Shown: piece by piece, positions 1 through 64,000 of the stretch
Position numbering within the stretch: the first letter of the stretch is position 1
How the letters are laid out: the number at the start of each line of letters is the position of its first letter
Assembly: GCA_964498245.1 (NCBI GenBank)
Contig: CAZCGK010000009.1
Span: forward strand, 1,607 to 65,606
Source: an uncultured archaeon
GTDB taxonomy: Archaea > Aenigmatarchaeota > Aenigmatarchaeia > QMZP01
Direction: 5' to 3'
Length of the DNA stretch: 64,000 nucleotides
Program-made: the position numbers and the translations under genes
Notes under the pieces: generated by a model
Databases searched by the model: none
The model's input: the letters and a program-made list of their open reading frames with translations, nothing else
Told to the model about the DNA's origin: nothing

Positions 1-883
1 AAGATTTTTTTCTTATTACAATTATTTCCTTTTGATACTTCTCGCTGAGAATGGTTGATATCACTGAAGTAAGATTGAGCTTGGTTTCTATTTTATAAAA
101 GATGACATCTCCTTTCCTTTCCTTCCTCCTTTCAAATTCTTCCAGAAGCCTGTTTATTTCTTTTTCAACCATGCCTTTCCATCTTTGCAGTTTTTCAACC
201 TTAATGAAATCATCGAAATAGTCGTAAAGTGATAAAACCTTCAGAGCGGTTGCAGCCCCTTTCAATCCTTTCAGAGTTACCGCAGAGGAGATGAGCTTTG
301 CAACTTCGGCTAACGGTGAAGTCATAGGATCTTCTTCCAGAAGGTATGGATATTCTTCTTTACACTCTTCTATGATATCTTTACAGTCTTCTGTACCATA
401 ATCGCCTATTATTCCCACAGCAGCCATCCATACGAGATGCGTGACCTTATACCGAAGCTTTTTTAAAAGAACATAAACCATACCTGATGTCGGAATATAC
501 AGGTCTTTATTTTTGAATCTGGGATTTATATGAACGATATTCTCAGAATTCAGATTCTTCTCCGGTATGTGATGATCCAATATCAGAATCCTCAGATCCG
601 GAAGAGCTTTAAAAAGCTTCTTAAGCATTTTTCTTTCCTGATCCACAGGTATGTCCAGAAAAACAATAAGTTCAGGCTTCTTTTCTATCAGAGATTTTGT
701 AAATTCCTCATCCATCAGCGGCCCCTTCCTCGGCATCGTCTCAAAACCGGTAAAGAATTTTAATAGGAGAGCAGCCGAACATATACCATCCGGATCGTTG
801 TGATACAGAAGGAGCTTTTTTCCTGTAAGCTGAAGAAGATTTTTGACGAGCAGAGCTTCCTTTTTTGTTATCGTCCATTTCAT
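1..883 (-). CDS. DHH-family phosphoesterase (RecJ-like), partial; C-terminus lies beyond the window start
   Basis: Minus-strand translation from the ATG at 881-883 gives MKWTITKKEALLVKNLLQ...ILDHHIPEKN... The DHH motif 'LDHH' is present and the frame stays open to position 1. This ORF is not in the supplied ORF track because it is incomplete. Confidence 0.55.
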   Translation of the reverse strand, partial: MKWTITKKEALLVKNLLQLTGKKLLLYHNDPDGICSAALLLKFFTGFETMPRKGPLMDEEFTKSLIEKKPELIVFLDIPVDQERKMLKKLFKALPDLRILILDHHIPEKNLNSENIVHINPRFKNKDLYIPTSGMVYVLLKKLRYKVTHLVWMAAVGIIGDYGTEDCKDIIEECKEEYPYLLEEDPMTSPLAEVAKLISSAVTLKGLKGAATALKVLSLYDYFDDFIKVEKLQRWKGMVEKEINRLLEEFERRKERKGDVIFYKIETKLNLTSVISTILSEKYQKEIIVIRKKS

Positions 884-921
884 AGCTTCTTTTAAATCTT
901 CTATTTTATAATATTTTCGTT

Positions 922-1521
922 ATGGAAGAAGAAATCGGTCGAATTGCAGTAGAAACAGCGAGAAAGGTGATAGATTCCTGGGTAAGGGATAGAATAAAAT
1001 ACACACCAAAAAACCTTCCGGAATTTTTTGATAAGGAACTCGGTGTTTTCGTGAGCATCCACACCTATCCTGAATACGAGCTCAGGGGCTGTATAGGTTT
1101 TGTTGAGCCAAATTTCCCTCTTTCTCATGGTCTTGTGGAGGCAGCGATCTTTGCGACAAGAGACCCTAGGTTTCCTGAACTGAAAGAAGATGAGTTAAAC
1201 AAAATTGTTGTGGAGGTTTCTATATTAACAGAACCCCGTGAAATAAAAGCGGACAGACCCGAGGATATTCCGAAAATGATAAAGATTGGAAGAGATGGAT
1301 TGATAGTGAGAAAGGGTTTTTATAACGGTTTGCTCCTTCCGCAGGTTGCGGTAGAGCACGGTATGGATGAAGAAATGTTTTTGTGCAACACATGCATCAA
1401 GGCAGGGTTGCAGCCATATGAATGGAGAGATAAAAAAACACGGGTATACGTTTTCAGTGCGGAGGTTTTCTGTGAAGAAAAGCCCCATGGCAGAATCATA
1501 AAAAAGGAATTAAAGACTTAA
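922..1521 (+). CDS. AMMECR1-domain protein
   Basis: Contains the conserved 'LRGCIGFVEP' motif typical of the AMMECR1 family. Length of 199 aa fits. Confidence 0.7.
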   Translation: MEEEIGRIAVETARKVIDSWVRDRIKYTPKNLPEFFDKELGVFVSIHTYPEYELRGCIGFVEPNFPLSHGLVEAAIFATRDPRFPELKEDELNKIVVEVSILTEPREIKADRPEDIPKMIKIGRDGLIVRKGFYNGLLLPQVAVEHGMDEEMFLCNTCIKAGLQPYEWRDKKTRVYVFSAEVFCEEKPHGRIIKKELKT

Positions 1522-1575
1522 AAATTTTCTCGTATTATTTTTTATTGTAATTTCCAGTAGCAGCAGAGGTCGGGC

Positions 1576-2076
1576 ATGACAAAAACACTACAATTTTCAA
1601 AGATAACAAAAAATATGTACATTTCAAAAGAAGCAGGTCAAATATTGAGAGGAATAGAATCAAAATTAGAGAGATATAACAAAAAACATGCTGAAGAACT
1701 ATTTGAGATTCTTCAAAGCAAAGAGAAGCTGGAATATCCTCCCTTGATTGCTCCGATATCTGCAGAAATAACAACCACCCCAAAGGGAAAATATAATATT
1801 TTTCCAGAGTTTAAAAAAAGATTTCTCAGAAAATATCCCGGATTCAAAGAAGAGTTTGAAAAGATAGAAAACAGCATAGCTAAGGATAAAATTCACGCAA
1901 TATTATTAAAACCTCAAAGAAAGCTTAGTGATGATGAGTATATAGAAGTTATAAAAGATATCACAGGATATGAAGAAAAGGTAGCAGAAACACTTTACAG
2001 GGACATCATAGCAACATCTAAGACTTTCAACCGCCCGCTTGAGGAAAGAGTTTACAAAATAAGGATAAAGAAATGA
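1576..2076 (+). CDS. hypothetical protein
   Basis: 166-aa ORF with charged, protein-like composition. No recognisable motif. Confidence 0.45.
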   Translation: MTKTLQFSKITKNMYISKEAGQILRGIESKLERYNKKHAEELFEILQSKEKLEYPPLIAPISAEITTTPKGKYNIFPEFKKRFLRKYPGFKEEFEKIENSIAKDKIHAILLKPQRKLSDDEYIEVIKDITGYEEKVAETLYRDIIATSKTFNRPLEERVYKIRIKK

Positions 2077-2077
2077 G

Positions 2078-2314
2078 CTATTTATTTTTCTTCAGTCTTA
2101 GATTTATGTATTTACCGCTACTGTAGTCAAATTTTAACCACCCATCCGCTACATACTCATTAATGAAATCTCTGAGCGGATAATTTGGAGCAATTCTAAA
2201 AATACCGCCCCTTCTTATCACTTCATCTTCAAGTTCCTCCATGGTAAACTCTTCTCTGGTTTTCAAGAATTCAACAGCTGTCCAAAAACATATCATTTTC
2301 CGATCCTTTGCCAT
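2078..2314 (-). CDS. hypothetical small protein
   Basis: 78-aa ORF fitting exactly between neighbouring genes. Confidence 0.35.
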   Translation of the reverse strand: MAKDRKMICFWTAVEFLKTREEFTMEELEDEVIRRGGIFRIAPNYPLRDFINEYVADGWLKFDYSSGKYINLRLKKNK

Positions 2315-2388
2315 TATCCACTCCTTTGAGCCTTCATTGAATCCTAGATTATAATAAAAAACCGGGACTTATAAAAATTTGTTAAATT

Positions 2389-3096
2389 TTAAAATATCCT
2401 GAACCCGGCTGGTTTTATACCCTCATCAACGATGATGAATTTTGCACTCTTTCCTTCAGGCATGTACCGGTGTTTTGTTATAGTTGCTTTCCTTTCAGAC
2501 ATCTTACCGGTTCTCTCCAGCAAAACCATAACCTTTGACCAGTATTTAATGACCTCACCGCCTATTATCTCTTCTTCTCCGGTATCCCAGTTACTGAACA
2601 CATGTGCAGTTATCACAACCGGTATGTTTTTTTCTCTGGCTATATTTGATAAAATAGAGAGCTGTCGTGAAAGTTCGCGATTTGCTTCCATAATCTGTGT
2701 GTTCAGACGCTTTAATTCACCATTTCTGGTTTCCGAATACTCTATTCTGTAAAGAGCGACCATAGAATCCACTATAATCATATCTGCATGTTGCTTGGAA
2801 AGATGTCTTATAATCCTGCCCTGTTCTTCAAAAGTACTGGGTTCGACAAGTTTTATTTTTTTCAGAAGAATGTTATAATCTTCTGGTTCAATCTGCTTTA
2901 CTCTTTCAAGAGAAAATCCACCTTCGGAATCCACATAAATTACTTCACCCCCCAGTTTTGCACATCTCAGAGCAGAGATAAGGCATATATTTGTCTTTCC
3001 GGTTCCTGGACCACCATAAAAATTAGTCAAAGACCTTGATTTGAGCCCACCGATAAGCATGTTCAGAGGCTCTGGCAACGGTATGGTCATGTTCAT
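2389..3096 (-). CDS. radB: DNA repair/recombination protein RadB (short RecA/RadA paralog)
   Basis: Walker A 'GGPGTGKTNICL' and Walker B 'MIIVDS' are present. The 235-aa length with no N-terminal HhH domain matches archaeal RadB. Confidence 0.8.
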   Translation of the reverse strand: MNMTIPLPEPLNMLIGGLKSRSLTNFYGGPGTGKTNICLISALRCAKLGGEVIYVDSEGGFSLERVKQIEPEDYNILLKKIKLVEPSTFEEQGRIIRHLSKQHADMIIVDSMVALYRIEYSETRNGELKRLNTQIMEANRELSRQLSILSNIAREKNIPVVITAHVFSNWDTGEEEIIGGEVIKYWSKVMVLLERTGKMSERKATITKHRYMPEGKSAKFIIVDEGIKPAGFRIF

Positions 3097-3131
3097 GATG
3101 AAATTAAATTGGTTTTAAGATTTAAATCAAT

Positions 3132-4226
3132 GTGAAAAATATTATTTTCATGGACATCGAAAATCGTCTCAGACTCATAAAGGAAGTCGGAGAAGAAATA
3201 ATAACAGAGGAAGAACTGAGACAGCTTCTCGAAACAAAAACCAAGCCTGTAGCCTATGACGGTTTCGAACCTTCTGGACAGATGCATATAGCTCAGGGAA
3301 TACTCAGAGCGATTAACGTAAACAAAATGCTTGAAGCCGGATGCAGGTTTAAATTTCTTGTCGCTGATTGGTTTGCCTGGATGAACAATAAGATGGGAGG
3401 AGATCTTGAAAAGATAAAAAAGGTCGGGGAATACATGATAGAGGTCTGGAAGGCCTCGGGTATGAATGTTGAAAAGGTTGAATTCATATGGAGCAGCGAA
3501 GTGGTTCAAAATGAAGAATACTGGAAGAAGGTGATAAATATCGCCAGAAACTGCACACTGAGAAGAATAATTCGATGCTCTCAGATAATGGGAAGGAAGG
3601 AAACCGAGATTTTGAGCGCGGCGCAGATTTTTTATCCCTGTATGCAGGCAGCTGATATTTTTCATCTAAAGGTAGATATTACCCAGCTGGGTATGGACCA
3701 GAGAAAGGTGAACATGCTTGCCAGAGAAATTGGTCCGAAACTCGGTTTCTGGAAACCTGTTGTGGTTTCACATCACATGCTTATGGGCCTCCTTCCACCC
3801 CCATCAAATGATAAACCAAAAGATGAAAGGATGATGGAGATGAAAATGTCCAAGAGCATACCAGATTCTGCAATATTCATGACGGATTCAGAAGAGGATA
3901 TAAAAAGAAAGATCCAAAAGGCATACTGTCCTCCAAAAGAAGTGAATGAAAATCCCATAATAGAGTATTGCAGATATATTATTTTTGAAAAATTTGATAC
4001 AATGCATATCAAACGTCCGAAAAAATTCGGTGGAGACCTGGAAATACAGAGTTTTGAAGAACTCGTGAAACTTTATTCCTCAGGCGAACTCCACCCGGCT
4101 GACCTTAAAAATACAGTTTCCGAGTACATCAACCAACTTGTAGAACCGGTCAGAAAGCACTTCAAACACAACAAGCATGCCAAAAAACTCGAAGAATTTG
4201 TGAAACAGCAAATGGTGACAAGATAG
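3132..4226 (+). CDS. tyrS: tyrosyl-tRNA synthetase, archaeal type
   Basis: Shows 'FEPSGQMHIAQG' (the HIGH-region equivalent) and 'KMSKSIPDSAIFMTD' (KMSKS). The C-terminal 'KRPKKFGGDLEIQSFEELVKLYSSGELHPADLKN' closely resembles archaeal TyrRS. Confidence 0.85.
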   Translation: MKNIIFMDIENRLRLIKEVGEEIITEEELRQLLETKTKPVAYDGFEPSGQMHIAQGILRAINVNKMLEAGCRFKFLVADWFAWMNNKMGGDLEKIKKVGEYMIEVWKASGMNVEKVEFIWSSEVVQNEEYWKKVINIARNCTLRRIIRCSQIMGRKETEILSAAQIFYPCMQAADIFHLKVDITQLGMDQRKVNMLAREIGPKLGFWKPVVVSHHMLMGLLPPPSNDKPKDERMMEMKMSKSIPDSAIFMTDSEEDIKRKIQKAYCPPKEVNENPIIEYCRYIIFEKFDTMHIKRPKKFGGDLEIQSFEELVKLYSSGELHPADLKNTVSEYINQLVEPVRKHFKHNKHAKKLEEFVKQQMVTR

Positions 4227-4262
4227 AAGAAATTTAAAACCAATGATTCTCAAATAAATACC

Positions 4263-5375
4263 ATGGTTGTAAACATAGATCCTTGGGGAAGCGTACAGGT
4301 TGAGGATTATAACAAGCTTATAGAGGAGTTCGGTATAAAACCTTTTGAAAAATTCAGAAGTATTTTACCTGATCTTCCTGTGTTTATGAGAAGAGGTGTA
4401 GTTTTTGGTCACAGAGATTTCGAGAGAATAGCGGAATGTCTCAAAGAGGGTAAAGAATTTGCAATGATGACAGGACTAATGCCCTCAGGCAAGTTTCATT
4501 TGGGTCATAAACTGGTTGCGGAGCAGATAATCTATTATCAGAAATCGGGAGCAAAAATATTTCTCTGTGTTGCGGATATAGAAGCATACAACATGAGGAG
4601 AATGTCACTCGAAGAATTAAAAAGAATAGCCATAGAGGAATACCTTCTGAATTACATAGCCTTGGGTCTTAAACCCAAAAACTGTGATTTCTATTTTCAA
4701 AGCCAGCGATCCAAAGACGGTGAAAAATCCTCTGCATATTACAGATTGGCAGAGATCTCTGCCAGATCGGTTACTTTGAATGAAATGAAAGCCATATACG
4801 GAGATACATCTCCGGCTAAAATCGTTTCTGTTCTCATGCAGGTTTCGGATATTCTTCACCCACAGCTCCCGGAATTTGGTGGACCAAAACCGGTTATTGT
4901 TCCTGTAGGCGTAGATCAAGACCCGCACATAAGGCTCACAAGAGATATAGCTTCACGTTTGGGCTCTACATTCGATTTCATACCCCCAAGCTCAACCTAT
5001 CATAAATTCATGCCCGGTTTAAAACGTGGAAAAATGTCATCCAGCGATCCCATGTCCTATATAGCGCTTACGGATGACCCTGAAACCGTGAAATACAAAA
5101 TAATGAAGCATGCATTCTCCGGCGGAGGAAATACCATAGAAGAGCACAGAAAAAAAGGTGGAAATCCGGATGTGGACGTTGCCTATCAGATTCTGTATTT
5201 CGGTTTCGAGCCTGATGATAGAAAATTGAAAAAAATTCATGATGATTACAGGTCCGGAAAACTTCTCACCGGCGAGCTTAAGATGTATACCATAGAAAAA
5301 ATCAACAAGTTTCTCGAAAAGCATAAAGAAAAACTCGAAAAAGCAAAGGATAAGGTAGATGAGTTTTTAAACTGA
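4263..5375 (+). CDS. trpS: tryptophanyl-tRNA synthetase, archaeal type
   Basis: Shows 'GLMPSGKFHLGH' (HIGH-like) and 'KMSSSDP' (KMSKS variant). The 370-aa length is typical of archaeal TrpRS. Confidence 0.8.
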   Translation: MVVNIDPWGSVQVEDYNKLIEEFGIKPFEKFRSILPDLPVFMRRGVVFGHRDFERIAECLKEGKEFAMMTGLMPSGKFHLGHKLVAEQIIYYQKSGAKIFLCVADIEAYNMRRMSLEELKRIAIEEYLLNYIALGLKPKNCDFYFQSQRSKDGEKSSAYYRLAEISARSVTLNEMKAIYGDTSPAKIVSVLMQVSDILHPQLPEFGGPKPVIVPVGVDQDPHIRLTRDIASRLGSTFDFIPPSSTYHKFMPGLKRGKMSSSDPMSYIALTDDPETVKYKIMKHAFSGGGNTIEEHRKKGGNPDVDVAYQILYFGFEPDDRKLKKIHDDYRSGKLLTGELKMYTIEKINKFLEKHKEKLEKAKDKVDEFLN

Positions 5376-5399
5376 AAAGAAGTATAATAAATCAAGCAT

Positions 5400-5570
5400 G
5401 CGAGGGTGCCCGAGCGGCCAAATCAAAGGCCAGAGGGGCAGGACTTAAGTTTTAGAAAAAACTTAAGTGTTGATTCGCTCAAGAAGATGAGAAATCCTGT
5501 GGCTTAGAACCCTTTCGCGAGATGCGAAAGGTGGGAAGTGCCTTCCTGGGTTCGAATCCCAGCCCTCGCA
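5400..5570 (+). tRNA. tRNA-Leu (anticodon UAA inferred), 171 nt, with a roughly 44-nt intron after position 37 and a second insertion in the variable-arm region
   Basis: The acceptor 5' arm GCGAGGG pairs with the 3' arm CCCTCGC followed by discriminator A. The T-arm is CTGGG-TTCGAAT-CCCAG. The anticodon stem is CAGGA...TCCTG, with loop CTTAAG followed by an intervening sequence. The D-loop GAGCGGCCAAA resembles class II Leu. An extra hairpin, CCTTTCGC-gagat-GCGAAAGG, sits in the variable region. Confidence 0.7.
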
Positions 5571-5600
5571 TTTTTATTTTTTACGTTGCCATACCTTATT

Positions 5601-6044
5601 ATGAGTTTAATCAAATGTGAAAGCCTGAATGAATTTTTTTATGAGCAAATCGAAAAACACGGAAAGTTTCTAAGTCCAACAGCAAGATTTTATGTTTCCG
5701 AACTTCTTTCAAATCTGGGAAACCCTCAAAAGCTTATCTCCCACGCTCTGGAAGAATATACAGAAAAATCTCTTACCTTGATGCTCAAAGATGCCGTGGA
5801 GGCAGAAGATAGATTCAAAAGCTTTTATCTTCACAGAAAACTCGGTGATTTGTGTTTAGTTTTAGGAGGAATTTACAAAATACCGAATGTAAGCGATGAT
5901 CTTATTATATACCTTGGAGAGGAAGGATACAGGGGGGCATCTCTATATTATCCATGGAAAGGATTTCTTAGTGTGTATCCGGAATTATGCGAAAAATTCT
6001 CCATGACAATGGAGGCTTTGAGAAAACTTGAAATAAAAATCTAA
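5601..6044 (+). CDS. hypothetical protein (start trimmed to the internal Met, because the upstream ORF extension overlaps the tRNA)
   Basis: ORF 5538..6044; the first 21 codons overlap the tRNA 3' end, so MSLIKCESL... at 5601 is the more plausible start. Confidence 0.4.
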   Translation: MSLIKCESLNEFFYEQIEKHGKFLSPTARFYVSELLSNLGNPQKLISHALEEYTEKSLTLMLKDAVEAEDRFKSFYLHRKLGDLCLVLGGIYKIPNVSDDLIIYLGEEGYRGASLYYPWKGFLSVYPELCEKFSMTMEALRKLEIKI

Positions 6045-6271
6045 AAACACAGCTCCTGATCTTCATCCGATTCCATTATGTACCTGTAAAATGCCTTTTC
6101 CACCACTATCTGTTTTTTTGGTTTGTTGGAGATGAGGGTTACAAGTTTTTCCAGAAGACGAATTCTTTCCATAAGCTGTTGAGTCATCTGCCTGTGTATA
6201 GCATCAAGCTCCTGATTTATATCCCTGAGTTCTTCCATCATTCTTTCAAGTTCTTCAAATTCTTTTTTCAT
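6041..6271 (-). CDS. hypothetical coiled-coil protein
   Basis: 76 aa, rich in E/L/R heptads (EELERMMEELRDINQELDAIHRQM). Confidence 0.35.
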   Translation of the reverse strand: MKKEFEELERMMEELRDINQELDAIHRQMTQQLMERIRLLEKLVTLISNKPKKQIVVEKAFYRYIMESDEDQELCF

Positions 6272-6364
6272 ATAATCACTACCAAATGGTTAATAAAAAG
6301 ATTTTTAAATCTTTCGGAGCAGAAATCCAAACGATTAAATTTCTGTTATAACAAAAAATATAAT

Positions 6365-7171
6365 ATGCTTGAATCCTTTCTGGACTTCAAAGAAATAAAG
6401 AACAGACCCCATATGATGCTCATCTGGGCGGTTATAATATCCAGTATAGCTGTTCTCATAAGCGCTCAGATCTCATATAAAGTGCTTATCGGTGAAACAA
6501 TCTTTAACCTTTCTGGCCTTTTTTCGGTCTTGTTTACGATCATACCCGCGGCGTATTTTTTGACGGTAATGATAAAAAGAGAAGAAGCCCTGGAAGAGAA
6601 GGAAATAATAAGGTATCACAAGAAGAGTTTCTGGGAAAAACATAAACTCCATCTAATATGGACAAGTTTGTTTTTTATCGGACTAACCCTGAGCTTTGCC
6701 TTCTGGTGCCTTGTACTGCCAGAGGATTTTTTCCAGGTACAGCACAATAAAATAGATCAGATTCAGGGAAGGATCACAGGAGAATACATAAGAGGCGACT
6801 TCAACAGCTTTGTTAGAATAGTGTATAACAACCTTCAGGTTATGATTTTTGCATTCCTTTTCTCGCTCATATTCGGTGCAGGGGCTGTATTTATAATAAC
6901 ATGGAATGCATCAATACTTGGTGTTGCAATAGCAAGAAATTGTAAACACATAGCCGAAATTCCTCTCGTAGGTCTGGGATACCTTCCTCACGGCCTTCCG
7001 GAAATAGCCGCATACCTCCTTGCAGGTTTGGCAGGTGGAATAATATCAGCGGCTGTGATAAAGAGAAATGATTGGAGGGTTCTAAAAGTGATAATAATGG
7101 ATAGTCTGAAACTCCTTGTGCTCGCTTCAATTCTTATAGTGATAGCGGGTATAATCGAGGTTTATCTATAA
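6365..7171 (+). CDS. integral membrane protein, SpoIIM/DUF95-like
   Basis: Multiple transmembrane segments. The patterns 'IFAFLFSLIFGAGAVFIITWNASILG' and 'GLPEIAAYLLAGLAGG' resemble the stage-II-sporulation-M family. Start moved to the internal ATG at 6365 to avoid overlap with the antisense ORF. Confidence 0.45.
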   Translation: MLESFLDFKEIKNRPHMMLIWAVIISSIAVLISAQISYKVLIGETIFNLSGLFSVLFTIIPAAYFLTVMIKREEALEEKEIIRYHKKSFWEKHKLHLIWTSLFFIGLTLSFAFWCLVLPEDFFQVQHNKIDQIQGRITGEYIRGDFNSFVRIVYNNLQVMIFAFLFSLIFGAGAVFIITWNASILGVAIARNCKHIAEIPLVGLGYLPHGLPEIAAYLLAGLAGGIISAAVIKRNDWRVLKVIIMDSLKLLVLASILIVIAGIIEVYL

Positions 7172-7188
7172 AATTCAATTTTTCGAAT

Positions 7189-7704
7189 TCAGCAAAAACC
7201 GAAAACCGTAAGTATCCAGCCCACGCTGTAATACCCAGCCCACGCGAGTATAAGACCTGCCAGAGTTTTGCCCGTCAGAGTAGCAAGGAAAAACCTTTTT
7301 ATATTATAATTCATCATTCCTGCAAGAATCCCTATTATGTCAAAAGGCAAGGGTGTTGCGGCAAATAGAACTATTATCACAAATGCACCGTGTGTTTCTA
7401 TCCATTTTCTTGCTTTATTAAGAAGTTTCAGATGTTTTTTGTTTACAATCCTTCTCCCCCCTCTTCCCAAAATATAAGAAGTCATTTCTCCTATTGCAGA
7501 ACCAAGTCCAGCAACCATCCCTACAATCCAGGGATTGAATCCCGGCATACCTCCGAGAAAAAAATTCACAGCAAATGCAGGCACAGGAAAGAATATACTC
7601 ATCGACCCTATTACTTCAACCAAGAAAAGTCCCAAGTAACCCCAGGTTATTATTAGAGAATTTGCCCATTCCGCAAATCCTCCAGCAATTCCAACAACAT
7701 CCAT
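7189..7704 (-). CDS. DedA/SNARE-associated (TVP38/TMEM64) family membrane protein
   Basis: Contains 'FFPVPAFAVNFFLGGMPGFNPWIVGMVAGLGSAIGEMTSYILGRGGRR', the DedA signature. Confidence 0.7.
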   Translation of the reverse strand: MDVVGIAGGFAEWANSLIITWGYLGLFLVEVIGSMSIFFPVPAFAVNFFLGGMPGFNPWIVGMVAGLGSAIGEMTSYILGRGGRRIVNKKHLKLLNKARKWIETHGAFVIIVLFAATPLPFDIIGILAGMMNYNIKRFFLATLTGKTLAGLILAWAGYYSVGWILTVFGFC

Positions 7705-7738
7705 AAACTAATTTTAATTCATATGCATAATTAAATAT

Positions 7739-8158
7739 ATGCCCGTAGAAACCCATAGCTTTGTTATAGAATCAAAACCGGATATGGATATAATAGAGAT
7801 TACAGATAAAGTTGCAGAGGCTGTAGAAAAATCCAAAATAAATTCCGGAATAGTAACCATATTTATCCCTGGGTCAACAGCTTCTGTGACAACCACGGAA
7901 TACGAACCCAATCTCAATTCTGACTTGAAAAATGCGGTTGAAAGACTTGTGCCTTCAAATATTGAATACAAACACAAAGAAACATGGGGTGATGACAACG
8001 GTAAATCCCACATCAGAGCGAGTCTTTTCAAGCCATGCCTGATTGTACCTTTTGTGAACAAAAAACTGCTTTTAGGAACGTGGCAGAACATAGTTGTTCT
8101 GGATTTCGATGTTCCTGCGAGAAAAAGAGAAGTGATACTCCAGATCTTGGGAGAATAA
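7739..8158 (+). CDS. YjbQ/UPF0047 family protein (secondary thiamine-phosphate synthase-like)
   Basis: 139 aa. 'GIVTIFIPGSTASVTTTEYEPN...HIRASL' matches the YjbQ fold signature. Confidence 0.75.
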   Translation: MPVETHSFVIESKPDMDIIEITDKVAEAVEKSKINSGIVTIFIPGSTASVTTTEYEPNLNSDLKNAVERLVPSNIEYKHKETWGDDNGKSHIRASLFKPCLIVPFVNKKLLLGTWQNIVVLDFDVPARKREVILQILGE

Positions 8159-8183
8159 AGTCTCAGGAGGTGGTGAGTTTTAA

Positions 8184-9149
8184 CTAAAGAGCTTCTATTG
8201 TTGAGGGCGGTTTTTTTGTTATGTTATAGGTGACGCTTACAATACCCGGTACCTCCTTTGTCAACCTTTCTGCCAATTTATCTAAAGTTTCATAAGGAAG
8301 TCTTGTTGGAGATGCCGTCCTTCCATCATTACTATCCCAACACCTCACCTCTAATTGCAATCCGTAATCTCGTTTTCCTTCCCTTATTCCGGTAACTCTG
8401 TCTTCGTGCAGAACAGCCAAATATTGAAATGCTTTTGTATTCGATAATTCATCTTCAACAATTTTTGTTGCTTTTCTTATAATCTCCACTTTCTCTGGTG
8501 TAACTTCCCCTATTATCCTCGCCGCTAAAGCAGGACCCGGAAAGGGCGGTCTGTTATATATTTCTTCAGGCAATCCAAGAGCCTTTGCAACTTCCCTTAT
8601 TGCCGATTTTCTGAGCTGAATTAACGGTTCTATAACTTTGTAACCATACACCTCCTCTGCATCAATCCCAAGCTGTTCAAGTACATTGTGCTGCCTTTTA
8701 ATTCCCGAAACGGTTTCCTCCACATCCGTATAATTTGTGCCTTGAAGAAGGTATTTTACACCGGTTTTTCTTACCAAAGGACCAAAAACATCCTTGTAAA
8801 ATACCTGCGTGATTGCTTCTCTCTTTTCTTCTGGATCTGTAAGACCTTTTAATCTCTCAAAGAAAACCTCCTTTGCATCTATAAGCTCCACATCCACTCC
8901 CAAATTTTTAAACAGTGAAACAATATATTCTGCTTCGCCTTCTCTCATCAAACCGTTATCAATGAAATATGTTTTGAGCCTGTTACCCAGAGCTTTATAC
9001 CCAAGCATCGTAACGGTTGAAGAATCAACACCACCCGACAGTGCACTGATGGCCAAGTCATCACCAACAATTGAAGAAATTTCTCGAACTTTCTCTTCAA
9101 TAAACCTTTCGGGATTTAATTCTCCCAGGGTTATTTCTTTAATTTTCAT
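8184..9149 (-). CDS. guaAb: GMP synthase subunit B (ATP pyrophosphatase, archaeal split form)
   Basis: Contains the PP-loop 'ISALSGGVDSSTV'. The 321-aa length and absence of a GATase domain match archaeal guaAb. Confidence 0.85.
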   Translation of the reverse strand: MKIKEITLGELNPERFIEEKVREISSIVGDDLAISALSGGVDSSTVTMLGYKALGNRLKTYFIDNGLMREGEAEYIVSLFKNLGVDVELIDAKEVFFERLKGLTDPEEKREAITQVFYKDVFGPLVRKTGVKYLLQGTNYTDVEETVSGIKRQHNVLEQLGIDAEEVYGYKVIEPLIQLRKSAIREVAKALGLPEEIYNRPPFPGPALAARIIGEVTPEKVEIIRKATKIVEDELSNTKAFQYLAVLHEDRVTGIREGKRDYGLQLEVRCWDSNDGRTASPTRLPYETLDKLAERLTKEVPGIVSVTYNITKKPPSTIEAL

Positions 9150-9245
9150 AATGATTTATTGAAGAAAAATCAGTTATTTAAATTTTTAAGCAGGTCTTAT
9201 TGAGTTAAAAGTTTTAATATCAACCTTTAATATTCGATAGATAAA

Positions 9246-9366
9246 GGGACCGTGGTGTAGTTTGATCGGTTTCGAGTTTCAGAACCGATCCTGTATTGGT
9301 CTAGCATTCGGGCTTCGGGTCTTTGGAGAAAAAGCCCGCGACCTGGGTTCAAATCCCAGCGGTCCC
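9246..9366 (+). tRNA. tRNA-Pro (anticodon CGG inferred), 121 nt, with an unusual D-loop intron plus a short anticodon-loop intron
   Basis: Acceptor GGGACCG pairs with CGGTCCC followed by A. The T-arm is CTGGG-TTCAAAT-CCCAG. The D-region GTGTAGTT...TGGTCTAGCAT is interrupted by a roughly 32-nt hairpin (gatcggtttcgagtttcagaaccgatc). The anticodon stem CGGGC/GCCCG encloses loop TTCGGG plus a roughly 13-nt insert. Confidence 0.65.
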
Positions 9367-9367
9367 A

Positions 9368-9844
9368 CTAAGCAAATGTTGCGGATATCCATATGCCGAG
9401 AACATGAGCAAGAAGTATAACCATCAGAGCTATAAGCACGTGCTCTACAACAGGTTTCCATGGATTTGTTTTCTGTTCAATTCCTATGTAGTAGCTGAAT
9501 ATGCCGAGAAAGCTCAGTCCCAGAGCTATGTTCACGGGCACGGAAATTCCGAGAGGCAGAACGAGAAGAGGAAGAATGAATATCATTGCAAATACGAATT
9601 TAGAGAGAAAAGTCGAGAACGTGGATTCCCATATTTCTCTTTCACTGTGCCTGTTTTCCGATTCTTCTGCAATATGGATGCCTAATGCATCCGAAAACGC
9701 ATCTGCAATGGCTATTGTCAGTATTCCGCCGATTACTGCAAGCCTGGAGTGCGTGCCTGATGTAAGTCCAACCATTAAACCGAGAGTTGTGATTATTGCA
9801 GAGGTCATTCCGAAGCTGATACCTGTTCTCAGAGAGCGCTTCAT
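9368..9844 (-). CDS. VIT1/CCC1 family membrane protein (short form)
   Basis: Carries the transmembrane pattern 'GISFGMTSAIITTLGLMVGLTSG...IGGILTIAIADAFSDALG' characteristic of VIT family iron/manganese transporters. Confidence 0.6.
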   Translation of the reverse strand: MKRSLRTGISFGMTSAIITTLGLMVGLTSGTHSRLAVIGGILTIAIADAFSDALGIHIAEESENRHSEREIWESTFSTFLSKFVFAMIFILPLLVLPLGISVPVNIALGLSFLGIFSYYIGIEQKTNPWKPVVEHVLIALMVILLAHVLGIWISATFA

Positions 9845-11040
9845 CTTTCTACCCTTCTGCGGATAAAATAGAGGAGATCGTTCCCCTCAAGCTTGAAACT
9901 TCCCTGCTCCGCATGCTCCTCATCGAACATTTCAATCCTATCAGGTTCTATTCCCTTTCCAGCTATGAGCACAGGAACAGGGTCTGTAAGGTGTTCATAA
10001 CCCTTATACTCAGGAAGGCTTGCTGTTCTGTGATCACATGTTATTACAACAATCATATCCTTCAAATCCAAGCTTTTCAGTACAGTACCAAGGCACTGAT
10101 CTATTTTTTCTATAAACCTCTTTTTACCTTCCCGATCCCTGTTGTGTGAAAGTATGTCTGTTCCATTGAAATGGAGAAACACAAAATCATAATCATTTAC
10201 AGCACCTGTTATCTCCTCTGTTTTTTCACACAGCTCATAATCTATCTCAGGAATAGAATCAAACTCCAATACATCCATTCCCAGAAACCTTGCAACACCC
10301 CTTGCAACAGGCATTGCAGATATACACACACCGTTCAAAGAAAACCTCTCCCTGAAGCTTTTTGTGGTTTTCTTTCTCCCTGCGTTTCGAATTATGAGTG
10401 CATTGGCTGGAAATGTTCTTTCTCTGTTTTCCGGCTGTTCAGAAAGTATTTTTCTTGCCTTGTAAAGAAATCGATTAAGAACAGAGGCTGTAAACTTTGC
10501 GGATTTATCCTTCGGGGCTATCTGGGGTAGAGGAACCCCTGTTCTCTTCGGATCATTGGAGATTATTTTTTCCGAGACGTTTTTTCCGCTGAGAATTATA
10601 ACCACTCTGTGACCCTGGGACTTCTTCACAGTGAAATGCACACCGTCTATTTCCATTCCATCGAGAAGCTTACAGAATCTATCCAGGCCTCTTTCATCAC
10701 GTCCCGCCCTTCTGTCTATCACATTTCCTCTGCTATCCAGTGTCACAAAGTTTGCTCTTATACATACATCCTCCTCGCCTGGACTCAGTCCCAGACCCAG
10801 AGCCTCGAGGTAACCCCTTCCTGGATATGTATCATCAGAATAACAGCCCAAAAGCTTGAGGTAGCCTACATCAGAATCAGCCCTCTCCCTGTATTTAAGG
10901 TCCAGGAGACCCACAATACCGGATTTGGCAAGGAAATCAATTGTGGGTTTTTTTGCAAGAGAAAGGGGAGTTTGCGGTCCTATATCCCCCCCACCATCCA
11001 GAACCACGAAAAGGTATTTCATGAGTAGTATTGGTATCAA
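9841..11040 (-). CDS. apgM: 2,3-bisphosphoglycerate-independent phosphoglycerate mutase, archaeal type
   Basis: N-terminus 'KYLFVVLDGGGD' and the 'VITCDH' metal site are present. The 399-aa length fits. Confidence 0.85.
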   Translation of the reverse strand: MIPILLMKYLFVVLDGGGDIGPQTPLSLAKKPTIDFLAKSGIVGLLDLKYRERADSDVGYLKLLGCYSDDTYPGRGYLEALGLGLSPGEEDVCIRANFVTLDSRGNVIDRRAGRDERGLDRFCKLLDGMEIDGVHFTVKKSQGHRVVIILSGKNVSEKIISNDPKRTGVPLPQIAPKDKSAKFTASVLNRFLYKARKILSEQPENRERTFPANALIIRNAGRKKTTKSFRERFSLNGVCISAMPVARGVARFLGMDVLEFDSIPEIDYELCEKTEEITGAVNDYDFVFLHFNGTDILSHNRDREGKKRFIEKIDQCLGTVLKSLDLKDMIVVITCDHRTASLPEYKGYEHLTDPVPVLIAGKGIEPDRIEMFDEEHAEQGSFKLEGNDLLYFIRRRVER

Positions 11041-11070
11041 AAATTAAAAAAATTAATACCCAGTTTTTAT

Positions 11071-12093
11071 ATGGAGGCAGGAGTGATAAGGAACAGAGAA
11101 GTTCTGGAGATGGATTTTATTCCATTCAGAGTTGTATGCAGAGACGGACAAATAAAGGCTCTGGTCAACAATTTAAAACCAGTAATCGAAGGTGGAAAGC
11201 CACGAAACTCCTTTCTTTTTGGCCCTACAGGAACGGGAAAAACCTGTATTGCAAGGTATGTTTTGGAAGAGTTTTCCAAAGAGACCGGAGCTTTCGCATC
11301 CTATATAAACTGCTGGAGGGTCAGAACAAGATTCAACATACTCTATGAGCTTTCCAGAGATCTCGGAATGGGGTTATCATTTCACAGAAAGGGTACACCT
11401 GTAGATGAGATAGCTCTTGCCTTGGAGAGAAGGCTTGAGGAGAAACCTTGTGTGCTCGTATTGGATGAGGTGGATCAGATTGAGGAGACCGATGTTATTT
11501 ACGACCTCCTGACCCTTCCAAACATGTGTTTGATAATGATATCGAACAATCCACACGCGTTCTACAAGATGGATCCGAGAATAATGAGCAGGCTCGCCTC
11601 TACGGAGAGAATAGAGTTTCCCGTATACAGGAAAGAGGAAATTGTTTCCATACTCAGGGATAGAGTGGAATGGGGTTTGTTTCCGGGAGTGATATCCATA
11701 CCGCAGCTGGAAAAGATCGCAGAAACAAGCTCAGGTGATGCAAGAGTTGCGATAGAGATTCTCAGAATCTGCGCAGAGGAGGCAGAGAGAAGAGACCTGA
11801 ACAGAATAACCGATGATGTGATCGCAAGGTTTACCTCCTCGATTTTCAATCCAAAACTCGAATCGAGATTTAGTATGCTTAACCCGTACCAGAAACTTAT
11901 TATAAATATCCTTAAACAGGAAGGAGAAATGACCTCTGGAAAGCTTTTTAAAAAGCTTAACGAAATCTGCCGAAATGAGGGTTTGCAACCGGTAGTTGAC
12001 AGAACTTTTAGAAAATATACCTCATCCCTTCTAAAATCTGGATTTATTTCTGTTAAAAGGAAAGGTAAAAACCGTATATATGATTTTATCTAA
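11071..12093 (+). CDS. cdc6: Orc1/Cdc6 replication initiator AAA+ ATPase
   Basis: Contains Walker A 'FGPTGTGKTCIARYV', Walker B 'VLVLDEVD' and a C-terminal winged helix. Confidence 0.85.
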   Translation: MEAGVIRNREVLEMDFIPFRVVCRDGQIKALVNNLKPVIEGGKPRNSFLFGPTGTGKTCIARYVLEEFSKETGAFASYINCWRVRTRFNILYELSRDLGMGLSFHRKGTPVDEIALALERRLEEKPCVLVLDEVDQIEETDVIYDLLTLPNMCLIMISNNPHAFYKMDPRIMSRLASTERIEFPVYRKEEIVSILRDRVEWGLFPGVISIPQLEKIAETSSGDARVAIEILRICAEEAERRDLNRITDDVIARFTSSIFNPKLESRFSMLNPYQKLIINILKQEGEMTSGKLFKKLNEICRNEGLQPVVDRTFRKYTSSLLKSGFISVKRKGKNRIYDFI

Positions 12094-13328
12094 AATCTTT
12101 TTGCTATATCTAATGCCGCCTTCCTTCCGGTAATACTGGACATTTCCATACAGGGGAGTGAAAAATCCCCAACTTTATAAAATCTATCAAATCTTTCATC
12201 CACCATTCTCGGGATTTGTTCAAGAGTTGATACAACCGGCAGGGCGTGTTTCCATTCAACGGATTCAACTATCTCATAATCCGTAAAGAAATCCTCAAAT
12301 TGCGGGTTTTTCGTGTATGCTGAAACCTTGTACAGATTTTTTCCTTTTTTGGAAATGTGGGTAATTCCGGAGTTTCCCTCTCCAATGAACAGGCTGTCCA
12401 CCTTCTTGTATTTATTTTTCAGATTACCTCTAACAACAGCCTCCATCGAACTTCCATATTTAATCTTGCATTGATCCTTTACATCTTTGAATATTTCCGC
12501 AAGTTTTGGAAGCGGTACAGCGCTTATTACAAAATCGAATTCTTCCTCTCCCATTGGTGTGGCTATTCCGTATTTACCATCGAGAAATTCGATTTTTTCC
12601 ACGGGTGTTTCCAAGGAAATCCTGTCGCGATACGCTTCATAAATTTTCTTGGGAAGGGAATCCATTCCTTCTTCGAGTGTATAAATATCGGTTACTGTTG
12701 GAATGAATACGGCTTTGCCTACGGCTTCATTGATTTCTTCAGGTTCGGCACATAGTGTTGAAACCACAAACGGTCTAACAAAGTATTCTCTTATCCTTTT
12801 ACCCAAACTGTAAAAAAATCCTCTAAAAGACTTGCTGTAGCCCTTTTTTGTGAGCGGAAACCACTCCAAAATATCCATAAATTCAAGATCATTAAAGTAC
12901 CAGTAATATTCCAGAGCGGTGTAACCCTCTACAGCTTGGGCTTTTGCTTTCCTTTTAAGTTTGAAGAGAGATACCACATCCTTTGGATATAATTTTCCGG
13001 AGAGCAGAGAGAGAATGATGCCCTTATTATCAAGGGTCACAATACCATCATTCAAGAGAAACCCGGTTTTTTTAGCCTCATAGGATTTCAGCCTTTCTCC
13101 GAGACCGAATTCCTTTATCAGCTCTCGCAAACTGTAGTAGTATCCATGAAAATATGATGCACCAAGCTCTATTCTTTCACCACCAGCATTGGATGTATAT
13201 ATCCTTCCGCCAACTCTTTGGGAACTTTCATATAAGTGTGCATCGATATCAGAAATTTTGGCAAGCTCATGCAATGCAGACAGACCCGATATTCCGGCTC
13301 CTATTACAGCAACCCTTTTCTTTTTCAT
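12090..13328 (-). CDS. FAD-dependent oxidoreductase (amine-oxidase/protoporphyrinogen-oxidase-like)
   Basis: Shows the N-terminal Rossmann motif 'VAVIGAGISGLSALHEL' and 'GGRIYT'. Confidence 0.65.
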   Translation of the reverse strand: MKKKRVAVIGAGISGLSALHELAKISDIDAHLYESSQRVGGRIYTSNAGGERIELGASYFHGYYYSLRELIKEFGLGERLKSYEAKKTGFLLNDGIVTLDNKGIILSLLSGKLYPKDVVSLFKLKRKAKAQAVEGYTALEYYWYFNDLEFMDILEWFPLTKKGYSKSFRGFFYSLGKRIREYFVRPFVVSTLCAEPEEINEAVGKAVFIPTVTDIYTLEEGMDSLPKKIYEAYRDRISLETPVEKIEFLDGKYGIATPMGEEEFDFVISAVPLPKLAEIFKDVKDQCKIKYGSSMEAVVRGNLKNKYKKVDSLFIGEGNSGITHISKKGKNLYKVSAYTKNPQFEDFFTDYEIVESVEWKHALPVVSTLEQIPRMVDERFDRFYKVGDFSLPCMEMSSITGRKAALDIAKRF

Positions 13329-13440
13329 ATTTCGTATGTAGAGATTAAATTTTAAAAACCTTGATTTACAGATAGATGTTTATATAAATCATTTTAATCA
13401 CTTTGTCGAAAATTCATTCAGAGCTTGAGGTGATGAATAC

Positions 13441-14097
13441 ATGAAAATGATCTTTCTTGGTGCACCCGGTGTTGGTAAAGGCACACATGCAGGATTGATA
13501 GCAAAGTTATATTCAATTCCGAAAATATCCACAGGCGATCTATTCAGGGAAGAGGTAAAGAAAGGTACCGAACTCGGAAAAAGGATTGAAGGAATACTGA
13601 ATGCCGGTGAACTTGTGCCTGATGAAATAGTTATAGAGGTTTTGAAAAAGCGAATTTCCCAGGAGGACTGCAAAAACGGTTACATACTCGATGGTTTTCC
13701 AAGAACGATTCCTCAAGCAGAGGCTTTGGATAAGATTACGAAAATAGACCTTGTTGTGAATCTGGTTGCTTCAGAACAAACTATAATAGACAGAATAACG
13801 AACCGTTACACATGTAGAAACTGCGGTGAAGTGTATAATATAAAATTCGTTCCGCCAAAAAAGGAAGGCATATGCGATAAATGCGGCGGAGAGCTTTATC
13901 AAAGGGAAGACCAAAAGCCGGAAGTGGTAAAGGAAAGGTTAAGGGTTTACGAAGAAAAAACAAAACCCCTTATCGAGTATTACAAAAATAAGGGAATACT
14001 CCTTGAAGTCAATGTTGAAGGCGAGGTCAACGAGGTTCACGAAAGGATTGCAAATGCTATAAAGAAGTGGCTTGAAGAACACGGGAAACAAGCCTAA
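13441..14097 (+). CDS. adk: adenylate kinase, long type with Cys4 zinc lid
   Basis: Contains 'IFLGAPGVGKGTHA' and the lid 'CRNCGEVYN...CDKCGG'. Confidence 0.85.
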   Translation: MKMIFLGAPGVGKGTHAGLIAKLYSIPKISTGDLFREEVKKGTELGKRIEGILNAGELVPDEIVIEVLKKRISQEDCKNGYILDGFPRTIPQAEALDKITKIDLVVNLVASEQTIIDRITNRYTCRNCGEVYNIKFVPPKKEGICDKCGGELYQREDQKPEVVKERLRVYEEKTKPLIEYYKNKGILLEVNVEGEVNEVHERIANAIKKWLEEHGKQA

Positions 14098-14297
14098 AAT
14101 CTCTCATGTTTTATGCCGGAAGCCACGTTTATCCACAGCAATCCTGCAATTAGAAAGAATATAAAGGCAATGAGAAGCGCTATTAAATACGAAAAATAAG
14201 AGACACCGATATTAAGCTCAAGATTATTCACAATCCAGCAGCCTATGAGAATAAAAAACCCTCCAGCTATCCATGAAACAACCAGCTTGGATGTCAT
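14094..14297 (-). CDS. small membrane protein
   Basis: 67 aa with two hydrophobic helices. Confidence 0.35.
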   Translation of the reverse strand: MTSKLVVSWIAGGFFILIGCWIVNNLELNIGVSYFSYLIALLIAFIFFLIAGLLWINVASGIKHERF

Positions 14298-14330
14298 GTT
14301 TTAAATTATTCGGATAAATGATTTTTATAG

Positions 14331-14600
14331 TTATAGCCCCAGACGTTTTTTTGCAAGAAGCACATCTTCCTCTGTTATGGTTCTTCTTCCAGAATGCTCG
14401 GCAAGCTTTCCAGCTTCCTGTGCAAGATCCTTAATCGTCTTTTCCATCCATTCTGCAAACAGAATCACTGCTTTTTTAGAAACCCTTTTCGCTCCGGCAT
14501 CTTTAAGAATTCTCTCAACAGTTGCGAGAGGCAGTTCTGCCAAATCTTTCACCTGATTTATTTTATTAATTTTGAGAAGATTTATAAATTCGAACAGCAT
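14331..14600 (-). CDS. archaeal histone (HMf-like); the true start is probably the internal GTG near 14549
   Basis: 'LPLATVERILKDAGAKRVSKKAVILFAEWMEKTIKDLAQEAGKLAEHSGRRTITEEDVLLA' aligns with the histone fold of HMfB. Confidence 0.7.
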   Translation of the reverse strand: MLFEFINLLKINKINQVKDLAELPLATVERILKDAGAKRVSKKAVILFAEWMEKTIKDLAQEAGKLAEHSGRRTITEEDVLLAKKRLGL

Positions 14601-14633
14601 TTAATAAAATATCTCTAAAGAAGGAGGGATGAG

Positions 14634-14774
14634 ATGACAGAAGCGTACTGTGTGAAGTGCAAGAAAAAAGTCACAATGAAAGATGAAAAGAGCGTAACGC
14701 TCAAAAACGGTAAACCCGCAAAACAGGGAATATGCCCTGAATGCGGAACAAAGGTTTTCAAAATAGGATGTTAA
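14634..14774 (+). CDS. small zinc-ribbon protein (46 aa)
   Basis: MTEAYCVKCKKKVTMKDEKSVTLKNGKPAKQGICPECGTKVFKIGC carries a CxxC...CxxC motif. A GGAGG sequence lies 8 nt upstream. Not in the ORF track because it is under 60 aa. Confidence 0.5.
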   Translation: MTEAYCVKCKKKVTMKDEKSVTLKNGKPAKQGICPECGTKVFKIGC

Positions 14775-14802
14775 AATCCTCATCCTTTTCATTTTTTATT
14801 TT

Positions 14803-15048
14803 TTAGGTAAACTCCCTTATGTTTCTGAAGATGATATACATTGTGATTATGCTGAGCATAATGAAAAATCCAATAAAGGCGAAACTTAAAAAAAGACCAG
14901 CATCCGGAGCTTTAAAACTGCAAACGGTTTTTGTTTCGCTATTGTAGCAATCCATATATTTTTTTCCTATCCAGTCTGTTATAAAGAATACGAAAAAACT
15001 TGAAATAAATACTATTATCATACCAATAGCTATAAGCACTTTCATCAT
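14803..15048 (-). CDS. small membrane protein
   Basis: 81 aa with two transmembrane helices. Confidence 0.35.
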   Translation of the reverse strand: MMKVLIAIGMIIVFISSFFVFFITDWIGKKYMDCYNSETKTVCSFKAPDAGLFLSFAFIGFFIMLSIITMYIIFRNIREFT

Positions 15049-15077
15049 TATATATTTCGGTTTTGGTGATTATAAAT

Positions 15078-15419
15078 TTATGAAGGATTCTTTAATTTCT
15101 CCTTTCTGTAAGGATACCTCATGATATGCCCGCAGTTCCCGCATCTTATTATTACAGATTTCTGCCTTGAACTGATTCTAACCGTGCAGTTAACACCGTA
15201 GACGAAAAAAATATAACACTTCCTACAGAACCGCCTTTTGTATTCTCTGGGAATACCTAAATTGTACCGCATGCATATTTTCATTGCCATTTCAACATAT
15301 CGTTTGGAATAATCCGGGTTTTCCCTGGAAAGTTTCTCAGCGGTTTGAAAAAGAGCATTAATCCTCTCTTTTGCTGTTCTTATCTGCCAGTAGGGCTTTG
15401 AACGCTTTTTTGTTTTCAT
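15078..15419 (-). CDS. rnp4: RNase P protein component 4 (Rpp21/Rpr2 family)
   Basis: MKTKKRSKPYWQIRTAKERINALF...CRKCYIFFVYGVNCTVRISSRQKSVIIRCGNCGHIMRYPY contains the Rpr2 zinc ribbon. Start trimmed to the internal ATG at 15419; the longer ORF extends into the HisS promoter region. Confidence 0.7.
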   Translation of the reverse strand: MKTKKRSKPYWQIRTAKERINALFQTAEKLSRENPDYSKRYVEMAMKICMRYNLGIPREYKRRFCRKCYIFFVYGVNCTVRISSRQKSVIIRCGNCGHIMRYPYRKEKLKNPS

Positions 15420-15480
15420 TAGATAATTTTTGAAATAAAAAAGTATTAATTTCATTACAATAAAAAATGGAAATGGAGGA

Positions 15481-16797
15481 TTGATTATGCCTTTCCAACC
15501 ACCAAGAGGAATGAGAGATTTCCCTCCGGAAGTAATGATAAAGAGGATGTATGTAATCGAAAAAATCCGCGAAACCTTTGAAAGATACGGTTTTAGCCCT
15601 GTATGCACCTCAGCTGTGGAATACTGGAAAGTTCTTTCCAGAAAGGGTGGTGGAGGAGAGGCGATAAAAGAAGAGATATACTATTTTAAAGACAAGGGAG
15701 ATCGTGAGCTTGGCCTCAGATTCGATCTCACAACATCTCTTGCAAGATTTGTTTCTGGAAACCCGCAGATACCCAAACCCTTCAAGGTCTATCAGATAGG
15801 AAGGGTGTGGAGATATGATAGACCGCAGGCTGGAAGATATCGGGAATTCTGGCAGGCAGATGCGGATATAATAGGCTCTCCATTTATGGATTGCGAAGCA
15901 GAATGTATAGCTCTTGCCTCTGAATGCTTGCAAAAACTGGGCTTTGAAAATTTTGAAATAAGAATAAATAACAGGAAAGTTCTCAACGGTATGATGGAAT
16001 TTCTCGGAATAGAGAAGGAGAAACAGCCTGAGGTTTTCAGAATACTGGATAAGCTTGACAAGATTGGAGAAAACGGTGTGAAAAAAGAACTTGAGAACAA
16101 GGGTGTAAAAAACAAAACTCTGGAAGGTCTTCTTGCTTTTGCAAGAATGAAAGGAAAGCCTGAAAAGATTATTGAGGAGTGCATGCAGACTTTTGCGGGT
16201 TTTTCTGAAGCAGAGGAAGGCCTGAAGGAGCTCAGGGAAATCATAGAAAAGCTTAAACCCTACAATATTTCAGGAAAAATCCTCATTGACCTGAGCCTGG
16301 TAAGAGGTCTGGATTACTACACAGGCCCTATTTTCGAGATTGAAGCGAAAGGAAAGGAAAATTTGGGAAGCATCTCTGCAGGAGGAAGATATGATAAGTT
16401 TATTGAAGTACTGGGTGGTAAACCAACTCCGGCTGTGGGCGTGTCCCTAGGCATTGAAAGGATATTCGATATTCTTGAAGAGAAAAGCAGATTCACTCTA
16501 CCTCAAACAAAAACCGAGATTTTTGTAGTTTCCGTAGAAGATTCTTTCAGGACAGAAACTATCAAAATTGCACAGGAACTGAGAAGAGCCGGCTTTAACG
16601 TGGAAACAGACCTGATGTCAAGAAATCTGAAAAAGCAACTAGAACACATCAACAGGACCGGAATACCTTATGCCCTGTTTGTGGGACAGAAGGAAATAAA
16701 AACAGGAAGGTATACACTCAGAGACATGAACACAGGTAAGCAAAAAGAAATGTCAGTGAATGAAATAATAAAGGAGCTTGCAGATTTACGCGGTTAG
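15481..16797 (+). CDS. hisS: histidyl-tRNA synthetase
   Basis: Shows 'PRGMRDFPPE' and the motif 3 'GGRYD'. The 438-aa length fits. Confidence 0.9.
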   Translation: MIMPFQPPRGMRDFPPEVMIKRMYVIEKIRETFERYGFSPVCTSAVEYWKVLSRKGGGGEAIKEEIYYFKDKGDRELGLRFDLTTSLARFVSGNPQIPKPFKVYQIGRVWRYDRPQAGRYREFWQADADIIGSPFMDCEAECIALASECLQKLGFENFEIRINNRKVLNGMMEFLGIEKEKQPEVFRILDKLDKIGENGVKKELENKGVKNKTLEGLLAFARMKGKPEKIIEECMQTFAGFSEAEEGLKELREIIEKLKPYNISGKILIDLSLVRGLDYYTGPIFEIEAKGKENLGSISAGGRYDKFIEVLGGKPTPAVGVSLGIERIFDILEEKSRFTLPQTKTEIFVVSVEDSFRTETIKIAQELRRAGFNVETDLMSRNLKKQLEHINRTGIPYALFVGQKEIKTGRYTLRDMNTGKQKEMSVNEIIKELADLRG

Positions 16798-17297
16798 CTT
16801 TTCTGATACAGCGTTTCTAGAATGATCTTCAGAGCACGTTTTTTGCTTATTTTTCGTGTATCAATCACAACAGTTTTTGATTCTGCATCATCAAAAGTAT
16901 ACATGAGTTTTTTTATTTTTTCATCTTCAAGTGCATCACAGCGCTCACGGAATTTGTATCTTTCTGTAAGGGTCTCAAAATCCGAGGTCAATGTAAAAAT
17001 ATACGATGTATATCCGTATTTTTCAAAAAATTTTGTGAATAAATCTGTTCTTTTTTCTACAAGAAGAGAATCTCCTATAATTATATCCCACCCATCTTTA
17101 ACGAAAAAATCCCTGCATATTCTAAGTATTATCTCATATGCAAGATACTTGTCGGACAAACTGGAAGCATTTCCTCCGAAGCAGCGAACAAAGTGATCCG
17201 CATCAAACATCACAGCTTTTCCTAGGACATCTCGAAGGCATCTTGCAATCGTTGTTTTTCCCGAAGCGGGCGGACCCCTGATCAGTATGAATCTTTT
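16794..17297 (-). CDS. P-loop NTPase/kinase family protein
   Basis: Contains Walker A 'IRGPPASGKTTIA'. The roughly 168-aa kinase-sized fold suggests a start at MKRFILIRG. Confidence 0.5.
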   Translation of the reverse strand, partial: KRFILIRGPPASGKTTIARCLRDVLGKAVMFDADHFVRCFGGNASSLSDKYLAYEIILRICRDFFVKDGWDIIIGDSLLVEKRTDLFTKFFEKYGYTSYIFTLTSDFETLTERYKFRERCDALEDEKIKKLMYTFDDAESKTVVIDTRKISKKRALKIILETLYQKS

Positions 17298-17355
17298 CAT
17301 TAATAAATTAGGAAATGAGTGTGATTTATATAATTTTGATACCAAAAAATTTAAC

Positions 17356-17688
17356 ATGAACAAACAATCTATTATTGCTGAAATTCAAAAGGAGAAAAGC
17401 CTTTTGGATTCTCAGGATGTAGAAACCCTGTTCAGAGATTCTGCAAACGTTGAAAGGCTTGTTTTTGAGACTGATGAGGAGGACGAGTTGGTGGAAAAAC
17501 TCACATCCCTGAAGGATTCAAGGGCATTGCTTATAGATTGCAGAAGCGTGTCCGAAAACGTGCTGCTTCTGTATAAGAAGGTGATGGAAAATCTAAGGGG
17601 AAATATAAAGGTGATATCTTACTTCACGGTTGTGGAAAAACCCGAAAGCGAAAAGAAATACTGGGTAAGGGTTTTTGCTGAAAGGTGA
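17356..17688 (+). CDS. hypothetical protein
   Basis: ORF 17287..17688, trimmed to the internal Met to avoid overlap with the kinase gene. Confidence 0.3.
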   Translation: MNKQSIIAEIQKEKSLLDSQDVETLFRDSANVERLVFETDEEDELVEKLTSLKDSRALLIDCRSVSENVLLLYKKVMENLRGNIKVISYFTVVEKPESEKKYWVRVFAER

Positions 17689-17696
17689 TTTTTTGT

Positions 17697-18764
17697 TTAA
17701 TTCTGATAAAACCTGAACCTTAAAAATCCAGCAATACCTCCTAAATGCAAAAATCTCTCTCCTGCTTCATGATCCGAAGAAATTATCTTCACCTTCCCTC
17801 CCATTTTTTCGGTTAGATCCATAATTTTCTCAAATTCCGGGATTTTTTCCTCAGAAACGAGAAGGGTTTCCACCGCACCGAGCTTTACTGCATGCTCTGT
17901 TTCCTTTTTGCCATATACAGCTAAGCCTTCAGAATATATCCTCGAAAAAAGTTCTTCCACGAGTTCGGTCTCCTTTGCAATTCTGGAATCCCGAAGAATT
18001 CTTGCAGAACATTTCCTCACAACCTCATTAATTCCTGTTATGCCCAGGGAATGGCAGTGCTCGATAAAAATCTTCTTTGCAAGCTCCGGGTTCCTTTCTT
18101 TTATATGTTTCAGAAGGTTTTCCTTCTCAAAACCAGGACCAGCAATGATAATAGCATTGAATTTTTCCTGCTTGCCTTCCAGATACTTCAAAATCTCATT
18201 TCGATATCCATCCAGATTGTCCTCTTCTCTCTGCTTTTTCGAGTAGATGGTTGTTAGATATTCTATACCGGATTCTTTCAGTTCGGCAAAACATGCTTCA
18301 TCTCTATCCAGAACACATATTAGAAGCAGTGAGGGTTTGATTTTTGCTTTTTCGAGTCTTTCCAGATGATAGGATTTCCATTCTTTTTTCTGGATTGTGA
18401 TAACGGTTCTTATACCCACAGCTATAGTATGGTACGAGCCAATCTGAACCTTATCTTCAGGTCCGGATATTATGGGACCTGTCAATCTTAACTGGTGCGT
18501 GTCCTTATGATATTCCATTTTTTCAAGTTCTATGGACAGAACCAAAGCTTCTCTATCACCTTCTCTTAATTCAGAACCCCTTTTTATCACCACCTTGCGG
18601 AATGTTTTACCTGTTATTATATCGCCTGGTTCGAGAATTTTCTCGAGATGCCAGAGATCATCAGGAGTTTCTGTTCTGATTTTCACCATTCCGTGTTTCA
18701 AGTCTTTCTTCAGGATTTGCATAGATTCCACTTTAATTGAATAATTTATTATAAGTTTACGCAA
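17697..18764 (-). CDS. pelA: Pelota/Dom34 (mRNA surveillance, eRF1 paralog)
   Basis: N-terminus 'MQILKKDLKHGMVKIRTETPDDLWHLEKIL', typical of archaeal Pelota. 355 aa. Confidence 0.85.
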   Translation of the reverse strand: MRKLIINYSIKVESMQILKKDLKHGMVKIRTETPDDLWHLEKILEPGDIITGKTFRKVVIKRGSELREGDREALVLSIELEKMEYHKDTHQLRLTGPIISGPEDKVQIGSYHTIAVGIRTVITIQKKEWKSYHLERLEKAKIKPSLLLICVLDRDEACFAELKESGIEYLTTIYSKKQREEDNLDGYRNEILKYLEGKQEKFNAIIIAGPGFEKENLLKHIKERNPELAKKIFIEHCHSLGITGINEVVRKCSARILRDSRIAKETELVEELFSRIYSEGLAVYGKKETEHAVKLGAVETLLVSEEKIPEFEKIMDLTEKMGGKVKIISSDHEAGERFLHLGGIAGFLRFRFYQN

Positions 18765-18799
18765 CCAAAATAATATATATCACAAAAATTGGTGGTCTG

Positions 18800-19903
18800 A
18801 TGGACGATTTTGTTTATTTGCTTGTGATTGCTGTTGCCCTCCTGGTTGTTATCGGACTTGCTGCAACTTTTCTTCAATGGACACCTCCGGAAAAATACAC
18901 ACTCATAGGAGAGTTCTCCGGAGGCTATGCTGGATTTACAAATCAGGCATCAAAGATCATAGACCTCGGTTCCTTCAGCGTTGGTGAAACACAAAAGGAA
19001 AATCTGAAAACCGTTCCGCAACTACAGGTTTCTTCCAGCTGGTTTGGAAGTGAAAGAAAGAAATATTATATAACGGTTCCTGAATGGCTTGAAGTAACAA
19101 AAAGAGGTGTTAGAATAAGCTTCTATGTGTACGATACTAACAGATACGGAAACCTGATAATAAAATGGAACGGAAAGGTTTTCTTTTCAAAACCCGCTGA
19201 GACCAAGCACTACACCGTATTTATAAACTCAAGTTATGTGAAAGGCTCGAACACACTGGAGATTTACACTGACGGTCCAGGTTTCATGTTCTGGGCTTCA
19301 ACCGTTTACATTCTCAAAAACATGAACATAAATCTGGAATACGGACCGGATAAAATCATTGCTTTTTCCATGCTTCCTGATGAGGTGAGTATGTTCGATA
19401 AGGGGCAGATAAGCTTTTATGCAAGCGGTACAGGAAATCTGAAGGTGAAAGTCAACGGTGTTGAAATTTACAGCGGTGCACCCAAAGGTGTGACCACGGT
19501 AGAATTCGATTATCTCGATACCCCTATAAAATCCGGAAGTAACATAATAACATTCATTGATAGAGATGGTGTTTACAGTCTTCACGATGTGGAACTGAAG
19601 ATTTACCTTCTCCATAACAAATCTGTGATAATCAGAAAATTCAACATCACCGAAGAGAACTACAGTCTTCTGGAAAAGGGTTTGGTAAAGGGGAGGATTG
19701 ATTACAGAGTTGAAACAATTGCAAGACCAGGACCGCTTACCATAAAACTCAACGGCAATACCCTGGGTGTATTCAATCCAGAGGAAGGATGGAATTCTGC
19801 TGAATTTGATGTTAATGATGCTCAGTTGGGAGAGAACGATATCGAGTTTTCCGGAACCGGAGGATACCAGATACCGGAAATAAAAATCGGGCTTGTAGCA
19901 TAA
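18800..19903 (+). CDS. N-terminally membrane-anchored extracellular protein (hypothetical)
   Basis: N-terminal transmembrane segment 'YLLVIAVALLVVIGLAATFL' followed by a beta-rich body. Lies upstream of the S-layer-like gene. Confidence 0.5.
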   Translation: MDDFVYLLVIAVALLVVIGLAATFLQWTPPEKYTLIGEFSGGYAGFTNQASKIIDLGSFSVGETQKENLKTVPQLQVSSSWFGSERKKYYITVPEWLEVTKRGVRISFYVYDTNRYGNLIIKWNGKVFFSKPAETKHYTVFINSSYVKGSNTLEIYTDGPGFMFWASTVYILKNMNINLEYGPDKIIAFSMLPDEVSMFDKGQISFYASGTGNLKVKVNGVEIYSGAPKGVTTVEFDYLDTPIKSGSNIITFIDRDGVYSLHDVELKIYLLHNKSVIIRKFNITEENYSLLEKGLVKGRIDYRVETIARPGPLTIKLNGNTLGVFNPEEGWNSAEFDVNDAQLGENDIEFSGTGGYQIPEIKIGLVA

Positions 19904-19974
19904 AACATAAAATTCTTTTAAATTCGATATATTTGTAGCAATTTTTATAAATTTTACTACATATATGTAGAATT

Positions 19975-21297
19975 ATGGACAAAAATCAGCTGATAAGTGT
20001 TCTTGCTCCGTGGAATCTGTGGGGAAATAAGATAGATACGGGAATAAAAAGAGAGGAATATATAAAAGAAGCACGCGAGTGCTTGAAAACAAACAGCGTG
20101 TTGGCATTAATAGGTATAAGAAGATCCGGAAAAAGCTATATAACGAAACAGATTGCTTCAACTTTGACAAAGAAAAAAGAAGACTCGCTTATAGTAAATT
20201 TTGAAGAAGTGAAGCTGCAGGAGCCTGCAACCAAAGATCTTTTGGTAAAAATATATGAAGCATATCTTGAAATAGTTAAACCTACATCAAAACCGCTCAT
20301 TATACTTGATGAGGTACAGAATGTAAAAGGTTGGGAGAAATTTGTAAGAACTCTACATGAAAGAAAAGAAGCAAAAATTGTAGTAACAGGATCGAGTGCA
20401 AAGCTTATGAGTGAAGAACTTGCCACACTTCTCACAGGAAGGATTTTGTCAATAAACGTTTTTCCTTTATCCTTCAGAGAATTTCTAATATTTAAAGGGA
20501 TTAAAATTCATACAGAGCTTGATGTTCTCAGAAATGAAAGGAAAATAAAAACATTACTTCACGAATATCTCGAATTCGGAGGATTTCCAGAGGTTGTACT
20601 TACAGAAAGAAAAGACATAAAAACAAAGCTTCTTCAAACATACTATGATGATATATTGGTTAAGGATATTGTGAAAAGATATGATATTCGAAAACCGGGA
20701 AAGCTTGAAATAATAGGAAATTTCTATATAAACAATTTTTCGTCAAGAATAACGTTCAATTCAATAGCGAGGTTTACGAAACTTAATGAGAACATAGTTG
20801 AAAGGTATACAAAATATTTGGAAAATGCAAAATTATTGTTTCTTCTCAAAGCTTTCAGTCCTTCAATAAAAGAAGAGGAAAGCAATCCGAAAAAAGCCTA
20901 TATTATGGATATTGGTTTCAAAAACGTAATGAATCTCTCTCTTTCGGACAGAATAACCGCGGGATACGAAAATGTTGTCGCTGTTCATTTGTTAAAGAGG
21001 CACGGAAAAAATCTCTTTTACTGGAAAGACTATCATAACCGAGAAGTTGATTTTGTAATAAAGAAGGGAAATAAAATAGAATACCTGATTCAGGTATGTT
21101 ACAATATAAATGATGAGACCACGAGAAAAAGAGAGCTGAGGTCTTTGTTACATGCATCAAAAAATCTCAGATGCAAAAATCTGCTTGTGATCACGGATAA
21201 TTATGATGGTGAGGAAGAAGTGGAGTGGTGGGGTCTGAAAAGAAAGGTCAGATTTGTCCAACTCTGGAGATGGTTATTAACGCATGAAAACGGTTAA
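19975..21297 (+). CDS. AAA+ ATPase with C-terminal DUF4143 (restriction-endonuclease-like) domain
   Basis: Walker A 'IGIRRSGKSY' and Walker B 'LIILDEVQ' are present. Overall architecture is shared with the paralog at 35043..36317. Confidence 0.75.
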   Translation: MDKNQLISVLAPWNLWGNKIDTGIKREEYIKEARECLKTNSVLALIGIRRSGKSYITKQIASTLTKKKEDSLIVNFEEVKLQEPATKDLLVKIYEAYLEIVKPTSKPLIILDEVQNVKGWEKFVRTLHERKEAKIVVTGSSAKLMSEELATLLTGRILSINVFPLSFREFLIFKGIKIHTELDVLRNERKIKTLLHEYLEFGGFPEVVLTERKDIKTKLLQTYYDDILVKDIVKRYDIRKPGKLEIIGNFYINNFSSRITFNSIARFTKLNENIVERYTKYLENAKLLFLLKAFSPSIKEEESNPKKAYIMDIGFKNVMNLSLSDRITAGYENVVAVHLLKRHGKNLFYWKDYHNREVDFVIKKGNKIEYLIQVCYNINDETTRKRELRSLLHASKNLRCKNLLVITDNYDGEEEVEWWGLKRKVRFVQLWRWLLTHENG

Positions 21298-21564
21298 AAA
21301 ACAAGAATTTCTAAAATCAAATTTTATAGTTAATTATAATCTATTTTTGCTTTTGAAACAATTAAATTAAAAAACAGATATTTTTAATAAATAAAAACAA
21401 ATAAAATATCGGCTAAAAATTGTTTCTGAAACTGTTTCAAGTAACCTATATATATAGGGTAAAACCAACTATCTAACATCAGTTATTTCGCTTCTGGGTA
21501 CTGGAAGAACGATCCGTTCTTCCTTTATCCGGGGCGAAATATAAACTATACGGAGGAATGAAAA
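21298..21564 (+). promoter_or_regulatory. strong promoter and long 5' leader of the surface-protein gene
   Basis: AT-rich region with palindromic TATA 'cctatatatatagg' (about 21446-21459), a leader hairpin 'ggaagaacgatccgttcttcc' (21503-21523), and 'ggagg' 9 nt before the ATG. Confidence 0.5.
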
Positions 21565-24063
21565 ATGAATATTAGAAAGGTACTGGCAGGAGGTCTTGCT
21601 GCACTTACTGCCGGTGCAACTGTGGCATTCGGCGCATTTGCGCAGAGCACATCTCTTAAGGACTACGTTGTAGCCACACCTGAAGGTGTGCTTACATCCC
21701 CGATAATAGTGGTACCCAGCTACGAAGGAATAACACCTCCGGCAGGTCTTGCAAAGGATATTGTCGGAGCAGCAGACATCGCAGCAGCTGTTGCTGGCTA
21801 TGCAACACAGGAGGTTTCAGTCGGTACAGGAACAACAGTTTCCGTGAGCAACGGTGTTGACATTTCTACAGCAAACACAAAGATTTACTTGGGAGACAGC
21901 CTGACAAAGTCAGGTCTGAAAACAACCCTGACAAAGAATGATCTCCCAACACTTCTGGCATCCGGAACTGTAACAGATGACAGCGGAAACACATATCCAT
22001 ATGACCAGTACATAACACTGTCTGCAGGTACTGTAACAGCAGGAAAGAGCAATGGTGACCTTTCCGACCCTGCAATATACATAGATACAGGTTACAGCAC
22101 AACAACACCTCTTTACAAGATATCAATAGTATTTAACAAACTCCTGAACGCTTCAAGTACAGATGTGCAGGGTAACAGCATAGAGATTCTGGGACAGGCT
22201 TACTCAATAGGAGCAGGAAGCAGTGATACAAAGCTTGTTCTCTACTCCAGTGCAAACAAGCAGACAATAAGCCAGGGAGAAACCGTAACAGTCAACATTG
22301 ATGGTGTTGACCATGAAATCGGTCTGATAGGTACATCAAGCACAACCACAGCTGTTATAACAGTGGACGGTGAATCAAGGTCCGTAACAAAAGGAAACTC
22401 CTACACAATAGCAGGATTGAATGTATACATAGAGGATGTATTCTACTTCGGAGGAGGAGCAACAGCACCTCCGGGACAGGTCGTTCTCAGCGTCAGCACA
22501 GGTGCATCCAAGATAACACTTGAAAACGGCCAGCCTGTAAAGGTTGGAACACAGGATGATATTGTAGACGGAACTCTGGTATCGATAACATCAACATCAG
22601 GACAGGGTATTTCCAAGATAGAGATATCCGTAACAGCAAAGGACCAGAACGCTGATTACATACTTGAGGGAGAAGCATTTACAGACCCAGTTTTCGGAAG
22701 CTTCAAGATCGCCTTCGGCGGCATGAACATGGGAACAACTGACACAATAACAGTAGACAACTCAGGAACAACTGCAGCCTCTCTAAAGGTAACAGACTAC
22801 AGAGGAAATGAGAAGACAATCACCTGGGCTTACACATCTTCAAGCAACTTCAACCCAGCACTTAACGAAACAAGCACAAGGCAGTTCCATGTAGTCGAAG
22901 GTGAGGCGGTAAAGAAGGGTGATTATGTACTTCTTGCACCTTCACAGGGATCCGAATTCGGTCATATAATGCAGTACACATCCTCAGGCAGCCTCGGACA
23001 GAGCGGTGCATACATAGACCTGAAGGATGTATTTACCGGAACAACAACAAGAGTCTACCTCACGGAAGGTAACAACTGGGGAGGAACATTCTACATAGAC
23101 GGTCAGCAGTACTATGTGAACTCAAGTGGTAGCGGTTCCTCGGATATGGTATTCACATGGGGAACAACTGCAAGTAGAGGTAGTGCAGGAAATGAGACAA
23201 CCGTGTTCCCACTGATAAAGCTCAACGGTGGTGAGTGGTTCACATTGACAACAAAGGTAAGTCTTAGCGATGGTACATGGTATGAGCTGCCAACAGGAAC
23301 ATTCTATTACAATGCAACAACAGATGCAAACTCTATTAAGCCACTAGGAAGGGTTACATACAACATAACAAGCGGACAACTCGCACTGGCAAACCCATCT
23401 GACAACACACAGCTCCAGTATCCAGCAGTTCTCGTACTTGAAGAGAAAGCAAAGGATGCAAACAACAATGATGTGCAGGATGCAATAATTGTAACCATAG
23501 CTGACGGCAGTGGAAGTGGTGTGGATCTCACAATTCAGGCACCTCTGCTAACAGCTACAGGTGCAAGTACAGGATACACAAAGGAAAGTGACAACAGCGT
23601 GACTGTATACGCGGACAGAAGAGGAACAATGGTTGAACATGATACAGACAGCCAGGGACTTGTGACAATCACATATCCGGATGAGCAGGCAACTGCAAAT
23701 GTTGCTGTAGGTCCGGATCCACAGTTCTCTGTTGCAGGCGAGGCAGGAACAGTTGAGCAGGCAATCAAGATAACCACACCGGTTGCCAAGCTCGACAATG
23801 AAATAAACACAGCATCTCTGACAGGAGACCTCATCCTCATCGGAGGACCATGTGCTAACAAGCTGGTAGCACAGCTCGCTGAGGATGAGACCACAGGTAT
23901 TCCAGCATGCGATGCATGGGATCTCTCAAAGGGTCTCATCAAGGAAGTAACAAACGCATTTGGTTCAGGAAAGAAAGCTCTCGTCGTTGCCGGTACAACC
24001 GCTGACGACACAAGAGAGCTTGCAGCCAAGGTAATGCAGGGAGTACTGTCTTTTGAAGAATAA
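21565..24063 (+). CDS. secreted Thr/Ser-rich surface (S-layer-like) protein
   Basis: Signal peptide 'MNIRKVLAGGLAALTAGATVAFGAFAQ'. The 832-aa body has T/S/G-rich, low-charge composition, many N-x-T/S sequons, and an oligo-T terminator downstream. Confidence 0.6.
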   Translation: MNIRKVLAGGLAALTAGATVAFGAFAQSTSLKDYVVATPEGVLTSPIIVVPSYEGITPPAGLAKDIVGAADIAAAVAGYATQEVSVGTGTTVSVSNGVDISTANTKIYLGDSLTKSGLKTTLTKNDLPTLLASGTVTDDSGNTYPYDQYITLSAGTVTAGKSNGDLSDPAIYIDTGYSTTTPLYKISIVFNKLLNASSTDVQGNSIEILGQAYSIGAGSSDTKLVLYSSANKQTISQGETVTVNIDGVDHEIGLIGTSSTTTAVITVDGESRSVTKGNSYTIAGLNVYIEDVFYFGGGATAPPGQVVLSVSTGASKITLENGQPVKVGTQDDIVDGTLVSITSTSGQGISKIEISVTAKDQNADYILEGEAFTDPVFGSFKIAFGGMNMGTTDTITVDNSGTTAASLKVTDYRGNEKTITWAYTSSSNFNPALNETSTRQFHVVEGEAVKKGDYVLLAPSQGSEFGHIMQYTSSGSLGQSGAYIDLKDVFTGTTTRVYLTEGNNWGGTFYIDGQQYYVNSSGSGSSDMVFTWGTTASRGSAGNETTVFPLIKLNGGEWFTLTTKVSLSDGTWYELPTGTFYYNATTDANSIKPLGRVTYNITSGQLALANPSDNTQLQYPAVLVLEEKAKDANNNDVQDAIIVTIADGSGSGVDLTIQAPLLTATGASTGYTKESDNSVTVYADRRGTMVEHDTDSQGLVTITYPDEQATANVAVGPDPQFSVAGEAGTVEQAIKITTPVAKLDNEINTASLTGDLILIGGPCANKLVAQLAEDETTGIPACDAWDLSKGLIKEVTNAFGSGKKALVVAGTTADDTRELAAKVMQGVLSFEE

Positions 24064-24100
24064 GACGGTTACTTCCTTCCCTTTCTTTTTTATTTTATTT
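24064..24100 (+). terminator. oligo-T archaeal terminator
   Basis: 'ccctttcttttttattttattttgtttc' lies immediately after the stop codon. Confidence 0.5.
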
Positions 24101-24325
24101 TGTTTCAGAAATAATCACGATTTTTTCACAAATTTGTGAAAAATTTTAAATTTTCTATCATGTATATCGGAAATTCCATACTCAACACCAACCAGTAATT
24201 ATCAATCTCTGCAGAAAAACTTAAATTCCTGAAAACAAGAAACATGGACAGAGACCCTACGAAAATAAATTAACAAAACGCACCTACTTTAAAATTTATA
24301 AATTATTAGTTACCAAAATAACAAT

Positions 24326-24877
24326 ATGGTCAAAAAAGTTTCAATATGGTCAAGTTTGGAACCTTTACTTTATTTGGAAGAACCTGTACATCTGGCAGAA
24401 ATCTCAAAAAAACTGAAAAAACCGCACACAACAGTAAGAAAACACCTTGCAGTTTTTGAAAAAATGGGCTTGGTAGCAAAAGAAAGGAAGGGCAGACAAA
24501 CCTTTTATAAACTAAAAGAAATCCCTTTATTTATCGATTACCTGACGATAATAGAAAAAGAGAAATTGATCAAAATATGCGAAAAAAACCTTATGTTCAA
24601 AGAAATAGTTGATTACCTTCACGATTTTGATAACATGTTTGTTATATTTGGTTCTGCTGTTGAATCGATTAAGAAAGCAAATGATATAGACCTCCTTGTA
24701 ATAGGAAAATTCAAAAAAGAAAAACTGAAAGTTCTTGAAGGCAGGTTAAATGTTAAATTCCACATAATAAATGTCAGAAACTTGAATGAAATCAGTGAAA
24801 CATTAAAAAAGGAAATTGTTGATAAGCATGTGATAATTCAAGGGAGTGAAAAGTTGATAAAATGGTTGATAAGTTAA
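24326..24877 (+). CDS. wHTH-fused minimal nucleotidyltransferase (MntA-like antitoxin component)
   Basis: NTase motif 'FGSAVESIKKANDIDLLV' (GS...DxD). The N-terminal part resembles a winged-helix DNA-binding domain. Confidence 0.7.
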   Translation: MVKKVSIWSSLEPLLYLEEPVHLAEISKKLKKPHTTVRKHLAVFEKMGLVAKERKGRQTFYKLKEIPLFIDYLTIIEKEKLIKICEKNLMFKEIVDYLHDFDNMFVIFGSAVESIKKANDIDLLVIGKFKKEKLKVLEGRLNVKFHIINVRNLNEISETLKKEIVDKHVIIQGSEKLIKWLIS

Positions 24878-25335
24878 AATGGTGCTTTGAGCAGAAAAGA
24901 GGAATAAAACTTATAAAACCAAATGAAAATCTTGCAAAGGAATATATAAGAAGTGCAGAAGAAACATTACTTATCCTAAAAGACATAGAAGGAAAATCAA
25001 ATATGTGGCTTGCAACAACTAGATACTATTGTGAATATTTTATTGTTTATGCTTTATTAATGAAACTCGGCATTAAATCTGAAATTCATGATTGTACAAT
25101 CGAAATTGCTAGATTTCTTGAAAAGCAAGGAATTCTTATGAAAGGAACAACAAAAATGTTGGAAAGGGATAAAGAATTAAGAATAGATAATCAGTATTAT
25201 TTAAAAAACAGAAAAGTTGATATGGATTTCAATAAACTTAGAGATTTTGTATTAATGATTAAAGAAAAAATCAATACCATAACAAACGAAGAAATTCAGA
25301 AGATTAGAATACAGCTGGAAGATTTAAGAACTTGA
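24862..25335 (+). CDS. HEPN-domain protein (HepT-like toxin component)
   Basis: 157-aa helical protein overlapping the NTase gene by 16 nt, the classic MNT-HEPN arrangement. The HEPN assignment rests on context plus helical composition; no clear Rx4-6H motif is visible. Confidence 0.55.
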   Translation: MVDKLKWCFEQKRGIKLIKPNENLAKEYIRSAEETLLILKDIEGKSNMWLATTRYYCEYFIVYALLMKLGIKSEIHDCTIEIARFLEKQGILMKGTTKMLERDKELRIDNQYYLKNRKVDMDFNKLRDFVLMIKEKINTITNEEIQKIRIQLEDLRT

Positions 25336-25344
25336 AACGCACTT

Positions 25345-27399
25345 TCACAAAAATCCTTTCACAGCTTCGCTTGCTTCATGATCTATTCTGTTGAAAACCC
25401 CATCTACCAAAATCCTTTTTTCACCTTTTTTAATCATCCAGTAAGGATAATATACAGCCTCTGCTTTTATAACCGTTACATTCCAGAGCTCGGAAATCTT
25501 TCTGACAAAATCCGAAGATATCATAAAGTTCAGAACCCTTCCAGAAATCTCTCCGGAAACAGGTTTTTCCTTTAACTGAACTTGATGCAGATTTGGGGGT
25601 ATGTTTTCCAGAACAAGAGAATTTCTGTACATGTAACCGTCTGTTGATACAAAACCACGGGAAACAAGATCGCGAATGTTTGTTTGCACCGTGCTTAGAG
25701 GCATTTTCAAACCCTCGGCAATCCTTTCAAGTGTGGAAAGGCCCTGTTTGGTTAGATATAGTATTATCAGCCTGCTGGAAGGATGTAATTCCAGAAGCTT
25801 TCTTACACCTTTACTTCTCTCCACATCCTCTCCCCTCTGAAATACAATTTCTCCCGTAACCCCATCAACATAAAGATTAAAGGTATAGCTTTTGAATTTC
25901 ACCCTGACCTTCCATAAAGGATAGTAAACAAGCTCGGGTTTTTCCACACCTTTATAAACAGACAGGATATCACCCTCTCTGTATCTCGGCTCGAACAGAA
26001 GAATTTTTTCTTTTTCCTTTTCAGGGAGTGATATACTTACATCCTCTCCTCCATGCTGGGTTCTCCTTATCCTTATATCTACAACCAGAGGATGTTCCGT
26101 AGCACCTACGATCATGGCAACACCCACAGGCAGGTCCCTTATTTCCTCTTTCATACCGGAAGTAAATCCTTCCAAAGATTCTGCTATTGCTTTGAGATCA
26201 TTAGGATTTGTGACCTTCAGGATTATCTGGGTATTGCACTGAGAGAGAACGGATTTATCTATCCTTGCAGGTCTCTGTGTTACAACACACAAACCAAAAC
26301 CAAACTTTCTTCCCTCACTTGCAACAGTTCTTATCATCTTGGAACTTGCCACTTCTCCGAAACCTCTTTCCGGACAGAAATTGTGAGCCTCTTCCAGAAC
26401 AAGAAGAAATGGTGGTATCAGATTATGCTTCCTTGCATGAAACAGTTCTTCAACAACCTTCATCACAATTATCTGCTGAATTTCGGGTTTTCCATCCTTG
26501 AGATCTATAATGGAGATCTTGCCCTTCTGCACAAGGTCCTGAGGCAGTGTAGCATCCGGTGAGAAGAGTTTCGTATCTTCCAAAAACTCGAGCATTGAAA
26601 CAACATTCCACTTCACAGGAGAACTCTGCGCCATCACTTCCTCTATAAGGTCGCGAAGGGTATAATCCTTTCCCTCCAAGCTCTTAAGAGCCGAATAAAT
26701 TATACCTTTCTGCGCAGAGGATAAAGATGTGGGTAACATCTGAAATATCTCTTGGGCTGTCAGCTTTGAACTGAGTTTTATCTTCTTCATACCGGAAAGC
26801 GAAAAAACATTTATTTTTTCCCTGTAAGATTTCGGTTTTATACCGAACCTTTCTGCAAGTCTGAGCTCCTGAGGATTTTTATTTTCCTTTCTGAGACTTG
26901 CATACTCACCATGAGGGTCTATGATAACCGCAGGAATATTGTTTTCAGCAAGTTCTTCAAGAAGAACACCAACCACATAGCTTTTACCTGCACCGGTTTT
27001 TGCAAGAACGGAGATATGTTTTTTTATTATACGTTCTATATCCAGCATAACCTTTATATCATAACCCTCAAGAAGACCTATATACGCACCGGATTTTGAA
27101 AGACCGAGAGTTTCCATTATAAAATCCCTTTCAGCCGCATATACAGGCGTGCCAGGAGCTAAGGGAATTTTGGGTGTTTGCAAAAAACCCCTGTTATCCC
27201 TGTATCCTATCACCTTTGCACCGACTCTTATGCAATCTCCATACTGTACAACAGAATCCACCAGCGCAAGAACCCATTTACCTTCAGGATCCTTAGCAGC
27301 AACATAATCCAGTCTGTTTACTCTGGCTTCAGCTTTAAAACTGAACCTTTTGGTTGTTGTTTTGCCGCAAACCTTCCCTAAAAGCATGAGATTCACCAA
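25345..27399 (-). CDS. HerA-like (DUF87) FtsK/HerA-superfamily ATPase with C-terminal wHTH and duplicated small domains
   Basis: Walker A 'LAKTGAGKSYVVG' and Walker B 'LLVLEEAHNF' are present, with a HAS-barrel-like N-terminus. The C-terminal roughly 200 aa contain a wHTH (LYLTKQGLSTLERIAEGL...RDLVSRGFV) and two 'VYYP.W' repeats. Confidence 0.65.
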   Translation of the reverse strand: MVNLMLLGKVCGKTTTKRFSFKAEARVNRLDYVAAKDPEGKWVLALVDSVVQYGDCIRVGAKVIGYRDNRGFLQTPKIPLAPGTPVYAAERDFIMETLGLSKSGAYIGLLEGYDIKVMLDIERIIKKHISVLAKTGAGKSYVVGVLLEELAENNIPAVIIDPHGEYASLRKENKNPQELRLAERFGIKPKSYREKINVFSLSGMKKIKLSSKLTAQEIFQMLPTSLSSAQKGIIYSALKSLEGKDYTLRDLIEEVMAQSSPVKWNVVSMLEFLEDTKLFSPDATLPQDLVQKGKISIIDLKDGKPEIQQIIVMKVVEELFHARKHNLIPPFLLVLEEAHNFCPERGFGEVASSKMIRTVASEGRKFGFGLCVVTQRPARIDKSVLSQCNTQIILKVTNPNDLKAIAESLEGFTSGMKEEIRDLPVGVAMIVGATEHPLVVDIRIRRTQHGGEDVSISLPEKEKEKILLFEPRYREGDILSVYKGVEKPELVYYPLWKVRVKFKSYTFNLYVDGVTGEIVFQRGEDVERSKGVRKLLELHPSSRLIILYLTKQGLSTLERIAEGLKMPLSTVQTNIRDLVSRGFVSTDGYMYRNSLVLENIPPNLHQVQLKEKPVSGEISGRVLNFMISSDFVRKISELWNVTVIKAEAVYYPYWMIKKGEKRILVDGVFNRIDHEASEAVKGFL

Positions 27400-27439
27400 T
27401 AAAATTTTTTAAAACCGGAATTTTAAATAACTGAAATTT

Positions 27440-30283
27440 TCATCCCTTCCAGAACCTCTTTGTTTTTGCATAATTCCTTTCAGCTCTAAGTATTGCCCTG
27501 AAAAGATCATCCCCTTCAGGCATTTTAGCAAGTATTCTTCCAGCGGTTTTAACACCAACACCCCGTCCTGCTAAGGCTATAACAGCATTTTTTCCTGAGG
27601 ACATAACCATTGCAGCAGTATCATGCATAATGTTATAATACTTTAACTCTTCCTGAGAAAGCGGAACACCCGCGTTTTTCTTTCTTACCAGCTCCTGTGC
27701 TTCAAATACATATCTTGAAGGCACAGCGCTTATCAATCCTGCAGAACATTTAGGACACCTGATTTCTTCCGGAACATCCTTCACTTTCTTTATGGTTGCA
27801 TATTCTCCGCACTGCATACAAACAAGACCCATACTGGTTTCCAAAAGTCTCTTTTTAAAGACCTCAAATATCTCCCTTTCCGGTCTCTCAGGAGCTACTA
27901 TCTCATATTTTTTCTGTATACCCATTGTTCCCATGGGCGATATTCCCTGCTTTACAGCAATCTTTATCTTATCTCTGCCTATTTCTTCTACAATCTTTTT
28001 CGCCATGGCTGTGTCCAGTTTTTCCCGCAAAACCTCATTCATAGCTTCCCTGAAAGCAGGTGTGCCTTCATAGACTTCAATTATTTTTCTTATATAACCC
28101 TTTCCAAAATCCGCATCTTTTGAGATTATACCGAATCTTTTTGCGACATGAATAAACCTCCATGCAAAGATTTCTGTTTTGGGAACAGTCTCATTTAGAA
28201 CTTCATCTATATCTTCAGGCTTTATGTTTTTCATCGCCTCAACCACATATTTCCAGTCACCAATATGCTGAAGCTTCAGCATTATCCTGTACGGATCTGT
28301 CTGCAAACCCACCGAACCTAATTTAGTCATAAGCACAGAGGCCAAAACCCTTCCTATGGTATCGTTAACAAGCGAACCCCAGCATGCATGAATAACCACC
28401 CAAGAATTTTCCTCATCACTGTAATATTCAATAAGCACATGTTTATGGTCGGGCACGTATCCCCAGGTGTTTTGCTTTTTTACGTAAGAGTATATTTTTT
28501 CCGCTACATCCTTCGATACAGGATAAAGTGACATTAACTGATTTATAATTTTATGCTTTTTCTGGGTTCTGAGCTTTTCTTTTATAAATCTCCGGATTCT
28601 TCCAACCTCCTGAGCAACTTCAAATGGAACCGGTATAAGTTCACCCTCCCATGCGGGTATTGCTCCGGCAATACCCGAAAGAGGCTCAACTATTACTTTA
28701 TTGCTTCTAACATCAAGTATCCTCCATGGTTGTCCTTTCACTATAAAAGCAGAACCGGGCTGACCATGAAGCGCGACAAACTCTGCATCGAGTGTTCCCA
28801 CAGGCTTATCCGAAACCACATCAAACACTGTATAGGTTTTCGTGTCCGGAATAACGGAAAGGTTTTCATAGTAGTGAATAAAACTTCTTTCCCTCCTTTT
28901 CAGCACAGGCTTTTTTTCGAATTTCGAATCAATCCAGATAAGTCTTAATTTTTCCAGCATCTTTGCTGTCTCCATAAAAGTCTTAAAACCCAAGTTTCTG
29001 TACGGATATGCACGTTTGATGATTTTATACGCATTCTCCACCGGAATTTTATACTCATCGAGGCTGAGCCCCAATATCTGATTCGCCAGCACATCTAGTG
29101 CGGTTCCATAGGTTTTTGTTGGTTCCATCCATCCTTTAAGAGCAAGAGAGGCGATTGCCGCAGCCTCTAAACAATCATCAGCATCTGTAGAAACTATCAC
29201 ACCTTCTGAGGTTTTTTCCAGGGAGTGTCCTGACCTCCCTATTCTCTGCAAAAGCTTGGATACCTGCCTAGGAGACATGTACTGAATAACAAGATCTATG
29301 GAACCTATATCTATTCCGAGTTCCAAGCTGGATGTGCATATAAGCGATTTTATCCTTCCATCTCGAAAATCCCTTTCAGCAGAGACCCTTACATCCCGCG
29401 AGAGAGATGAATGATGGGTCTCAACAGGAAGATTTTTATCGAAAATCTTTAATCTGGATGAAAGAATCTCGGAAAACTCACGGGTATTTGTAAATGTCAG
29501 GACGGATTTTCTTTCCCTGATCAGATCTCTTATTCTTCTTATCCTTGCTGCAATCTCGGGTGTTGCTGCTATTTTATCCGCTATGAGAACATCGATTTTT
29601 TCAGGTGCCGGAGACTCGACTTTTATGCTGATTCTTTTTCTCTTTTCCACATTTATGATTTTATATTTCCTTTTGTTCAGTGAAAAAAACTTCACAATCT
29701 CTTCAGGTGTGCCCACGGTCGCAGACATACAGAGTATCTGCGGTTCTTTTTTCAAAATCTCCTTGAGCCTTTCCAAACCAACACAGAGCTGAAGACCCCT
29801 TTTATTCGTAACAAGCTCGTGAACCTCATCTATAACTATGTAACGAATATTTTTCAGATTTTTGCGCATAAGCTTTCCTGTAAGCATTGCCTGAAGGGAT
29901 TCCGGTGTTGATATTATCATATCAGGTGGTTGTTTCACCTGTCTTGATCTTTCCGCTGGAGTGGTATCTCCGTGCCTAACACTTACAGAAAAACCAATCT
30001 TTTCTGACCACCATTTTATTCTTTTCAGTAAATCCCTGTTGAGACTTCTCAGAGGGGTTATATAAAGTATGGATATGGGCCTTGGCTTATCCCTCAACCA
30101 CACATCAAAAATGGGAAGCATTGCGGCTTCTGTCTTGCCTGAGCCTGTTTCTGATATTGTAAGCACATTCTTTCCTGCAAGAATCTCGGGAATAACACCT
30201 TCCTGAATAGGTGTGGGTTTTTCAAACCGCTTTACCACTATTTTTCTGAGTTCCGGTTCCAGTATATGAAATGCATTTACCAT
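27440..30283 (-). CDS. lhr: Lhr-family large ATP-dependent helicase
   Basis: Walker A 'TGSGKTEAA', DEVH box 'VIDEVHE' and a Zn-finger-like 'CMQCGE...CPKC' are present, with the Lhr-core architecture. 947 aa. Confidence 0.85.
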   Translation of the reverse strand: MVNAFHILEPELRKIVVKRFEKPTPIQEGVIPEILAGKNVLTISETGSGKTEAAMLPIFDVWLRDKPRPISILYITPLRSLNRDLLKRIKWWSEKIGFSVSVRHGDTTPAERSRQVKQPPDMIISTPESLQAMLTGKLMRKNLKNIRYIVIDEVHELVTNKRGLQLCVGLERLKEILKKEPQILCMSATVGTPEEIVKFFSLNKRKYKIINVEKRKRISIKVESPAPEKIDVLIADKIAATPEIAARIRRIRDLIRERKSVLTFTNTREFSEILSSRLKIFDKNLPVETHHSSLSRDVRVSAERDFRDGRIKSLICTSSLELGIDIGSIDLVIQYMSPRQVSKLLQRIGRSGHSLEKTSEGVIVSTDADDCLEAAAIASLALKGWMEPTKTYGTALDVLANQILGLSLDEYKIPVENAYKIIKRAYPYRNLGFKTFMETAKMLEKLRLIWIDSKFEKKPVLKRRERSFIHYYENLSVIPDTKTYTVFDVVSDKPVGTLDAEFVALHGQPGSAFIVKGQPWRILDVRSNKVIVEPLSGIAGAIPAWEGELIPVPFEVAQEVGRIRRFIKEKLRTQKKHKIINQLMSLYPVSKDVAEKIYSYVKKQNTWGYVPDHKHVLIEYYSDEENSWVVIHACWGSLVNDTIGRVLASVLMTKLGSVGLQTDPYRIMLKLQHIGDWKYVVEAMKNIKPEDIDEVLNETVPKTEIFAWRFIHVAKRFGIISKDADFGKGYIRKIIEVYEGTPAFREAMNEVLREKLDTAMAKKIVEEIGRDKIKIAVKQGISPMGTMGIQKKYEIVAPERPEREIFEVFKKRLLETSMGLVCMQCGEYATIKKVKDVPEEIRCPKCSAGLISAVPSRYVFEAQELVRKKNAGVPLSQEELKYYNIMHDTAAMVMSSGKNAVIALAGRGVGVKTAGRILAKMPEGDDLFRAILRAERNYAKTKRFWKG

Positions 30284-30345
30284 TCTCCCCCCTTGAAGGA
30301 GTTCGAAAGAGTGAATATATAGGAGTTTATCTATTAAAATTAAAT

Positions 30346-32787
30346 ATGCATAAAAAACTGACTCTCGGTTTTCTAATCATAATTACACTTCTCGTTAGCT
30401 TTTCTTCTGCAGAGGCTTATATTGCTCTTGATATAAACGATGAAAAGATCAATCATTCCATACACACATATCTTGACATGAATATAAGCATTATCCACGA
30501 TGTACATCTTTCAGAAGATATTGTGCTCAAAATCTACATAGATGATGAAAAGGCAGCAGTAATAGATTTAGAAGAATACCTTCAGAACCAGCAGAATTAC
30601 ACGCTTAAAACCCACATTTTCAATTACAATGTTGTGGCAGAGGGATGGAATAACTGGACTGATTATCCTTCCCAGACCTTTACATATACTGTTTCTGCAA
30701 GGGGATGGTGTGGAAGTGACTTGGGAGCATCCGATGAATGCAAAACAGCGTGTTCCTGCGATGGTGACTGCCCCGCATATCCCTGTGAATGGCATATAGA
30801 ATATCCGCAGCTTCAGGCAGAGGTTTCTGGATATGATGGATTGAAGTTCATAAAAGATGGTTTGAGCCTTATAGCACCACCTCAAGACGGCTGGATAGAA
30901 GAATGGAGTGTAAGTGTGATAGATAACACAAACGTTGAGGCAACGATGAGAGCGGCCTGCGGCGGAGAGGAATACCCTCCGGGTATAACCCGGGATAAGA
31001 CCGGATGGAACGTTGTTGGAAGAAAAATCAACACATTCTGTACAAAACAGGGAGCAGGTGCTGTTTGCAACATAGGACCGTTTAATGAAGAAAGCCTGCA
31101 GGAAGGATACAGAAAATACGGCGGCCCTTCAGTACAGGGTATTACCGGCGGTGGAGTGTACATGATCGATGATAACGGAAACATGATTTATCAGAGACCT
31201 GGTGTGGAAATATCCTCCTGGAATGGAAGCGAGGGAAAAATAGTGTTCAATGTTTACGATGCAGACAGAACCTATGTTATATTCTATTTACCGCCTGATG
31301 GTTCAGAATTCAATGAAAGCCACAGAATGTGTGCATATACAGACTATTCGGTCAAAAACTCATCCGAATGGAAGGTTTATCAAGAAGTAAGTGGAAACCA
31401 GGTCTCATATGATAAAGAATATATCAGAACACTCACAGATGACTATATAAATAACCTTCCATATCCCGATTGTCCTATACCAGATCAGAGCGAATGCAAC
31501 AGAACTATAGACATGCTCTATGTTGTTAAAACATACGACCCGGATAATGCTGTGAGTTTGAATTTTGATCCCAAAACAAAAACCGTTACAGCAAGGGTGA
31601 CAAAAATTATTTTTGCGCAGAATTATACGGAAAATGTGAGCCTTTACAGGTATAGAATATCCCTAAGCTCATTAGATTTGAACAGTTCCCATGTACTTAA
31701 AGCAGAACTGTGGAACGGATCGGTAAAGCTTTTGGAATCCTCTTCTGAGTTCTGGGTCTGTGAAGATCAGGATGAGGACGGCTACTGCGAGACATCAGGC
31801 ATATGCAGCGATAATGATCCGAGTCAGTATCCCGGAGCAAAGGAAATATGCGATGGAAAGGATAATGATTGCGATGGTGAAGTTGATGAGGATTTCAGGG
31901 ATCCTGCTAAAGTTCTTTCTGGAGAATTACCCGCATTGCTGGGCGAGGAGTGTTATAATTGGGAGGGCAGTGCCTGTGCAGGTACATGGGTATGCTCTCA
32001 AGATGGTTTGAACCTTACTTGTAATGCACCCCGTCTTCCCGGAGAACAGCCAGAAATATGTGCAAACAATATAGATGATGACTGCGATGGAGAAATAGAT
32101 GAAACCTTTGAAAGTGATGGAAAAACACCAGCGTGTGTGATAAACGAATCGTGCACACCTGGAGAAACCAAACCCTGCGGAAGCAATATAGGAAGATGTA
32201 AAGAGGGTTACAGAATATGCATAAATAATGAATGGAGCGAGTGCAGAGATTATGTCGGCCCTGTAGAAGAGGTATGCAATCGCATTGACGATGATTGTAA
32301 CGGTATTGTGGATGATGTTAATGGTGGCGAGTCCGTAGAGGAAACACATTGCAGATGCTATAATAATGGAATTCCTTCAGCAGAAATATGCAATGATATA
32401 GATGATGATTGTGATGGGAAAATAGATGATGGTATATCTTGCTGTACCGAAGGAGAAACAAGGACTTGTGGTATAAACATCGGTGTGTGCAAATCCGGAA
32501 TTCAACGATGCATTAATGGTTCATGGGGAAAGTGTGAAGGAGCAGTGTTACCTTCGGAAGAAATATGTTATGATAACCTTGATAATGATTGTGACGGTAG
32601 TGTTGATGAAAACTGCAATCCGGATATAACCTGCAGAAATGGAATCCAAGACCTCAATGAAAACGGTATCGATTGCGGTCCCTACTGTCCCAACAAATGC
32701 TTCAATTTTTTTGGTTTGGTACTGATAGCACTCGGTACCCTGATTTTAATAATATTATTCATAATGATACAGATTAAGAAGATTTAA
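30346..32787 (+). CDS. secreted Cys-rich repeat protein with at least 5 'DNDCDG-x-DE' (MopE-like putative metal-binding) repeats and a C-terminal transmembrane anchor
   Basis: Signal/transmembrane segment 'LTLGFLIIITLLVSFSSAEA'. Repeats include CDGKDNDCDGEVDEDF, CANNIDDDCDGEIDETF, CNRIDDDCNGIVDDV, CNDIDDDCDGKIDDG and CYDNLDNDCDGSVDENC. The C-terminus is hydrophobic, 'FFGLVLIALGTLILIILFIMIQIKKI'. Confidence 0.65.
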   Translation: MHKKLTLGFLIIITLLVSFSSAEAYIALDINDEKINHSIHTYLDMNISIIHDVHLSEDIVLKIYIDDEKAAVIDLEEYLQNQQNYTLKTHIFNYNVVAEGWNNWTDYPSQTFTYTVSARGWCGSDLGASDECKTACSCDGDCPAYPCEWHIEYPQLQAEVSGYDGLKFIKDGLSLIAPPQDGWIEEWSVSVIDNTNVEATMRAACGGEEYPPGITRDKTGWNVVGRKINTFCTKQGAGAVCNIGPFNEESLQEGYRKYGGPSVQGITGGGVYMIDDNGNMIYQRPGVEISSWNGSEGKIVFNVYDADRTYVIFYLPPDGSEFNESHRMCAYTDYSVKNSSEWKVYQEVSGNQVSYDKEYIRTLTDDYINNLPYPDCPIPDQSECNRTIDMLYVVKTYDPDNAVSLNFDPKTKTVTARVTKIIFAQNYTENVSLYRYRISLSSLDLNSSHVLKAELWNGSVKLLESSSEFWVCEDQDEDGYCETSGICSDNDPSQYPGAKEICDGKDNDCDGEVDEDFRDPAKVLSGELPALLGEECYNWEGSACAGTWVCSQDGLNLTCNAPRLPGEQPEICANNIDDDCDGEIDETFESDGKTPACVINESCTPGETKPCGSNIGRCKEGYRICINNEWSECRDYVGPVEEVCNRIDDDCNGIVDDVNGGESVEETHCRCYNNGIPSAEICNDIDDDCDGKIDDGISCCTEGETRTCGINIGVCKSGIQRCINGSWGKCEGAVLPSEEICYDNLDNDCDGSVDENCNPDITCRNGIQDLNENGIDCGPYCPNKCFNFFGLVLIALGTLILIILFIMIQIKKI

Positions 32788-32792
32788 AATTT

Positions 32793-34457
32793 TCATTTAT
32801 GAGCAAAGAAAATTGTAACAATGTTTTTGTCCACAGCATCAACCCTTCCGAAACCTATTCTTTCCATCTGTATAATATCCCCGGGTTTTAAACTTTCCAT
32901 AGAATATTCCCCTATACCCTCTTCTTCTCCTTCAGGTTTCACAATAATCACATTCACGTACCTCTCAGGAACCCATTGAATCTTTTGCAACACTCTGTCT
33001 TCTTCCGGTATACTTTCCATTTCCTCAAATCTCTTATTGAGAACTCCTGTAGCAAGTTCTTTCAATCTTATTTTTTTACCTTTGAACTTTTCGAAATCCT
33101 CTTTTGAGACGTAGATATAGTTTCCAACTTCAACCTCTCTGGTTTCCTCCTTTTCAGGATGGGTTTTTAGTCTTACTTTACTTCCACTTACCTTAGAAGA
33201 ACTGATATCTATCTTCACAGGGTTTATAACAACCATGTATCTCTTTGCAATAGGATCTATCACCTTTCTGTTATAGGATTCAAAAGTTTCCCAGTTCAAA
33301 ATAATATCGGTTTTCGTCAAACTGCAGTGTTCCGCATACATTCTAAAAGCCTCTGGTTGAAAACCCCTTCTGAGCAGAGCCCGAACGGTGTGAAGTCTTG
33401 GATCATCCCAGCCTGAAACCTCTCCGTTCTCTATCATCCTTTTTATATCCCTTGTGTGAAGCTTCTCTCCAGGAAGATATATCATACCAAAATTCACTAC
33501 TATTGGTGGTTCCCAACCAAAAGCCTGATATATTCTTCTCTGTATTTCTGTATTGTGTTCATGCTCTTTTCCCCGAAATACATGTGTTATTCCACAAACG
33601 TGATCTTCTATTACATTAGCATAATTATAGAGAGGCCATACTCTGTATTTTTTCCCTTTCAGAGGATGTTCGGCTTCATTAATCCTCATTATGGGCGGAT
33701 CTCTGAAAGCGGGATTGGGATCATGCATGGAAGTTTTAAACCTGAGAACTATTTCACCTTCTCTGTATTTCCCCTTCAGCATTTCCTGCCACAGCTTCAT
33801 ATTTTCTTCTTTACCCTTTTCCCTGCATGGGCAATTCCTCTTTTCAAGCTTGAATTTTCTAAAATTCTCAGCAGAACATGTACATGCATAGGCTTTATTT
33901 GTATTTATAAGCTCTTCTGCGTATTTGTAATACAATTCCATATCATCAGATTCTATAACAAGTTTATCCCATTTTACACCACAAACCTTCAGGTCCTCCA
34001 TTATCATATCATAAAATCTCTTTTCTATTCTTCTTGCATCCGTATCTTCAAACCTTAAAATAAACTTTCCGTTATATTTTTTCGCATAAAGATAACTCAG
34101 CATGGCTGCCCTGAGCAAATGACTTATATTTAACGGGCCTGTTGGTGCAGGGGCAAACCTCGTCACAACTCTTCCAGGATGTGCTCCAGGAAGCTCAGGA
34201 AGAGTTTCCTGCCTTTTTTCCTCTCTTTTGAGAAGTTCGGGTGCAATTTTCTGAAGCATTTCTTTTTGTTTTTCCCGAGACAGAGAGTTCACTTCCTTCA
34301 CAACCTTCTCAATTTCCGCTTTTACCTCATGCACCCTTTTCCTTAGTTCAGGTTCGCTGGCCATGACTTTTCCTAAGACAGCCTTGGGGCTTGCCTTACC
34401 TCCATAAAAAACCGCATTCTGTAAAACATATTTAAGCACAACATTCTTCAGATTCAT
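32793..34457 (-). CDS. gltX: glutamyl-tRNA synthetase, archaeal type
   Basis: 'RFAPAPTGPLNISHLLRAA' is the archaeal HIGH region. 554 aa. Confidence 0.9.
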   Translation of the reverse strand: MNLKNVVLKYVLQNAVFYGGKASPKAVLGKVMASEPELRKRVHEVKAEIEKVVKEVNSLSREKQKEMLQKIAPELLKREEKRQETLPELPGAHPGRVVTRFAPAPTGPLNISHLLRAAMLSYLYAKKYNGKFILRFEDTDARRIEKRFYDMIMEDLKVCGVKWDKLVIESDDMELYYKYAEELINTNKAYACTCSAENFRKFKLEKRNCPCREKGKEENMKLWQEMLKGKYREGEIVLRFKTSMHDPNPAFRDPPIMRINEAEHPLKGKKYRVWPLYNYANVIEDHVCGITHVFRGKEHEHNTEIQRRIYQAFGWEPPIVVNFGMIYLPGEKLHTRDIKRMIENGEVSGWDDPRLHTVRALLRRGFQPEAFRMYAEHCSLTKTDIILNWETFESYNRKVIDPIAKRYMVVINPVKIDISSSKVSGSKVRLKTHPEKEETREVEVGNYIYVSKEDFEKFKGKKIRLKELATGVLNKRFEEMESIPEEDRVLQKIQWVPERYVNVIIVKPEGEEEGIGEYSMESLKPGDIIQMERIGFGRVDAVDKNIVTIFFAHK

Positions 34458-34538
34458 AACAATAATTTTTGAACCGTTCTTTTTATAAGCAATTTTCCAA
34501 ACAAACCATCATTCACGTTTCGAAGAGATACAGATAAA

Positions 34539-34790
34539 CTATTTGAATTTTTCTCTAATTAAACTCACTAGTTGCGTTGAAGCTCTATCATATGGTTTAA
34601 ATGTTAAATGTAACAAATCAACTCCCGGTTCAAATTTTAACTTCATTACCAACTCTCTGTATTCATCATCAGAGGATTTCCTATAACAAGTTATTTCATA
34701 TTCAGATGCTCTTAGTTCCAAACCTTGATATACACATTCCTCCTTCAGAATCTTCCTTAATTTTTTCAAATCGATGTGTATTTTTGGCAT
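34539..34790 (-). CDS. hypothetical small protein
   Basis: 83-aa charged ORF in an otherwise empty intergenic region. Confidence 0.35.
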   Translation of the reverse strand: MPKIHIDLKKLRKILKEECVYQGLELRASEYEITCYRKSSDDEYRELVMKLKFEPGVDLLHLTFKPYDRASTQLVSLIREKFK

Positions 34791-35042
34791 ATTGTTCTAT
34801 TTGCACATAGTTTTATAAGGATATATATTGTTTAACCTCAAAGCAAGTTCTTATTGCATCTCTAGTGGTCAAATTATAATTAAAAGTAGCAAACATACAA
34901 ATATAGCATCCTGCTTTTTGTTTAGGTTAAAATTCCGCATATCTCCTAAAAATAACTGCGCAATTACGAGAATAATCACATTTCTAGTTTTCATCAGTTT
35001 TTTGTTTCCAGTCTTATTAAGAACTATCTCTTAGAAAGAGTA

Positions 35043-36317
35043 TCACAAATCAAGCAACCATCTCCAGAGAGGCACAAATTTTATTTTTCTTCCTTCTGAA
35101 GTTTCCTCTCCCTCATAATCCCAAGTTATAACAAGCAAATTCCTGCATTTCAGTTCCCTTCCTGCTTTGAGCAAAGCCCTGATCTCCCTTCTTTCAATCT
35201 CATCTCTACTTTCCATGCAGGTTACCTGTATAAGCTGTTTTATGTTCACTCCATTCTTAATCACAAAATCCACTTCATGTTGCCGGTAATCCTTCCAATA
35301 GTAAATCTCTTCGCTTCCGTATCTGTAACTCCTTCTTCTCATAAGCTCTACTGCCACAAGATTTTCCATAAGCCTTCCAAAATCTTCTGAAATTCTGAAG
35401 GAAATCGTATTGGCAAGCCCTGTGTCTATACAATAGAACTTCTTTGGAGATATCATCTGTTCCTTCAGCTTTGGTGAATATCTCTTCAGAACAAAACCAA
35501 GATATGCATTTTCCAGAAAACCCAGCCAGTTTCTGAGTGTATGAACATCCCTTACCTCAAGGATATTTTTTGTTTTTCTTATGCTGAATTCCTTTGCCGA
35601 GTTTGTTACAAGATATTTAATGAATTCTTTCAGGGCATCTTTTTTCTTTATTCTGATTCTTTTCAAAATATCCTTTTCTATCATATCCCCGTATATCCTC
35701 AGCAGGATTTCTCTTCCAAATCTGTTGACTTCAGGAAACCCTCCTGCTCTGATGTAATCTTTCAGCATTTTTTTAATCTCAGCTATTTTCAGGGAATAGA
35801 GTTCACCGATATCGAATTCATTGTATTTGAGAAATTCCGAAAAACTGAAAGGAAAAAGTGTAAACTGAATATGTCTTCCAGTCAGGGCAGTGGCGAGCTC
35901 TCCTGATAGCAGTTGGGAATTGCTACCAGTGATTATTAGCCTTTTGGTTCTTCTTAGCCTGTTGGCAAACAGTTCCCATCCTTTCACTCTCTGGGGTTCA
36001 TCAAGGATTATGTTTTCAACCTTTCCGTAAAGCTCGTAGAAAGCTTCAAGTATTTTGTTTAAATCTTTTGCTTCAATCTCCACAAATCTTTCATCATCGA
36101 AATTGATGTAGGCGAAGTTTTTCTGAAAAATCTGAACTGAGAGTACGGATTTTCCGCATCTCCTGACACCGAGAATTGCGAGAATGTTGGGAAAACCCAG
36201 AAATTTTCTTAATTCTTCTCTATTTACTTCCCTTTCTATGATCTTTTCTTTTTCGAATTTTTCTCCAATCTCCTCTCTCTGGGCAGTTATTATATCCTTG
36301 ATTTCATGGAGTTTCAT
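35043..36317 (-). CDS. AAA+ ATPase with C-terminal DUF4143 domain (paralog of 19975..21297)
   Basis: Walker A 'LGVRRCGKSV' and Walker B 'NIILDEPQ' are present. The C-terminal region aligns with the paralog ('...YWKDY..EVDFVIK.G...LIQV...'). Confidence 0.75.
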   Translation of the reverse strand: MKLHEIKDIITAQREEIGEKFEKEKIIEREVNREELRKFLGFPNILAILGVRRCGKSVLSVQIFQKNFAYINFDDERFVEIEAKDLNKILEAFYELYGKVENIILDEPQRVKGWELFANRLRRTKRLIITGSNSQLLSGELATALTGRHIQFTLFPFSFSEFLKYNEFDIGELYSLKIAEIKKMLKDYIRAGGFPEVNRFGREILLRIYGDMIEKDILKRIRIKKKDALKEFIKYLVTNSAKEFSIRKTKNILEVRDVHTLRNWLGFLENAYLGFVLKRYSPKLKEQMISPKKFYCIDTGLANTISFRISEDFGRLMENLVAVELMRRRSYRYGSEEIYYWKDYRQHEVDFVIKNGVNIKQLIQVTCMESRDEIERREIRALLKAGRELKCRNLLVITWDYEGEETSEGRKIKFVPLWRWLLDL

Positions 36318-36546
36318 AAAATTATAATCACAAACTTTATATAAAAAGTTTGCGGTTTTAAATTTTAAAAACCGTACAGTTTTAACAAAACCAGCGGAAT
36401 TGTTGAATATTTATCGCAGATTGTACATATTTATAAGATTTTGTACAGTAAAATGGGCAAAATTGCATTAAATGTTTCGGTATAATGTAACATTTTAAAT
36501 TTCTGTTTGTTAAACTTCGATAATAAAATCTAATATTTAATATTTG

Positions 36547-36753
36547 TTAACGCTTCTTTTCCAAAAAACCAGAGATTGAAAACGCTAAAACAACAGCGAA
36601 TGAAATAAAAGCAAACGAAGCATAAATTGTAGATTTAATATCACATACATCAGATTCAAGTGAACAAGGAATAAATAACCCCATTAAATAATCAAAATAC
36701 ATCCCAAGTACTAAAAATATTATTACAAAAACCAAACACTGATTCCTGTTCAT
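36547..36753 (-). CDS. small membrane protein
   Basis: 68 aa with two hydrophobic helices. Confidence 0.3.
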   Translation of the reverse strand: MNRNQCLVFVIIFLVLGMYFDYLMGLFIPCSLESDVCDIKSTIYASFAFISFAVVLAFSISGFLEKKR

Positions 36754-37211
36754 AAAAATTGATGATATAACAAGATTTATAAAATTTTATTTAAAAAGAA
36801 TTCCACCGGTCTGTGATCGATGGGTATGGGCTTTATTATCACAATATTTTTGATCAGCTTTAACTTCTATTATGCCATTTTTCCATTAATTTTTCTCGTC
36901 TATCCAATTCACTTAAGTTTAAAGGATCAAACTTCGAGCTCTTATACCAAAAAAGTCGAGCACATAGTGGAAGATAACCAGGACTTTCGAGTTCATCGTA
37001 GTATCCCTTTTGTATTCCTTTGCTCATTTTTATTTTTTGGATTAATTTTCCGATTTCCATTTTTATCACTTTTAAAGCACTATAATAAATAACTTTAAAA
37101 ATTATCTTGCCGAAGGGAATGAGTCAAGCAAATGCGAAGACAAGAATTTGTATTTTATAAGTAGTAAAAAACCGAAAAATTTATAAAGATTGAGTTTTAT
37201 ATTCTTGTTAG

Positions 37212-37631
37212 GTGGTTAGAGTGGGTAAGGGATTAGTTAAACTTTATGTAGAAATTATAAAAGAAGATTACTCTGATTTGCTGGGAAAAATCGGATACAA
37301 CAATATTGAAGAGGATTTGACCGATGATGGAGAGTGGCACGGAGATATTAAGCCTCTTGGAAAGGTAGCTTTTTGGAGAGGGGAAAGCAAAGATGACGGA
37401 ATAGTTATAAGGCATGTCAAATTCTACGGGCCTGATGGACAGACAGCTCATGGAAGAGGTTTTTATGCAATCGGAAATGCCCCTCAGCAATTAAAAAAAT
37501 TGGGATATAAATGCAGAGGTTATGAAACAAAAATAAAAATCAACAATAGAGAATACAAAGCAATCAAACTGTTTGGTGATATGAACCTTTATGATTTTTT
37601 AGAAGAAAAAACAAAATCCTACAGAAGCTAG
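37212..37631 (+). CDS. hypothetical protein
   Basis: 139-aa ORF with protein-like composition. Confidence 0.4.
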   Translation: MVRVGKGLVKLYVEIIKEDYSDLLGKIGYNNIEEDLTDDGEWHGDIKPLGKVAFWRGESKDDGIVIRHVKFYGPDGQTAHGRGFYAIGNAPQQLKKLGYKCRGYETKIKINNREYKAIKLFGDMNLYDFLEEKTKSYRS

Positions 37632-37674
37632 TTACACAAAAAACAAATTTATTCCTCCCTCACAAAATTCTAAT

Positions 37675-38448
37675 ATGCTCAGCATTTTTGACAGTTTTAT
37701 TCTCGGTGTGATTCAGGGATTGACAGAATGGTTTCCTATCTCAAGTTCTGGACACCTTGTTCTATACCAGCAGCTCTCAGGAATTGATGTGCCTGTGGCT
37801 TTTGATGTTATGCTTCACTTCGCAACACTTGTTGTGATCCTTTTCGTGTTCAGGAAGGATATTATCTCCATACTCAGGAGTGTTGCAAAAGGAGATTTCA
37901 AATCTCCGGAAGGAAAACTCGTTCTGTTCATTCTTGCTGGAACCATTCCCACAGCTTTAATGGGATTTTTCTTTTATGATTTTTTCACATCCCTTTTCAC
38001 GAATCTCCTTTCCGTTGGGATTTCCCTGATAGTCACAGGCATGGTTTTATTCACATCGAAATTCGTTCCTGCAAGAGGTGAGATAAATTACAGAAAATCC
38101 CTTCTGATAGGTACAGCCCAGGGAATATCCCTTATACCCGGAATGTCAAGGAGCGGTTTGACCATAGGAACAGGAATCCTTTCAGGCATATCCAGAGAAA
38201 CAGCCGTGAGGTATTCATTTCTCCTTTCCATACCCGCAATTCTCGGTGCAACCCTTTTTGAGTTCAACAACCTCACAGTATCGGGTGTGGATGCTGTATC
38301 TCTTGCTATAGGCATGCTTACAGCCATGATAGTCGGATATTTCTCTCTGAAAACCCTGATATCCCTTGTCCTGAAAGGTAGGTTTCATCTTTTTGCTTTC
38401 TACTGCTGGATTGTTGGTGTGATTATAATTCTGATCTCAATGGTGTGA
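37675..38448 (+). CDS. uppP: undecaprenyl-diphosphatase (UppP/BacA)
   Basis: Contains 'GLTEWFPISSSGHL' and 'PGMSRSG', the UppP signatures. Confidence 0.85.
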   Translation: MLSIFDSFILGVIQGLTEWFPISSSGHLVLYQQLSGIDVPVAFDVMLHFATLVVILFVFRKDIISILRSVAKGDFKSPEGKLVLFILAGTIPTALMGFFFYDFFTSLFTNLLSVGISLIVTGMVLFTSKFVPARGEINYRKSLLIGTAQGISLIPGMSRSGLTIGTGILSGISRETAVRYSFLLSIPAILGATLFEFNNLTVSGVDAVSLAIGMLTAMIVGYFSLKTLISLVLKGRFHLFAFYCWIVGVIIILISMV

Positions 38449-38451
38449 GCT

Positions 38452-38976
38452 ATGGCTGAAACCCCGAACAAGGAAGGAAAATCCCTTCCCGAACTTGTCC
38501 TGATCTGCGGCCTTCCGGGAACAGGCAAAACCACAGTAGCAAGGTTTCTTGCAAGAAAAATAAACGCGGAAATAATAAGAACCGATGCGGTTAGAAAGCA
38601 AATGTTCAGAAAACCTGTATATTCAGAAGAAGAGAAATCCAGAGTCTACAACCGGGTTCTTGAAATTACCGAGAGCCTGCTCAAAAAAGGAAAAAACGTG
38701 ATAGTGGATGCAACTCTTTACAAAAAATCTTTAAGAAAGCCTTTTTACGAACTTTCTGAAAAACTCGGAACAAAACTCAAGGTAATAGAATGTATCTGTC
38801 CTGAGAAAATCCTGAAAGAGAGGCTTCGTTCCAGAAGAAATGACCTGTCTGATGCGGATTTCCAGGTATACCTGAAGATAAAAAAGCAATGGGAAGAAAT
38901 AGAGAGGGAACATATCATAGTGAATACCTCGAAAAATCTGGAGAAGCAGCTGGCGGATGAAATTTCTAATCAGTAA
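38452..38976 (+). CDS. P-loop kinase (AAA_33/zeta-toxin-like fold)
   Basis: Contains Walker A 'ICGLPGTGKTTVA' and 'VIVDATLY'. 174 aa. Confidence 0.6.
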   Translation: MAETPNKEGKSLPELVLICGLPGTGKTTVARFLARKINAEIIRTDAVRKQMFRKPVYSEEEKSRVYNRVLEITESLLKKGKNVIVDATLYKKSLRKPFYELSEKLGTKLKVIECICPEKILKERLRSRRNDLSDADFQVYLKIKKQWEEIEREHIIVNTSKNLEKQLADEISNQ

Positions 38977-38981
38977 CCGGT

Positions 38982-40007
38982 TTAACATGAACTCTCCGCA
39001 ATTTTCGAACAATACTCAAAATACCTCCTTGCAAGGGATATTGCTTTTTCCCTCTCCTCTTCAGAAATCCCCTTCTCCATCAACCTGAAGGATGTGACCT
39101 TGCCTCTCACATACGCTCTGTAGCACTTGTAAAAGTCCAGAAGCTTCTCCAGGCCTGAATCCCCGCTTTTTTCCAGGTATTTTTTCACAAAATAATCCGA
39201 AAGGGTTTTCTTTCCCCTGAACTCCACATCCATTACAAGAAAAGCAATATCGCTTGCAACATCCGAGCATGCGAACCTTTCATTAAACTCTATTGCATCG
39301 AATATCCAGACCTTGCCATCCTCAAGGAAGATATTGCCTGAGTGCAGATCTCCGTGACACCAGAGTACTTTTCCTTCTTTAATCCTATCAAGGAAAAGCT
39401 TTCGGTTTCTCTCCAAAAATCCTTCCACATATTGCTTTACCATCCTGAAACTTTTTTCATCTATGGTTTTTCCTAAAAAGCCTCGGGTCTGCCTGAAATT
39501 TTCCTCCCAATTAAACCAGATCATTTCAGGAGAACCGAATCTTTCTATTCTCCTTCCTCTTTCGGTTTTTTCGTAAAATCGGAGAAGTATATCTGCTATT
39601 TTTTCCATATCCCTTTTGCAAACCTCACCTCTTTCAAGCTTCTCGCTCATCAAACACTCCTGAGGAATTTCCCTCATCTTCACAACATATTCCAGAACCT
39701 TTCCCTCTCCACCGAGCTTTATATTTCCAGCCTTCTCCGCAAGAGGAAGCACTCCAAGATATATCTCTGGAGAAAATCTTCTGTTTATCTCCACCTCTCT
39801 TTCACAGAAATATTTTCTCTTTTCCAGTGTTGTGAAATCCAGAAATCCGAAATTCACGGGTTTTTTTATTTTATAGGCGAATTTCCCTGTTAGAAACACC
39901 CAGGATATATGCGTCTGAACAATCCTTATATCCTCAACACTCTCATCATAGGTCTCAGGCCTTTTCATTGCTTTTAGGAGGAGGTTTTGGTTCATTTTGA
40001 AAGACAC
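38982..40007 (-). CDS. aminoglycoside-phosphotransferase-like (protein-kinase-like fold) phosphotransferase
   Basis: Catalytic loop 'HGDLHSGNIFL' followed by 'IFDAIEF' (DFG-equivalent), typical of the APH/choline-kinase family. Confidence 0.6.
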   Translation of the reverse strand: MSFKMNQNLLLKAMKRPETYDESVEDIRIVQTHISWVFLTGKFAYKIKKPVNFGFLDFTTLEKRKYFCEREVEINRRFSPEIYLGVLPLAEKAGNIKLGGEGKVLEYVVKMREIPQECLMSEKLERGEVCKRDMEKIADILLRFYEKTERGRRIERFGSPEMIWFNWEENFRQTRGFLGKTIDEKSFRMVKQYVEGFLERNRKLFLDRIKEGKVLWCHGDLHSGNIFLEDGKVWIFDAIEFNERFACSDVASDIAFLVMDVEFRGKKTLSDYFVKKYLEKSGDSGLEKLLDFYKCYRAYVRGKVTSFRLMEKGISEEEREKAISLARRYFEYCSKIAESSC

Positions 40008-40015
40008 GTTTAATT

Positions 40016-41044
40016 TTAATACAATAATTCGGTCAGCTCACCAAGTATTTCATCGTGTTTCCTTTTTGCCTTTTGCCTTTGTTCTTCAGGAATTTCGGGA
40101 TTTTCGTATATCTTTTGAAGCTCTTTAAGCACATGTGTTACAGGGTATCCTCCTCTATACAGCTCGATCTGTTCTTCGATATATTTGTTCAATGCACGAG
40201 GCACCGCATTCCGCATCTCCTCCCGCAATTCCTTAGGAATTCTTTTATCCTCTGAGAATTCCTTAAGATATTCCCATTCTCCCCTTTCAATGAGTTTTTT
40301 TCCTACATATACTCTTATTTCTTCGGACAGTTTATCGTTTGTTATCAAATATACAATCCAGCTTCCTTCGAACCTATTGAAACCTTTGTCAGCAGCGATT
40401 CTTCTCTTTTCTATCGGAATACTTTCATTCGCAACTACTTCGAACAAAAGCTCTCTTTTATTCTCATTAACACATTTTTCGATATACCTATCAACAGCCT
40501 CCGGGACTTTCTCGGATGCGTATTCTTTCATTCCTTCAGGAACCACCGGATTATCCCTTAAGTATATTAGAGACCTCCATTCTCCTTCCTCGGTGAGGCA
40601 CTCGATGGCTTTTCTGCTTCCATTTATAACCTCATTCAGTGCTTTTTCCCCTATTTTTCTGTTTTCAGAAGTTCTAGCTGTATTTATAAGATTCGTGTAC
40701 CGCTTCTCTTTACCCCAATTCTTAATAATCTCATCACACGTATTTTCTATATCTTTCTTTTTTCTCTTAGAAATATCAAGTTCATACAATCCCAGAAGGT
40801 CTTTTACATTCCCTTCTTTAACGTATTTCTTAATAGCACTGTCCACCGCGTCTGGAAACCTTTCTTCCGCTTTTTTCCTTACTTCTTCCGGTGTATGTGG
40901 ATATTTTCTCAGTTCTTCAAGACGCCAAATATCACCTTCTTTAACATAACTTTCAACAAGCCTAGACCCTGCATCCTTTCTTATTTTTTCCAAAGGATGA
41001 TACTCCATCAAAGCATAAAGATCTGTGTAACTTATCTTCTTCAT
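40016..41044 (-). CDS. hypothetical protein with three internal repeats of roughly 90 aa
   Basis: Repeats 'EGDIWRLEELRKYPHTPEEVRKKAEERFPDAVDSAIKKYVKEG', 'EGEWRSLIYLRDNPVVPEGMKEYASEKVPEAVDRYIEKCVNE' and 'RGEWEYLKEFSEDKRIPKELREEMRNAVPRALNKYIEEQIE'. It is 8 nt upstream of, and co-oriented with, the phosphotransferase gene. Confidence 0.45.
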   Translation of the reverse strand: MKKISYTDLYALMEYHPLEKIRKDAGSRLVESYVKEGDIWRLEELRKYPHTPEEVRKKAEERFPDAVDSAIKKYVKEGNVKDLLGLYELDISKRKKKDIENTCDEIIKNWGKEKRYTNLINTARTSENRKIGEKALNEVINGSRKAIECLTEEGEWRSLIYLRDNPVVPEGMKEYASEKVPEAVDRYIEKCVNENKRELLFEVVANESIPIEKRRIAADKGFNRFEGSWIVYLITNDKLSEEIRVYVGKKLIERGEWEYLKEFSEDKRIPKELREEMRNAVPRALNKYIEEQIELYRGGYPVTHVLKELQKIYENPEIPEEQRQKAKRKHDEILGELTELLY

Positions 41045-41098
41045 TTTAACTCCACCTACTAATAACTAGGATGTTAATTTTTAAAACCTTAACCGGCT

Positions 41099-41884
41099 TT
41101 AAAGTTCCTTTACCTTTTTCATGAATTCTTCTGCTTTTTTCTCCAGAATCTCAGCTGCTTTGGAAACTATATATTCGGGTTCAAGACCGGAAACACTTTC
41201 AACTCTGAATATGAATTTGTTCGGATTTCCTTTTATCCTCACTCCCTCACAAACCTCCTCGCATTTCCTGCAAAGGTCGCATTTCTCCGGATTTGCAAGA
41301 ACAAGCTTTCCATTTTTTATTTGCAAAACCCCTTTCGGACATTCAGAAGCGCATTTTTTGAGATCTCCAACCCTTTTGTAATCAACCTCAAGTTCAGGAT
41401 AATACTGATAGCTTGCTATTGCAGCCTGCCATTTTGCATGTTCAGCTCCTTTTCCCAATCGCGCAATAGCTTCAAACTTTATCTTCTGATTCTCCAGAAG
41501 CTCCACTATGGGAAAATCAGGACTTGTGGGCTTCACATCTTTGTTGGAAGATTTCATATCTCCTGAATAAACCATACACGGACCGGACTTTTCCACCACA
41601 AATACTACTTGACACAAAGCACAACCCTTACCTTCACAGGAACATTCATCAGGCAGATTTAGTTTAGCTGGATCGAACTTAAGCGGTATCAGACCCACCC
41701 TGTGTGCTATCATTTCATCAAAAAGAACGGAACTGTTTTCATGCACATCTATCCAGTCCACTGCAAGAGTCGGAACCTCGGAAATCATTATTCTTCTTAA
41801 AGCATTTGCAAATGCGGGTGTTGCACCTTCCAGCACGAATTTTACAACATCTGGTTTTTCCTTAGAGAGTATTTCCACTTTCAT
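41099..41884 (-). CDS. rpoD: DNA-directed RNA polymerase subunit D (Rpo3)
   Basis: 'ANALRRIMISEVPTLA' and the 4Fe-4S cluster motifs 'CSCEGKGCALC' / 'CDLCRKCEEVC' are present. Confidence 0.85.
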   Translation of the reverse strand: MKVEILSKEKPDVVKFVLEGATPAFANALRRIMISEVPTLAVDWIDVHENSSVLFDEMIAHRVGLIPLKFDPAKLNLPDECSCEGKGCALCQVVFVVEKSGPCMVYSGDMKSSNKDVKPTSPDFPIVELLENQKIKFEAIARLGKGAEHAKWQAAIASYQYYPELEVDYKRVGDLKKCASECPKGVLQIKNGKLVLANPEKCDLCRKCEEVCEGVRIKGNPNKFIFRVESVSGLEPEYIVSKAAEILEKKAEEFMKKVKEL

Positions 41885-41891
41885 GTTTCAC

Positions 41892-42296
41892 CTACCTCAA
41901 TCTTAACTTAGAGATATTAAGATGTCTTTTTACTATCTCTCTCAAAGCTTTTATATTTTCGCCCCCCTTGCCTATCACAACGGTTTTATATTTGGAGGGA
42001 ACAGTCACGGTGATCGAACTGTTGTTTATTTCTATATTTTTAACATGTGGTATTAAATTTCTTATCAGTTCTTCAGGGTTTTTACTGTATCCAAAAACCT
42101 TAACATTTTTGTTAAGTATCCTTTTTATCTCTTTTATATTCGAGCCGTTTCTGCCTATTGCAAGTCCCACAAGCTGTGGATCTACGAGAAAATATACACT
42201 GTTTTCCATTATAACACAATCCTTTGCTGGAATTTTTGTAATTCTCTCAAACAAAGCCAAGGTTCTTATACTTTCTGTTGTCAGTTTTATTACCAT
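41892..42296 (-). CDS. nusA: archaeal NusA-like KH-domain protein
   Basis: Two KH motifs ('GLAIGRNGSNIK', 'VIGKGGENIK'). Sits next to L30e as in the conserved archaeal arrangement. Start trimmed to avoid a 60-nt overlap with L30e. Confidence 0.75.
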   Translation of the reverse strand: MVIKLTTESIRTLALFERITKIPAKDCVIMENSVYFLVDPQLVGLAIGRNGSNIKEIKRILNKNVKVFGYSKNPEELIRNLIPHVKNIEINNSSITVTVPSKYKTVVIGKGGENIKALREIVKRHLNISKLRLR

Positions 42297-42313
42297 AGCA
42301 CCACTATATAACT

Positions 42314-42592
42314 TTATTTTGGATTTTCTTGTTTTATTATTCCAACCATGAGTATGCTGAAGGGTTTTCCACACAGCTCTCCAAGTTCTGCTGAATTTCC
42401 ATCAAATCTTTGCAGGGAAAATCCTGCTATATTTGAATAATATTTCAAATCTCTTTTTTTACTTTCTGGAAGATTGGAAGCGTAAATAACAGTATCTATT
42501 CTACCAAGCTTTACATCTTTTATCACAGATCTGCTTCCAATTATCAGTTTTCTTTCCTTTAGTGCCGTTCTTATTTTCTCCTTTACAGTCAT
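42314..42592 (-). CDS. rpl30e: ribosomal protein L30e
   Basis: 'LIIGSRSVIK...KYYSNIAG...LGELCGKPF' matches the L30e consensus. Confidence 0.75.
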   Translation of the reverse strand: MTVKEKIRTALKERKLIIGSRSVIKDVKLGRIDTVIYASNLPESKKRDLKYYSNIAGFSLQRFDGNSAELGELCGKPFSILMVGIIKQENPK

Positions 42593-42600
42593 ACTTCACC

Positions 42601-42987
42601 TCAATAAACATATCCGAGAAGCTTTCCTCCTGTGTTTTTCTTTATTGCCTCTCTCTGATCCATTATACCTTTCGAGGTTGTGAGTATGAGAATTCCTACT
42701 CCCTGTGCGGGAAGATACCTTTTCTCCCACTGTATTATTTCGTTTTTCTTTACAGAAAACCTAGGCTTTATAACATTACAATCATTTATTCTGCCTACTA
42801 GATGTACCCTGAACTTACCACCTCTACCATCATCTATAAATTCAAAATTACCTATATATCTGTGTCTCTGCATAACCTTGAGAACACCCTGAATGAGTTT
42901 GGATGCTGGAGTTTCGCAAACATGCTTTCCTATAGCTTCTGTGTTCTTTATGATACAGAACATATCAGCCAGAGGATCGTGTTTCAT
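42601..42987 (-). CDS. rps8: ribosomal protein S8
   Basis: 'DPLADMFCIIKNTE...GILILTTSKG' is typical of S8. Confidence 0.85.
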   Translation of the reverse strand: MKHDPLADMFCIIKNTEAIGKHVCETPASKLIQGVLKVMQRHRYIGNFEFIDDGRGGKFRVHLVGRINDCNVIKPRFSVKKNEIIQWEKRYLPAQGVGILILTTSKGIMDQREAIKKNTGGKLLGYVY

Positions 42988-42998
42988 ATATATCCCTC

Positions 42999-43229
42999 CT
43001 ATGAATATTTTTTAAATCCGAGTCTTTCAGCCTCTTCCCTGAAACACTGTCTGCAGTACATTAAACCATACTTCACTATCACACCCTCGGTCTTTCCACA
43101 TCTTCTACACGGATGCGTTGATTTTCCGAACTTTCTTTTTTTCGGTGCATTAAACTTCTCAAACCTTGCAAGTTTTACCGGTTTGTGCTCTATCTGTTTT
43201 CTAACTTTTTCGTAGGACATGTTAAACAA
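42999..43229 (-). CDS. rps14: ribosomal protein S14 (type Z, zinc-binding)
   Basis: '[27 protein letters not shown]' carries a Cys4 motif. Confidence 0.8.
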
Positions 43230-43725
43230 CCTCCACTCCTAATTCTTGTTTTACCCATTCCATTGCTTCTTCAGGCTTTATCCTGTGGGATTTGCCTATT
43301 TTTCCGGGTCTGATCTTTCTTCTTTTTACCCGGTATCCCGGTCTTTCCAGGGTTACACATACATCAAATCCAAGAATACCTATCTCTGGATCATATTTAA
43401 TTCCAGGAATATCTATATATTCCTTCACACCAAAGGAAAAATTTCCATTAGCATCAAATTGCGATGCTTTAAGCCTATTATCAACAGCACCCAAAAGTTT
43501 TTTAAGTATTTCCATCGCCTCTTCACCTCTGAGCGTGACCTTTACACCTATGGGTCTTCCCCTTGCCATTCCAAATGTTGTTCTTTTATGTGTATGGGTG
43601 ATAACAACCTTTCTATTGGTTATCTTTTCCACCATCTTCTTTGCTCTTTCGAGTTTCGGCCCTGATTCTCCTGCTCCCACGTTGATTGTGACCTTCTCCA
43701 GCCTTATTTGTTTCATGTGATTCAT
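43222..43725 (-). CDS. rpl5: ribosomal protein L5
   Basis: '[23 protein letters not shown]' matches the L5 signature. Confidence 0.85.
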
Positions 43726-44420
43726 TCTTTCTCACCCTTTGGAAACTCTCCTACAAACACGTATTCTTTAAGTGTTTGTGTTTCTTCACCATTCTTTGTT
43801 GCGAGGGTGACCATACTTTTTTCAAGCATGTTCTTTCTTTCTTTTATTTCCTTTATTTTTCCTCTCACACCTATATTCTTTCCGCCAATGATAACAGCAG
43901 AAGCACCTTTCTCCAGCTTGAAGTGTTTTATTATATTCTGATCAGGCAAACCTATGAGAAGCGAATCACCAACATTGTACATGTTTCTTTTGAGAAGTAT
44001 ATTTCTTCCATCATGCAGATTTATCTGAAACAGTCCGCCCTTAACTACAGTTTTTCCTATAATCTTGCATAACTTCATTCCACTCTCCTTTTCGGAAATC
44101 TCTCTCAAACCCATACCTTTCTCATTAACATCCATTCGGAAGAATTTCTTTGTTTCAGGAATCTCGATAACATCCATAAATCCTACAGGGAAATTAGGCT
44201 CTTTTCTAACCTTCTTGTCCACCAAAACTTTGCCTGCTGTTAGGATTTTTTTCGCTTCATACGAGTTTTCTGCATAGCCGAGTATATCCCTTATTATTAT
44301 CTTTAAAGGTACGGATTTATCCCACGGATGGGGACCGGGCATCGGTTTAACAACGAAAGTATGGGTTTTCCTCGGAACAGGCCACCACTTCGGCATTGCG
44401 TGCCTTTTTAAATGTGCCAT
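43722..44420 (-). CDS. rps4e: ribosomal protein S4e
   Basis: 'MAHLKRHAMPKWWPVPRKTHTFVVKP' is the S4e N-terminus. Confidence 0.85.
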   Translation of the reverse strand: MAHLKRHAMPKWWPVPRKTHTFVVKPMPGPHPWDKSVPLKIIIRDILGYAENSYEAKKILTAGKVLVDKKVRKEPNFPVGFMDVIEIPETKKFFRMDVNEKGMGLREISEKESGMKLCKIIGKTVVKGGLFQINLHDGRNILLKRNMYNVGDSLLIGLPDQNIIKHFKLEKGASAVIIGGKNIGVRGKIKEIKERKNMLEKSMVTLATKNGEETQTLKEYVFVGEFPKGEKE

Positions 44421-44422
44421 AT

Positions 44423-44842
44423 TTAACCACCAACCTCCTCAACTCCAGGAGTCTCCTTGCCGCCGGATCTCTCAAGCACGGCTACCCTCCTTTTATCATC
44501 AAGATTAAGCTTTGTAATCATCAGATTTGAAGGGTGAATAGGTCTGTGAACCTCAGATCCATCCACCTTCTTAACCTTTATTTCTTCAAGGTAAACCTTA
44601 CATCTCTTCAAATCAATCTTAGTAACAGTTCCTTTCATACCTTTAAATTGACCTTTCATTATTTTAACCTCATCACCCCTTCTCACAGGAATGGACCTCT
44701 TACCATATTTTTTCCTCAATTCTTTTGAAAGGTGTGCGGAAAGGAATTTTCGCTTTATATGAAGAGGAGCATTGTATCTGTATTTTCTCTGCTTTCTTGG
44801 CTGCACACTTGAAACCCATTTATTTGACCATTTTTGCTTCAT
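44423..44842 (-). CDS. rpl24: ribosomal protein L24
   Basis: KOW motif 'RRGDEVKIMKGQFKGMKGTV'. Confidence 0.8.
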   Translation of the reverse strand: MKQKWSNKWVSSVQPRKQRKYRYNAPLHIKRKFLSAHLSKELRKKYGKRSIPVRRGDEVKIMKGQFKGMKGTVTKIDLKRCKVYLEEIKVKKVDGSEVHRPIHPSNLMITKLNLDDKRRVAVLERSGGKETPGVEEVGG

Positions 44843-45241
44843 TTAAACCACCAAACTTGCAATCTTTCCTATTGTAGGAAATCTTTCTACAGCTTCCTTT
44901 GCAACAGGACCTTTTATCAAAGTCCCTACAGGTTCAAACTTATCATTAACCAGCACAGCAGCATTATCTTCAAAACTTATTCTTATGCCGTTGGGTCTCC
45001 TGTATTCTTTTTTCTGTCTTATAATCACTGCTCTGTGAACTTCATGCATGACCTTTTGGTCGCCCTTTACAGCCCTGCAACTTACCAAACTTCCGACTCC
45101 TGCTGCGGGTTTTGTTCTTCTCTTTCCCTTGTAGCCACGAACAGCTATTATCTGCAACTCTTTTGCTCCACTATTATCTGCACAAACCACCACAGCACCA
45201 ACAGGCAATGCCTTTGCTATTTTGCTTGATAGAGCTTTCAT
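44843..45241 (-). CDS. rpl14: ribosomal protein L14
   Basis: 'VVCADNSGAKELQIIAVRGYKG' is the L14 signature. Start trimmed to MKALSS. Confidence 0.85.
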   Translation of the reverse strand: MKALSSKIAKALPVGAVVVCADNSGAKELQIIAVRGYKGKRRTKPAAGVGSLVSCRAVKGDQKVMHEVHRAVIIRQKKEYRRPNGIRISFEDNAAVLVNDKFEPVGTLIKGPVAKEAVERFPTIGKIASLVV

Positions 45242-45251
45242 GTTTCCACCT

Positions 45252-45590
45252 TTATTTTGCAAACCCAACCATTACAAATCTCTTGGTTTTGGAAAGCGGT
45301 CTGCACTCAGCTATTACAACCTTATCTCCTTCCTTGACCTTCATGCACGGTGGTTTATGTGCTGCTACCCTGGATTTTCTCCTTTCATACCTCTCGTATT
45401 TTGGAACATAAAGATTGTAGCTCCACTCTACTATAACCGTATTGTGAGGTTTCGTGGACCTTACAACACCAGTAAATACCCTGCCTCTTACAGGAAGCTT
45501 ACCGTGCCAGGCACACTTTTCATCATTACACGTTCTTTTTGGTGGTTCAACATCTATTCCTATGGATTTCTTGCACTTGGTTTTATCCAT
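45252..45590 (-). CDS. rps17: ribosomal protein S17
   Basis: 'GKLPVRGRVFTGVVRSTKPHNTVIVEW' is the S17 OB fold. The ORF-track start at 45629 is TTG; the ATG at 45590 is preferred. Confidence 0.8.
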   Translation of the reverse strand: MDKTKCKKSIGIDVEPPKRTCNDEKCAWHGKLPVRGRVFTGVVRSTKPHNTVIVEWSYNLYVPKYERYERRKSRVAAHKPPCMKVKEGDKVVIAECRPLSKTKRFVMVGFAK

Positions 45591-45805
45591 GTTTCCCTCC
45601 CGTCCAGACAAGGCCGTGTTTACCTTCAAAGGGCTCTGAGGTTTCTAAAAACCAGAGCCTCTCTACCTTCTTCGTGCCGTAGCACAAAGGTAGGTAACTC
45701 GGCCTTTAAGTTTATTCAATAATATGCAGTATAAAGGTTTTATATATTTATAAATGTTACATGGTTTTGAGAAAAATTCAAAGATATCCAGCATTTTTTA
45801 GAATT

Positions 45806-46441
45806 CTATCCGCTCTTTTCTCCGTAGAAACCTTTCTCCCCTTCTGAGCATTTTCTATCAATTTCATTGTGGACCAGAACTATGCAGTGCGATGCAAGAT
45901 AAATTTCCGGACCCACAGAAATCCTTTCAGCACCGATGCTATCAAGAAACTTTTCTTCCTTTTGTGGAAGACCTCCATGATCTCCGAGAATAAACAATTC
46001 ATTTCCCAGAAATCTTGTATCCCTTATATCTTTTCCGTTCTGATGAAGGTAAACGAGTCTTCTTTTTTCGGCAAAATCTTTTATAAAATCCCGAAAACTT
46101 ATCCTTTCAGCATAAAATCCTTTAGAAACCCTTGTTCTGTTTTTGTTTGCAACAAGTCTAAGAGCTTCTCTTATTTTTCCAGCTATACTTCTCTCATCAT
46201 AGTAAAGTCCTTTAAGTTCAGAACCTAAGAAACTCAAAAGAACCGGCGGTCTGGGAGGCCCATTCAATGAAATATAAAGATTGCTGTCTTTTCTGAGGGA
46301 TGAAGAAAGGAAGAATGTGCTGGATACACATCTCACAATCACATCCATTCTTCCAGAACCAGAAAGGTTGTTTAATGAAAAGGGCTCTGTTACAGCCTCC
46401 TGAGCATAAAGCAAAAACTCTCTCATATGCGGATGTAACAC
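45806..46441 (-). CDS. SPOUT-class RNA methyltransferase, TrmY-like (DUF358, tRNA m1-pseudouridine54 methyltransferase family)
   Basis: 'GSGRMDVIVRCVSSTFFLS' and 'FILGDHGGL...RISVGPEIYLASHCIVLVHNEIDRK' match my recollection of the DUF358 fold and motifs. Confidence 0.5.
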   Translation of the reverse strand: MLHPHMREFLLYAQEAVTEPFSLNNLSGSGRMDVIVRCVSSTFFLSSSLRKDSNLYISLNGPPRPPVLLSFLGSELKGLYYDERSIAGKIREALRLVANKNRTRVSKGFYAERISFRDFIKDFAEKRRLVYLHQNGKDIRDTRFLGNELFILGDHGGLPQKEEKFLDSIGAERISVGPEIYLASHCIVLVHNEIDRKCSEGEKGFYGEKSG

Positions 46442-46501
46442 TTTTTGGCTTAAATATTTTCTAACAAATTTTATTTAAAGTTTAACAGCCAGAAAATAAA
46501 T

Positions 46502-47152
46502 ATGGGTGTCAGAAAAATAGGCAATATAATCCTCATTCAGCTTTCTGATATAGATTCTAATATATATGTTCTCGGAGACACGGTTATCGATACGGGGACG
46601 GGTTTCAATTTTACCAGAATGTATTCCCTAATGAAAGCTCTTAAGCTTGATCCAAAGAATATAAAGCATGTTGTAAACACCCACGGTCATTTCGATCACA
46701 TCGGAGGAAACGGATATTTTTTAAATGCTGATGTGTCCATTCATGAAAAGGATGCTGATATCATAGAGAAAGCAGATATAAAGAGAAGTTATGCGGATTT
46801 CTTTAACGGTCAGCTGAGACCGAGAAAGGTGGACAGAAAGCTTAAAGAAGGGGATATAATAGATGCTGAAGAACTCGAGCTTGAAGTAATTCATACACCA
46901 GGACATACCGAAGGATCGATATGCCTTTATGACAGGGCAAAGGGAATTCTCTTCACCGGAGACACGATATTTGCTGATGGCATCGGCAGGACGGATATGC
47001 CGGGAGGAAATCCTGCAGATATGGAAAAATCCCTTCAGAAAATACTCAATCTCGAAAAGATAACAACAATCCTTCCCGGACACGGGGAACCGGTTCTCAC
47101 CAATGCAAGAAAGGTTCTCGAAGAGATAATACTTGGAACAGAGCAGACCTAA
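46502..47152 (+). CDS. MBL-fold metallo-hydrolase
   Basis: Contains 'HTHGHFDHIGG' (HxHxDH), plus 'TPGHTEGS' and 'DTIF'. Confidence 0.8.
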   Translation: MGVRKIGNIILIQLSDIDSNIYVLGDTVIDTGTGFNFTRMYSLMKALKLDPKNIKHVVNTHGHFDHIGGNGYFLNADVSIHEKDADIIEKADIKRSYADFFNGQLRPRKVDRKLKEGDIIDAEELELEVIHTPGHTEGSICLYDRAKGILFTGDTIFADGIGRTDMPGGNPADMEKSLQKILNLEKITTILPGHGEPVLTNARKVLEEIILGTEQT

Positions 47153-47781
47153 TCAGAATCGTGTCGCAACGGAACGAAAGCAACATCCATAAGTTCTCGA
47201 ACTTCGAGCTTTCCCTTCCTTTTCCTCCCTATCACAAGTTTTTGGAAAAAACCCTGCCCTAAAGGCAGAACGATTATGCCATAATTTTTAAGCTGTTCCT
47301 TCCATGCAGGGTAAATCTTATCAGCAGCACATGTTACCAATATTTTATCAAACGGTGCTTTTTCAGGCAAACCCCTGCTTCCGTCACCTCTTATTACCTC
47401 AACATTTTTACACCCGAATCTTTTAAGATTCTCTTTCGCAAACTTCACGAGTTCCTCCTCCACTTCGATTGTATACACTTTTTTAACGAGCAGGGAAAGA
47501 ACGGCAGCCTGATAACCCGAACCGGCACCGATTTCCAGAACCACATCGGTTTTTCTCGGTTCAATAAGTTCTGTCATTAACGCAACCATATGCGGAGCAG
47601 AAATGGTCTGACCCCTCCTTATCGGAAGGGGTTCATCGACATAAGCATATTCTCTGTATTCCTCAGGCACAAACCACTCTCGTGGAACCTTCCAGAAAGC
47701 ATTAATTATGCTTTTTGTTTTAAGGTAACCCTCCTTTGTAAGCAAGTCTATAAGGTTTTTCTTTTTATTCAAAAGATCCAT
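47149..47781 (-). CDS. pcm: protein-L-isoaspartate O-methyltransferase
   Basis: 'VLEIGAGSGYQAAVLS' (SAM motif) and 'VPREWFVPE' are present. Confidence 0.85.
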   Translation of the reverse strand: MDLLNKKKNLIDLLTKEGYLKTKSIINAFWKVPREWFVPEEYREYAYVDEPLPIRRGQTISAPHMVALMTELIEPRKTDVVLEIGAGSGYQAAVLSLLVKKVYTIEVEEELVKFAKENLKRFGCKNVEVIRGDGSRGLPEKAPFDKILVTCAADKIYPAWKEQLKNYGIIVLPLGQGFFQKLVIGRKRKGKLEVRELMDVAFVPLRHDSD

Positions 47782-47831
47782 ATTAATAATCAGTTATCTT
47801 TGTGCTTTAAAATTAAAGCAATGTGATGTGA

Positions 47832-48506
47832 ATGAAATTTTACGATTACTTTACCCGAATAGAACGGATAAATGAAGGAATAAAAATGGCAAAAGAATTG
47901 GGCTGGAACGGAATTGTGGTTTCCATCCCCTATACCAGTGAAAACCTTGAAAAACTGAAAGCAGAAAAAACAGATTTTGATTTGATAATTGCTGCAGAAA
48001 TCGATATAGCAGGCCTGAAGAATCCGAAAAAAACCCTCAGAAAACTCCGCAGAAAATTCGAAATTCTCATAGGCAGAGGCGGAACAGCTGAAGTGAACAG
48101 AAAAATTGTAGAAATGCCGGAATTTGATATACTGGTAAACCATGTTATTGACAAGGAAAAATGCGGGATAAATCATGTTCTTGCTAGGCTGGCAAGAAAA
48201 AACAATGTTGCGATATGTTTCGATTTTCACAGCGTGCTGACTTCTTACGGAAAAACCCGTGCCAAACTGTTTTCAGCGCTTGTTGAGACAGCAAAAATTG
48301 TAAAAAAGTACAACAGTCCCTTTGTTATCTCTTCCGGAGCTATAAGCGAATGGGATCTGCGCTCTCCTCACGATCTGGGTGTCTTCGGAAAGGTTCTGGG
48401 TCTTCCGGAAGATAAGATAAAGCATTGGCTTTCTGAGAAATTGATAGAGGAAAACAGAAAAAGACTGACAGAAAAATGGATTATGCCAGGAGTGGAAATA
48501 GAATAA
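47832..48506 (+). CDS. rnp3: RNase P protein component 3 (Rpp30)
   Basis: 'GINHVLARLARKNNVAICFDF...FVISSGAISEWDLRSPHDLGVFGKVLGL' aligns with Pyrococcus Rpp30 ('[21 protein letters not shown]...RYPRDLISLGVVIGM'). Confidence 0.7.
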   Translation: MKFYDYFTRIERINEGIKMAKELGWNGIVVSIPYTSENLEKLKAEKTDFDLIIAAEIDIAGLKNPKKTLRKLRRKFEILIGRGGTAEVNRKIVEMPEFDILVNHVIDKEKCGINHVLARLARKNNVAICFDFHSVLTSYGKTRAKLFSALVETAKIVKKYNSPFVISSGAISEWDLRSPHDLGVFGKVLGLPEDKIKHWLSEKLIEENRKRLTEKWIMPGVEIE

Positions 48507-48546
48507 TTTTTAAATCAAAAATCCAAATTTTTCACCGAGGGAAAAA

Positions 48547-48888
48547 ATGTACGAATACCTTTTTCCTCTGAGTTTTACCTTCCTGCTGCTATCCCTGATT
48601 TTCAGCAGTATAAGAATATTTGCGAAAAGCGACAAGGATAAATACGATACATGGCATGAGATGTTGCACGCTCCTATGCTTGTCAGCCTGCTGATAGGTG
48701 TTGTTTATTACTGGATATCCCCTCTCACAGCTTTTGGAGAAAAGCTTACAGTTCTGGCCGTTTTTGTTCTGGCCGTTCTTGCAGGACCTGTATCCGGTAT
48801 GTATATGAGAACTCAGATACAGAGATACGTGCATTATCTTCTGGAAATAACAACACTTTTAGCCCTTCTGTGGATTATCTTTTCTTGA
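48547..48888 (+). CDS. membrane protein, hypothetical
   Basis: 113 aa with three or four transmembrane helices. Confidence 0.35.
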   Translation: MYEYLFPLSFTFLLLSLIFSSIRIFAKSDKDKYDTWHEMLHAPMLVSLLIGVVYYWISPLTAFGEKLTVLAVFVLAVLAGPVSGMYMRTQIQRYVHYLLEITTLLALLWIIFS

Positions 48889-49171
48889 TTTTCTTAATAT
48901 CTTCAAGCTCCCTCAAAATTCTTTTCTGATTGATGTACATTTCCATTATTATGGGATTTTTTTCAGAGATTCTCCTCATTTCTTCTGGATATATCCATTT
49001 AAAATCTATTATCGCAAGAATCGCACCTGCAATTCCCACAGCAAGAAGTGTGGTTATCAGATTGAACTCCGTACCTACTATAAAGAGATAACCTATCATC
49101 GCGAACTGAATTATGCTTATATAATACCTTGCCCTGTCAAACATTATTTTAAAGTTGATAACCTTTCTCAT
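48875..49171 (-). CDS. membrane protein, hypothetical
   Basis: 98 aa with two transmembrane helices. Confidence 0.35.
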   Translation of the reverse strand: MRKVINFKIMFDRARYYISIIQFAMIGYLFIVGTEFNLITTLLAVGIAGAILAIIDFKWIYPEEMRRISEKNPIIMEMYINQKRILRELEDIKKIKKR

Positions 49172-49248
49172 ATTATTAAGTTTTTAGTAAAAGGTTCAAA
49201 ATAAAGTTTTCCTTTTTTATTCTTCATATTAAACATAGATGTGAGAAC

Positions 49249-50289
49249 ATGCATTTTCAGCCCGTGTGGTTCGATTCCTTCGGTGCGAAGAGTTCCTGTG
49301 TAAAAATAGAGACCCCGGATGTTTCCATTGTGATAGATCCAGGTGCGGCCATCATGCAGCCCAGCTTCCCTGCAAGCCTCGTGCAAAAACTCCTGTGGCT
49401 CGAGCAAGGAAAAAGGGCTGTAAAAAACGCATGTAAAAATACAGATATCATCGTGATCTCACATTATCATTACGATCATTATTTCCCGGAAGATATCGAT
49501 ATTTACAGAAACAAGCTTTTGCTTGCCAAAAACCCCAATGAATATATAAACGATTCTCAAAGGGCGAGGGCAGAGGCTTTCTATTCCAAGCTTTTTCACG
49601 AATTCGGCGGAATCGGGCTTGAAGAGGTTGTGAAAAAACCCAAATCCAGAAGCTTTCCGCATCCTTTGGAGGGATTGCCTCTGGTGAAGGAGAGATATTT
49701 TTTTGGGGATAAGAGAAAGAGGGAGATTCTAAGCTCTGGCCTGAAGTGGTATGATGCTCGGTGTAGAAATTGGTGCAGGGTAGAAAGGATACCTGAGATG
49801 GAATTTGAAAGTGTGAGAATAAGATTTCCCGAGGGTAAAACCTTTAGATTCGGTAAAACCATTCTGAGATTTACAAAGCCTATGTTCCACGGTATTGAGT
49901 TTTCAAGGGTAGGGTGGGTTTTTGCCAGTGTTATCGAATTTGGAGATGAGAAACTCATTCACACAAGTGACCTCTGCGGTCCGGTTATAGAGGATTATGC
50001 TGAATGGATCATAAAGGAAAACCCCAATGTACTTGTTCTTGATGGACCGATGACATACATGCTTGGATATCTGCTGAGCAAAGAGAATCTCCAAAGAAGT
50101 GTGAACAATCTGATAAAAATTCTCAAAGAAACAGAAACCCGTACAATAATCTACGATCATCACCTTCTCAGGGAAAAAAGGTTTAAAGAAAACACAATCA
50201 ATGCATGGAAAACCGCAAAGGAGTTGGGAAAAAACCTTCTCACCGCCGCAGAATATGTAGGCAAAAAGCCAAAGGTTTTGGAAGTTTGA
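49249..50289 (+). CDS. MBL-fold-like conserved archaeal hypothetical protein
   Basis: 'ISHYHYDHY' (HxHxDH-like). 346 aa. This is the last gene with host-like composition before the low-GC element. Confidence 0.5.
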   Translation: MHFQPVWFDSFGAKSSCVKIETPDVSIVIDPGAAIMQPSFPASLVQKLLWLEQGKRAVKNACKNTDIIVISHYHYDHYFPEDIDIYRNKLLLAKNPNEYINDSQRARAEAFYSKLFHEFGGIGLEEVVKKPKSRSFPHPLEGLPLVKERYFFGDKRKREILSSGLKWYDARCRNWCRVERIPEMEFESVRIRFPEGKTFRFGKTILRFTKPMFHGIEFSRVGWVFASVIEFGDEKLIHTSDLCGPVIEDYAEWIIKENPNVLVLDGPMTYMLGYLLSKENLQRSVNNLIKILKETETRTIIYDHHLLREKRFKENTINAWKTAKELGKNLLTAAEYVGKKPKVLEV

Positions 50290-50564
50290 GCAAAGAATTT
50301 AAAGAAAGCCCCCGGTGGGACTTGAACTAAAGTTCGGATCTCCTCTTTCAGCCTTTAAAAAATTATTCATAAATTATCACTTTCTTATCTTCTAATTCAA
50401 TATTAACTATATCCCCCTTTTTGATTTTGAGTTGTTTAATGATTTCTTCAGGAATACAAACATATAAGGAGTTTCCAGATTTCATCACTTTTCTTTTAAA
50501 AATTACACCCATATTAAATCTATACTGTGTATATGTTTATAAAACTTTCGGTCTATTTTATAAT

Positions 50565-51383
50565 ATGAATTACAACCAAAAAGTAAAGAAAGAATTCATA
50601 AAATATTTATACAGGAGAAATTTGTCAGAGGGGAGAATAAGGAAATATATGCTGGTTTTTGATGAGATTGAAAAGCTTAAAATAAACCTAAAAAGACTCA
50701 CCAAGAACGATATAGACAAATACTTTTTCTATTTGATGAAAAGTAAATATAAGGAATGGACGATAGTAACTAAATGGAAATGCTTTAAAAGAATTTGCAA
50801 ATTTGTCAAGAACATAGATCTAAGCGAATGGTATATAAAAACTCCAAACATAGAACCGGAGATACTTTCTCTTGATGAAATAAAAGCTATTATTGAAAAT
50901 CTTAGGAATTTCAGAGATAGATTAATCGTGATGTTGTTATATGAGAGTGGTATGCGCATAAGTGAATTGCTGAATTTAAAGAAAGGGGATGTTATATTCG
51001 ATTTCTACGGAGCATTGTTAAGAGTTCATGGAAAAACAGGTGTTAGATATATAAGAGTTGTAAAAATTGCTGAATTGCTTAGAATTTATATTAATTTATC
51101 TGCATCAGAAAGATTGTTTGAAATTACTGAACGTGCAGTTTTAAAAAATATAAAAAAGGCATGTGAAAAGGCTGGAATTAAAAAGCGTGTATATCCACAC
51201 TTATTCCGTCATACGAGAGCAACACATCTTGCGAAATATCTTACTGAGTCGGAACTAAAGGCTTATTTTGGTTGGTCGAAATATTCGAATATGCCTGCTA
51301 TATATGTACACTTATCAAGTAGGGACGTTGATGAAAAGATCATTAAAACAAGTCAGATTCATGATCTACAGTTAAAAATATAA
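50565..51383 (+). CDS. int: tyrosine recombinase/integrase
   Basis: Box I 'ESGMRISELLNLKKGDV' and box II 'HLFRHTRATHL...YVHLSSRDV' (catalytic Tyr) are present. Start trimmed to the ATG at 50565, downstream of an AT-rich promoter ('tttataaaac'). Confidence 0.8.
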   Translation: MNYNQKVKKEFIKYLYRRNLSEGRIRKYMLVFDEIEKLKINLKRLTKNDIDKYFFYLMKSKYKEWTIVTKWKCFKRICKFVKNIDLSEWYIKTPNIEPEILSLDEIKAIIENLRNFRDRLIVMLLYESGMRISELLNLKKGDVIFDFYGALLRVHGKTGVRYIRVVKIAELLRIYINLSASERLFEITERAVLKNIKKACEKAGIKKRVYPHLFRHTRATHLAKYLTESELKAYFGWSKYSNMPAIYVHLSSRDVDEKIIKTSQIHDLQLKI

Positions 51384-51433
51384 AAATATAAAAGTAATAA
51401 AATAATACTTAAGGTGGCCTGAGTGGTGGGAAT

Positions 51434-51574
51434 TTGACTAAAAAATCAATACACGTTTCTCGTGAGACTTGGAAATCACTCATGAAAATCAAGTTGGAAA
51501 CGAATGCAAGTTCTTTAGATGATGTTATTCGTTTTCTAATCGAGAAGGGTGGTAAGAAATGGTTAAAGAAATGA
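51434..51574 (+). CDS. ribbon-helix-helix (CopG/Arc-like) DNA-binding protein with a TTG start
   Basis: (M)TKKSIHVSRETWKSLMKIKLETNASSLDDVIRFLIEKGGKKWLKK shows a beta-strand and two-helix RHH pattern. 46 aa, so absent from the ORF track. Confidence 0.4.
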   Translation: MTKKSIHVSRETWKSLMKIKLETNASSLDDVIRFLIEKGGKKWLKK

Positions 51575-51726
51575 ATTTAACTGATAAAATTTCGCTTGTT
51601 GTAATATATGTTATGATTGTGCTCGCATTTTTATTCGGTGAACCGTATGGTGTGAGACAGTCTTATGTGATTACAATAGCTATAATCGTGACTATGAGTA
51701 TTATTTGGTATCTCACCAAAAAATAG
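51559..51726 (+). CDS. small membrane protein (55 aa), overlapping the RHH gene
   Basis: MVKEMNLTDKISLVVIYVMIVLAFLFGEPYGVRQSYVITIAIIVTMSIIWYLTKK has two hydrophobic helices. Confidence 0.3.
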   Translation: MVKEMNLTDKISLVVIYVMIVLAFLFGEPYGVRQSYVITIAIIVTMSIIWYLTKK

Positions 51727-52126
51727 TGATCAGGTAGGCTCCGAGAAGCAGAATGTATCCGGGAGTTTCCTCTCTTTCTTTTTTGATCAATTTTTTTGTT
51801 ATAAAAGATAGTATGAAAAGTCCTGTGAAAGCTATTAGAAACTTTATTATTTTGAAATGTTCTATCGCTCCGAAGCCGAGCAGGATCCAGACAAGAGCTT
51901 GTAAATCACCGGTGGCCATGAATTTTTTTGTTAAGAGTATTACAATAATAGTGAGAAAAATCAGTATGAAAACTAAAATTATATTTATTTTAAAGTACCC
52001 TAAAAGCATCATTGTTGCTCCAAACATGAAATAGTTGTATCGTTCATCTATTTCTCTCGTTCTGATGTCTCTGAAAGTGTTGTAAATGAGCATGAGTATA
52101 GAGAGAAAGTAATATATTGTGATCAT
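51713..52126 (-). CDS. element membrane protein
   Basis: 137 aa with four transmembrane helices. Confidence 0.4.
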   Translation of the reverse strand: MITIYYFLSILMLIYNTFRDIRTREIDERYNYFMFGATMMLLGYFKINIILVFILIFLTIIVILLTKKFMATGDLQALVWILLGFGAIEHFKIIKFLIAFTGLFILSFITKKLIKKEREETPGYILLLGAYLITIFW

Positions 52127-52569
52127 TCTGTCAACCCTTTCAAAATCTCTCTTGATTTAACTATAAGCTCGCTCATTATTGCTTCTACAAAGATTTCGTT
52201 AATCTTGATAACAAAATTTTCAACATCTTCAACAAGCGGAACAAAAGAATCTGATTTGTCTTTTGGAATTATTTTTTCATAGTATTTCTTTATCTCTTTC
52301 TTATAAGTTTTGAATTCTTTTATTTGTTTTGTAAGTGCGTTGAATCGTACATAAACTTTAAATATGATTGATCTAAGTTGATTTATTGTTTCCATCAAAC
52401 TTTTCTTCTCCGAATCTTCTATATCATATTTTTGCAAACTTTCTTCTGTGTATTTGTTTTTGAGATGAACATAAAGATTTATGTAAGATGAAGCGTAAGC
52501 TATGAGAAACTCTATATCTGAAAGGAATGTAAGCAAGTAACTTGCTCCTGCGACTTTTTCTTCTTGCAT
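52123..52569 (-). CDS. element hypothetical protein
   Basis: 148 aa, helical and charged. Overlaps its neighbours by 4 nt in the translationally coupled array. Confidence 0.4.
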   Translation of the reverse strand: MQEEKVAGASYLLTFLSDIEFLIAYASSYINLYVHLKNKYTEESLQKYDIEDSEKKSLMETINQLRSIIFKVYVRFNALTKQIKEFKTYKKEIKKYYEKIIPKDKSDSFVPLVEDVENFVIKINEIFVEAIMSELIVKSREILKGLTE

Positions 52570-52572
52570 ACT

Positions 52573-53394
52573 TCACCTCGTCTGCACAGCTGTTTTAACA
52601 GTTTCTTGCGTTGCCGAAATTGCAGGTCTAAGTGTTTCTGATATGATTGGTAAAAATGTCATAGCGAGTAATACGAAAACAACTATTAATACAAGCCAGA
52701 ACCACCACGAGGATAAGAATCCAAATGGTTTTTTCGGTTTTGTCATTTCTACGACATGTCGTGCGAAGTCTCTCATTATGCTTGTGAGTTCTTCTGTTTT
52801 CTTTTTCAAATATAAAACAAGATGTTTTATCATAGCATCTTCTTCAAGTTTAGCGAGAGCATCTTTAGTTAAGAATGCATCCATGCTTTTATTATAGATC
52901 AGAACCGGAAAATGTTCGAAAGCGAATGTTATTTTATTAGTATCTTCTTTTTTGTATCTAAGTATGTAATAATCATAATCTTCACTGAATTTTTCTTTAA
53001 GTTTTTCTTTGGCTTCTTCTTTACTGAGTTTTGTTATTGTCGCTTCTTTTGGTTTTTTCATATAAAAAACACTTTTTCTGTCAAATAGTGATGTCGTTTT
53101 GTATTTATCTGAATCAATAAAGGGTAGTCTTACTTTTGCTATGAATGGTTCAATGAGGCCAGAACTATCGAATGTGAATGCGAGAAGTCCTTCTCCTTCG
53201 AGAAACTGTAGTACCGGATGTCTCACTATCATATTAAATAAAAATATTGAAAGAACCATTGTGATTAACCATGCAACTATAGCGAATATCAGACCGTATC
53301 CGAACAGAATAAACATAAAAAACATAAGCGTAGGCATAAATCCAACTAAGAACAGTGCAGCCCATTTCTTTATTTTAAACATATTAAGTTTCAT
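52573..53394 (-). CDS. element membrane protein
   Basis: 273 aa with an N-terminal two-helix transmembrane region and a C-terminal transmembrane segment. Confidence 0.45.
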   Translation of the reverse strand: MKLNMFKIKKWAALFLVGFMPTLMFFMFILFGYGLIFAIVAWLITMVLSIFLFNMIVRHPVLQFLEGEGLLAFTFDSSGLIEPFIAKVRLPFIDSDKYKTTSLFDRKSVFYMKKPKEATITKLSKEEAKEKLKEKFSEDYDYYILRYKKEDTNKITFAFEHFPVLIYNKSMDAFLTKDALAKLEEDAMIKHLVLYLKKKTEELTSIMRDFARHVVEMTKPKKPFGFLSSWWFWLVLIVVFVLLAMTFLPIISETLRPAISATQETVKTAVQTR

Positions 53395-53395
53395 G

Positions 53396-53941
53396 CTATC
53401 TCCTCAAGCTAATAAATGTTTTTTGTTCGGGCGGTTTCTCCAGAGAGGGAACGAGGGTATATGGATAGTCGTATTGATATTCGAATCTTGATTTTGAAAG
53501 ACTATCAAAAGCAAATGCTTCAAGGCCAAGCGTGCTGCGTGAAAGAAATAGAAAGACGTCAACACTAAACTTCACGTCGTGCAACATCATCTTTTTGATC
53601 TGGTCGAGTATTTCTTTTATCTCTTGTTTGTATTTTTTGAAATTGAATTTTTCGAGTTGTTGTTCATAATCATAGAGAAACTCTGCTAATTTTGTGAGAT
53701 CACGAACCCATGTGAAGTATTTTCCAAGCAAATAGCGATCATACTCTTGCAAATTTGTGAGCTTGAGTTCAATATTTGTGAGCATATAAAGAAGTTCTAA
53801 GAGTTCTTCACGTGTGAGATCATCTTTTTTGATAAGTTCTCGGAGCCTTTCGGCTTCTCTCCTACCGAGAAGCTTGTCTATAAAAGTCTTCTCTGTTTGT
53901 TGAGCATGTAACTTTTGTGATAGAAGTTTCTCAAATTGCAT
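53396..53941 (-). CDS. element hypothetical protein
   Basis: 181 aa, helical. Confidence 0.4.
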   Translation of the reverse strand: MQFEKLLSQKLHAQQTEKTFIDKLLGRREAERLRELIKKDDLTREELLELLYMLTNIELKLTNLQEYDRYLLGKYFTWVRDLTKLAEFLYDYEQQLEKFNFKKYKQEIKEILDQIKKMMLHDVKFSVDVFLFLSRSTLGLEAFAFDSLSKSRFEYQYDYPYTLVPSLEKPPEQKTFISLRR

Positions 53942-54176
53942 ATTTGTTCCTCAGATAATTTATTTCTTGATTCGTCCTGTAGAGATAGTATGCACCCACT
54001 ATAAGTGCAACTGTAACAATATAAAAACCAAATTGCAAGAACTCTGTTGCATAAGATAAGAATGAGAAAACAATTATCATAATTGCAAGCAGTCTGATTG
54101 TATAGAGTTTTTTAAGCACCTCTGCTGCTGCTACAGTCTTTGTAATCATTTCATTCTGTTTTTTCATAGAGATCAC
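53931..54176 (-). CDS. element small membrane protein
   Basis: 81 aa with two transmembrane helices. Confidence 0.35.
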   Translation of the reverse strand: MISMKKQNEMITKTVAAAEVLKKLYTIRLLAIMIIVFSFLSYATEFLQFGFYIVTVALIVGAYYLYRTNQEINYLRNKYAI

Positions 54177-54333
54177 ATAAATAGTTTAAAACTTCATCGA
54201 GGGAACGTGCTTTTATTTTTAATTTGATTTTCATAAGACGTTCCCATGTGGTCTCTCTAACATTAAGTGTTTTTTTCATACTTTTATATTTTAGTAAAAA
54301 AGTATTTAAATATTTTTATAGAAATATAAAAAT

Positions 54334-54729
54334 ATGAAGATATTTGGAAAAAGGTTCTTTGAATTCGTTTTCAGTAAATTAGGTAGTAATCTCAATAAAA
54401 AAATTGATATATGTTTTGATATCGAAGTTTATGGTGATTCTTTCAAAGTAGAATTGTTTTATGAATTGCCAAAGACATGGTATTTACAAGCACTTAGATA
54501 TACCCTCAAGAAAGATGTTAATTTACCGGACACATTTAGAACTGATAAAAGAGCATTTTCTTTTGCAACACCAAGGTTGAAAAGCACATTAAAAAAGATT
54601 GAAAAGGATGTACAAAGAGATCTAAAAGCATTCAGAATTGTGACATACAAAATTAAAGATATGTTGTTTGTTGTTAAAGATAATGTTGTTGAAACAAAAA
54701 TAATTGTTGAGGGATTATGCGTGAGTTGA
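54334..54729 (+). CDS. element hypothetical protein
   Basis: 131-aa ORF on the opposite strand to the main array. Confidence 0.35.
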   Translation: MKIFGKRFFEFVFSKLGSNLNKKIDICFDIEVYGDSFKVELFYELPKTWYLQALRYTLKKDVNLPDTFRTDKRAFSFATPRLKSTLKKIEKDVQRDLKAFRIVTYKIKDMLFVVKDNVVETKIIVEGLCVS

Positions 54730-54959
54730 TATTTTATGTTTCTGTTGTAAACCAGAATGAAAAACCTGTTCTCTATATTCGCAAAGTTACATCTGATCGT
54801 AATTTTATGATTGATTTGATAAATACTCTTGTTAAGAATGAAGAATATGTGTTTCGAGGAAGATTGAAATTTAGAAATAGACTTTCAGCTATTGTAACAC
54901 TTAAAAAAATGCTCGGTTTTTTGTGAGTTATCCGTAATTTGTCACTGAAGATCTTGGAA

Positions 54960-55056
54960 GTATGGATAACTAAAAATAAAAAATAAAGAAAAAACTAAGA
55001 AAATGCTATGTTGGGTGCTGTTGTTTCTGTGCTGCTAAGTGCTTTACAGAGCACTT
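54960..55056 (-). terminator. hairpin plus oligo-T terminator after the capsid-like gene
   Basis: On the minus strand, the hairpin 'aagtgctctgtaaagcactt' is followed by 'ttttttctttattttttattttt'. Confidence 0.45.
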
Positions 55057-55388
55057 CCGTAGTAGCCGTAGCTTGTTGATCTTCCAAGTCCCATGATAAG
55101 CCCAAGAACCACGAAGATTATCACTGCCAAAACAACAATCGGTAGATAGTTACCTGTGGTCTTCAGGGCTTTGAACCCAGAAGTTATGCTGTCCTTGACA
55201 TATGTCTGTATTGTTGTATCGTTTATTGCATTTATGTCTGTCTCGACCTGACTGTATACCTGTCCACCGAGTGTGCCGACGAAAATCAAAACGAGTGTCG
55301 CCACACCGACGCCCATGATCAAAAGTATTACTGCACCGGTTTGCTCCTGAACTGCTCCTCTCTTTTTATAAACAAGTTTTGTGTTCAT
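55044..55388 (-). CDS. small two-helix hydrophobic protein; candidate major capsid protein of a spindle-shaped virus
   Basis: The 114-aa protein has two hydrophobic segments (VILLIMGVGVATLVLIFVGTL; LPIVVLAVIIFVVLGLIMGL). It is followed by a strong hairpin plus oligo-T terminator. Confidence 0.4.
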   Translation of the reverse strand: MNTKLVYKKRGAVQEQTGAVILLIMGVGVATLVLIFVGTLGGQVYSQVETDINAINDTTIQTYVKDSITSGFKALKTTGNYLPIVVLAVIIFVVLGLIMGLGRSTSYGYYGSAL

Positions 55389-55436
55389 GTTAAAGAAATA
55401 GAATTGCTTTTTTATAAAAATAGTAGAAATGCCATT

Positions 55437-55766
55437 TTATATTTTTACTTTTTTATATTTTTTGAATGGATGTTTTGAGAGATGTAGCATGATTTCTATT
55501 ATTGTGAATATCACAACAAGAGAGAATAAGAATGTGTTTATGTTATGCAGAAATGCAAACATTCTGATTATATTTTTCGCTGAATCTAAAGAGAATGATA
55601 GAGTTGCGAGCGTTATGAGAAACGAGAAGAATGAGAGAATCAAAGTTATGAAAGATGCTTTTATGTCAAATGTTTTCACGAAGCTCATTAGATTGTAGAG
55701 CTTAGATAGAAATATACATAAATTGATTGTGAAAAACATCAGTCCGAGTAATTCTATTATATTCAC
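55437..55766 (-). CDS. element membrane protein
   Basis: 109 aa with three transmembrane helices. Confidence 0.35.
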   Translation of the reverse strand: MNIIELLGLMFFTINLCIFLSKLYNLMSFVKTFDIKASFITLILSFFSFLITLATLSFSLDSAKNIIRMFAFLHNINTFLFSLVVIFTIIEIMLHLSKHPFKKYKKVKI

Positions 55767-56044
55767 ACTATCACCGACTGTGTTTTCTTGTAGCTTATGA
55801 GTAACGATATAGTTAGTATGACGAATGATGCAAGTATCATTATAATGTGATACATCGTGTTGAATCCAAGAGCATAAAATATCATAAATTCGATTGACGT
55901 CATGAAGAATAGCAAAAGTAAACCTAATCTAAATTCTTTTGCCATGAAAATTATACTTGAGAGAACTGTAACTATAAGTATGAACACTTCATTTGTTACT
56001 CCGAGATTACTCGTCAATTCTGTGAGTATTTCGAACATACTCAT
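55763..56044 (-). CDS. element membrane protein
   Basis: 93 aa with three transmembrane helices. Overlaps its neighbour by 4 nt. Confidence 0.35.
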   Translation of the reverse strand: MSMFEILTELTSNLGVTNEVFILIVTVLSSIIFMAKEFRLGLLLLFFMTSIEFMIFYALGFNTMYHIIMILASFVILTISLLISYKKTQSVIV

Positions 56045-56493
56045 ACTATCGAACCTCTACTTCTTATATTCAGTATGAAAGCCAACAAATTCATGAAGTA
56101 AAGTATTGATATAGCACTAAACACGAATAACTTGAGCTGTGCTGATAAAAAAGCATCAAGATTGAAAAACATCAAAAAGAAATTTGTGAGTATACTAAAC
56201 ATGCTCGGAATTGCGAAGAAGAAGTTAAGCATGAGATCTATAATGATATTACCGGAATAGAATACCAAGGCACCCAAATCAATAAGTGGAATGTTCATCT
56301 GTTGTTGTGTTGTTGATTCTATCTGAGATGTTATATCTGTTATATCTGTTGTAATATTCTGCATCTCTGTGAAGTAGATGTTGTTTACATTGTAAAGAGA
56401 GAAAGCATGAGTTAGCGTTGTAACTCCGAAACTGTAGAATAATTGAATTATTATGATCCATACGAAATATTTGTATGCTGACATTTTCACCAC
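56041..56493 (-). CDS. element membrane protein
   Basis: 150 aa with multiple transmembrane helices. Confidence 0.35.
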   Translation of the reverse strand: MVKMSAYKYFVWIIIIQLFYSFGVTTLTHAFSLYNVNNIYFTEMQNITTDITDITSQIESTTQQQMNIPLIDLGALVFYSGNIIIDLMLNFFFAIPSMFSILTNFFLMFFNLDAFLSAQLKLFVFSAISILYFMNLLAFILNIRSRGSIV

Positions 56494-56531
56494 TACTATT
56501 TTATATTTTTACTATTTTATATTTTAACATT

Positions 56532-59387
56532 TTATGTTATTTTCGAATATTCTTCTTTATAGACGAGTAATACGAATATGAGCATAATGATGATTATTGT
56601 TTGTATAAACACGATTTGTGTCGTCGCTGGTGCAAGTGTTGTTATTGCTAAAGCGATTATTAAAGTGATTATACCGAAAAAACCAAAGATGTGTCTTACA
56701 GCTACGAATGTTAAACCGAAAAATATTAGAGTTGCTGATATAAATATTGCGAGCCATGTGTCTATAAGTCCGATCGCTCCGGACAATGTGAATATTCTCA
56801 CTATTTCTGATTGAGATGTCTGCGTGTATTTCTTTACTACAAGCTTTAGTATGTTGTTCTGAATACTTATGCTTGAGTAATCGAAGTAAATCGTAAATTC
56901 GTTTGGTGTTTCTGTTTCAGTATGAGAAAATAGAACTGTGTCCCCGTCATAGATATAGATTTCTGTTTTTGTATTCTCATTTTCTAAGTTTTTATAGTAA
57001 ATTTTCAGTGTTGTATTAGATATTTTGCTTACGCTTATATCGTCAGTTGTAAGTGTGAAGGTGTAAGTCTTTTTTGTTGATTCTAAAACGTCGAGATTAA
57101 CTGATGTTGCTACTGATCCGTCAAGCGTTGCTAAAAATACTTTCTGATCGTTTTCGTAAGTGTAGAGATAATAGAGAGCTTTGATTGTATATGCCTTTGC
57201 CATGAGTGCATCTTGATATGCGTATTTTGTATAATCTGCGAGGACATAGCACTGAGCGAGATTGTTTTTAACTGCTATCGGTTTGTTTGTGCTGGAGTAA
57301 AAAACTATTTCATAGAATTGTTGTGTCTTTGCTACACACGCTCTTGTTGTTGTATCTATTAATTCGAGATTTAAATCAATATATAGTAAGCTGTTAGGAT
57401 CAGTATTATAACGTTTTTCTATGCGAATTACATCACTTTGATTTGAAATAAAGAGTATAGATGTGTCATTGTTTTCTAAGAAGTTGAAAATCTCTTGTGT
57501 TTTCTCACTAATTGCTCTGAGTGTGTTCATATCTGAGAATGAATTGAAAACACTACCGTCATCTTCGTTGATCAGAGTTATATTTTTCTTGTAGATGTAT
57601 ATCTTGTTGCTGCTTGAATCTTGATTGTTTACAATATCGTGACATGTTACACTAAACGAGTTCGTTCCGTCACTGAGTGTGAAGCTATAAACCGTATAAT
57701 TATTTGCGAATAAATATGAATATTTATTTGTATTTATTGTTATATTACATTCTTGCACTGGACTCACTGAATCGCTTACAGAGATATTTATGTATTCAGT
57801 TGCGTTATTGCGAAAACCGTAATTGAAATTATAAGAAATAATTATTTGTGGTGGATTGATATCGCTTATATATGTAAAGTTTTTGCTTTCTATAATGTCG
57901 GGATCTTTAAACAAAAATACAATGGCTGTTAATTCTGTGTCTATGTTATTTGTGTAAATGGTGCTGAATTGATAAGTTATATTGTTGCATTGTATTATTG
58001 TTTCGTTGTAATATTGTGTATTTGCATAATCATCTATTCTTACAATAACACTGATTGAGTTATTTAATAATCCACACCGTGCTGAATAATTTATGTTTAT
58101 TGTATGTGCATAATTTATATTGTTATAAGTTGTGTAATTTGAGAATGTAACAATAAGTGTATATAAATCTGTTGTAAAGAAAACTGTTTCAGATGATGTT
58201 TTACTTTCGCTATCTGTTGCATATATTGTTAAATTGTTGAGTGTTTCACTCTCTACTGTTATGTTCATTTCTATTGTTGTGTCATTGTAATAACTGTTAT
58301 TTTCGTATATTTTTTGCCCATTGAGATATATTGTAACATTTAAGGTTGTTGAATTATCATCTGAAACTATGAAGTTTAGAAAAATATTGCTTGTATAGTA
58401 AGTTGTATTTGACGGTGAGTAAATTATTATCGATGGTGGATTGGTTTCTGCTGTTTCCTCCGCTCCAAAACTGTATGTCGGTTCTGGGTCGTGGTATTTT
58501 CTTATAAAAAACCAATCTGTATATGATATACAATCATATGATGGTCTATATCGAATCATATCTCCTATGTTTTCTCCAGACACTGTTTGCTCGAAAACAA
58601 AATCTCCATTATCGAGGTCTGCGATGAGATATGTCGTGTTCGGAGTTATTGCTGTATATTCGTGAAACTCCGTTGTATCGAATACATATGTTGATGAATA
58701 ATAATAATTATTTGTTCCTCCGTATCTGTCGCTAATTCTTATATAATCGTTTATTCCATCAAACATTATTTGATCATGATTATCTATATCTTCGTATCTT
58801 ACATCAACTTGTGTTTGTGCATTTGTTGATGTGTTAACTTTCCAATGCACCGCAATTGAGTCAGTTGTTGTATATGATACTGAAAGGACTCCCCAAGATG
58901 TTGTATCCGTTCTTTGTAAATACCCATCTGCCTCTGTATATGTGCCTGACTCTACAGTCCATTTGCTTGTATTGAAATCTTCATCATCGAAATCATCTGC
59001 AAACAAAAAAGTTGAATCTATATCACTTTCATTCGCCGCTCCCGAATTCCCGTAATACATGCAGATTGTGCTGTTTATCGTGGGAACTTTAACCCAAACT
59101 TCAGCATACTGCCCGTCAACTTTGTTTTCAATCCAGTAGGGAATTTCGTAAGCATCGTCTGAACAGTTGTTCGTGAATCTCAAATCGTCGAAATCAGATT
59201 GCATTCCAGACTCGTATGTAACATTAAGCAAAACCTGATAATCTGTCAAGCTTGAGCCATCAGGAACGGTTATTTCTATCTGCTTCCTGTACTGCCAATC
59301 GGTATTCCACCAAACAGCGTATGCAGAGTTTATAGTAAGAAGTAAGAAAATCATCAAACTTAACGTTATTATCGTTTTTCGTATCAT
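56532..59387 (-). CDS. large secreted and membrane-anchored protein with an N-terminal DUF2341-like (concanavalin/LamG-like) domain; putative virion adhesin
   Basis: Signal peptide 'MIRKTIITLSLMIFLLLTINSAYA', then 'VWWNTDWQYRKQIEIT...DLRF...YWIE...VWVKVP...YYGN', the DUF2341 hallmark. The body is N/T/S/Y-rich and ends in a C-terminal cluster of three or four transmembrane helices. 951 aa. Confidence 0.6.
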   Translation of the reverse strand: MIRKTIITLSLMIFLLLTINSAYAVWWNTDWQYRKQIEITVPDGSSLTDYQVLLNVTYESGMQSDFDDLRFTNNCSDDAYEIPYWIENKVDGQYAEVWVKVPTINSTICMYYGNSGAANESDIDSTFLFADDFDDEDFNTSKWTVESGTYTEADGYLQRTDTTSWGVLSVSYTTTDSIAVHWKVNTSTNAQTQVDVRYEDIDNHDQIMFDGINDYIRISDRYGGTNNYYYSSTYVFDTTEFHEYTAITPNTTYLIADLDNGDFVFEQTVSGENIGDMIRYRPSYDCISYTDWFFIRKYHDPEPTYSFGAEETAETNPPSIIIYSPSNTTYYTSNIFLNFIVSDDNSTTLNVTIYLNGQKIYENNSYYNDTTIEMNITVESETLNNLTIYATDSESKTSSETVFFTTDLYTLIVTFSNYTTYNNINYAHTININYSARCGLLNNSISVIVRIDDYANTQYYNETIIQCNNITYQFSTIYTNNIDTELTAIVFLFKDPDIIESKNFTYISDINPPQIIISYNFNYGFRNNATEYINISVSDSVSPVQECNITINTNKYSYLFANNYTVYSFTLSDGTNSFSVTCHDIVNNQDSSSNKIYIYKKNITLINEDDGSVFNSFSDMNTLRAISEKTQEIFNFLENNDTSILFISNQSDVIRIEKRYNTDPNSLLYIDLNLELIDTTTRACVAKTQQFYEIVFYSSTNKPIAVKNNLAQCYVLADYTKYAYQDALMAKAYTIKALYYLYTYENDQKVFLATLDGSVATSVNLDVLESTKKTYTFTLTTDDISVSKISNTTLKIYYKNLENENTKTEIYIYDGDTVLFSHTETETPNEFTIYFDYSSISIQNNILKLVVKKYTQTSQSEIVRIFTLSGAIGLIDTWLAIFISATLIFFGLTFVAVRHIFGFFGIITLIIALAITTLAPATTQIVFIQTIIIIMLIFVLLVYKEEYSKIT

Positions 59388-59556
59388 TCATCAGTCACCA
59401 CACTTGTTTTGTTTCATTACCTGCAATCTTTCTTCGTGTTGCTTTACGTCATCCTCTCTCCATCCTTTTATGACTTCCAATATTCTCTCAAATAACTCTG
59501 TTTGTTTCCGAAGTTCCTTCAATATCGCTTTTAATAATATTTGTGTTGTCATACTA

Positions 59557-59760
59557 TCATGTGCTTATATTCGAGTTTTTCAACGCTTCTGATGTCTTTT
59601 CACACTGTTTTCCATTTATTTTCATATAGATCGGTGCTATTTCGAGTTTGTAATAATCGTAAAAATCTACTTCCTTACCACATCTCATGCAAACATAATC
59701 TATTCCGTTCATGTCTTTCGGAATAAAAACATGTTTGCATTTTCTTTGCATAACTATCAC
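59557..59760 (-). CDS. small zinc-finger protein
   Basis: 67 aa with 'CKHVFIPKDMNGIDYVCMRCGKEV'. Confidence 0.35.
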   Translation of the reverse strand: MIVMQRKCKHVFIPKDMNGIDYVCMRCGKEVDFYDYYKLEIAPIYMKINGKQCEKTSEALKNSNIST

Positions 59761-60104
59761 CTTATTTCGCTTTCAACTATTGTTCTTGTTCGCATGAACA
59801 AAATAAACAAAATTATGATTAGTATGATTAACCATGAATATTGATAAAAAAATGAAAGTGCTGATATTTGTTGAGATGTGCTCGTTCTTGCAGCTTCTAT
59901 ACTTTCGTTTGCTACAGCAGGTAAAGTGCTTGTATTTATTGAATTAAGAATATCGTTGCCTGCTGAATAAAATTGTGTATTAAATTCTATTAAGATTGGA
60001 ACTGCGAAACCGAACAGAAAGAGAAGAAGAACACTCATGATAATAAAAACTAACCACATTCCTACTACTCCTTTTCTGTTTCTTATTTTTTGTTTCATAT
60101 TCAC
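59757..60104 (-). CDS. element membrane protein
   Basis: 115 aa with an N-terminal transmembrane segment and an internal transmembrane helix. Confidence 0.35.
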
Positions 60105-61375
60105 ATCATCAAATCTTGCATAACTTTACGCATTTTTTGCAATTCATTGTAATAGATAAGTCTACCTTTTTTGAAAACACCTTTCATTTCACCTGGTAGT
60201 TTTCCGGGAATAAGAGGTAATGGTGGTGGGACTCTTACTTGTGGTGTTGGTGTAGGAGTTGGAGTGGGTGTTACTGTTGGTGTAGGAGTTGGAGTATCTG
60301 TTGGTGTAGGAGTGGGTTCTGGTGTAGGTTCAGGAGTAGGTGTAGGAGTTGGACTCGGTTCTGGTGTTGGAGAAGGTGTTGGTGTAGGGGTGGGTGTTAC
60401 TGTTGGTGTAGGAGTTGGAGTGGGTGTAGGGGTTGGCATAGGTGTAGGAGTTGGACTCGGTTCTGGTGTTGGAGAAGGTGTTGGAGTAACTGTTTTTATT
60501 CTTATTCTCTTTTTTCCTTTTGTTTGTGTTGGTGTTTGCGTTGTGGTAGATGTGGGAGTTGGTGTTATAGTTGGAGTTATGATTGGAACTGTCGGTTCTT
60601 TTACAAATTTATGTCCTAAAACATCACCAATTTTTTCATATGGATCTATAAGTGACTGTCCTATCCAATCTACCGCTTTTGCTCCTTTCATTTTGTTTAT
60701 ATACATTTTTGATAAACCATAACCACCTATCCCAGCACTTATTGTACCCAATCCAGCACTAATTAAAATTGTTCCTGGTTCAACTTTACCTTCTCGTGCA
60801 AGAGATGATACTATTGATGTTACAGTGCCTTCATAAAGACCACCAACTGCAGACGCTTTTAATACTTGTTTTGGTATTTGTTTTTTAGCTACATTTAATG
60901 CAATTTTACCACCACTTTTTGCTGTTAATTTAGTTATACCTTTTGTTGCGATTTTTGCACCAAGTGCTTCTGATGCACCAGAAGGTATTGCTACACCTAT
61001 TGCTTCTCCTATTCCCCCAGCGAGTTCAAGTGTTGATACGGCTGATGCAATTTTCTTAGCTTGTGTTTTATCTACACCACGCTGTATAAGTTTTTGTTCA
61101 GTCTTTTTTGCAACCTCTTCTCTATAAAATAGCTGTGATCCTGGAATATCGAAAGCTGTTATTTCTTTACCGCCATCGGGAAGAATATCGATACCGGGAG
61201 ATGATTCTCTTACTTCCGCTTTTGCTTCTTGTATCGTTTGTTGTATTGTTGTGTTTGTTTCTATTTGCTGTTTCACATCTGCTTCTATTTGTGTTTTCGC
61301 TATTTCTTTTGCTATGATTGGTGCTAATATGCTCGCTGCTGTTGCAATTGCCAATCCAACAAGGAATCCCACCAT
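60101..61375 (-). CDS. membrane-anchored protein with a long Pro/Thr-repeat linker (fibre/tape-measure-like)
   Basis: N-terminal transmembrane segment '[20 protein letters not shown]', a Gly/Ala-rich helical region, then about 110 aa of ([12 protein letters not shown])n repeats, followed by a basic C-terminus. Confidence 0.55.
60236..60495. repeat. DNA-level tandem repeats encoding the Pro/Thr linker
   Basis: 'ggtgttggtgtaggagttggagtgggtgt' units are reiterated. A roughly 38-nt block 'ggagttggactcggttctggtgttggagaaggtgttgg' occurs twice (about 60349 and about 60452). Confidence 0.7.
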
Positions 61376-61379
61376 TCTT

Positions 61380-61922
61380 TCACCCGAACATCGATTTTAT
61401 TACATCGAAAGCTGTAGGTGGTTTTTTCTTATTTTTAAGAGATCTTGTAGGTCTCATCGCTACTCCCCCCGATATGGCCACTCCCGGTGGTTTTGCTCGA
61501 CCCTTCTCAAATTTTGGAACATAACCTTCAGCTTGGTTAATTCTTAGCTCGATTAATGCAACGAGCTTAGGATCTAAGCCACGAGAAATTATATAAGCAC
61601 GTAGTCGCTCAAGAAATTCTCTATCATTTATCTTTCCTTGAGCGTTTGCAAGCGTGAGTTTTTCTATGTATTGGATATCATCAAGTAAATGTGGAGCGTA
61701 CTTTCTTGCAAGTAATTTCAAAATTCTGAAACGGCCTCGTAGTTCTTTTATTGTTGCTGGATCATATTTCTGTGGTGTTCTTGTAAGAAGTTGTCCATTT
61801 ATTTCATCATATGCTGTTGCATATAAATTTGTTAATAATTCCCAATCTTCATTTACTTTACCATGTGTTGGGATCCCAGCAACGCTTCTACCTACACCCA
61901 TATAAATATTTTTCTTCTTCAC
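61380..61922 (-). CDS. element hypothetical protein
   Basis: 180-aa basic protein. Confidence 0.4.
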
Positions 61923-61955
61923 AGTATAAAATAGTAATTTAGTATTTTTATAAAT

Positions 61956-62366
61956 TTATGAAATGGCACTTTCCTCTTTTTCTGATTCAGCATTTTTTGT
62001 TTTTCTAAAGACAATTGAAATATTTATCTTTCTTGTTCTCGAGTCGAGTAGTTCTGCGACTTTTTTTATTTCTTTAAGTAACTGATCCGTCTTATCTGCA
62101 TGCTTATTCTTTATTTTCTTTCTAAAGTCGACGAAGTCAAAATTAAATTTTTGTCCGAGTAAAGCTTCTGCTATACGTAGCATTTGAAGATAAGAGTTAA
62201 AGCGATCTTCTGATGACTGATTCGGATTTGAATAACTCATAAGTCCTGCTTTGATGTGTTGATAGAACAAATGTATTATAGGGTCTTTAGCGAAATCTAT
62301 AATTTCTTGATATTCTCCGAGTTGTTTTTCAATTATTTCTTCATTAGATTTTGTTTTCTTTTTCAT
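61956..62366 (-). CDS. element hypothetical protein
   Basis: 136 aa, helical and charged. Overlaps the downstream ATPase gene by 4 nt. Confidence 0.35.
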   Translation of the reverse strand: MKKKTKSNEEIIEKQLGEYQEIIDFAKDPIIHLFYQHIKAGLMSYSNPNQSSEDRFNSYLQMLRIAEALLGQKFNFDFVDFRKKIKNKHADKTDQLLKEIKKVAELLDSRTRKINISIVFRKTKNAESEKEESAIS

Positions 62367-63337
62367 ATCAACCCTCTTCTTTTGACTTCTTCTATGAATC
62401 TTGGTAAAAATTCTTTTTTGAATTCTGATTTCGATAAATCGAACATTTTCATTATTATCTGTGCATTCTGTGTCGTAAAGTAAACACCACGACGCTTTGA
62501 GAACGAAGCGAGATTCTTCACCATTTCAAAGATTTCATCAACTTGCAGTTCTTGTGTGAAATCTCTGATCTCTCCGAGTTCACGCTTTATCTCCCGGAGA
62601 ATTATCTCACGCTTTCTCTTGAGTATTTTTGATTTAGTTTCTATACTATGTTTAATAAACTCTTGTTTTACTTCTGTGCTTGGCATAGTTATTATCGATG
62701 TTGAAATCTTGAAAGTATAATCTCCGAAAGGAAGTTCTAATCTTTTTAAACGCAGTATTGGCTTTTCAACGTTGCTTCTGTCATTCCAGAATGTGTAGAT
62801 ATGCATTTGCACCTGATGCTTACGTTCAAGAATTATATCATAGTGGATTGTTTTTCTTACATCTTTTACTATATCTCCGAGATCTTGTGAATTGTAAATG
62901 AGAATTCCACCATAACCACAGTTTTCAACTTTAATCGCTCGTAGTGTTGCGTTTGCTTCCGCAATGGATTGAGAGAGTAATGTATACCATCTGTGAGCTG
63001 AAACAAGTTGTCTTAACTCCTCTATAACGAGAGTTATGTATTTACTCTTTGTCCATAGATCTACTTTTTTTGAATACTCAGCTGGTGTGTAAATAACTTG
63101 TTTGATAACATTGTAGTTTATAGCGATATTCATTATACGAGAGAATAAATTTTCAAGACGTTGTGCAAGAGAAAGACATGTCATACTTTTACCTTCTCCA
63201 CTTTTACCTTCAACAAATACAATAATTATACGATCATTAAAAATAGGTTCGATGAATGCTTTATAGAGAATGAGATCTTCAAGAGTTTCTATCGCATCAA
63301 AAACCCTTTTATCTTTTATTTCGATTTTTATTTCCAT
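62363..63337 (-). CDS. P-loop ATPase (viral or plasmid type)
   Basis: Walker A 'VEGKSGEGKSMT' and Walker B-like 'ITLVIEE' are present. 324 aa. Confidence 0.55.
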   Translation of the reverse strand: MEIKIEIKDKRVFDAIETLEDLILYKAFIEPIFNDRIIIVFVEGKSGEGKSMTCLSLAQRLENLFSRIMNIAINYNVIKQVIYTPAEYSKKVDLWTKSKYITLVIEELRQLVSAHRWYTLLSQSIAEANATLRAIKVENCGYGGILIYNSQDLGDIVKDVRKTIHYDIILERKHQVQMHIYTFWNDRSNVEKPILRLKRLELPFGDYTFKISTSIITMPSTEVKQEFIKHSIETKSKILKRKREIILREIKRELGEIRDFTQELQVDEIFEMVKNLASFSKRRGVYFTTQNAQIIMKMFDLSKSEFKKEFLPRFIEEVKRRGLI

Positions 63338-63491
63338 ATTAATATATTTTTATAAAAATATTAATTTATAGTTTTACTTTTTTTATCAAAAAACACTTTA
63401 TCGACAAAATGGTTATTTTGTCGCAAAAAGAGATCGAAAGTTCGTGTGATAGACCAGTTATATTAAAAGTCAAATAGATAACCTAAATAGA

Positions 63492-64000
63492 CTAACTCAT
63501 TACTTTCTTAAGGTATTTAGCAACTTCGAGAGCATATCTACGAGATCCGTGAACATAGAATGTCGAAGATCCAGCGATGGCTTTCGGCAACAAAGGTTTA
63601 CCGAAGTAAAAGTTTATGTATTTTTCTTCAAGTCCTAAATCAAAGAGAATAGATGCTATGTTGTGCCTGAAGAAGTAAAATGTGTATGGGTAGAATTTGC
63701 CTTTTACGGTTTCTCCGATATTGTATTCTATATTCAGACGCAAAAATTTATCTCGTGGGTTTCGATACTTCGCTATATGTGTAAACAAATACTCCTTTGG
63801 AAAAATCTTTTTCTTGAAAAATTCTGCGAGAAATTCGGTTTGTTCATTGCAGATAGGGAGCATTATAAGCCGTTCAAAACCGCCTTTTATCGTCTGTATC
63901 TTCATTCTTATATATTCTTTCTCTATTTCTATTCTTTCCCGGACTATCAAACATATTTCGGCAGGCCTTGCTCCTACAAGATATTGCGTTATGAGCAAAG
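63492..64000 (-). CDS. tyrosine-recombinase catalytic domain (second integrase), N-terminus beyond the window
   Basis: Box I-like 'LVGARPAEICLI', box II-like 'FFRHNIASILFDLG', and '...TFYVHGSRRYA' with a candidate catalytic Tyr. The frame is open to the window edge; the ORF-track start is a TTG. Confidence 0.45.
   Translation of the reverse strand, partial: LLITQYLVGARPAEICLIVRERIEIEKEYIRMKIQTIKGGFERLIMLPICNEQTEFLAEFFKKKIFPKEYLFTHIAKYRNPRDKFLRLNIEYNIGETVKGKFYPYTFYFFRHNIASILFDLGLEEKYINFYFGKPLLPKAIAGSSTFYVHGSRRYALEVAKYLKKVMS

Follow-up and report, generated by a model that had tools for sequence, protein, structure and literature searches.

The described systems closest to the locus presented here are small viruses and plasmids of archaea. 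PAV1 (Pyrococcus abyssi virus 1; candidate family 'Osirisviridae') is episomal. His1 (Halspiviridae) and TPV1, with the candidate relatives 'Sethviridae' (PMC12934983), have a small hydrophobic two-helix protein of capsid type. The pleomorphic AvPV1 and GahPV1 ('Thalassapleoviridae') are hosted by Archaeoglobi (PMC10919331). Elements of the pT26-2 family are reported to be restricted to Thermococcales and Methanococcales (PMC6972569) and are described as combining numerous transmembrane (TM) proteins and large exported ones with a single ATPase (PMC6972569; PMC2926602); a role as DNA-transfer apparatus has been proposed for their conserved core.

How does the present locus compare? The window, i.e. 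the whole stretch of 64,000 nucleotides that was analysed, carries an insertion where a threonine tRNA gene ends, in an uncultured hydrothermal archaeon, and it holds the left three quarters of a mobile element of about 18 kb. Integration, already proposed in a first-pass annotation, is secure: the left border is a tRNA 3' fragment, and a near-identical gene set is known elsewhere as a closed 17.76-kb circle, assembled from a close relative. The element is likely a virus, and most likely a membrane-associated temperate one, probably of spindle shape, of a family that we did not find described and outside the PAV1/TPV1 group. We have moderate confidence in the reading of the region as an integrated temperate virus-like element of about 18 kb, whose integration end and most of whose morphogenetic module lie in the window.

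GC content is 0.389 at positions 1-50306 and 0.330 at 50307-64000. The drop at about 50.3 kb in the first-pass annotation is present, but the contrast (38.9% to 33.0%) is smaller than the 40-45% to 30% claimed. The dense, mostly single-strand array of overlapping genes was borne out: 19 of the 24 complete open reading frames (ORFs) are on the minus strand, many overlap by 1-4 nt, and a 25th, also on the minus strand, is cut off by the window edge. The features are as follows.

50307-50327, minus: left attachment site (att), exactly the 3'-terminal 21 nt of a tRNA-Thr(UGU) gene, from T-loop to acceptor end
50363-50512, minus: AbrB/MazE/SpoVT-type DNA-binding protein, 49 aa (Pfam MazE_antitoxin, 6.9e-10)
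50566-51383, plus: intact tyrosine integrase, 272 aa from Met-49 (Pfam Phage_integrase, 7.8e-21)
51434-51574, plus: ribbon-helix-helix (RHH)-like regulator, 46 aa (weak Pfam VAPB_antitox match)
51559-51726, plus: small membrane protein, 55 aa, two TM-like segments
51713-52126, minus: candidate prepilin-type (A24) aspartic membrane peptidase, 137 aa (Pfam Peptidase_A24, 3.1e-4)
52123-52569, minus: core protein p148 (orthologues: circular relative 79%, Geoglobus 34%, L096 31%)
52573-53394, minus: core membrane protein p273, TM helices near both termini (orthologues at 77%, 38% and 41%)
53396-53941, minus: core protein p181 (orthologues at 86%, 49% and 58% identity)
53931-54176, minus: small membrane protein p81, TM-like segments (45% identity in the circular relative)
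54151-54279, minus: second RHH-like regulator, 42 aa, paralogue of 51434-51574 in inverted orientation
54334-54926, plus: p131 and p69 (82% and 75% identity in the circular relative)
55044-55388, minus: candidate major capsid protein, 114 aa, hydrophobic alpha-helical hairpin (AlphaFold2 model)
55437-56493, minus: three polytopic small membrane proteins of 109, 93 and 150 aa, with TM-like segments
56532-59387, minus: DUF2341/Ig-like protein, 951 aa, secreted and C-terminally membrane-anchored (Pfam DUF2341, 2.1e-18; weak Big_7)
59391-59760, minus: ORFs p53 and Cys-rich Zn67 (Zn67 52% identity in the circular relative)
59757-60104, minus: core membrane protein TM115, TM-like segments, class-III-signal-like N terminus (RNRKG)
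60101-61375, minus: 424-aa protein, N-terminal TM helix and long Pro/Thr repeat (from the translation)
61380-62366, minus: core protein p180 (50% identity in Geoglobus) and p136 (common to contigs L004 and L005)
62363-63337, minus: P-loop (ASCE) ATPase, 324 aa, Walker A GKSGEGKS, Walker B LVIEE
63492-64000, minus: short tyrosine-recombinase-like protein, C-terminal 169 of 208 residues (Pfam Phage_integrase, 2.4e-6)

The left border is exact: a displaced 3' fragment of tRNA-Thr was left at 50307-50327. The 21-mer occurs once in the window, where none is expected by chance, and the same 21-mer is found at the end of tRNA-Thr(TGT) genes in metagenome contigs. A host metallo-beta-lactamase-fold gene adjoins it. 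A Logan contig with 0 mismatches to the window across 9,989 nt terminates exactly at att (50305), an assembly break that is expected if two junction forms coexist. Of the att proposed within 50290-50420, the tRNA target was found, but the site comprises just these 21 nt and not the whole stretch. The intact integrase and RHH regulator that had been noted at the left are both there, the regulator as two paralogues, the second of which has 67% identity to its counterpart in the circular relative. The integrase ORF is open from 50421; judged from the sequence the gene is whole and is not split by integration, and the product shows just 36% identity to the integrase of the circular relative. The AbrB/MazE/SpoVT-type protein is likely a regulator of the integration module; its gene is missing from the circular relative, where a different small gene stands instead.

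Where does the element end? Integrases had been placed at both ends, the second at the window edge. The 208-aa recombinase-like protein, read at full length from L001, a contig identical to the window, scores 27.9 bits against Pfam Phage_integrase (cutoff 27.1). As a right border it was ruled out: its gene is internal in the 17,756-bp circular relative, next to the ATPase gene, which it adjoins in every relative examined (L003, L004 and L005), and the element therefore continues past 64 kb. The window edge is not the end of the element: the identical contig runs to window-equivalent 64879, with element-type genes still present. The best explanation is that the replication or variable module and a predicted right att lie beyond 64 kb.

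In the circular relative, Ga0366835_1006508, the two ends overlap exactly over 114 nt, which gives a 17,756-bp circle, and its structural and core proteins are 60-91% identical to those of the element. A core of about 12 genes recurs in a Geoglobus ahangari contig, beside a tRNA-Gly gene, and in a metagenome-assembled genome of Aenigmatarchaeota, where the contig is 18.5 kb long. IMG/VR, PHROGs and a phage collection have no member of the family. An Aenigmatarchaeota-like (DPANN) archaeon is the probable host, as all named relatives among the best 120 matches of its glutamyl-tRNA synthetase are Aenigmatarchaeota.

The first-pass annotation counted more than 10 small membrane proteins, a slightly generous figure, since TM-like segments are found in 11 of 24 proteins and just 9 of these are small. 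TM150 and TM93 are kept in all four elements compared, and p131 has a counterpart in Geoglobus as well. The 114-aa protein has the two hydrophobic helices expected of a protein of about 12 kDa that had been singled out, at residues 13-53 and 58-102 of the model (pLDDT 80). It belongs to a tightly conserved family of at least 140 proteins and 308 clusters, many members being on 14-21-kb contigs, and in the family alignment the N-terminal leader varies, up to a conserved [KR]-x-G at its end. Two homologues, at 43% and 26% identity, occur among the viral proteins of BFVD; compared with the capsid proteins of PAV1, TPV1, SSV1 and His1 and with AvPV1 VP3 it shows no detectable sequence similarity. 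The helical hairpin is a simple fold, which counts against the capsid reading of this protein.

The A24-like match spans positions 2-98 of the 104 in the Pfam model, with a score below the gathering threshold; the Geoglobus orthologue matches at 3.2e-5. D20 and G73-D74 are invariant across three orthologues, and PDB sequences gave no match. A conserved Gly precedes the first helix in two structural proteins, the 114-aa and the 115-aa (TM115), and in the latter G12 is invariant across four orthologues. The candidate peptidase and these [KR]-G motifs suggest that capsid maturation might be element-encoded.

The 951-aa protein has a signal-like N-terminal segment and four TM-like segments at the C terminus, with orthologues at 36-61% identity. 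A DUF2341 domain was found, as annotated; the adhesin role is that of a candidate receptor-binding protein. A large, membrane-anchored lectin-like protein of this kind supports the virus reading. The Pro/Thr-repeat protein is likewise present; its repeat is visible as tandem repeats at 60201-60575, and orthologues occur in the circular relative and Geoglobus. No canonical capsid, portal or terminase was found in the element, in agreement with the initial assessment.

The P-loop ATPase provides the link to known viruses. When its profile was screened against 1,060 virus ORFs, the ATPases of His1, TPV1, AvPV1, PAV1 and SSV1 made up five of the six top matches. In hhalign the match to His1 ORF16 reaches 88.5% (E 2.7e-6, 154 columns) and that to TPV1 gp20 63.7% (E 6.7e-5), whereas SSV1 B251 has a probability of just 9%; in the profile screen the hit to PAV1 ORF375 is weak (E 0.64). 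The AlphaFold2 model (pLDDT 88.8) matches generic RecA-like folds in PDB; other structure matches include proteins of inovirus (Zot), ATV (ORF286) and Acholeplasma phage L2, all of which are released without lysis. By sequence profile the ATPase appears related to those of spindle-shaped archaeal viruses, the matches being moderate. No other element protein matches PAV1, TPV1, SSV1, His1, AvPV1/GahPV1 or pT26-2 beyond short or weak alignments. Membership of a PAV1/TPV1-type group, as the first-pass annotation suggested, is not supported: the ATPase apart, no protein matched PAV1 or TPV1 in tblastn, HMM or profile comparison.

Could the element be an integrated plasmid of conjugative type, with a secretion apparatus or a surface filament that passes DNA from cell to cell? 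The A24-like peptidase would then act on the two [KR]-G proteins, which would be pilin-like subunits, and the structure would be built from these, the ATPase, the polytopic membrane proteins and the large adhesin. The peptidase and class-III-signal-like N termini fit this, as do the lack of a canonical capsid, portal or terminase, a family not recognised as viral in IMG/VR and an overall architecture like that described for pT26-2 (PMC6972569; PMC2926602). However, none of seven pT26-2 core proteins was matched by tblastn or profile comparison, the sole signals spanning 26 columns at the P-loop and 33 columns at a TM helix; Pfam scans gave neither a PilB/FlaI-type ATPase nor a PilC/FlaJ platform, relaxase, VirB4 or VirD4; spindle-shaped viruses have the ATPases closest to that of the element; and deposited viral proteomes include homologues of the 114-aa protein. 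We regard the plasmid as unlikely.

Somewhat more doubtful is a temperate virus with pleomorphic enveloped virions, of pleolipovirus or 'Thalassapleoviridae' (AvPV1-like) type; the spike would then be the 951-aa protein, with the 114-aa protein as an internal membrane protein. In favour, both kinds of element fall in one size class (17-18 kb) and integrate at tRNA genes, a relative occurs in Archaeoglobi, the hosts of AvPV1 and GahPV1 (PMC10919331), and in structure the ATPase resembles those of viruses that leave by budding or extrusion. Third in the ATPase profile ranking is AvPV1 NTPase gp10, but the match covers only a 32-column P-loop, GahPV1 gp15 gives no match, and the His1 ORF16 and TPV1 gp20 matches are much longer. 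The VP4-like fusogen gave no tblastn or HMM match and the VP3-like protein none by tblastn, HMM or hhalign; tblastn to AvPV1 yielded just weak, short matches (Zn67, 29 aligned residues, E 4.5e-4; TM115, 40 residues, E 0.009). A defective, domesticated remnant, no longer mobile, is very improbable. The right end lies outside the assembled sequence, and the integration and replication modules are unlike those of the circular relative; yet the core ORFs are all intact and as close to that genome as stated above, the integrase is intact, and one assembly stops exactly at att.

For the preferred virus-like reading, a life cycle can be proposed. The circle would recombine via an attP mimicking the tRNA 3' end, leaving an intact tRNA-Thr at the far junction and the integrase gene whole, and the AbrB and RHH regulators would hold the element quiescent. 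Upon activation the minus-strand operons would be expressed, and the 114-aa hairpin protein would enter the host membrane to give a lipid-associated shell; this and the 115-aa protein might first be trimmed at the [KR]-x-G/[KR]-G site by the element's prepilin-type peptidase. The ATPase would power assembly or the loading of the genome at the membrane. The 951-aa protein, anchored by its C-terminal helices, and the Pro/Thr-rich protein may form terminal or surface adhesion structures, and release would occur by budding or extrusion, without lysis. The 208-aa recombinase probably resolves multimers or offers an alternative integration function. Virion formation and spindle morphology are what we infer from gene content, and the spindle shape of the putative virion is unproven. 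The annotation as a candidate spindle-shaped virus retains its hairpin protein, as modelled, and its His1 ORF16/TPV1 gp20-like ATPase, the morphology being predicted; recent metagenomic studies treat these two as signatures of archaeal spindle-shaped viruses.

Among known systems, pT26-2 elements (17-38 kb) likewise lie at tRNA 3' ends, with a conserved block of TM proteins, large exported proteins, one ATPase and a variable replication module; they differ in their core proteins and in an ATPase of 433 rather than 324 aa, of which just the P-loop aligns. AvPV1 and GahPV1 are proviruses of 17-18 kb that also occupy tRNA genes in hydrothermal archaea, with the gene content of non-lytic membrane viruses; their VP4-like and VP3-like proteins were not detected here at the sequence level, and Archaeoglobi carry both kinds of element. 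PAV1 is alike in having a circular genome of 18 kb, RHH regulators, a capsid protein that is small and hydrophobic, numerous membrane proteins and large ones of lectin type, but at the protein level there is only the weak ORF375 match. His1 and TPV1 differ in capsid candidates and other structural proteins, which show no detectable sequence similarity, and the element stands apart in its A24-like peptidase, its probable DPANN host, its one DUF2341 protein against two concanavalin-like proteins reported as core in Thermococcales families, and an integrase gene left unsplit on integration, unlike His1/TPV1 group systems and the 'suicidal' SSV-type integrases. With His1 and TPV1 it nevertheless shares, on gene content, a capsid-type protein of two helices, an ATPase homologous to theirs, small membrane proteins encoded in a block, a large exported, membrane-anchored lectin-like protein, an 18-21-kb circular genome and, with TPV1, an AbrB regulator and integrase.

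The sequence from 50307 onward can be taken securely as an integrated mobile element, and its left att is defined. Just past the stop codon (50289) of a host metallo-beta-lactamase-fold gene lies AGCCCCCGGTGGGACTTGAAC (50307-50327), which resembles the reverse complement of a tRNA 3' end and is present in a single copy within the window, where none is expected by chance. An exact scan places the same 21-mer in 22 JGI metagenome contigs: ARAGORN predicts a tRNA-Thr(TGT) ending in the 21-mer in seven of them, and most of the others carry the same tRNA body with introns in it. Positions 50307-50327 are the last 21 nt of tRNA-Thr(TGT) genes, and because the tRNA similarity in the window stops at the T-loop, they are read as a displaced 3' fragment. 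Integration of an element into the 3' end of a tRNA gene leaves such a fragment at the distal junction. Scans of the window with ARAGORN and Rfam do not detect it, 21 nt being too short for a covariance model. Two marks of a tRNA-targeting integrative element are present, a tyrosine integrase beside the junction and a tRNA 3' segment at the junction itself. The same tRNA-Thr 21-mer is found with no tRNA body upstream in two of the compared contigs (L099, 4306-4326, and L110, 1483-1503); these may be att scars of other elements with the same target.

A Logan contig (SRR7051320) follows the window with 0 mismatches over 9,989 nt and ends at position 50305. Two continuations of the core in the sample, e.g. 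an integrated and a circular one, would be expected to cause such a break; alternatively, it could be a coverage artefact. An exact look-up of the neighbouring host gene for an empty site returned no record, its homologues among GTDB representative genomes do not exceed 62% identity, and comparing window ORFs with these by tBLASTN showed no shared neighbours. The att 21-mer is absent from IMG/VR, and the attempt to find attP by aligning the left junction to the circular relative (JGI contig Ga0366835_1006508) failed, as the integration modules are not homologous.

The first-pass annotation had placed a sharp fall in GC content near 50.3 kb. The shift is real but smaller than claimed (0.389 for 1-50306, 0.330 for 50307-64000). 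The stretch between 50.36 kb and the window end contains 24 complete ORFs and one truncated ORF; 19 of the complete ones are on the minus strand, most overlap their neighbour by a few bases and 11 of the 24 proteins have TM-like segments. The integrase, DUF2341, Pro/Thr-repeat and P-loop ATPase assignments of that annotation all held up, as listed.

Principal features of the element (window coordinates)
50421/50566-51383, tyrosine integrase (Pfam Phage_integrase 7.8e-21), 240 nt from the att fragment
51713-52126, minus strand, A24-like protein, a 137-aa candidate prepilin-type peptidase
55044-55388, 114-aa candidate capsid protein
56532-59387, 951-aa DUF2341 protein (Pfam 2.1e-18)
62363-63337, 324-aa P-loop ATPase with Walker A and Walker B motifs
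63492 to beyond 64000, edge ORF running off the window, with a recombinase catalytic domain (Pfam)
within the element, 424-aa protein (PT-rich) with a long Pro/Thr repeat
within the element, AbrB/MazE-type protein (Pfam 6.9e-10)

An SSV-type 'suicidal' integrase, split over both ends of the element, was considered and rejected: the left integrase is whole, and its gene does not contain the att. As the gene is intact and 240 nt inside the att, the integrase is not of the SSV gene-splitting type.

Two further arrangements are seen within the array. Paralogous RHH-like genes at 51434-51574 and 54151-54279 are in inverted orientation, with 60-nt arms that are 72% complementary, and a 2.7-kb block of core genes lies between them. 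Upstream of several gene blocks (51375, 54300, 55435, 56500 and 63330) an A/T-rich motif (TTTTATATTTTTAC-like) is repeated; these motifs are probably archaeal promoters under common control.

Where does the element end on the right? The window edge had been taken as its end, a view that had to be abandoned: the 208-aa recombinase is internal in the circular relative, and element-type genes continue beyond 64 kb. The 76,918-bp source contig apparently ends at the window edge (64000). An ENA contig, identical over 11,638 nt, reaches the window equivalent of 64879; it gives the edge ORF in full as a 208-aa recombinase-like protein (Pfam 27.9 bits, cutoff 27.1), with two more element-type genes past it. 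The window itself is without a second copy of the 21-nt core, a tRNA or an Rfam family (ARAGORN, Rfam), and the routes tried for extension past 64 kb (looking up the genes for the ATPase and p273, and scanning JGI metagenomes for the 208-aa recombinase) gave either contigs ending at or before 64879 or no match.

The relatives give a fuller picture of the element. In a collection of 5.8 billion proteins, ten relatives of the ATPase were found at word-index sensitivity. One copy, 89% identical, is on Ga0366835_1006508, whose exact 114-nt terminal overlap closes it to a 17,756-bp circle; a free circular form is thereby indicated at the sequence level for this close relative only. The circle has the entire gene order of the window element, and its structural proteins are 60-91% identical. 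Its 208-aa recombinase is separated from the integrase by about 4 kb of small genes and a 738-aa wHTH/Zn-ribbon protein. The two integrases are only 36% identical, and to the right of the recombinase the elements have no genes in common, so the morphogenetic block is conserved and the integration and replication modules are exchanged.

The block is also present on a Geoglobus ahangari contig (GCA_053989095.1), as genes for the ATPase, p180, PT-rich, TM115, DUF2341, TM150, TM93, 114-aa, p181, p273, p148 and A24-like proteins. Two small genes, spanning about 1 kb, separate it from a tRNA-Gly(CCC) gene that has its 3' end towards the element. Most of the block recurs on an 18.5-kb contig in the bin of an Aenigmatarchaeota MAG. 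On the Geoglobus ahangari contig L090 (JBMXEO010000003.1, 8776-9195), the 139-aa orthologue of the capsid candidate is 65% identical to the window protein (55044-55388), which is strong conservation across host phyla for an Archaeoglobi element and a probably DPANN-hosted one; identity in the rest of the core is only 30-50%. The 114-aa protein also has a 71%-identical homologue in a different, smaller integrated element on contig L094 (GCA_054030615.1, JBPNRN010000007.1, 6800-12876), which encodes a 646-aa protein, a GINS-like 83-aa protein, a 370-aa protein and a 384-aa integrase, with neither ATPase nor DUF2341 gene. This smaller element could be a satellite or else a reduced relative.

The 114-aa protein belongs to a family of at least 140 proteins at 55-90% identity, many of them on 14-21-kb contigs. 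An HMM scan of 1.84 billion cluster representatives (clusters at 50% identity) yields 308 at E <= 1e-3, and the family is much larger than that of the ATPase as found at word-index sensitivity. Its members begin with a variable N-terminal leader and a conserved Y-x-[KS]-x-G; two hydrophobic helices joined by a polar loop follow, and the tail is Gly-rich. In a second size class (175-205 aa), about 65 residues are inserted into this loop, at the exposed turn. AlphaFold2 models the 114-aa protein as a long helical hairpin (pLDDT 80). In BFVD it has two significant matches only, both viral: one protein is 116 aa long and 43% identical, the other 187 aa and 26% identical, so that each size class is represented once. 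Their UniProt entries are A0A5Q2WAT0 and A0A5Q2W4Q0. Neither the 114-aa nor the 181-aa protein has a match in the phage collection. In recent metagenomic studies, a highly hydrophobic alpha-helical hairpin serves as the capsid protein by which spindle-shaped archaeal viruses are recognised (PMC12934983, PMC9894754, PMC10848311). The 114-aa protein matches these in architecture only; profile comparisons revealed no sequence similarity to PAV1 ORF121, TPV1 gp15, His1 VP21, SSV1 VP3 or AvPV1 VP3.

The ATPase is the one protein with matches in the spindle-shaped viruses compared. In hhalign comparisons, its family profile matches His1 ORF16 (88.5% probability, E 2.7e-6, 154 columns), TPV1 gp20 (63.7% over 135 columns) and, weakly, the same region of SSV1 B251 (9%). 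When the 1,060 stop-to-stop ORFs of six archaeal viruses were all screened locally with the HMM, His1 ORF16, TPV1 gp20, AvPV1 gp10, PAV1 ORF375 and SSV1 B251 were among the six top ORFs, with an E value below 0.01 for His1 only (TPV1, 0.044; AvPV1, PAV1 and SSV1, 0.15-1.5). This ranking agrees with the hhalign results, and the element's ATPase is of the SSV1 B251/His1 ORF16 type found in spindle-shaped viruses. In BFVD, the AlphaFold2 model (pLDDT 88.8) has structural matches to Zot proteins of inoviruses, to ATV ORF286 and to a protein of Acholeplasma phage L2. Against the PDB, sequence and fold searches gave generic P-loop/RecA-like matches only, and relatives of the ATPase are absent from IMG/VR, GTDB representatives, phages and plasmids.

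How might the capsid candidate be matured? The A24-like protein spans nearly the whole Peptidase_A24 model, at scores below the 26.5-bit cutoff (21.6 bits in the window, 24.7 for the Geoglobus orthologue); its profile has no match among PDB sequences. D20 and G73-D74 are invariant in three orthologues. FlaK and PilD have a two-aspartate arrangement, and the invariant aspartates fit this layout; by analogy, D20 and D74 would be catalytic. A conserved Gly follows basic residues directly before the first hydrophobic helix in both the 114-aa protein (KKRG|AVQE) and the 115-aa protein (RNRKG|VVGMW), and these two proteins may be processed by the A24-like peptidase. A broader proposal is offered as a tentative and rather doubtful one: an undescribed family of temperate viruses of DPANN (Aenigmatarchaeota-like) and Archaeoglobi hosts, in which a virus-encoded prepilin-type (A24) peptidase would remove the variable leader at a conserved [KR]-x-G from the major capsid protein and a second structural protein, in the manner of pilins. 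If true, pilin-like handling would connect spindle-shaped viruses, through their hydrophobic hairpin capsid proteins, with the pathway of pilin processing in archaea, and A24 maturation would be a testable explanation for their N-terminal processing. A24 maturation would also make this a virus that supplies the leader peptidase for its membrane capsid protein itself. A literature search found no report of such a case, nor any paper that connects prepilin peptidases with the capsids of spindle-shaped viruses.

The host is probably an Aenigmatarchaeota-like DPANN archaeon from a hydrothermal setting, to judge from one marker gene, that of glutamyl-tRNA synthetase (32793-34457). Its relatives at 64-67% identity are without a name, and all named relatives among the best 120 are Candidatus Aenigmatarchaeota (52-58% identity). 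Members of the 114-aa family are also found in Aenigmatarchaeota MAGs. The host flank has features of its own. A 30%-GC island at 24326-25335, directly downstream of an 832-aa S-layer protein gene (21565-24063; Pfam S_layer_C 9e-20), has two small genes, a 183-aa wHTH and nucleotidyltransferase-like protein and a 157-aa HEPN-like protein, a probable MNT/HEPN toxin-antitoxin pair. A second 30%-GC stretch (36300-37650), with small ORFs of which several are hydrophobic, lies between genes for an AAA_14/DUF4143 ATPase and an undecaprenyl-phosphatase-like membrane protein. Nucleic-acid ATPases are abundant in the flank (19975-21297, 25345-27399, 27440-30283 and 35043-36317): two AAA_14/DUF4143 proteins, one HerA-like ATPase and one Lhr-type helicase.

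To our knowledge, few viruses of DPANN archaea are known, and a literature search found none reported for Aenigmatarchaeota; a provirus physically joined to host DNA on one contig would tie virus to host firmly. Judging by the collections and literature searched, the family is undescribed. IMG/VR and the phage and plasmid collections hold no relative of the element, the PT-repeat, TM115 and p181 proteins account for the only PHROGs matches, three weak ones (E about 1e-3) to unknown-function families, and NCBIfam matches none of the core proteins, its sole matches being weak Xer-type recombinase ones for the 208-aa protein. The family has seemingly been missed by standard viral resources (IMG/VR, PHROGs and the GenBank phage set), yet it is fairly common, with 308 clusters. 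It should be experimentally reachable, because Geoglobus ahangari is a cultured species and the assembly carrying the relative is labelled as that species, not as a MAG.

What kind of element is this? The best reading, and one held with somewhat better than even confidence, is a temperate virus with a membrane-associated capsid, supported by a capsid-type hairpin protein with viral homologues, a spindle-virus-type ATPase and a circular 17.8-kb relative. Spindle morphology of the virion is unproven, and a pleomorphic enveloped virion is possible. Compared with AvPV1 and GahPV1 ('Thalassapleoviridae', PMC10919331), the element has a P-loop match only; for a VP4-like fusogen or VP3-like protein, tblastn and HMM searches at the sequence level gave no match to AvPV1 gp04, gp06 or GahPV1. 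A plasmid-encoded surface apparatus is likewise possible. For plasmid pT26-2 (GU056179), the seven core proteins t26-5p, 6p, 7p, 11p, 13p, 14p and 15p have no tblastn match at E <= 0.05; hhalign of 15 element families against 21 pT26-2 proteins gave only a 26-column P-loop match to t26-14p, and the ATPase has no match in the plasmid collection that includes pT26-2. Profiles of the structural module show no similarity to pT26-2, PAV1 or TPV1.

As a temperate virus, would the element belong with PAV1 and TPV1, as first proposed? Membership of this type is not borne out: tblastn, HMM and profile comparisons reveal no protein match to either virus except the ATPase, and tblastn and hhalign against PAV1 ORF676/678 and TPV1 gp22/23 were blank. 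The core genes of the PAV1- and TPV1-like families of Thermococcales include two concanavalin-like lectin TM proteins (PMC12934983), whereas the element has a single DUF2341 protein and lacks this two-lectin core. The element would work like PAV1 or TPV1 but stands outside both families.

Follow-up and report, generated by a model that had tools for sequence, protein, structure and literature searches.

p951, a protein of 951 residues encoded in the chromosome of an Aenigmatarchaeota (DPANN) archaeon, joins an exchangeable DUF2341 head to a conserved stalk and a three-helix membrane anchor, and we consider it, at slightly better than an even chance, to be the VP4-like host-recognition protein (terminal-fibre or tailspike-like) of a temperate spindle-virus-like element residing in that chromosome. 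This reading builds on analogy with the terminal proteins of known spindle-shaped viruses. The window that we analysed is a stretch of 64,000 nucleotides, in which the ORF reported by an earlier note proved to be real and to lie on the minus strand. An identical protein (P0001) is present on four public contigs. The gene of this putative adsorption or terminal-fibre protein divides as follows:

56532..59387, minus strand: p951, whole ORF (951 aa plus stop; ORF list)
59316..59387, minus strand: Sec-type signal peptide, residues 1-24 (hydropathy and sequence)
58953..59315, minus strand: DUF2341 head core, residues 25-145 (Pfam, homolog identity, AF2)
58443..58952, minus strand: hypervariable distal head, residues 146-315 (homolog identity, pLDDT)
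56787..58442, minus strand: stalk, residues 316-867 (AF2 model 2, Foldseek, Pfam)
56535..56786, minus strand: C-terminal anchor, residues 868-951 (hydropathy, family alignment, AF2)

The signal peptide, MIRKTIITLSLMIFLLLTINSAYA, consists of a hydrophobic stretch with an A-x-A site at its end and is followed by VWWN, with cleavage predicted between AYA and V; an N-terminal hydrophobic segment is likewise found in 133 of the 147 Met-initiated members of the p951 family. The DUF2341 assignment of the earlier note was borne out by Pfam, in which PF10102 matched residues 65-145 over profile positions 1-83 of 84 (E=2.1e-18; 67 bits against a gathering cutoff of 23.4 bits), and the motifs WWN..W.YRK, DLRF, YWIE, VWVKVP and YYGN are largely invariant in homologs. 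Its description of the head as LamG-like found no counterpart at the sequence level, with no Laminin_G match in Pfam at E<=1 and hhalign values of 1.8% or less against the Laminin_G_3 heads of the family. The head core (residues 25-145) is 51-58% identical among three full-length homologs and was modelled with a pLDDT of ~90 (AF2 model 1), the confident beta structure in this model covering residues 30-170 and 240-310. Across the distal head, which is closed by a conserved RKY..PEPTY..G.EE linker, the pLDDT is low or mixed.

The stalk is predicted to comprise ~7 beta-sandwich (Ig/MG/FN3-like) domains (AF2 model 2, pLDDT 90-98 over residues ~410-945), the last of which, residues 792-867, directly adjoins the anchor. 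Pfam returned a weak Big_7 match here, and Foldseek matched p951 to generic multi-sandwich proteins only. The three best BFVD matches were A0A5Q2W8G7, A0A5P9U552 and A0A5Q2W896. Both these sandwiches and the composition (T 12.2%, N 8.9%, S 8.6%, Y 8.1%) agree with the N/T/S/Y-rich, beta-type body proposed earlier. N-x-S/T sequons number 28, compared with 17.4 +/- 3.6 in shuffled sequences, and the median density in family ectodomains is 4.3 sequons per 100 aa. Where the earlier note allowed for three or four C-terminal transmembrane helices, AF2 placed exactly three hydrophobic helices, at residues 877-893, 903-917 and 923-944 (pLDDT ~95). The anchor also carries an FG[WYF]FG turn and a YKEEYSKIT tail, and it defines the family, in which three C-terminal helices were found in 147 of 157 proteins.

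Residues 316-951 define a large unnamed family of 716 cluster representatives, all of whose matches run to the C-terminus, with N-terminal lengths that vary. Its heads include DUF2341 (10 of 53), Laminin_G_3 (6 of 53), GLUG and others. Within a single pair of homologs, the distal head (residues 146-315) is 21-26% identical, with indels, as against ~90% in the tail; for p951 and P0002 the values are 26% and ~90%, and the adjoining genes are 70-93% identical. These observations place variability and exchange in the head and conservation in the tail, as expected of a receptor-binding protein. A diversity-generating retroelement (DGR) was considered as the source of this variability and was set aside, as none of the ORFs of the element could be recognised as a reverse transcriptase.

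The head has relatives outside the element: residues 25-320 are homologous, at up to 57% identity, to cellular DUF2341 surface proteins of DPANN archaea, CPR bacteria and methanogens, which lack the p951 family body and three-helix anchor. In M. maripaludis, a DUF2341 protein is encoded in a type IV pilus locus and is required for transformation (PMC10133366), a precedent that favours a cellular adhesin of the kind weighed below. On the viral side, a tailed methanogen virus has DUF2341 at the start of its last tail-module protein. At 56 genome loci, the matches to the p951 alignment all ended by residue ~400. These scans of genomes and viral contigs with the full-length alignment were keyed on patterns that fell in the DUF2341 head, and cellular head homologs were therefore the sole returns. 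The full-length family was seen solely in the element module, which favours the interpretation of the earlier note. Patterns from alignment A3 gave no match in IMG/VR, where two contigs only carry the module. Searches of p951 and its neighbours against PHROGs, NCBIfam and PDB sequences returned nothing useful, and tblastn of p951, p114 and p324 against phage and plasmid collections gave DUF2341-head matches or none.

The earlier note had placed p951 inside an integrated element, and this view was upheld by a drop in GC to ~32%, by an integrase beside a putative tRNA remnant and by a circular relative of 17.8 kb. The genes and sites of the element are:

50309..50330, minus strand: putative tRNA 3'-end remnant GTTCAAGTCCCACCGGGGGCT, left att site (read from the sequence)
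50421..51383, plus strand: tyrosine integrase int320, left end of the element (Pfam Phage_integrase, E=8e-21)
51713..52126, minus strand: putative A24-like (GxGD) aspartyl peptidase, 137 aa (Pfam PF01478, under the cutoff)
52123..53941, minus strand: p148, p273 and p181, conserved module proteins (synteny, 24-88% identity across loci)
55044..55388, minus strand: p114, candidate major capsid protein (47-87% identity, two-helix layout)
55437..55766, minus strand: p109, small membrane protein of the module (module conservation)
55763..56044, minus strand: p93, small membrane protein with three helices (module conservation)
56041..56493, minus strand: p150, multi-helix membrane protein (34-93% identity in all related loci)
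59757..60104, minus strand: p115, paralog of p114 (alignment A9, hhalign)
60101..61375, minus strand: p424, membrane-anchored, with a ~120-aa Thr/Pro-rich linker (always upstream of p115)
62363..63337, minus strand: p324, P-loop ATPase (hhalign against His1 ORF16)
63492..64000, minus strand, continuing to ~64118 past the window end: second small tyrosine recombinase, 208 aa, family-conserved (homology)

The tRNA remnant would mark the left att site, and a separate contig ends next to it, at 50305. We found no intact tRNA (ARAGORN, Rfam), and a comparison of 50.1-50.6 kb with 63.9-64.9 kb gave no att direct repeat by which to place the right end. In every context examined, the module spans roughly 14-20 kb, and it has the same gene order in loci L001-L005 and L066-L073. 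One of these relatives, the circular 17.8-kb replicon L070, encodes MCM, Dam, the ATPase and an integrase, to which the 208-aa recombinase is 38% identical; no replication gene was seen within reach of the window copy.

The neighbours of p951 include candidates for particle components. p114, the best-conserved small protein of the module, has a Y-x-K-x-G motif, a first helix (residues 16-44), a 32-aa linker with an N-D-T sequon, and a second helix (77-104) that begins YLP. It aligned in register with p115 (hhalign of A5 against A9, 69%, E=4e-5), whose N-terminus is prepilin-type (class III-like), with K-[G/A] and a hydrophobic helix directly after it. Their layout resembles that of spindle-virus capsid proteins: p114 recalls SSV1 VP1/VP3, His1 VP21 and PAV1 ORF121, and in both proteins the linker lengths are near the VP1/VP3/ORF121 range, L-x-P opens helix 2 and the K-G motif is like that of the SSV1 VP1 precursor. 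Neither gave a significant profile match to the capsid proteins of SSV1, His1 and PAV1 (hhalign 1.6% or less). The 137-aa A24-like protein matched PF01478 at E=3e-4 and 21.6 bits, under the cutoff of 26.5; three of its six homologs also gave a match, both of its Asp motifs are conserved, and it may mature p114 and p115. A type IV pilus system was rejected, as the element lacks a PilB/FlaI-type ATPase and a platform protein.

p324 provides the homology to a known virus: it aligned over 163 columns with ORF16 of His1 (Halspiviridae), an AAA+/DnaA-like ATPase of spindle-shaped viruses (hhalign 91.5%, E=8.8e-7), and at 15% with SSV1 B251. It is thus an ATPase of the B251/His1 ORF16 type used to recognise such viruses. 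ATPases of the ORF16 type also occur in pleolipoviruses and plasmids, and therefore the match alone is no proof of a spindle virus. The L070 homolog of p324 gave a faint Zot match.

The layout of p951 is that of spindle-virus terminal proteins, in which a signal peptide is combined with a head of carbohydrate-binding type, a body rich in beta structure and two or three C-terminal helices, as in SSV1 VP4, His1 ORF27 and PAV1 ORF676/678 (PMC9351363). With SSV1 VP4 (C792, the 'end-filament protein') it shares the signal peptide, the large ectodomain and three C-terminal hydrophobic helices. In SSV19, the VP4 C-terminus is a beta-sandwich followed by a Z-shaped three-helix bundle, which forms the tail-capsid ring where the VP1 strands start, and the protein carries N-glycans at NXT (PMC9351363). 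This order recurs in p951, with the sandwich at 792-867 and the helices at 877-944; with its signal peptide and sequon-rich ectodomain, p951 displays the fusellovirus VP4 architecture. The glycosylated, carbohydrate-directed ectodomain of fusellovirus VP4 is paralleled in p951 by the sequon excess and the DUF2341 head. The likeness is one of architecture: hhalign of the p951 body and anchor against SSV1 C792 gave 1.3% and 1.0%, respectively, and SSV19 VP4 was absent among the best 50 Foldseek PDB matches. The p951 head is a DUF2341 beta-domain on an Ig-like rod, whereas the VP4 core is a GH76-like alpha/alpha6 endo-mannanase, and the host is a DPANN archaeon rather than a member of the Sulfolobales. 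A three-helix module common to p951 and either p150 or p93, as in B210/VP4, was sought and rejected (hhalign 4% or less).

The comparison with PAV1 suggested in the earlier note yielded similar layouts and no homology. PAV1 ORF676 and ORF678 have a signal peptide, are annotated as ConA-like lectins and possess two or three C-terminal helices. A multi-TM protein of ~140 aa comes after each of them, as p150 always lies directly downstream of the large protein gene in our loci, and nearby PAV1 encodes the two-helix capsid protein ORF121 and a P-loop NTPase, recalling the candidate capsid protein and the ATPase of the element. p951 gave no detectable relationship with ORF676/678 (hmmsearch scores under zero bits, hhalign at most 0.7%) or with the remaining PAV1 proteins, and all pairwise comparisons of element and PAV1 proteins were equally negative, p324 aligning with ORF375 in the Walker A loop only. 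The Laminin_G_3 heads of the family are weakly linked to ORF678 (46%), and the DUF2341 head is not. The window element has one large protein where PAV1 has two; the second large proteins of related loci, considered as anchored paralogs like ORF676/678, lack an anchor and any similarity.

The His1 module is also alike: it joins a two-helix capsid protein, for which p114 is the candidate counterpart in the element, to several small multi-TM proteins and to the large ORF26/27 proteins with signal peptide and C-terminal anchor. We detected no relation between the structural proteins of the two, and His1 differs in its linear genome, its protein-primed polymerase and its lack of an integrase. Spindle viruses of DPANN nanohaloarchaea were proposed on similar criteria (bioRxiv 10.1101/2025.02.15.638363).

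We infer from this architecture a virion role for p951. The earlier view of it as a viral receptor-binding or terminal-fibre protein holds for the layout and the swappable head; a viral rather than plasmid-like nature of the element is drawn from analogy and one ATPase homology. The foremost competing explanation, unlikely yet substantial, is a non-viral integrative plasmid (pT26-2-like or of the pR1SE 'plasmid vesicle' type), whose membrane module would be a DNA-transfer or vesicle apparatus and whose p951 would be an adhesin docking donors or vesicles on recipients. We obtained no hallmark capsid match for the element, the family is nearly missing from IMG/VR, and the window copy shows no replication gene within reach, whereas L070 has MCM, all of which would suit a plasmid. 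The layout also matches the pT26-2 family, whose elements measure 17-38 kb, occur free or integrated, and join a conserved membrane-protein block and ATPase to swappable replication and integration modules, with tRNA integration (PMC6972569). However, that family is reported to be restricted to Thermococcales and Methanococcales, its authors reporting no homologs elsewhere (PMC6972569), and its ATPase is HerA/VirB4-like, whereas that of the element is His1 ORF16-like. When p951 alone was used as tblastn query against the 72,556 plasmids of PLSDB, pT26-2-type records included, the single match was to DUF2341 in a bacterial plasmid, with no relation to that family. Moreover, two small two-helix proteins and a sandwich/three-helix terminus fit known parts of spindle virions.

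It is rather improbable that p951 is instead the envelope spike of a pleomorphic, pleolipovirus-like virus, its helices lying in the lipid envelope and its ectodomain serving attachment and possibly fusion. A genome of ~14-20 kb, a spike with signal peptide and C-terminal anchor, and many small membrane proteins with an AAA+ ATPase are what one would expect of such a virus, since pleolipovirus modules pair a matrix membrane protein, a spike and an AAA+ ATPase. Yet pleolipovirus spikes are smaller, with a single C-terminal helix; no match of the HRPV1 VP3/VP4 type was found in PHROGs or Pfam; and the conserved three-helix bundle right after a beta-sandwich fits fusellovirus VP4/B210 better. Finally, large surface proteins of DPANN archaea and CPR bacteria commonly bear a DUF2341 head, as would befit a cargo adhesin (lysogenic conversion) acting outside any particle, for example in attachment of the DPANN host to a partner archaeon, but this is very improbable, as cargo genes are normally variable and peripheral, whereas the p951 body and anchor form a core gene at a fixed position in every element examined, and the family varies in step with the module and did not turn up in a cellular setting.

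If p951 is the host-recognition protein of a spindle-virus-like element, the Sec signal peptide would export its N-terminus and the three C-terminal helices would hold it in the host membrane, with the ectodomain probably heavily N-glycosylated. By analogy with the solved SSV19 tail, the last sandwich and the three-helix bundle would enter a ring at one pole of the particle during assembly, on which p114 and p115 would stack as VP1 does on VP4; the putative A24-like peptidase may cut their K-x-G N-termini. The stalk of ~7 domains would project the DUF2341 head outward to bind a glycan or glycoprotein on the target cell, its hypervariable distal part setting the host range.

A broader and more speculative reading, which we hold to be unlikely, is that a large unrecognised family of spindle-type viruses inhabits Aenigmatarchaeota and other sediment archaea, with a cassette fibre, prepilin-type capsid signal peptides and a virus-encoded mini A24 (GxGD) maturase. 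The cassette fibre would exchange lectin heads with cellular DPANN/CPR surface proteins and keep its stalk and capsid-seeding anchor constant. Were this so, archaeal type IV pilin processing would be linked to spindle-virus capsid maturation.

To our knowledge, very few viruses have been described from DPANN archaea. According to bioRxiv 10.1101/2025.02.15.638363, the spindle-type viruses proposed for them are limited to nanohaloarchaea. If our reading of p951 is correct, its family of >700 sequence clusters would flag widespread, uncatalogued small temperate elements in sediment and hydrothermal archaea, for which the body and three-helix anchor would be a ready marker. A constant anchor with a swappable head would give a direct handle on host range and on the surface glycans recognised, and the conserved anchor would offer a testable model for how a fibre is joined to a capsid of hydrophobic helices.

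The reading frame that the earlier note had singled out for its DUF2341-type N-terminus and N/T/S/Y-rich composition is indeed present, and its product combines a head, a stalk and a C-terminal anchor:

56532..59387, minus strand: p951, 951 aa

p951 opens with a Sec-type signal peptide (…INSAYA/VWWN) and matches Pfam DUF2341 over residues 65-145 (E=2.1e-18, 67 bits, cutoff 23.4), the sole further Pfam match being a weak bacterial Ig domain. The protein is rich in T (12.2%), N (8.9%), S (8.6%) and Y (8.1%) and holds 28 N-x-S/T sequons, as compared with 17.4 +/- 3.6 in shuffled sequence. When an AlphaFold model was built from 45 sequences, the head was resolved (pLDDT about 90, residues 30-170); a second model, built from 100 sequences with body homologs included, resolved residues about 410-945 (pLDDT 90-98) as successive beta-sandwich domains, with helices following the last of them (792-867). 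Hydropathy and both models agree on three helices (877-893, 903-917 and 923-944), where three or four had been proposed.

A word-indexed search returned only two full-length relatives, P0002 and, in an Aenigmatarchaeota MAG, P0003, with all remaining matches confined to the DUF2341 head, in genomes of DPANN, CPR, Thermoplasmatota and others. An exhaustive HMMER search using residues 316-951 of the three full-length homologs returned 716 cluster representatives, 451 of them at E<=1e-30, and the matches reached the target's C-terminus in every case. Members of the family range from 303 to 1472 aa and differ in N-terminal length. Within a set of 157, three hydrophobic helices lie in the last 100 residues of 147 members, 133 of the 147 Met-initiated members have a signal-peptide-like N-terminus, and the median ectodomain sequon density is 4.3 per 100 aa. 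As to the heads, 53 members were scanned: DUF2341 was found in 10, Laminin_G_3 in six and GLUG in one, while most gave no Pfam match. p951 and P0002 are 58% identical across the DUF2341 core; the figure is 26% for residues 146-295, about 40% for the proximal stalk and about 90% for residues 601-865. The genes flanking p951 are 70-93% identical to their counterparts beside P0002. The family thus combines a conserved tail with a fast-evolving, exchangeable head.

Archaeal chromosome makes up the leftmost 50 kb of the window, with genes for RNase P p30, PCMT, GluRS, HisRS and an S_layer_C protein. Named relatives among the 120 best GluRS matches are all Candidatus Aenigmatarchaeota; the database entry for the contig's PCMT protein (RKY00708.1) reads 'MAG: Spirochaetes bacterium', a public label that therefore looks like a binning error. 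From about 50.3 kb rightward, GC is about 32%, down from about 39%. The features of the host and of the element's edges are:

21565-24063, plus strand: host S_layer_C-domain protein, 832 aa, in a locally GC-rich stretch (0.46)
50309-50330, minus strand: putative tRNA 3' remnant read from the sequence, a 21-nt stretch (GTTCAAGTCCCACCGGGGGCT) beside the integrase
50363-50512, minus strand: MazE/AbrB-type protein, 49 aa, adjoining the integrase
50421-51383: full-length tyrosine integrase (Pfam match E=8e-21), at the GC drop and the left end of the element
63492-64000: second, smaller tyrosine recombinase, 208 aa, running past the window end

An independently assembled contig terminates at 50305. 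Neither an intact tRNA nor a matching repeat (att) was found up to position 64879, which leaves the element's right end undefined or outside the sequence covered. The MazE/AbrB-type protein probably belongs to the element, because a related contig (L005) has the same arrangement. The two tyrosine recombinases are different, and it is the smaller that is conserved family-wide.

All loci examined, those of three close and five distant relatives plus two contigs from IMG/VR, share one gene order, in which proteins are named by length: p424 (a large TP-linker protein), p115, the large protein, p150, p93, (p109) and p114, followed by two opposite-strand small genes, p181, p273, p148, the A24-like protein and the integrase. 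Among the loci examined, no full-length member of the p951 family was seen outside this module, whose further relevant genes are:

51713-52126, minus strand: A24-like membrane protein, 137 aa, whose match to Peptidase_A24 (prepilin peptidase) stays below threshold
55044-55388, minus strand: p114, with an invariant Y..G motif and two hydrophobic helices
59757-60104, minus strand: p115, with a canonical archaeal class III (prepilin-like) signal (basic residues, K-[G/A], hydrophobic helix)
60101-61375, minus strand: p424, 424 aa, with a hydrophobic segment at the N-terminus and a low-complexity, Thr/Pro-rich linker (about 120 residues)
62363-63337, minus strand: p324, a P-loop ATPase related to His1 ORF16

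One relative, L070, was assembled at k=141 into a 17,960-nt contig whose ends overlap by 141 nt. This makes it a complete circular replicon of about 17.8 kb, which carries an MCM helicase and a Dam methylase besides the conserved module. The window copy shows no replication gene within the available sequence, and the element proteins gave no useful PHROGs matches. An independent assembly (SRR7051320) breaks within the Thr/Pro-rich repeat of p424. Some relatives encode extra large secreted proteins after p93/p109 (L071 7665-10118, L067 8638-10452, L068 8765-12032); these have signal peptides, and one has Laminin_G_3, but all lack the three-helix anchor and none resembles the body of p951.

The spindle virus PAV1 had been suggested as a source of counterparts, and hmmsearch, phmmer and hhalign found no homology between element and PAV1 proteins for any pair; PAV1 ORF375 and p324 align over the Walker A loop only. 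The likeness is one of plan: PAV1 ORF676 and ORF678 have, like p951, a signal peptide and C-terminal helices (2-3 in PAV1), carry a ConA-like lectin annotation, and each precede a ~140-aa multi-TM protein. SSV1 VP4 ('end-filament protein') and His1 ORF27 share the signal peptide and C-terminal helices. In the solved tail of SSV19, the ring joining tail to capsid consists of seven bundles of the fibre VP4 and seven contributed by the adaptor B210, and every strand of the capsid protein VP1 begins stacked on a VP4 bundle; VP4, which carries N-glycans at NXT, binds host glycans and degrades them (PMC9351363; PMC12042106). Its terminal order, beta-sandwich and then helix bundle, is also that of p951. 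Homology was found for the ATPase: the p324 family aligns with His1 ORF16 over 163 columns, Walker A and B included (hhalign, 91.5% probability, E=8.8e-7). The L070 homolog of p324 has a faint Zot match, and no solved-structure relative of p324 was found by sequence. In a Methanomicrobiales tailed virus (BK063669; L077 6974-10378), a 1,134-aa protein closing the tail gene block opens with a DUF2341 domain that shares 41% identity with the p951 head, so tailed archaeal viruses, too, seem to use the domain as a fibre head.

Further links to spindle viruses come from the p114 and p115 families, in-register paralogs (69%), each with two hydrophobic helices, separated by linkers of 32 and 41 aa, respectively; the corresponding linkers are 14 aa in SSV1 VP1, 32 in VP3, 15 in His1 VP21 and 22 in PAV1 ORF121, and in all six proteins L-x-P opens helix 2. 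At its N-terminus (YKKRG/AVQEQTGAVILL), p114 is similar to the SSV1 VP1 precursor near the start of the mature protein, which we take to lie at TKG/EATNIGVLL. Profile searches of the short, hydrophobic p114 and p115 against spindle-virus proteins stayed below significance. Both candidate catalytic Asp motifs of the A24-like protein (RD and GD) are kept in six homologs from related elements, and p114 and p115 are its possible substrates.

We consider p951 to be probably a VP4-like adsorption fibre. Such a protein would be exported by Sec, retained in the membrane through its three C-terminal helices and then glycosylated; the sandwich-plus-bundle would build it into one pole of the particle, where the p114/p115 lattice would start, and the DUF2341 head, carried at the tip of a rod of about seven domains, would recognise a glycan or glycoprotein at the surface of the target cell. 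Of this picture, the anatomy, the conservation pattern across the family, the setting in the element and the homology of the ATPase are results, and the place in the virion, the binding of glycans and the glycosylation are inferences. The host S_layer_C protein is a candidate glycosylated surface target for lectin-type fibres. It is a less probable reading that the module encodes a transfer apparatus like that of pT26-2 or pR1SE, to which p951 would contribute the adhesin (PMC6972569), and we think it unlikely that p951 is a pleolipovirus-like envelope spike. That p951 is a cargo adhesin benefiting the host is improbable, because its gene belongs to the fixed core of the module.

Spindle-virus terminal fibres whose heads are directed at carbohydrates, the reading favoured here for p951, are an already known kind of protein, and spindle viruses have been proposed for DPANN nanohaloarchaea (bioRxiv 10.1101/2025.02.15.638363). 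What is new is the p951 family itself, unnamed in the sources and with no match in PHROGs, PDB or, beyond the head, Pfam; its size; its association with Aenigmatarchaeota; and its cassette-like head exchange. Also new is a module-encoded A24-like peptidase adjoining proteins with prepilin-type N-termini; a miniature GxGD protease encoded by a virus or plasmid would be unusual.
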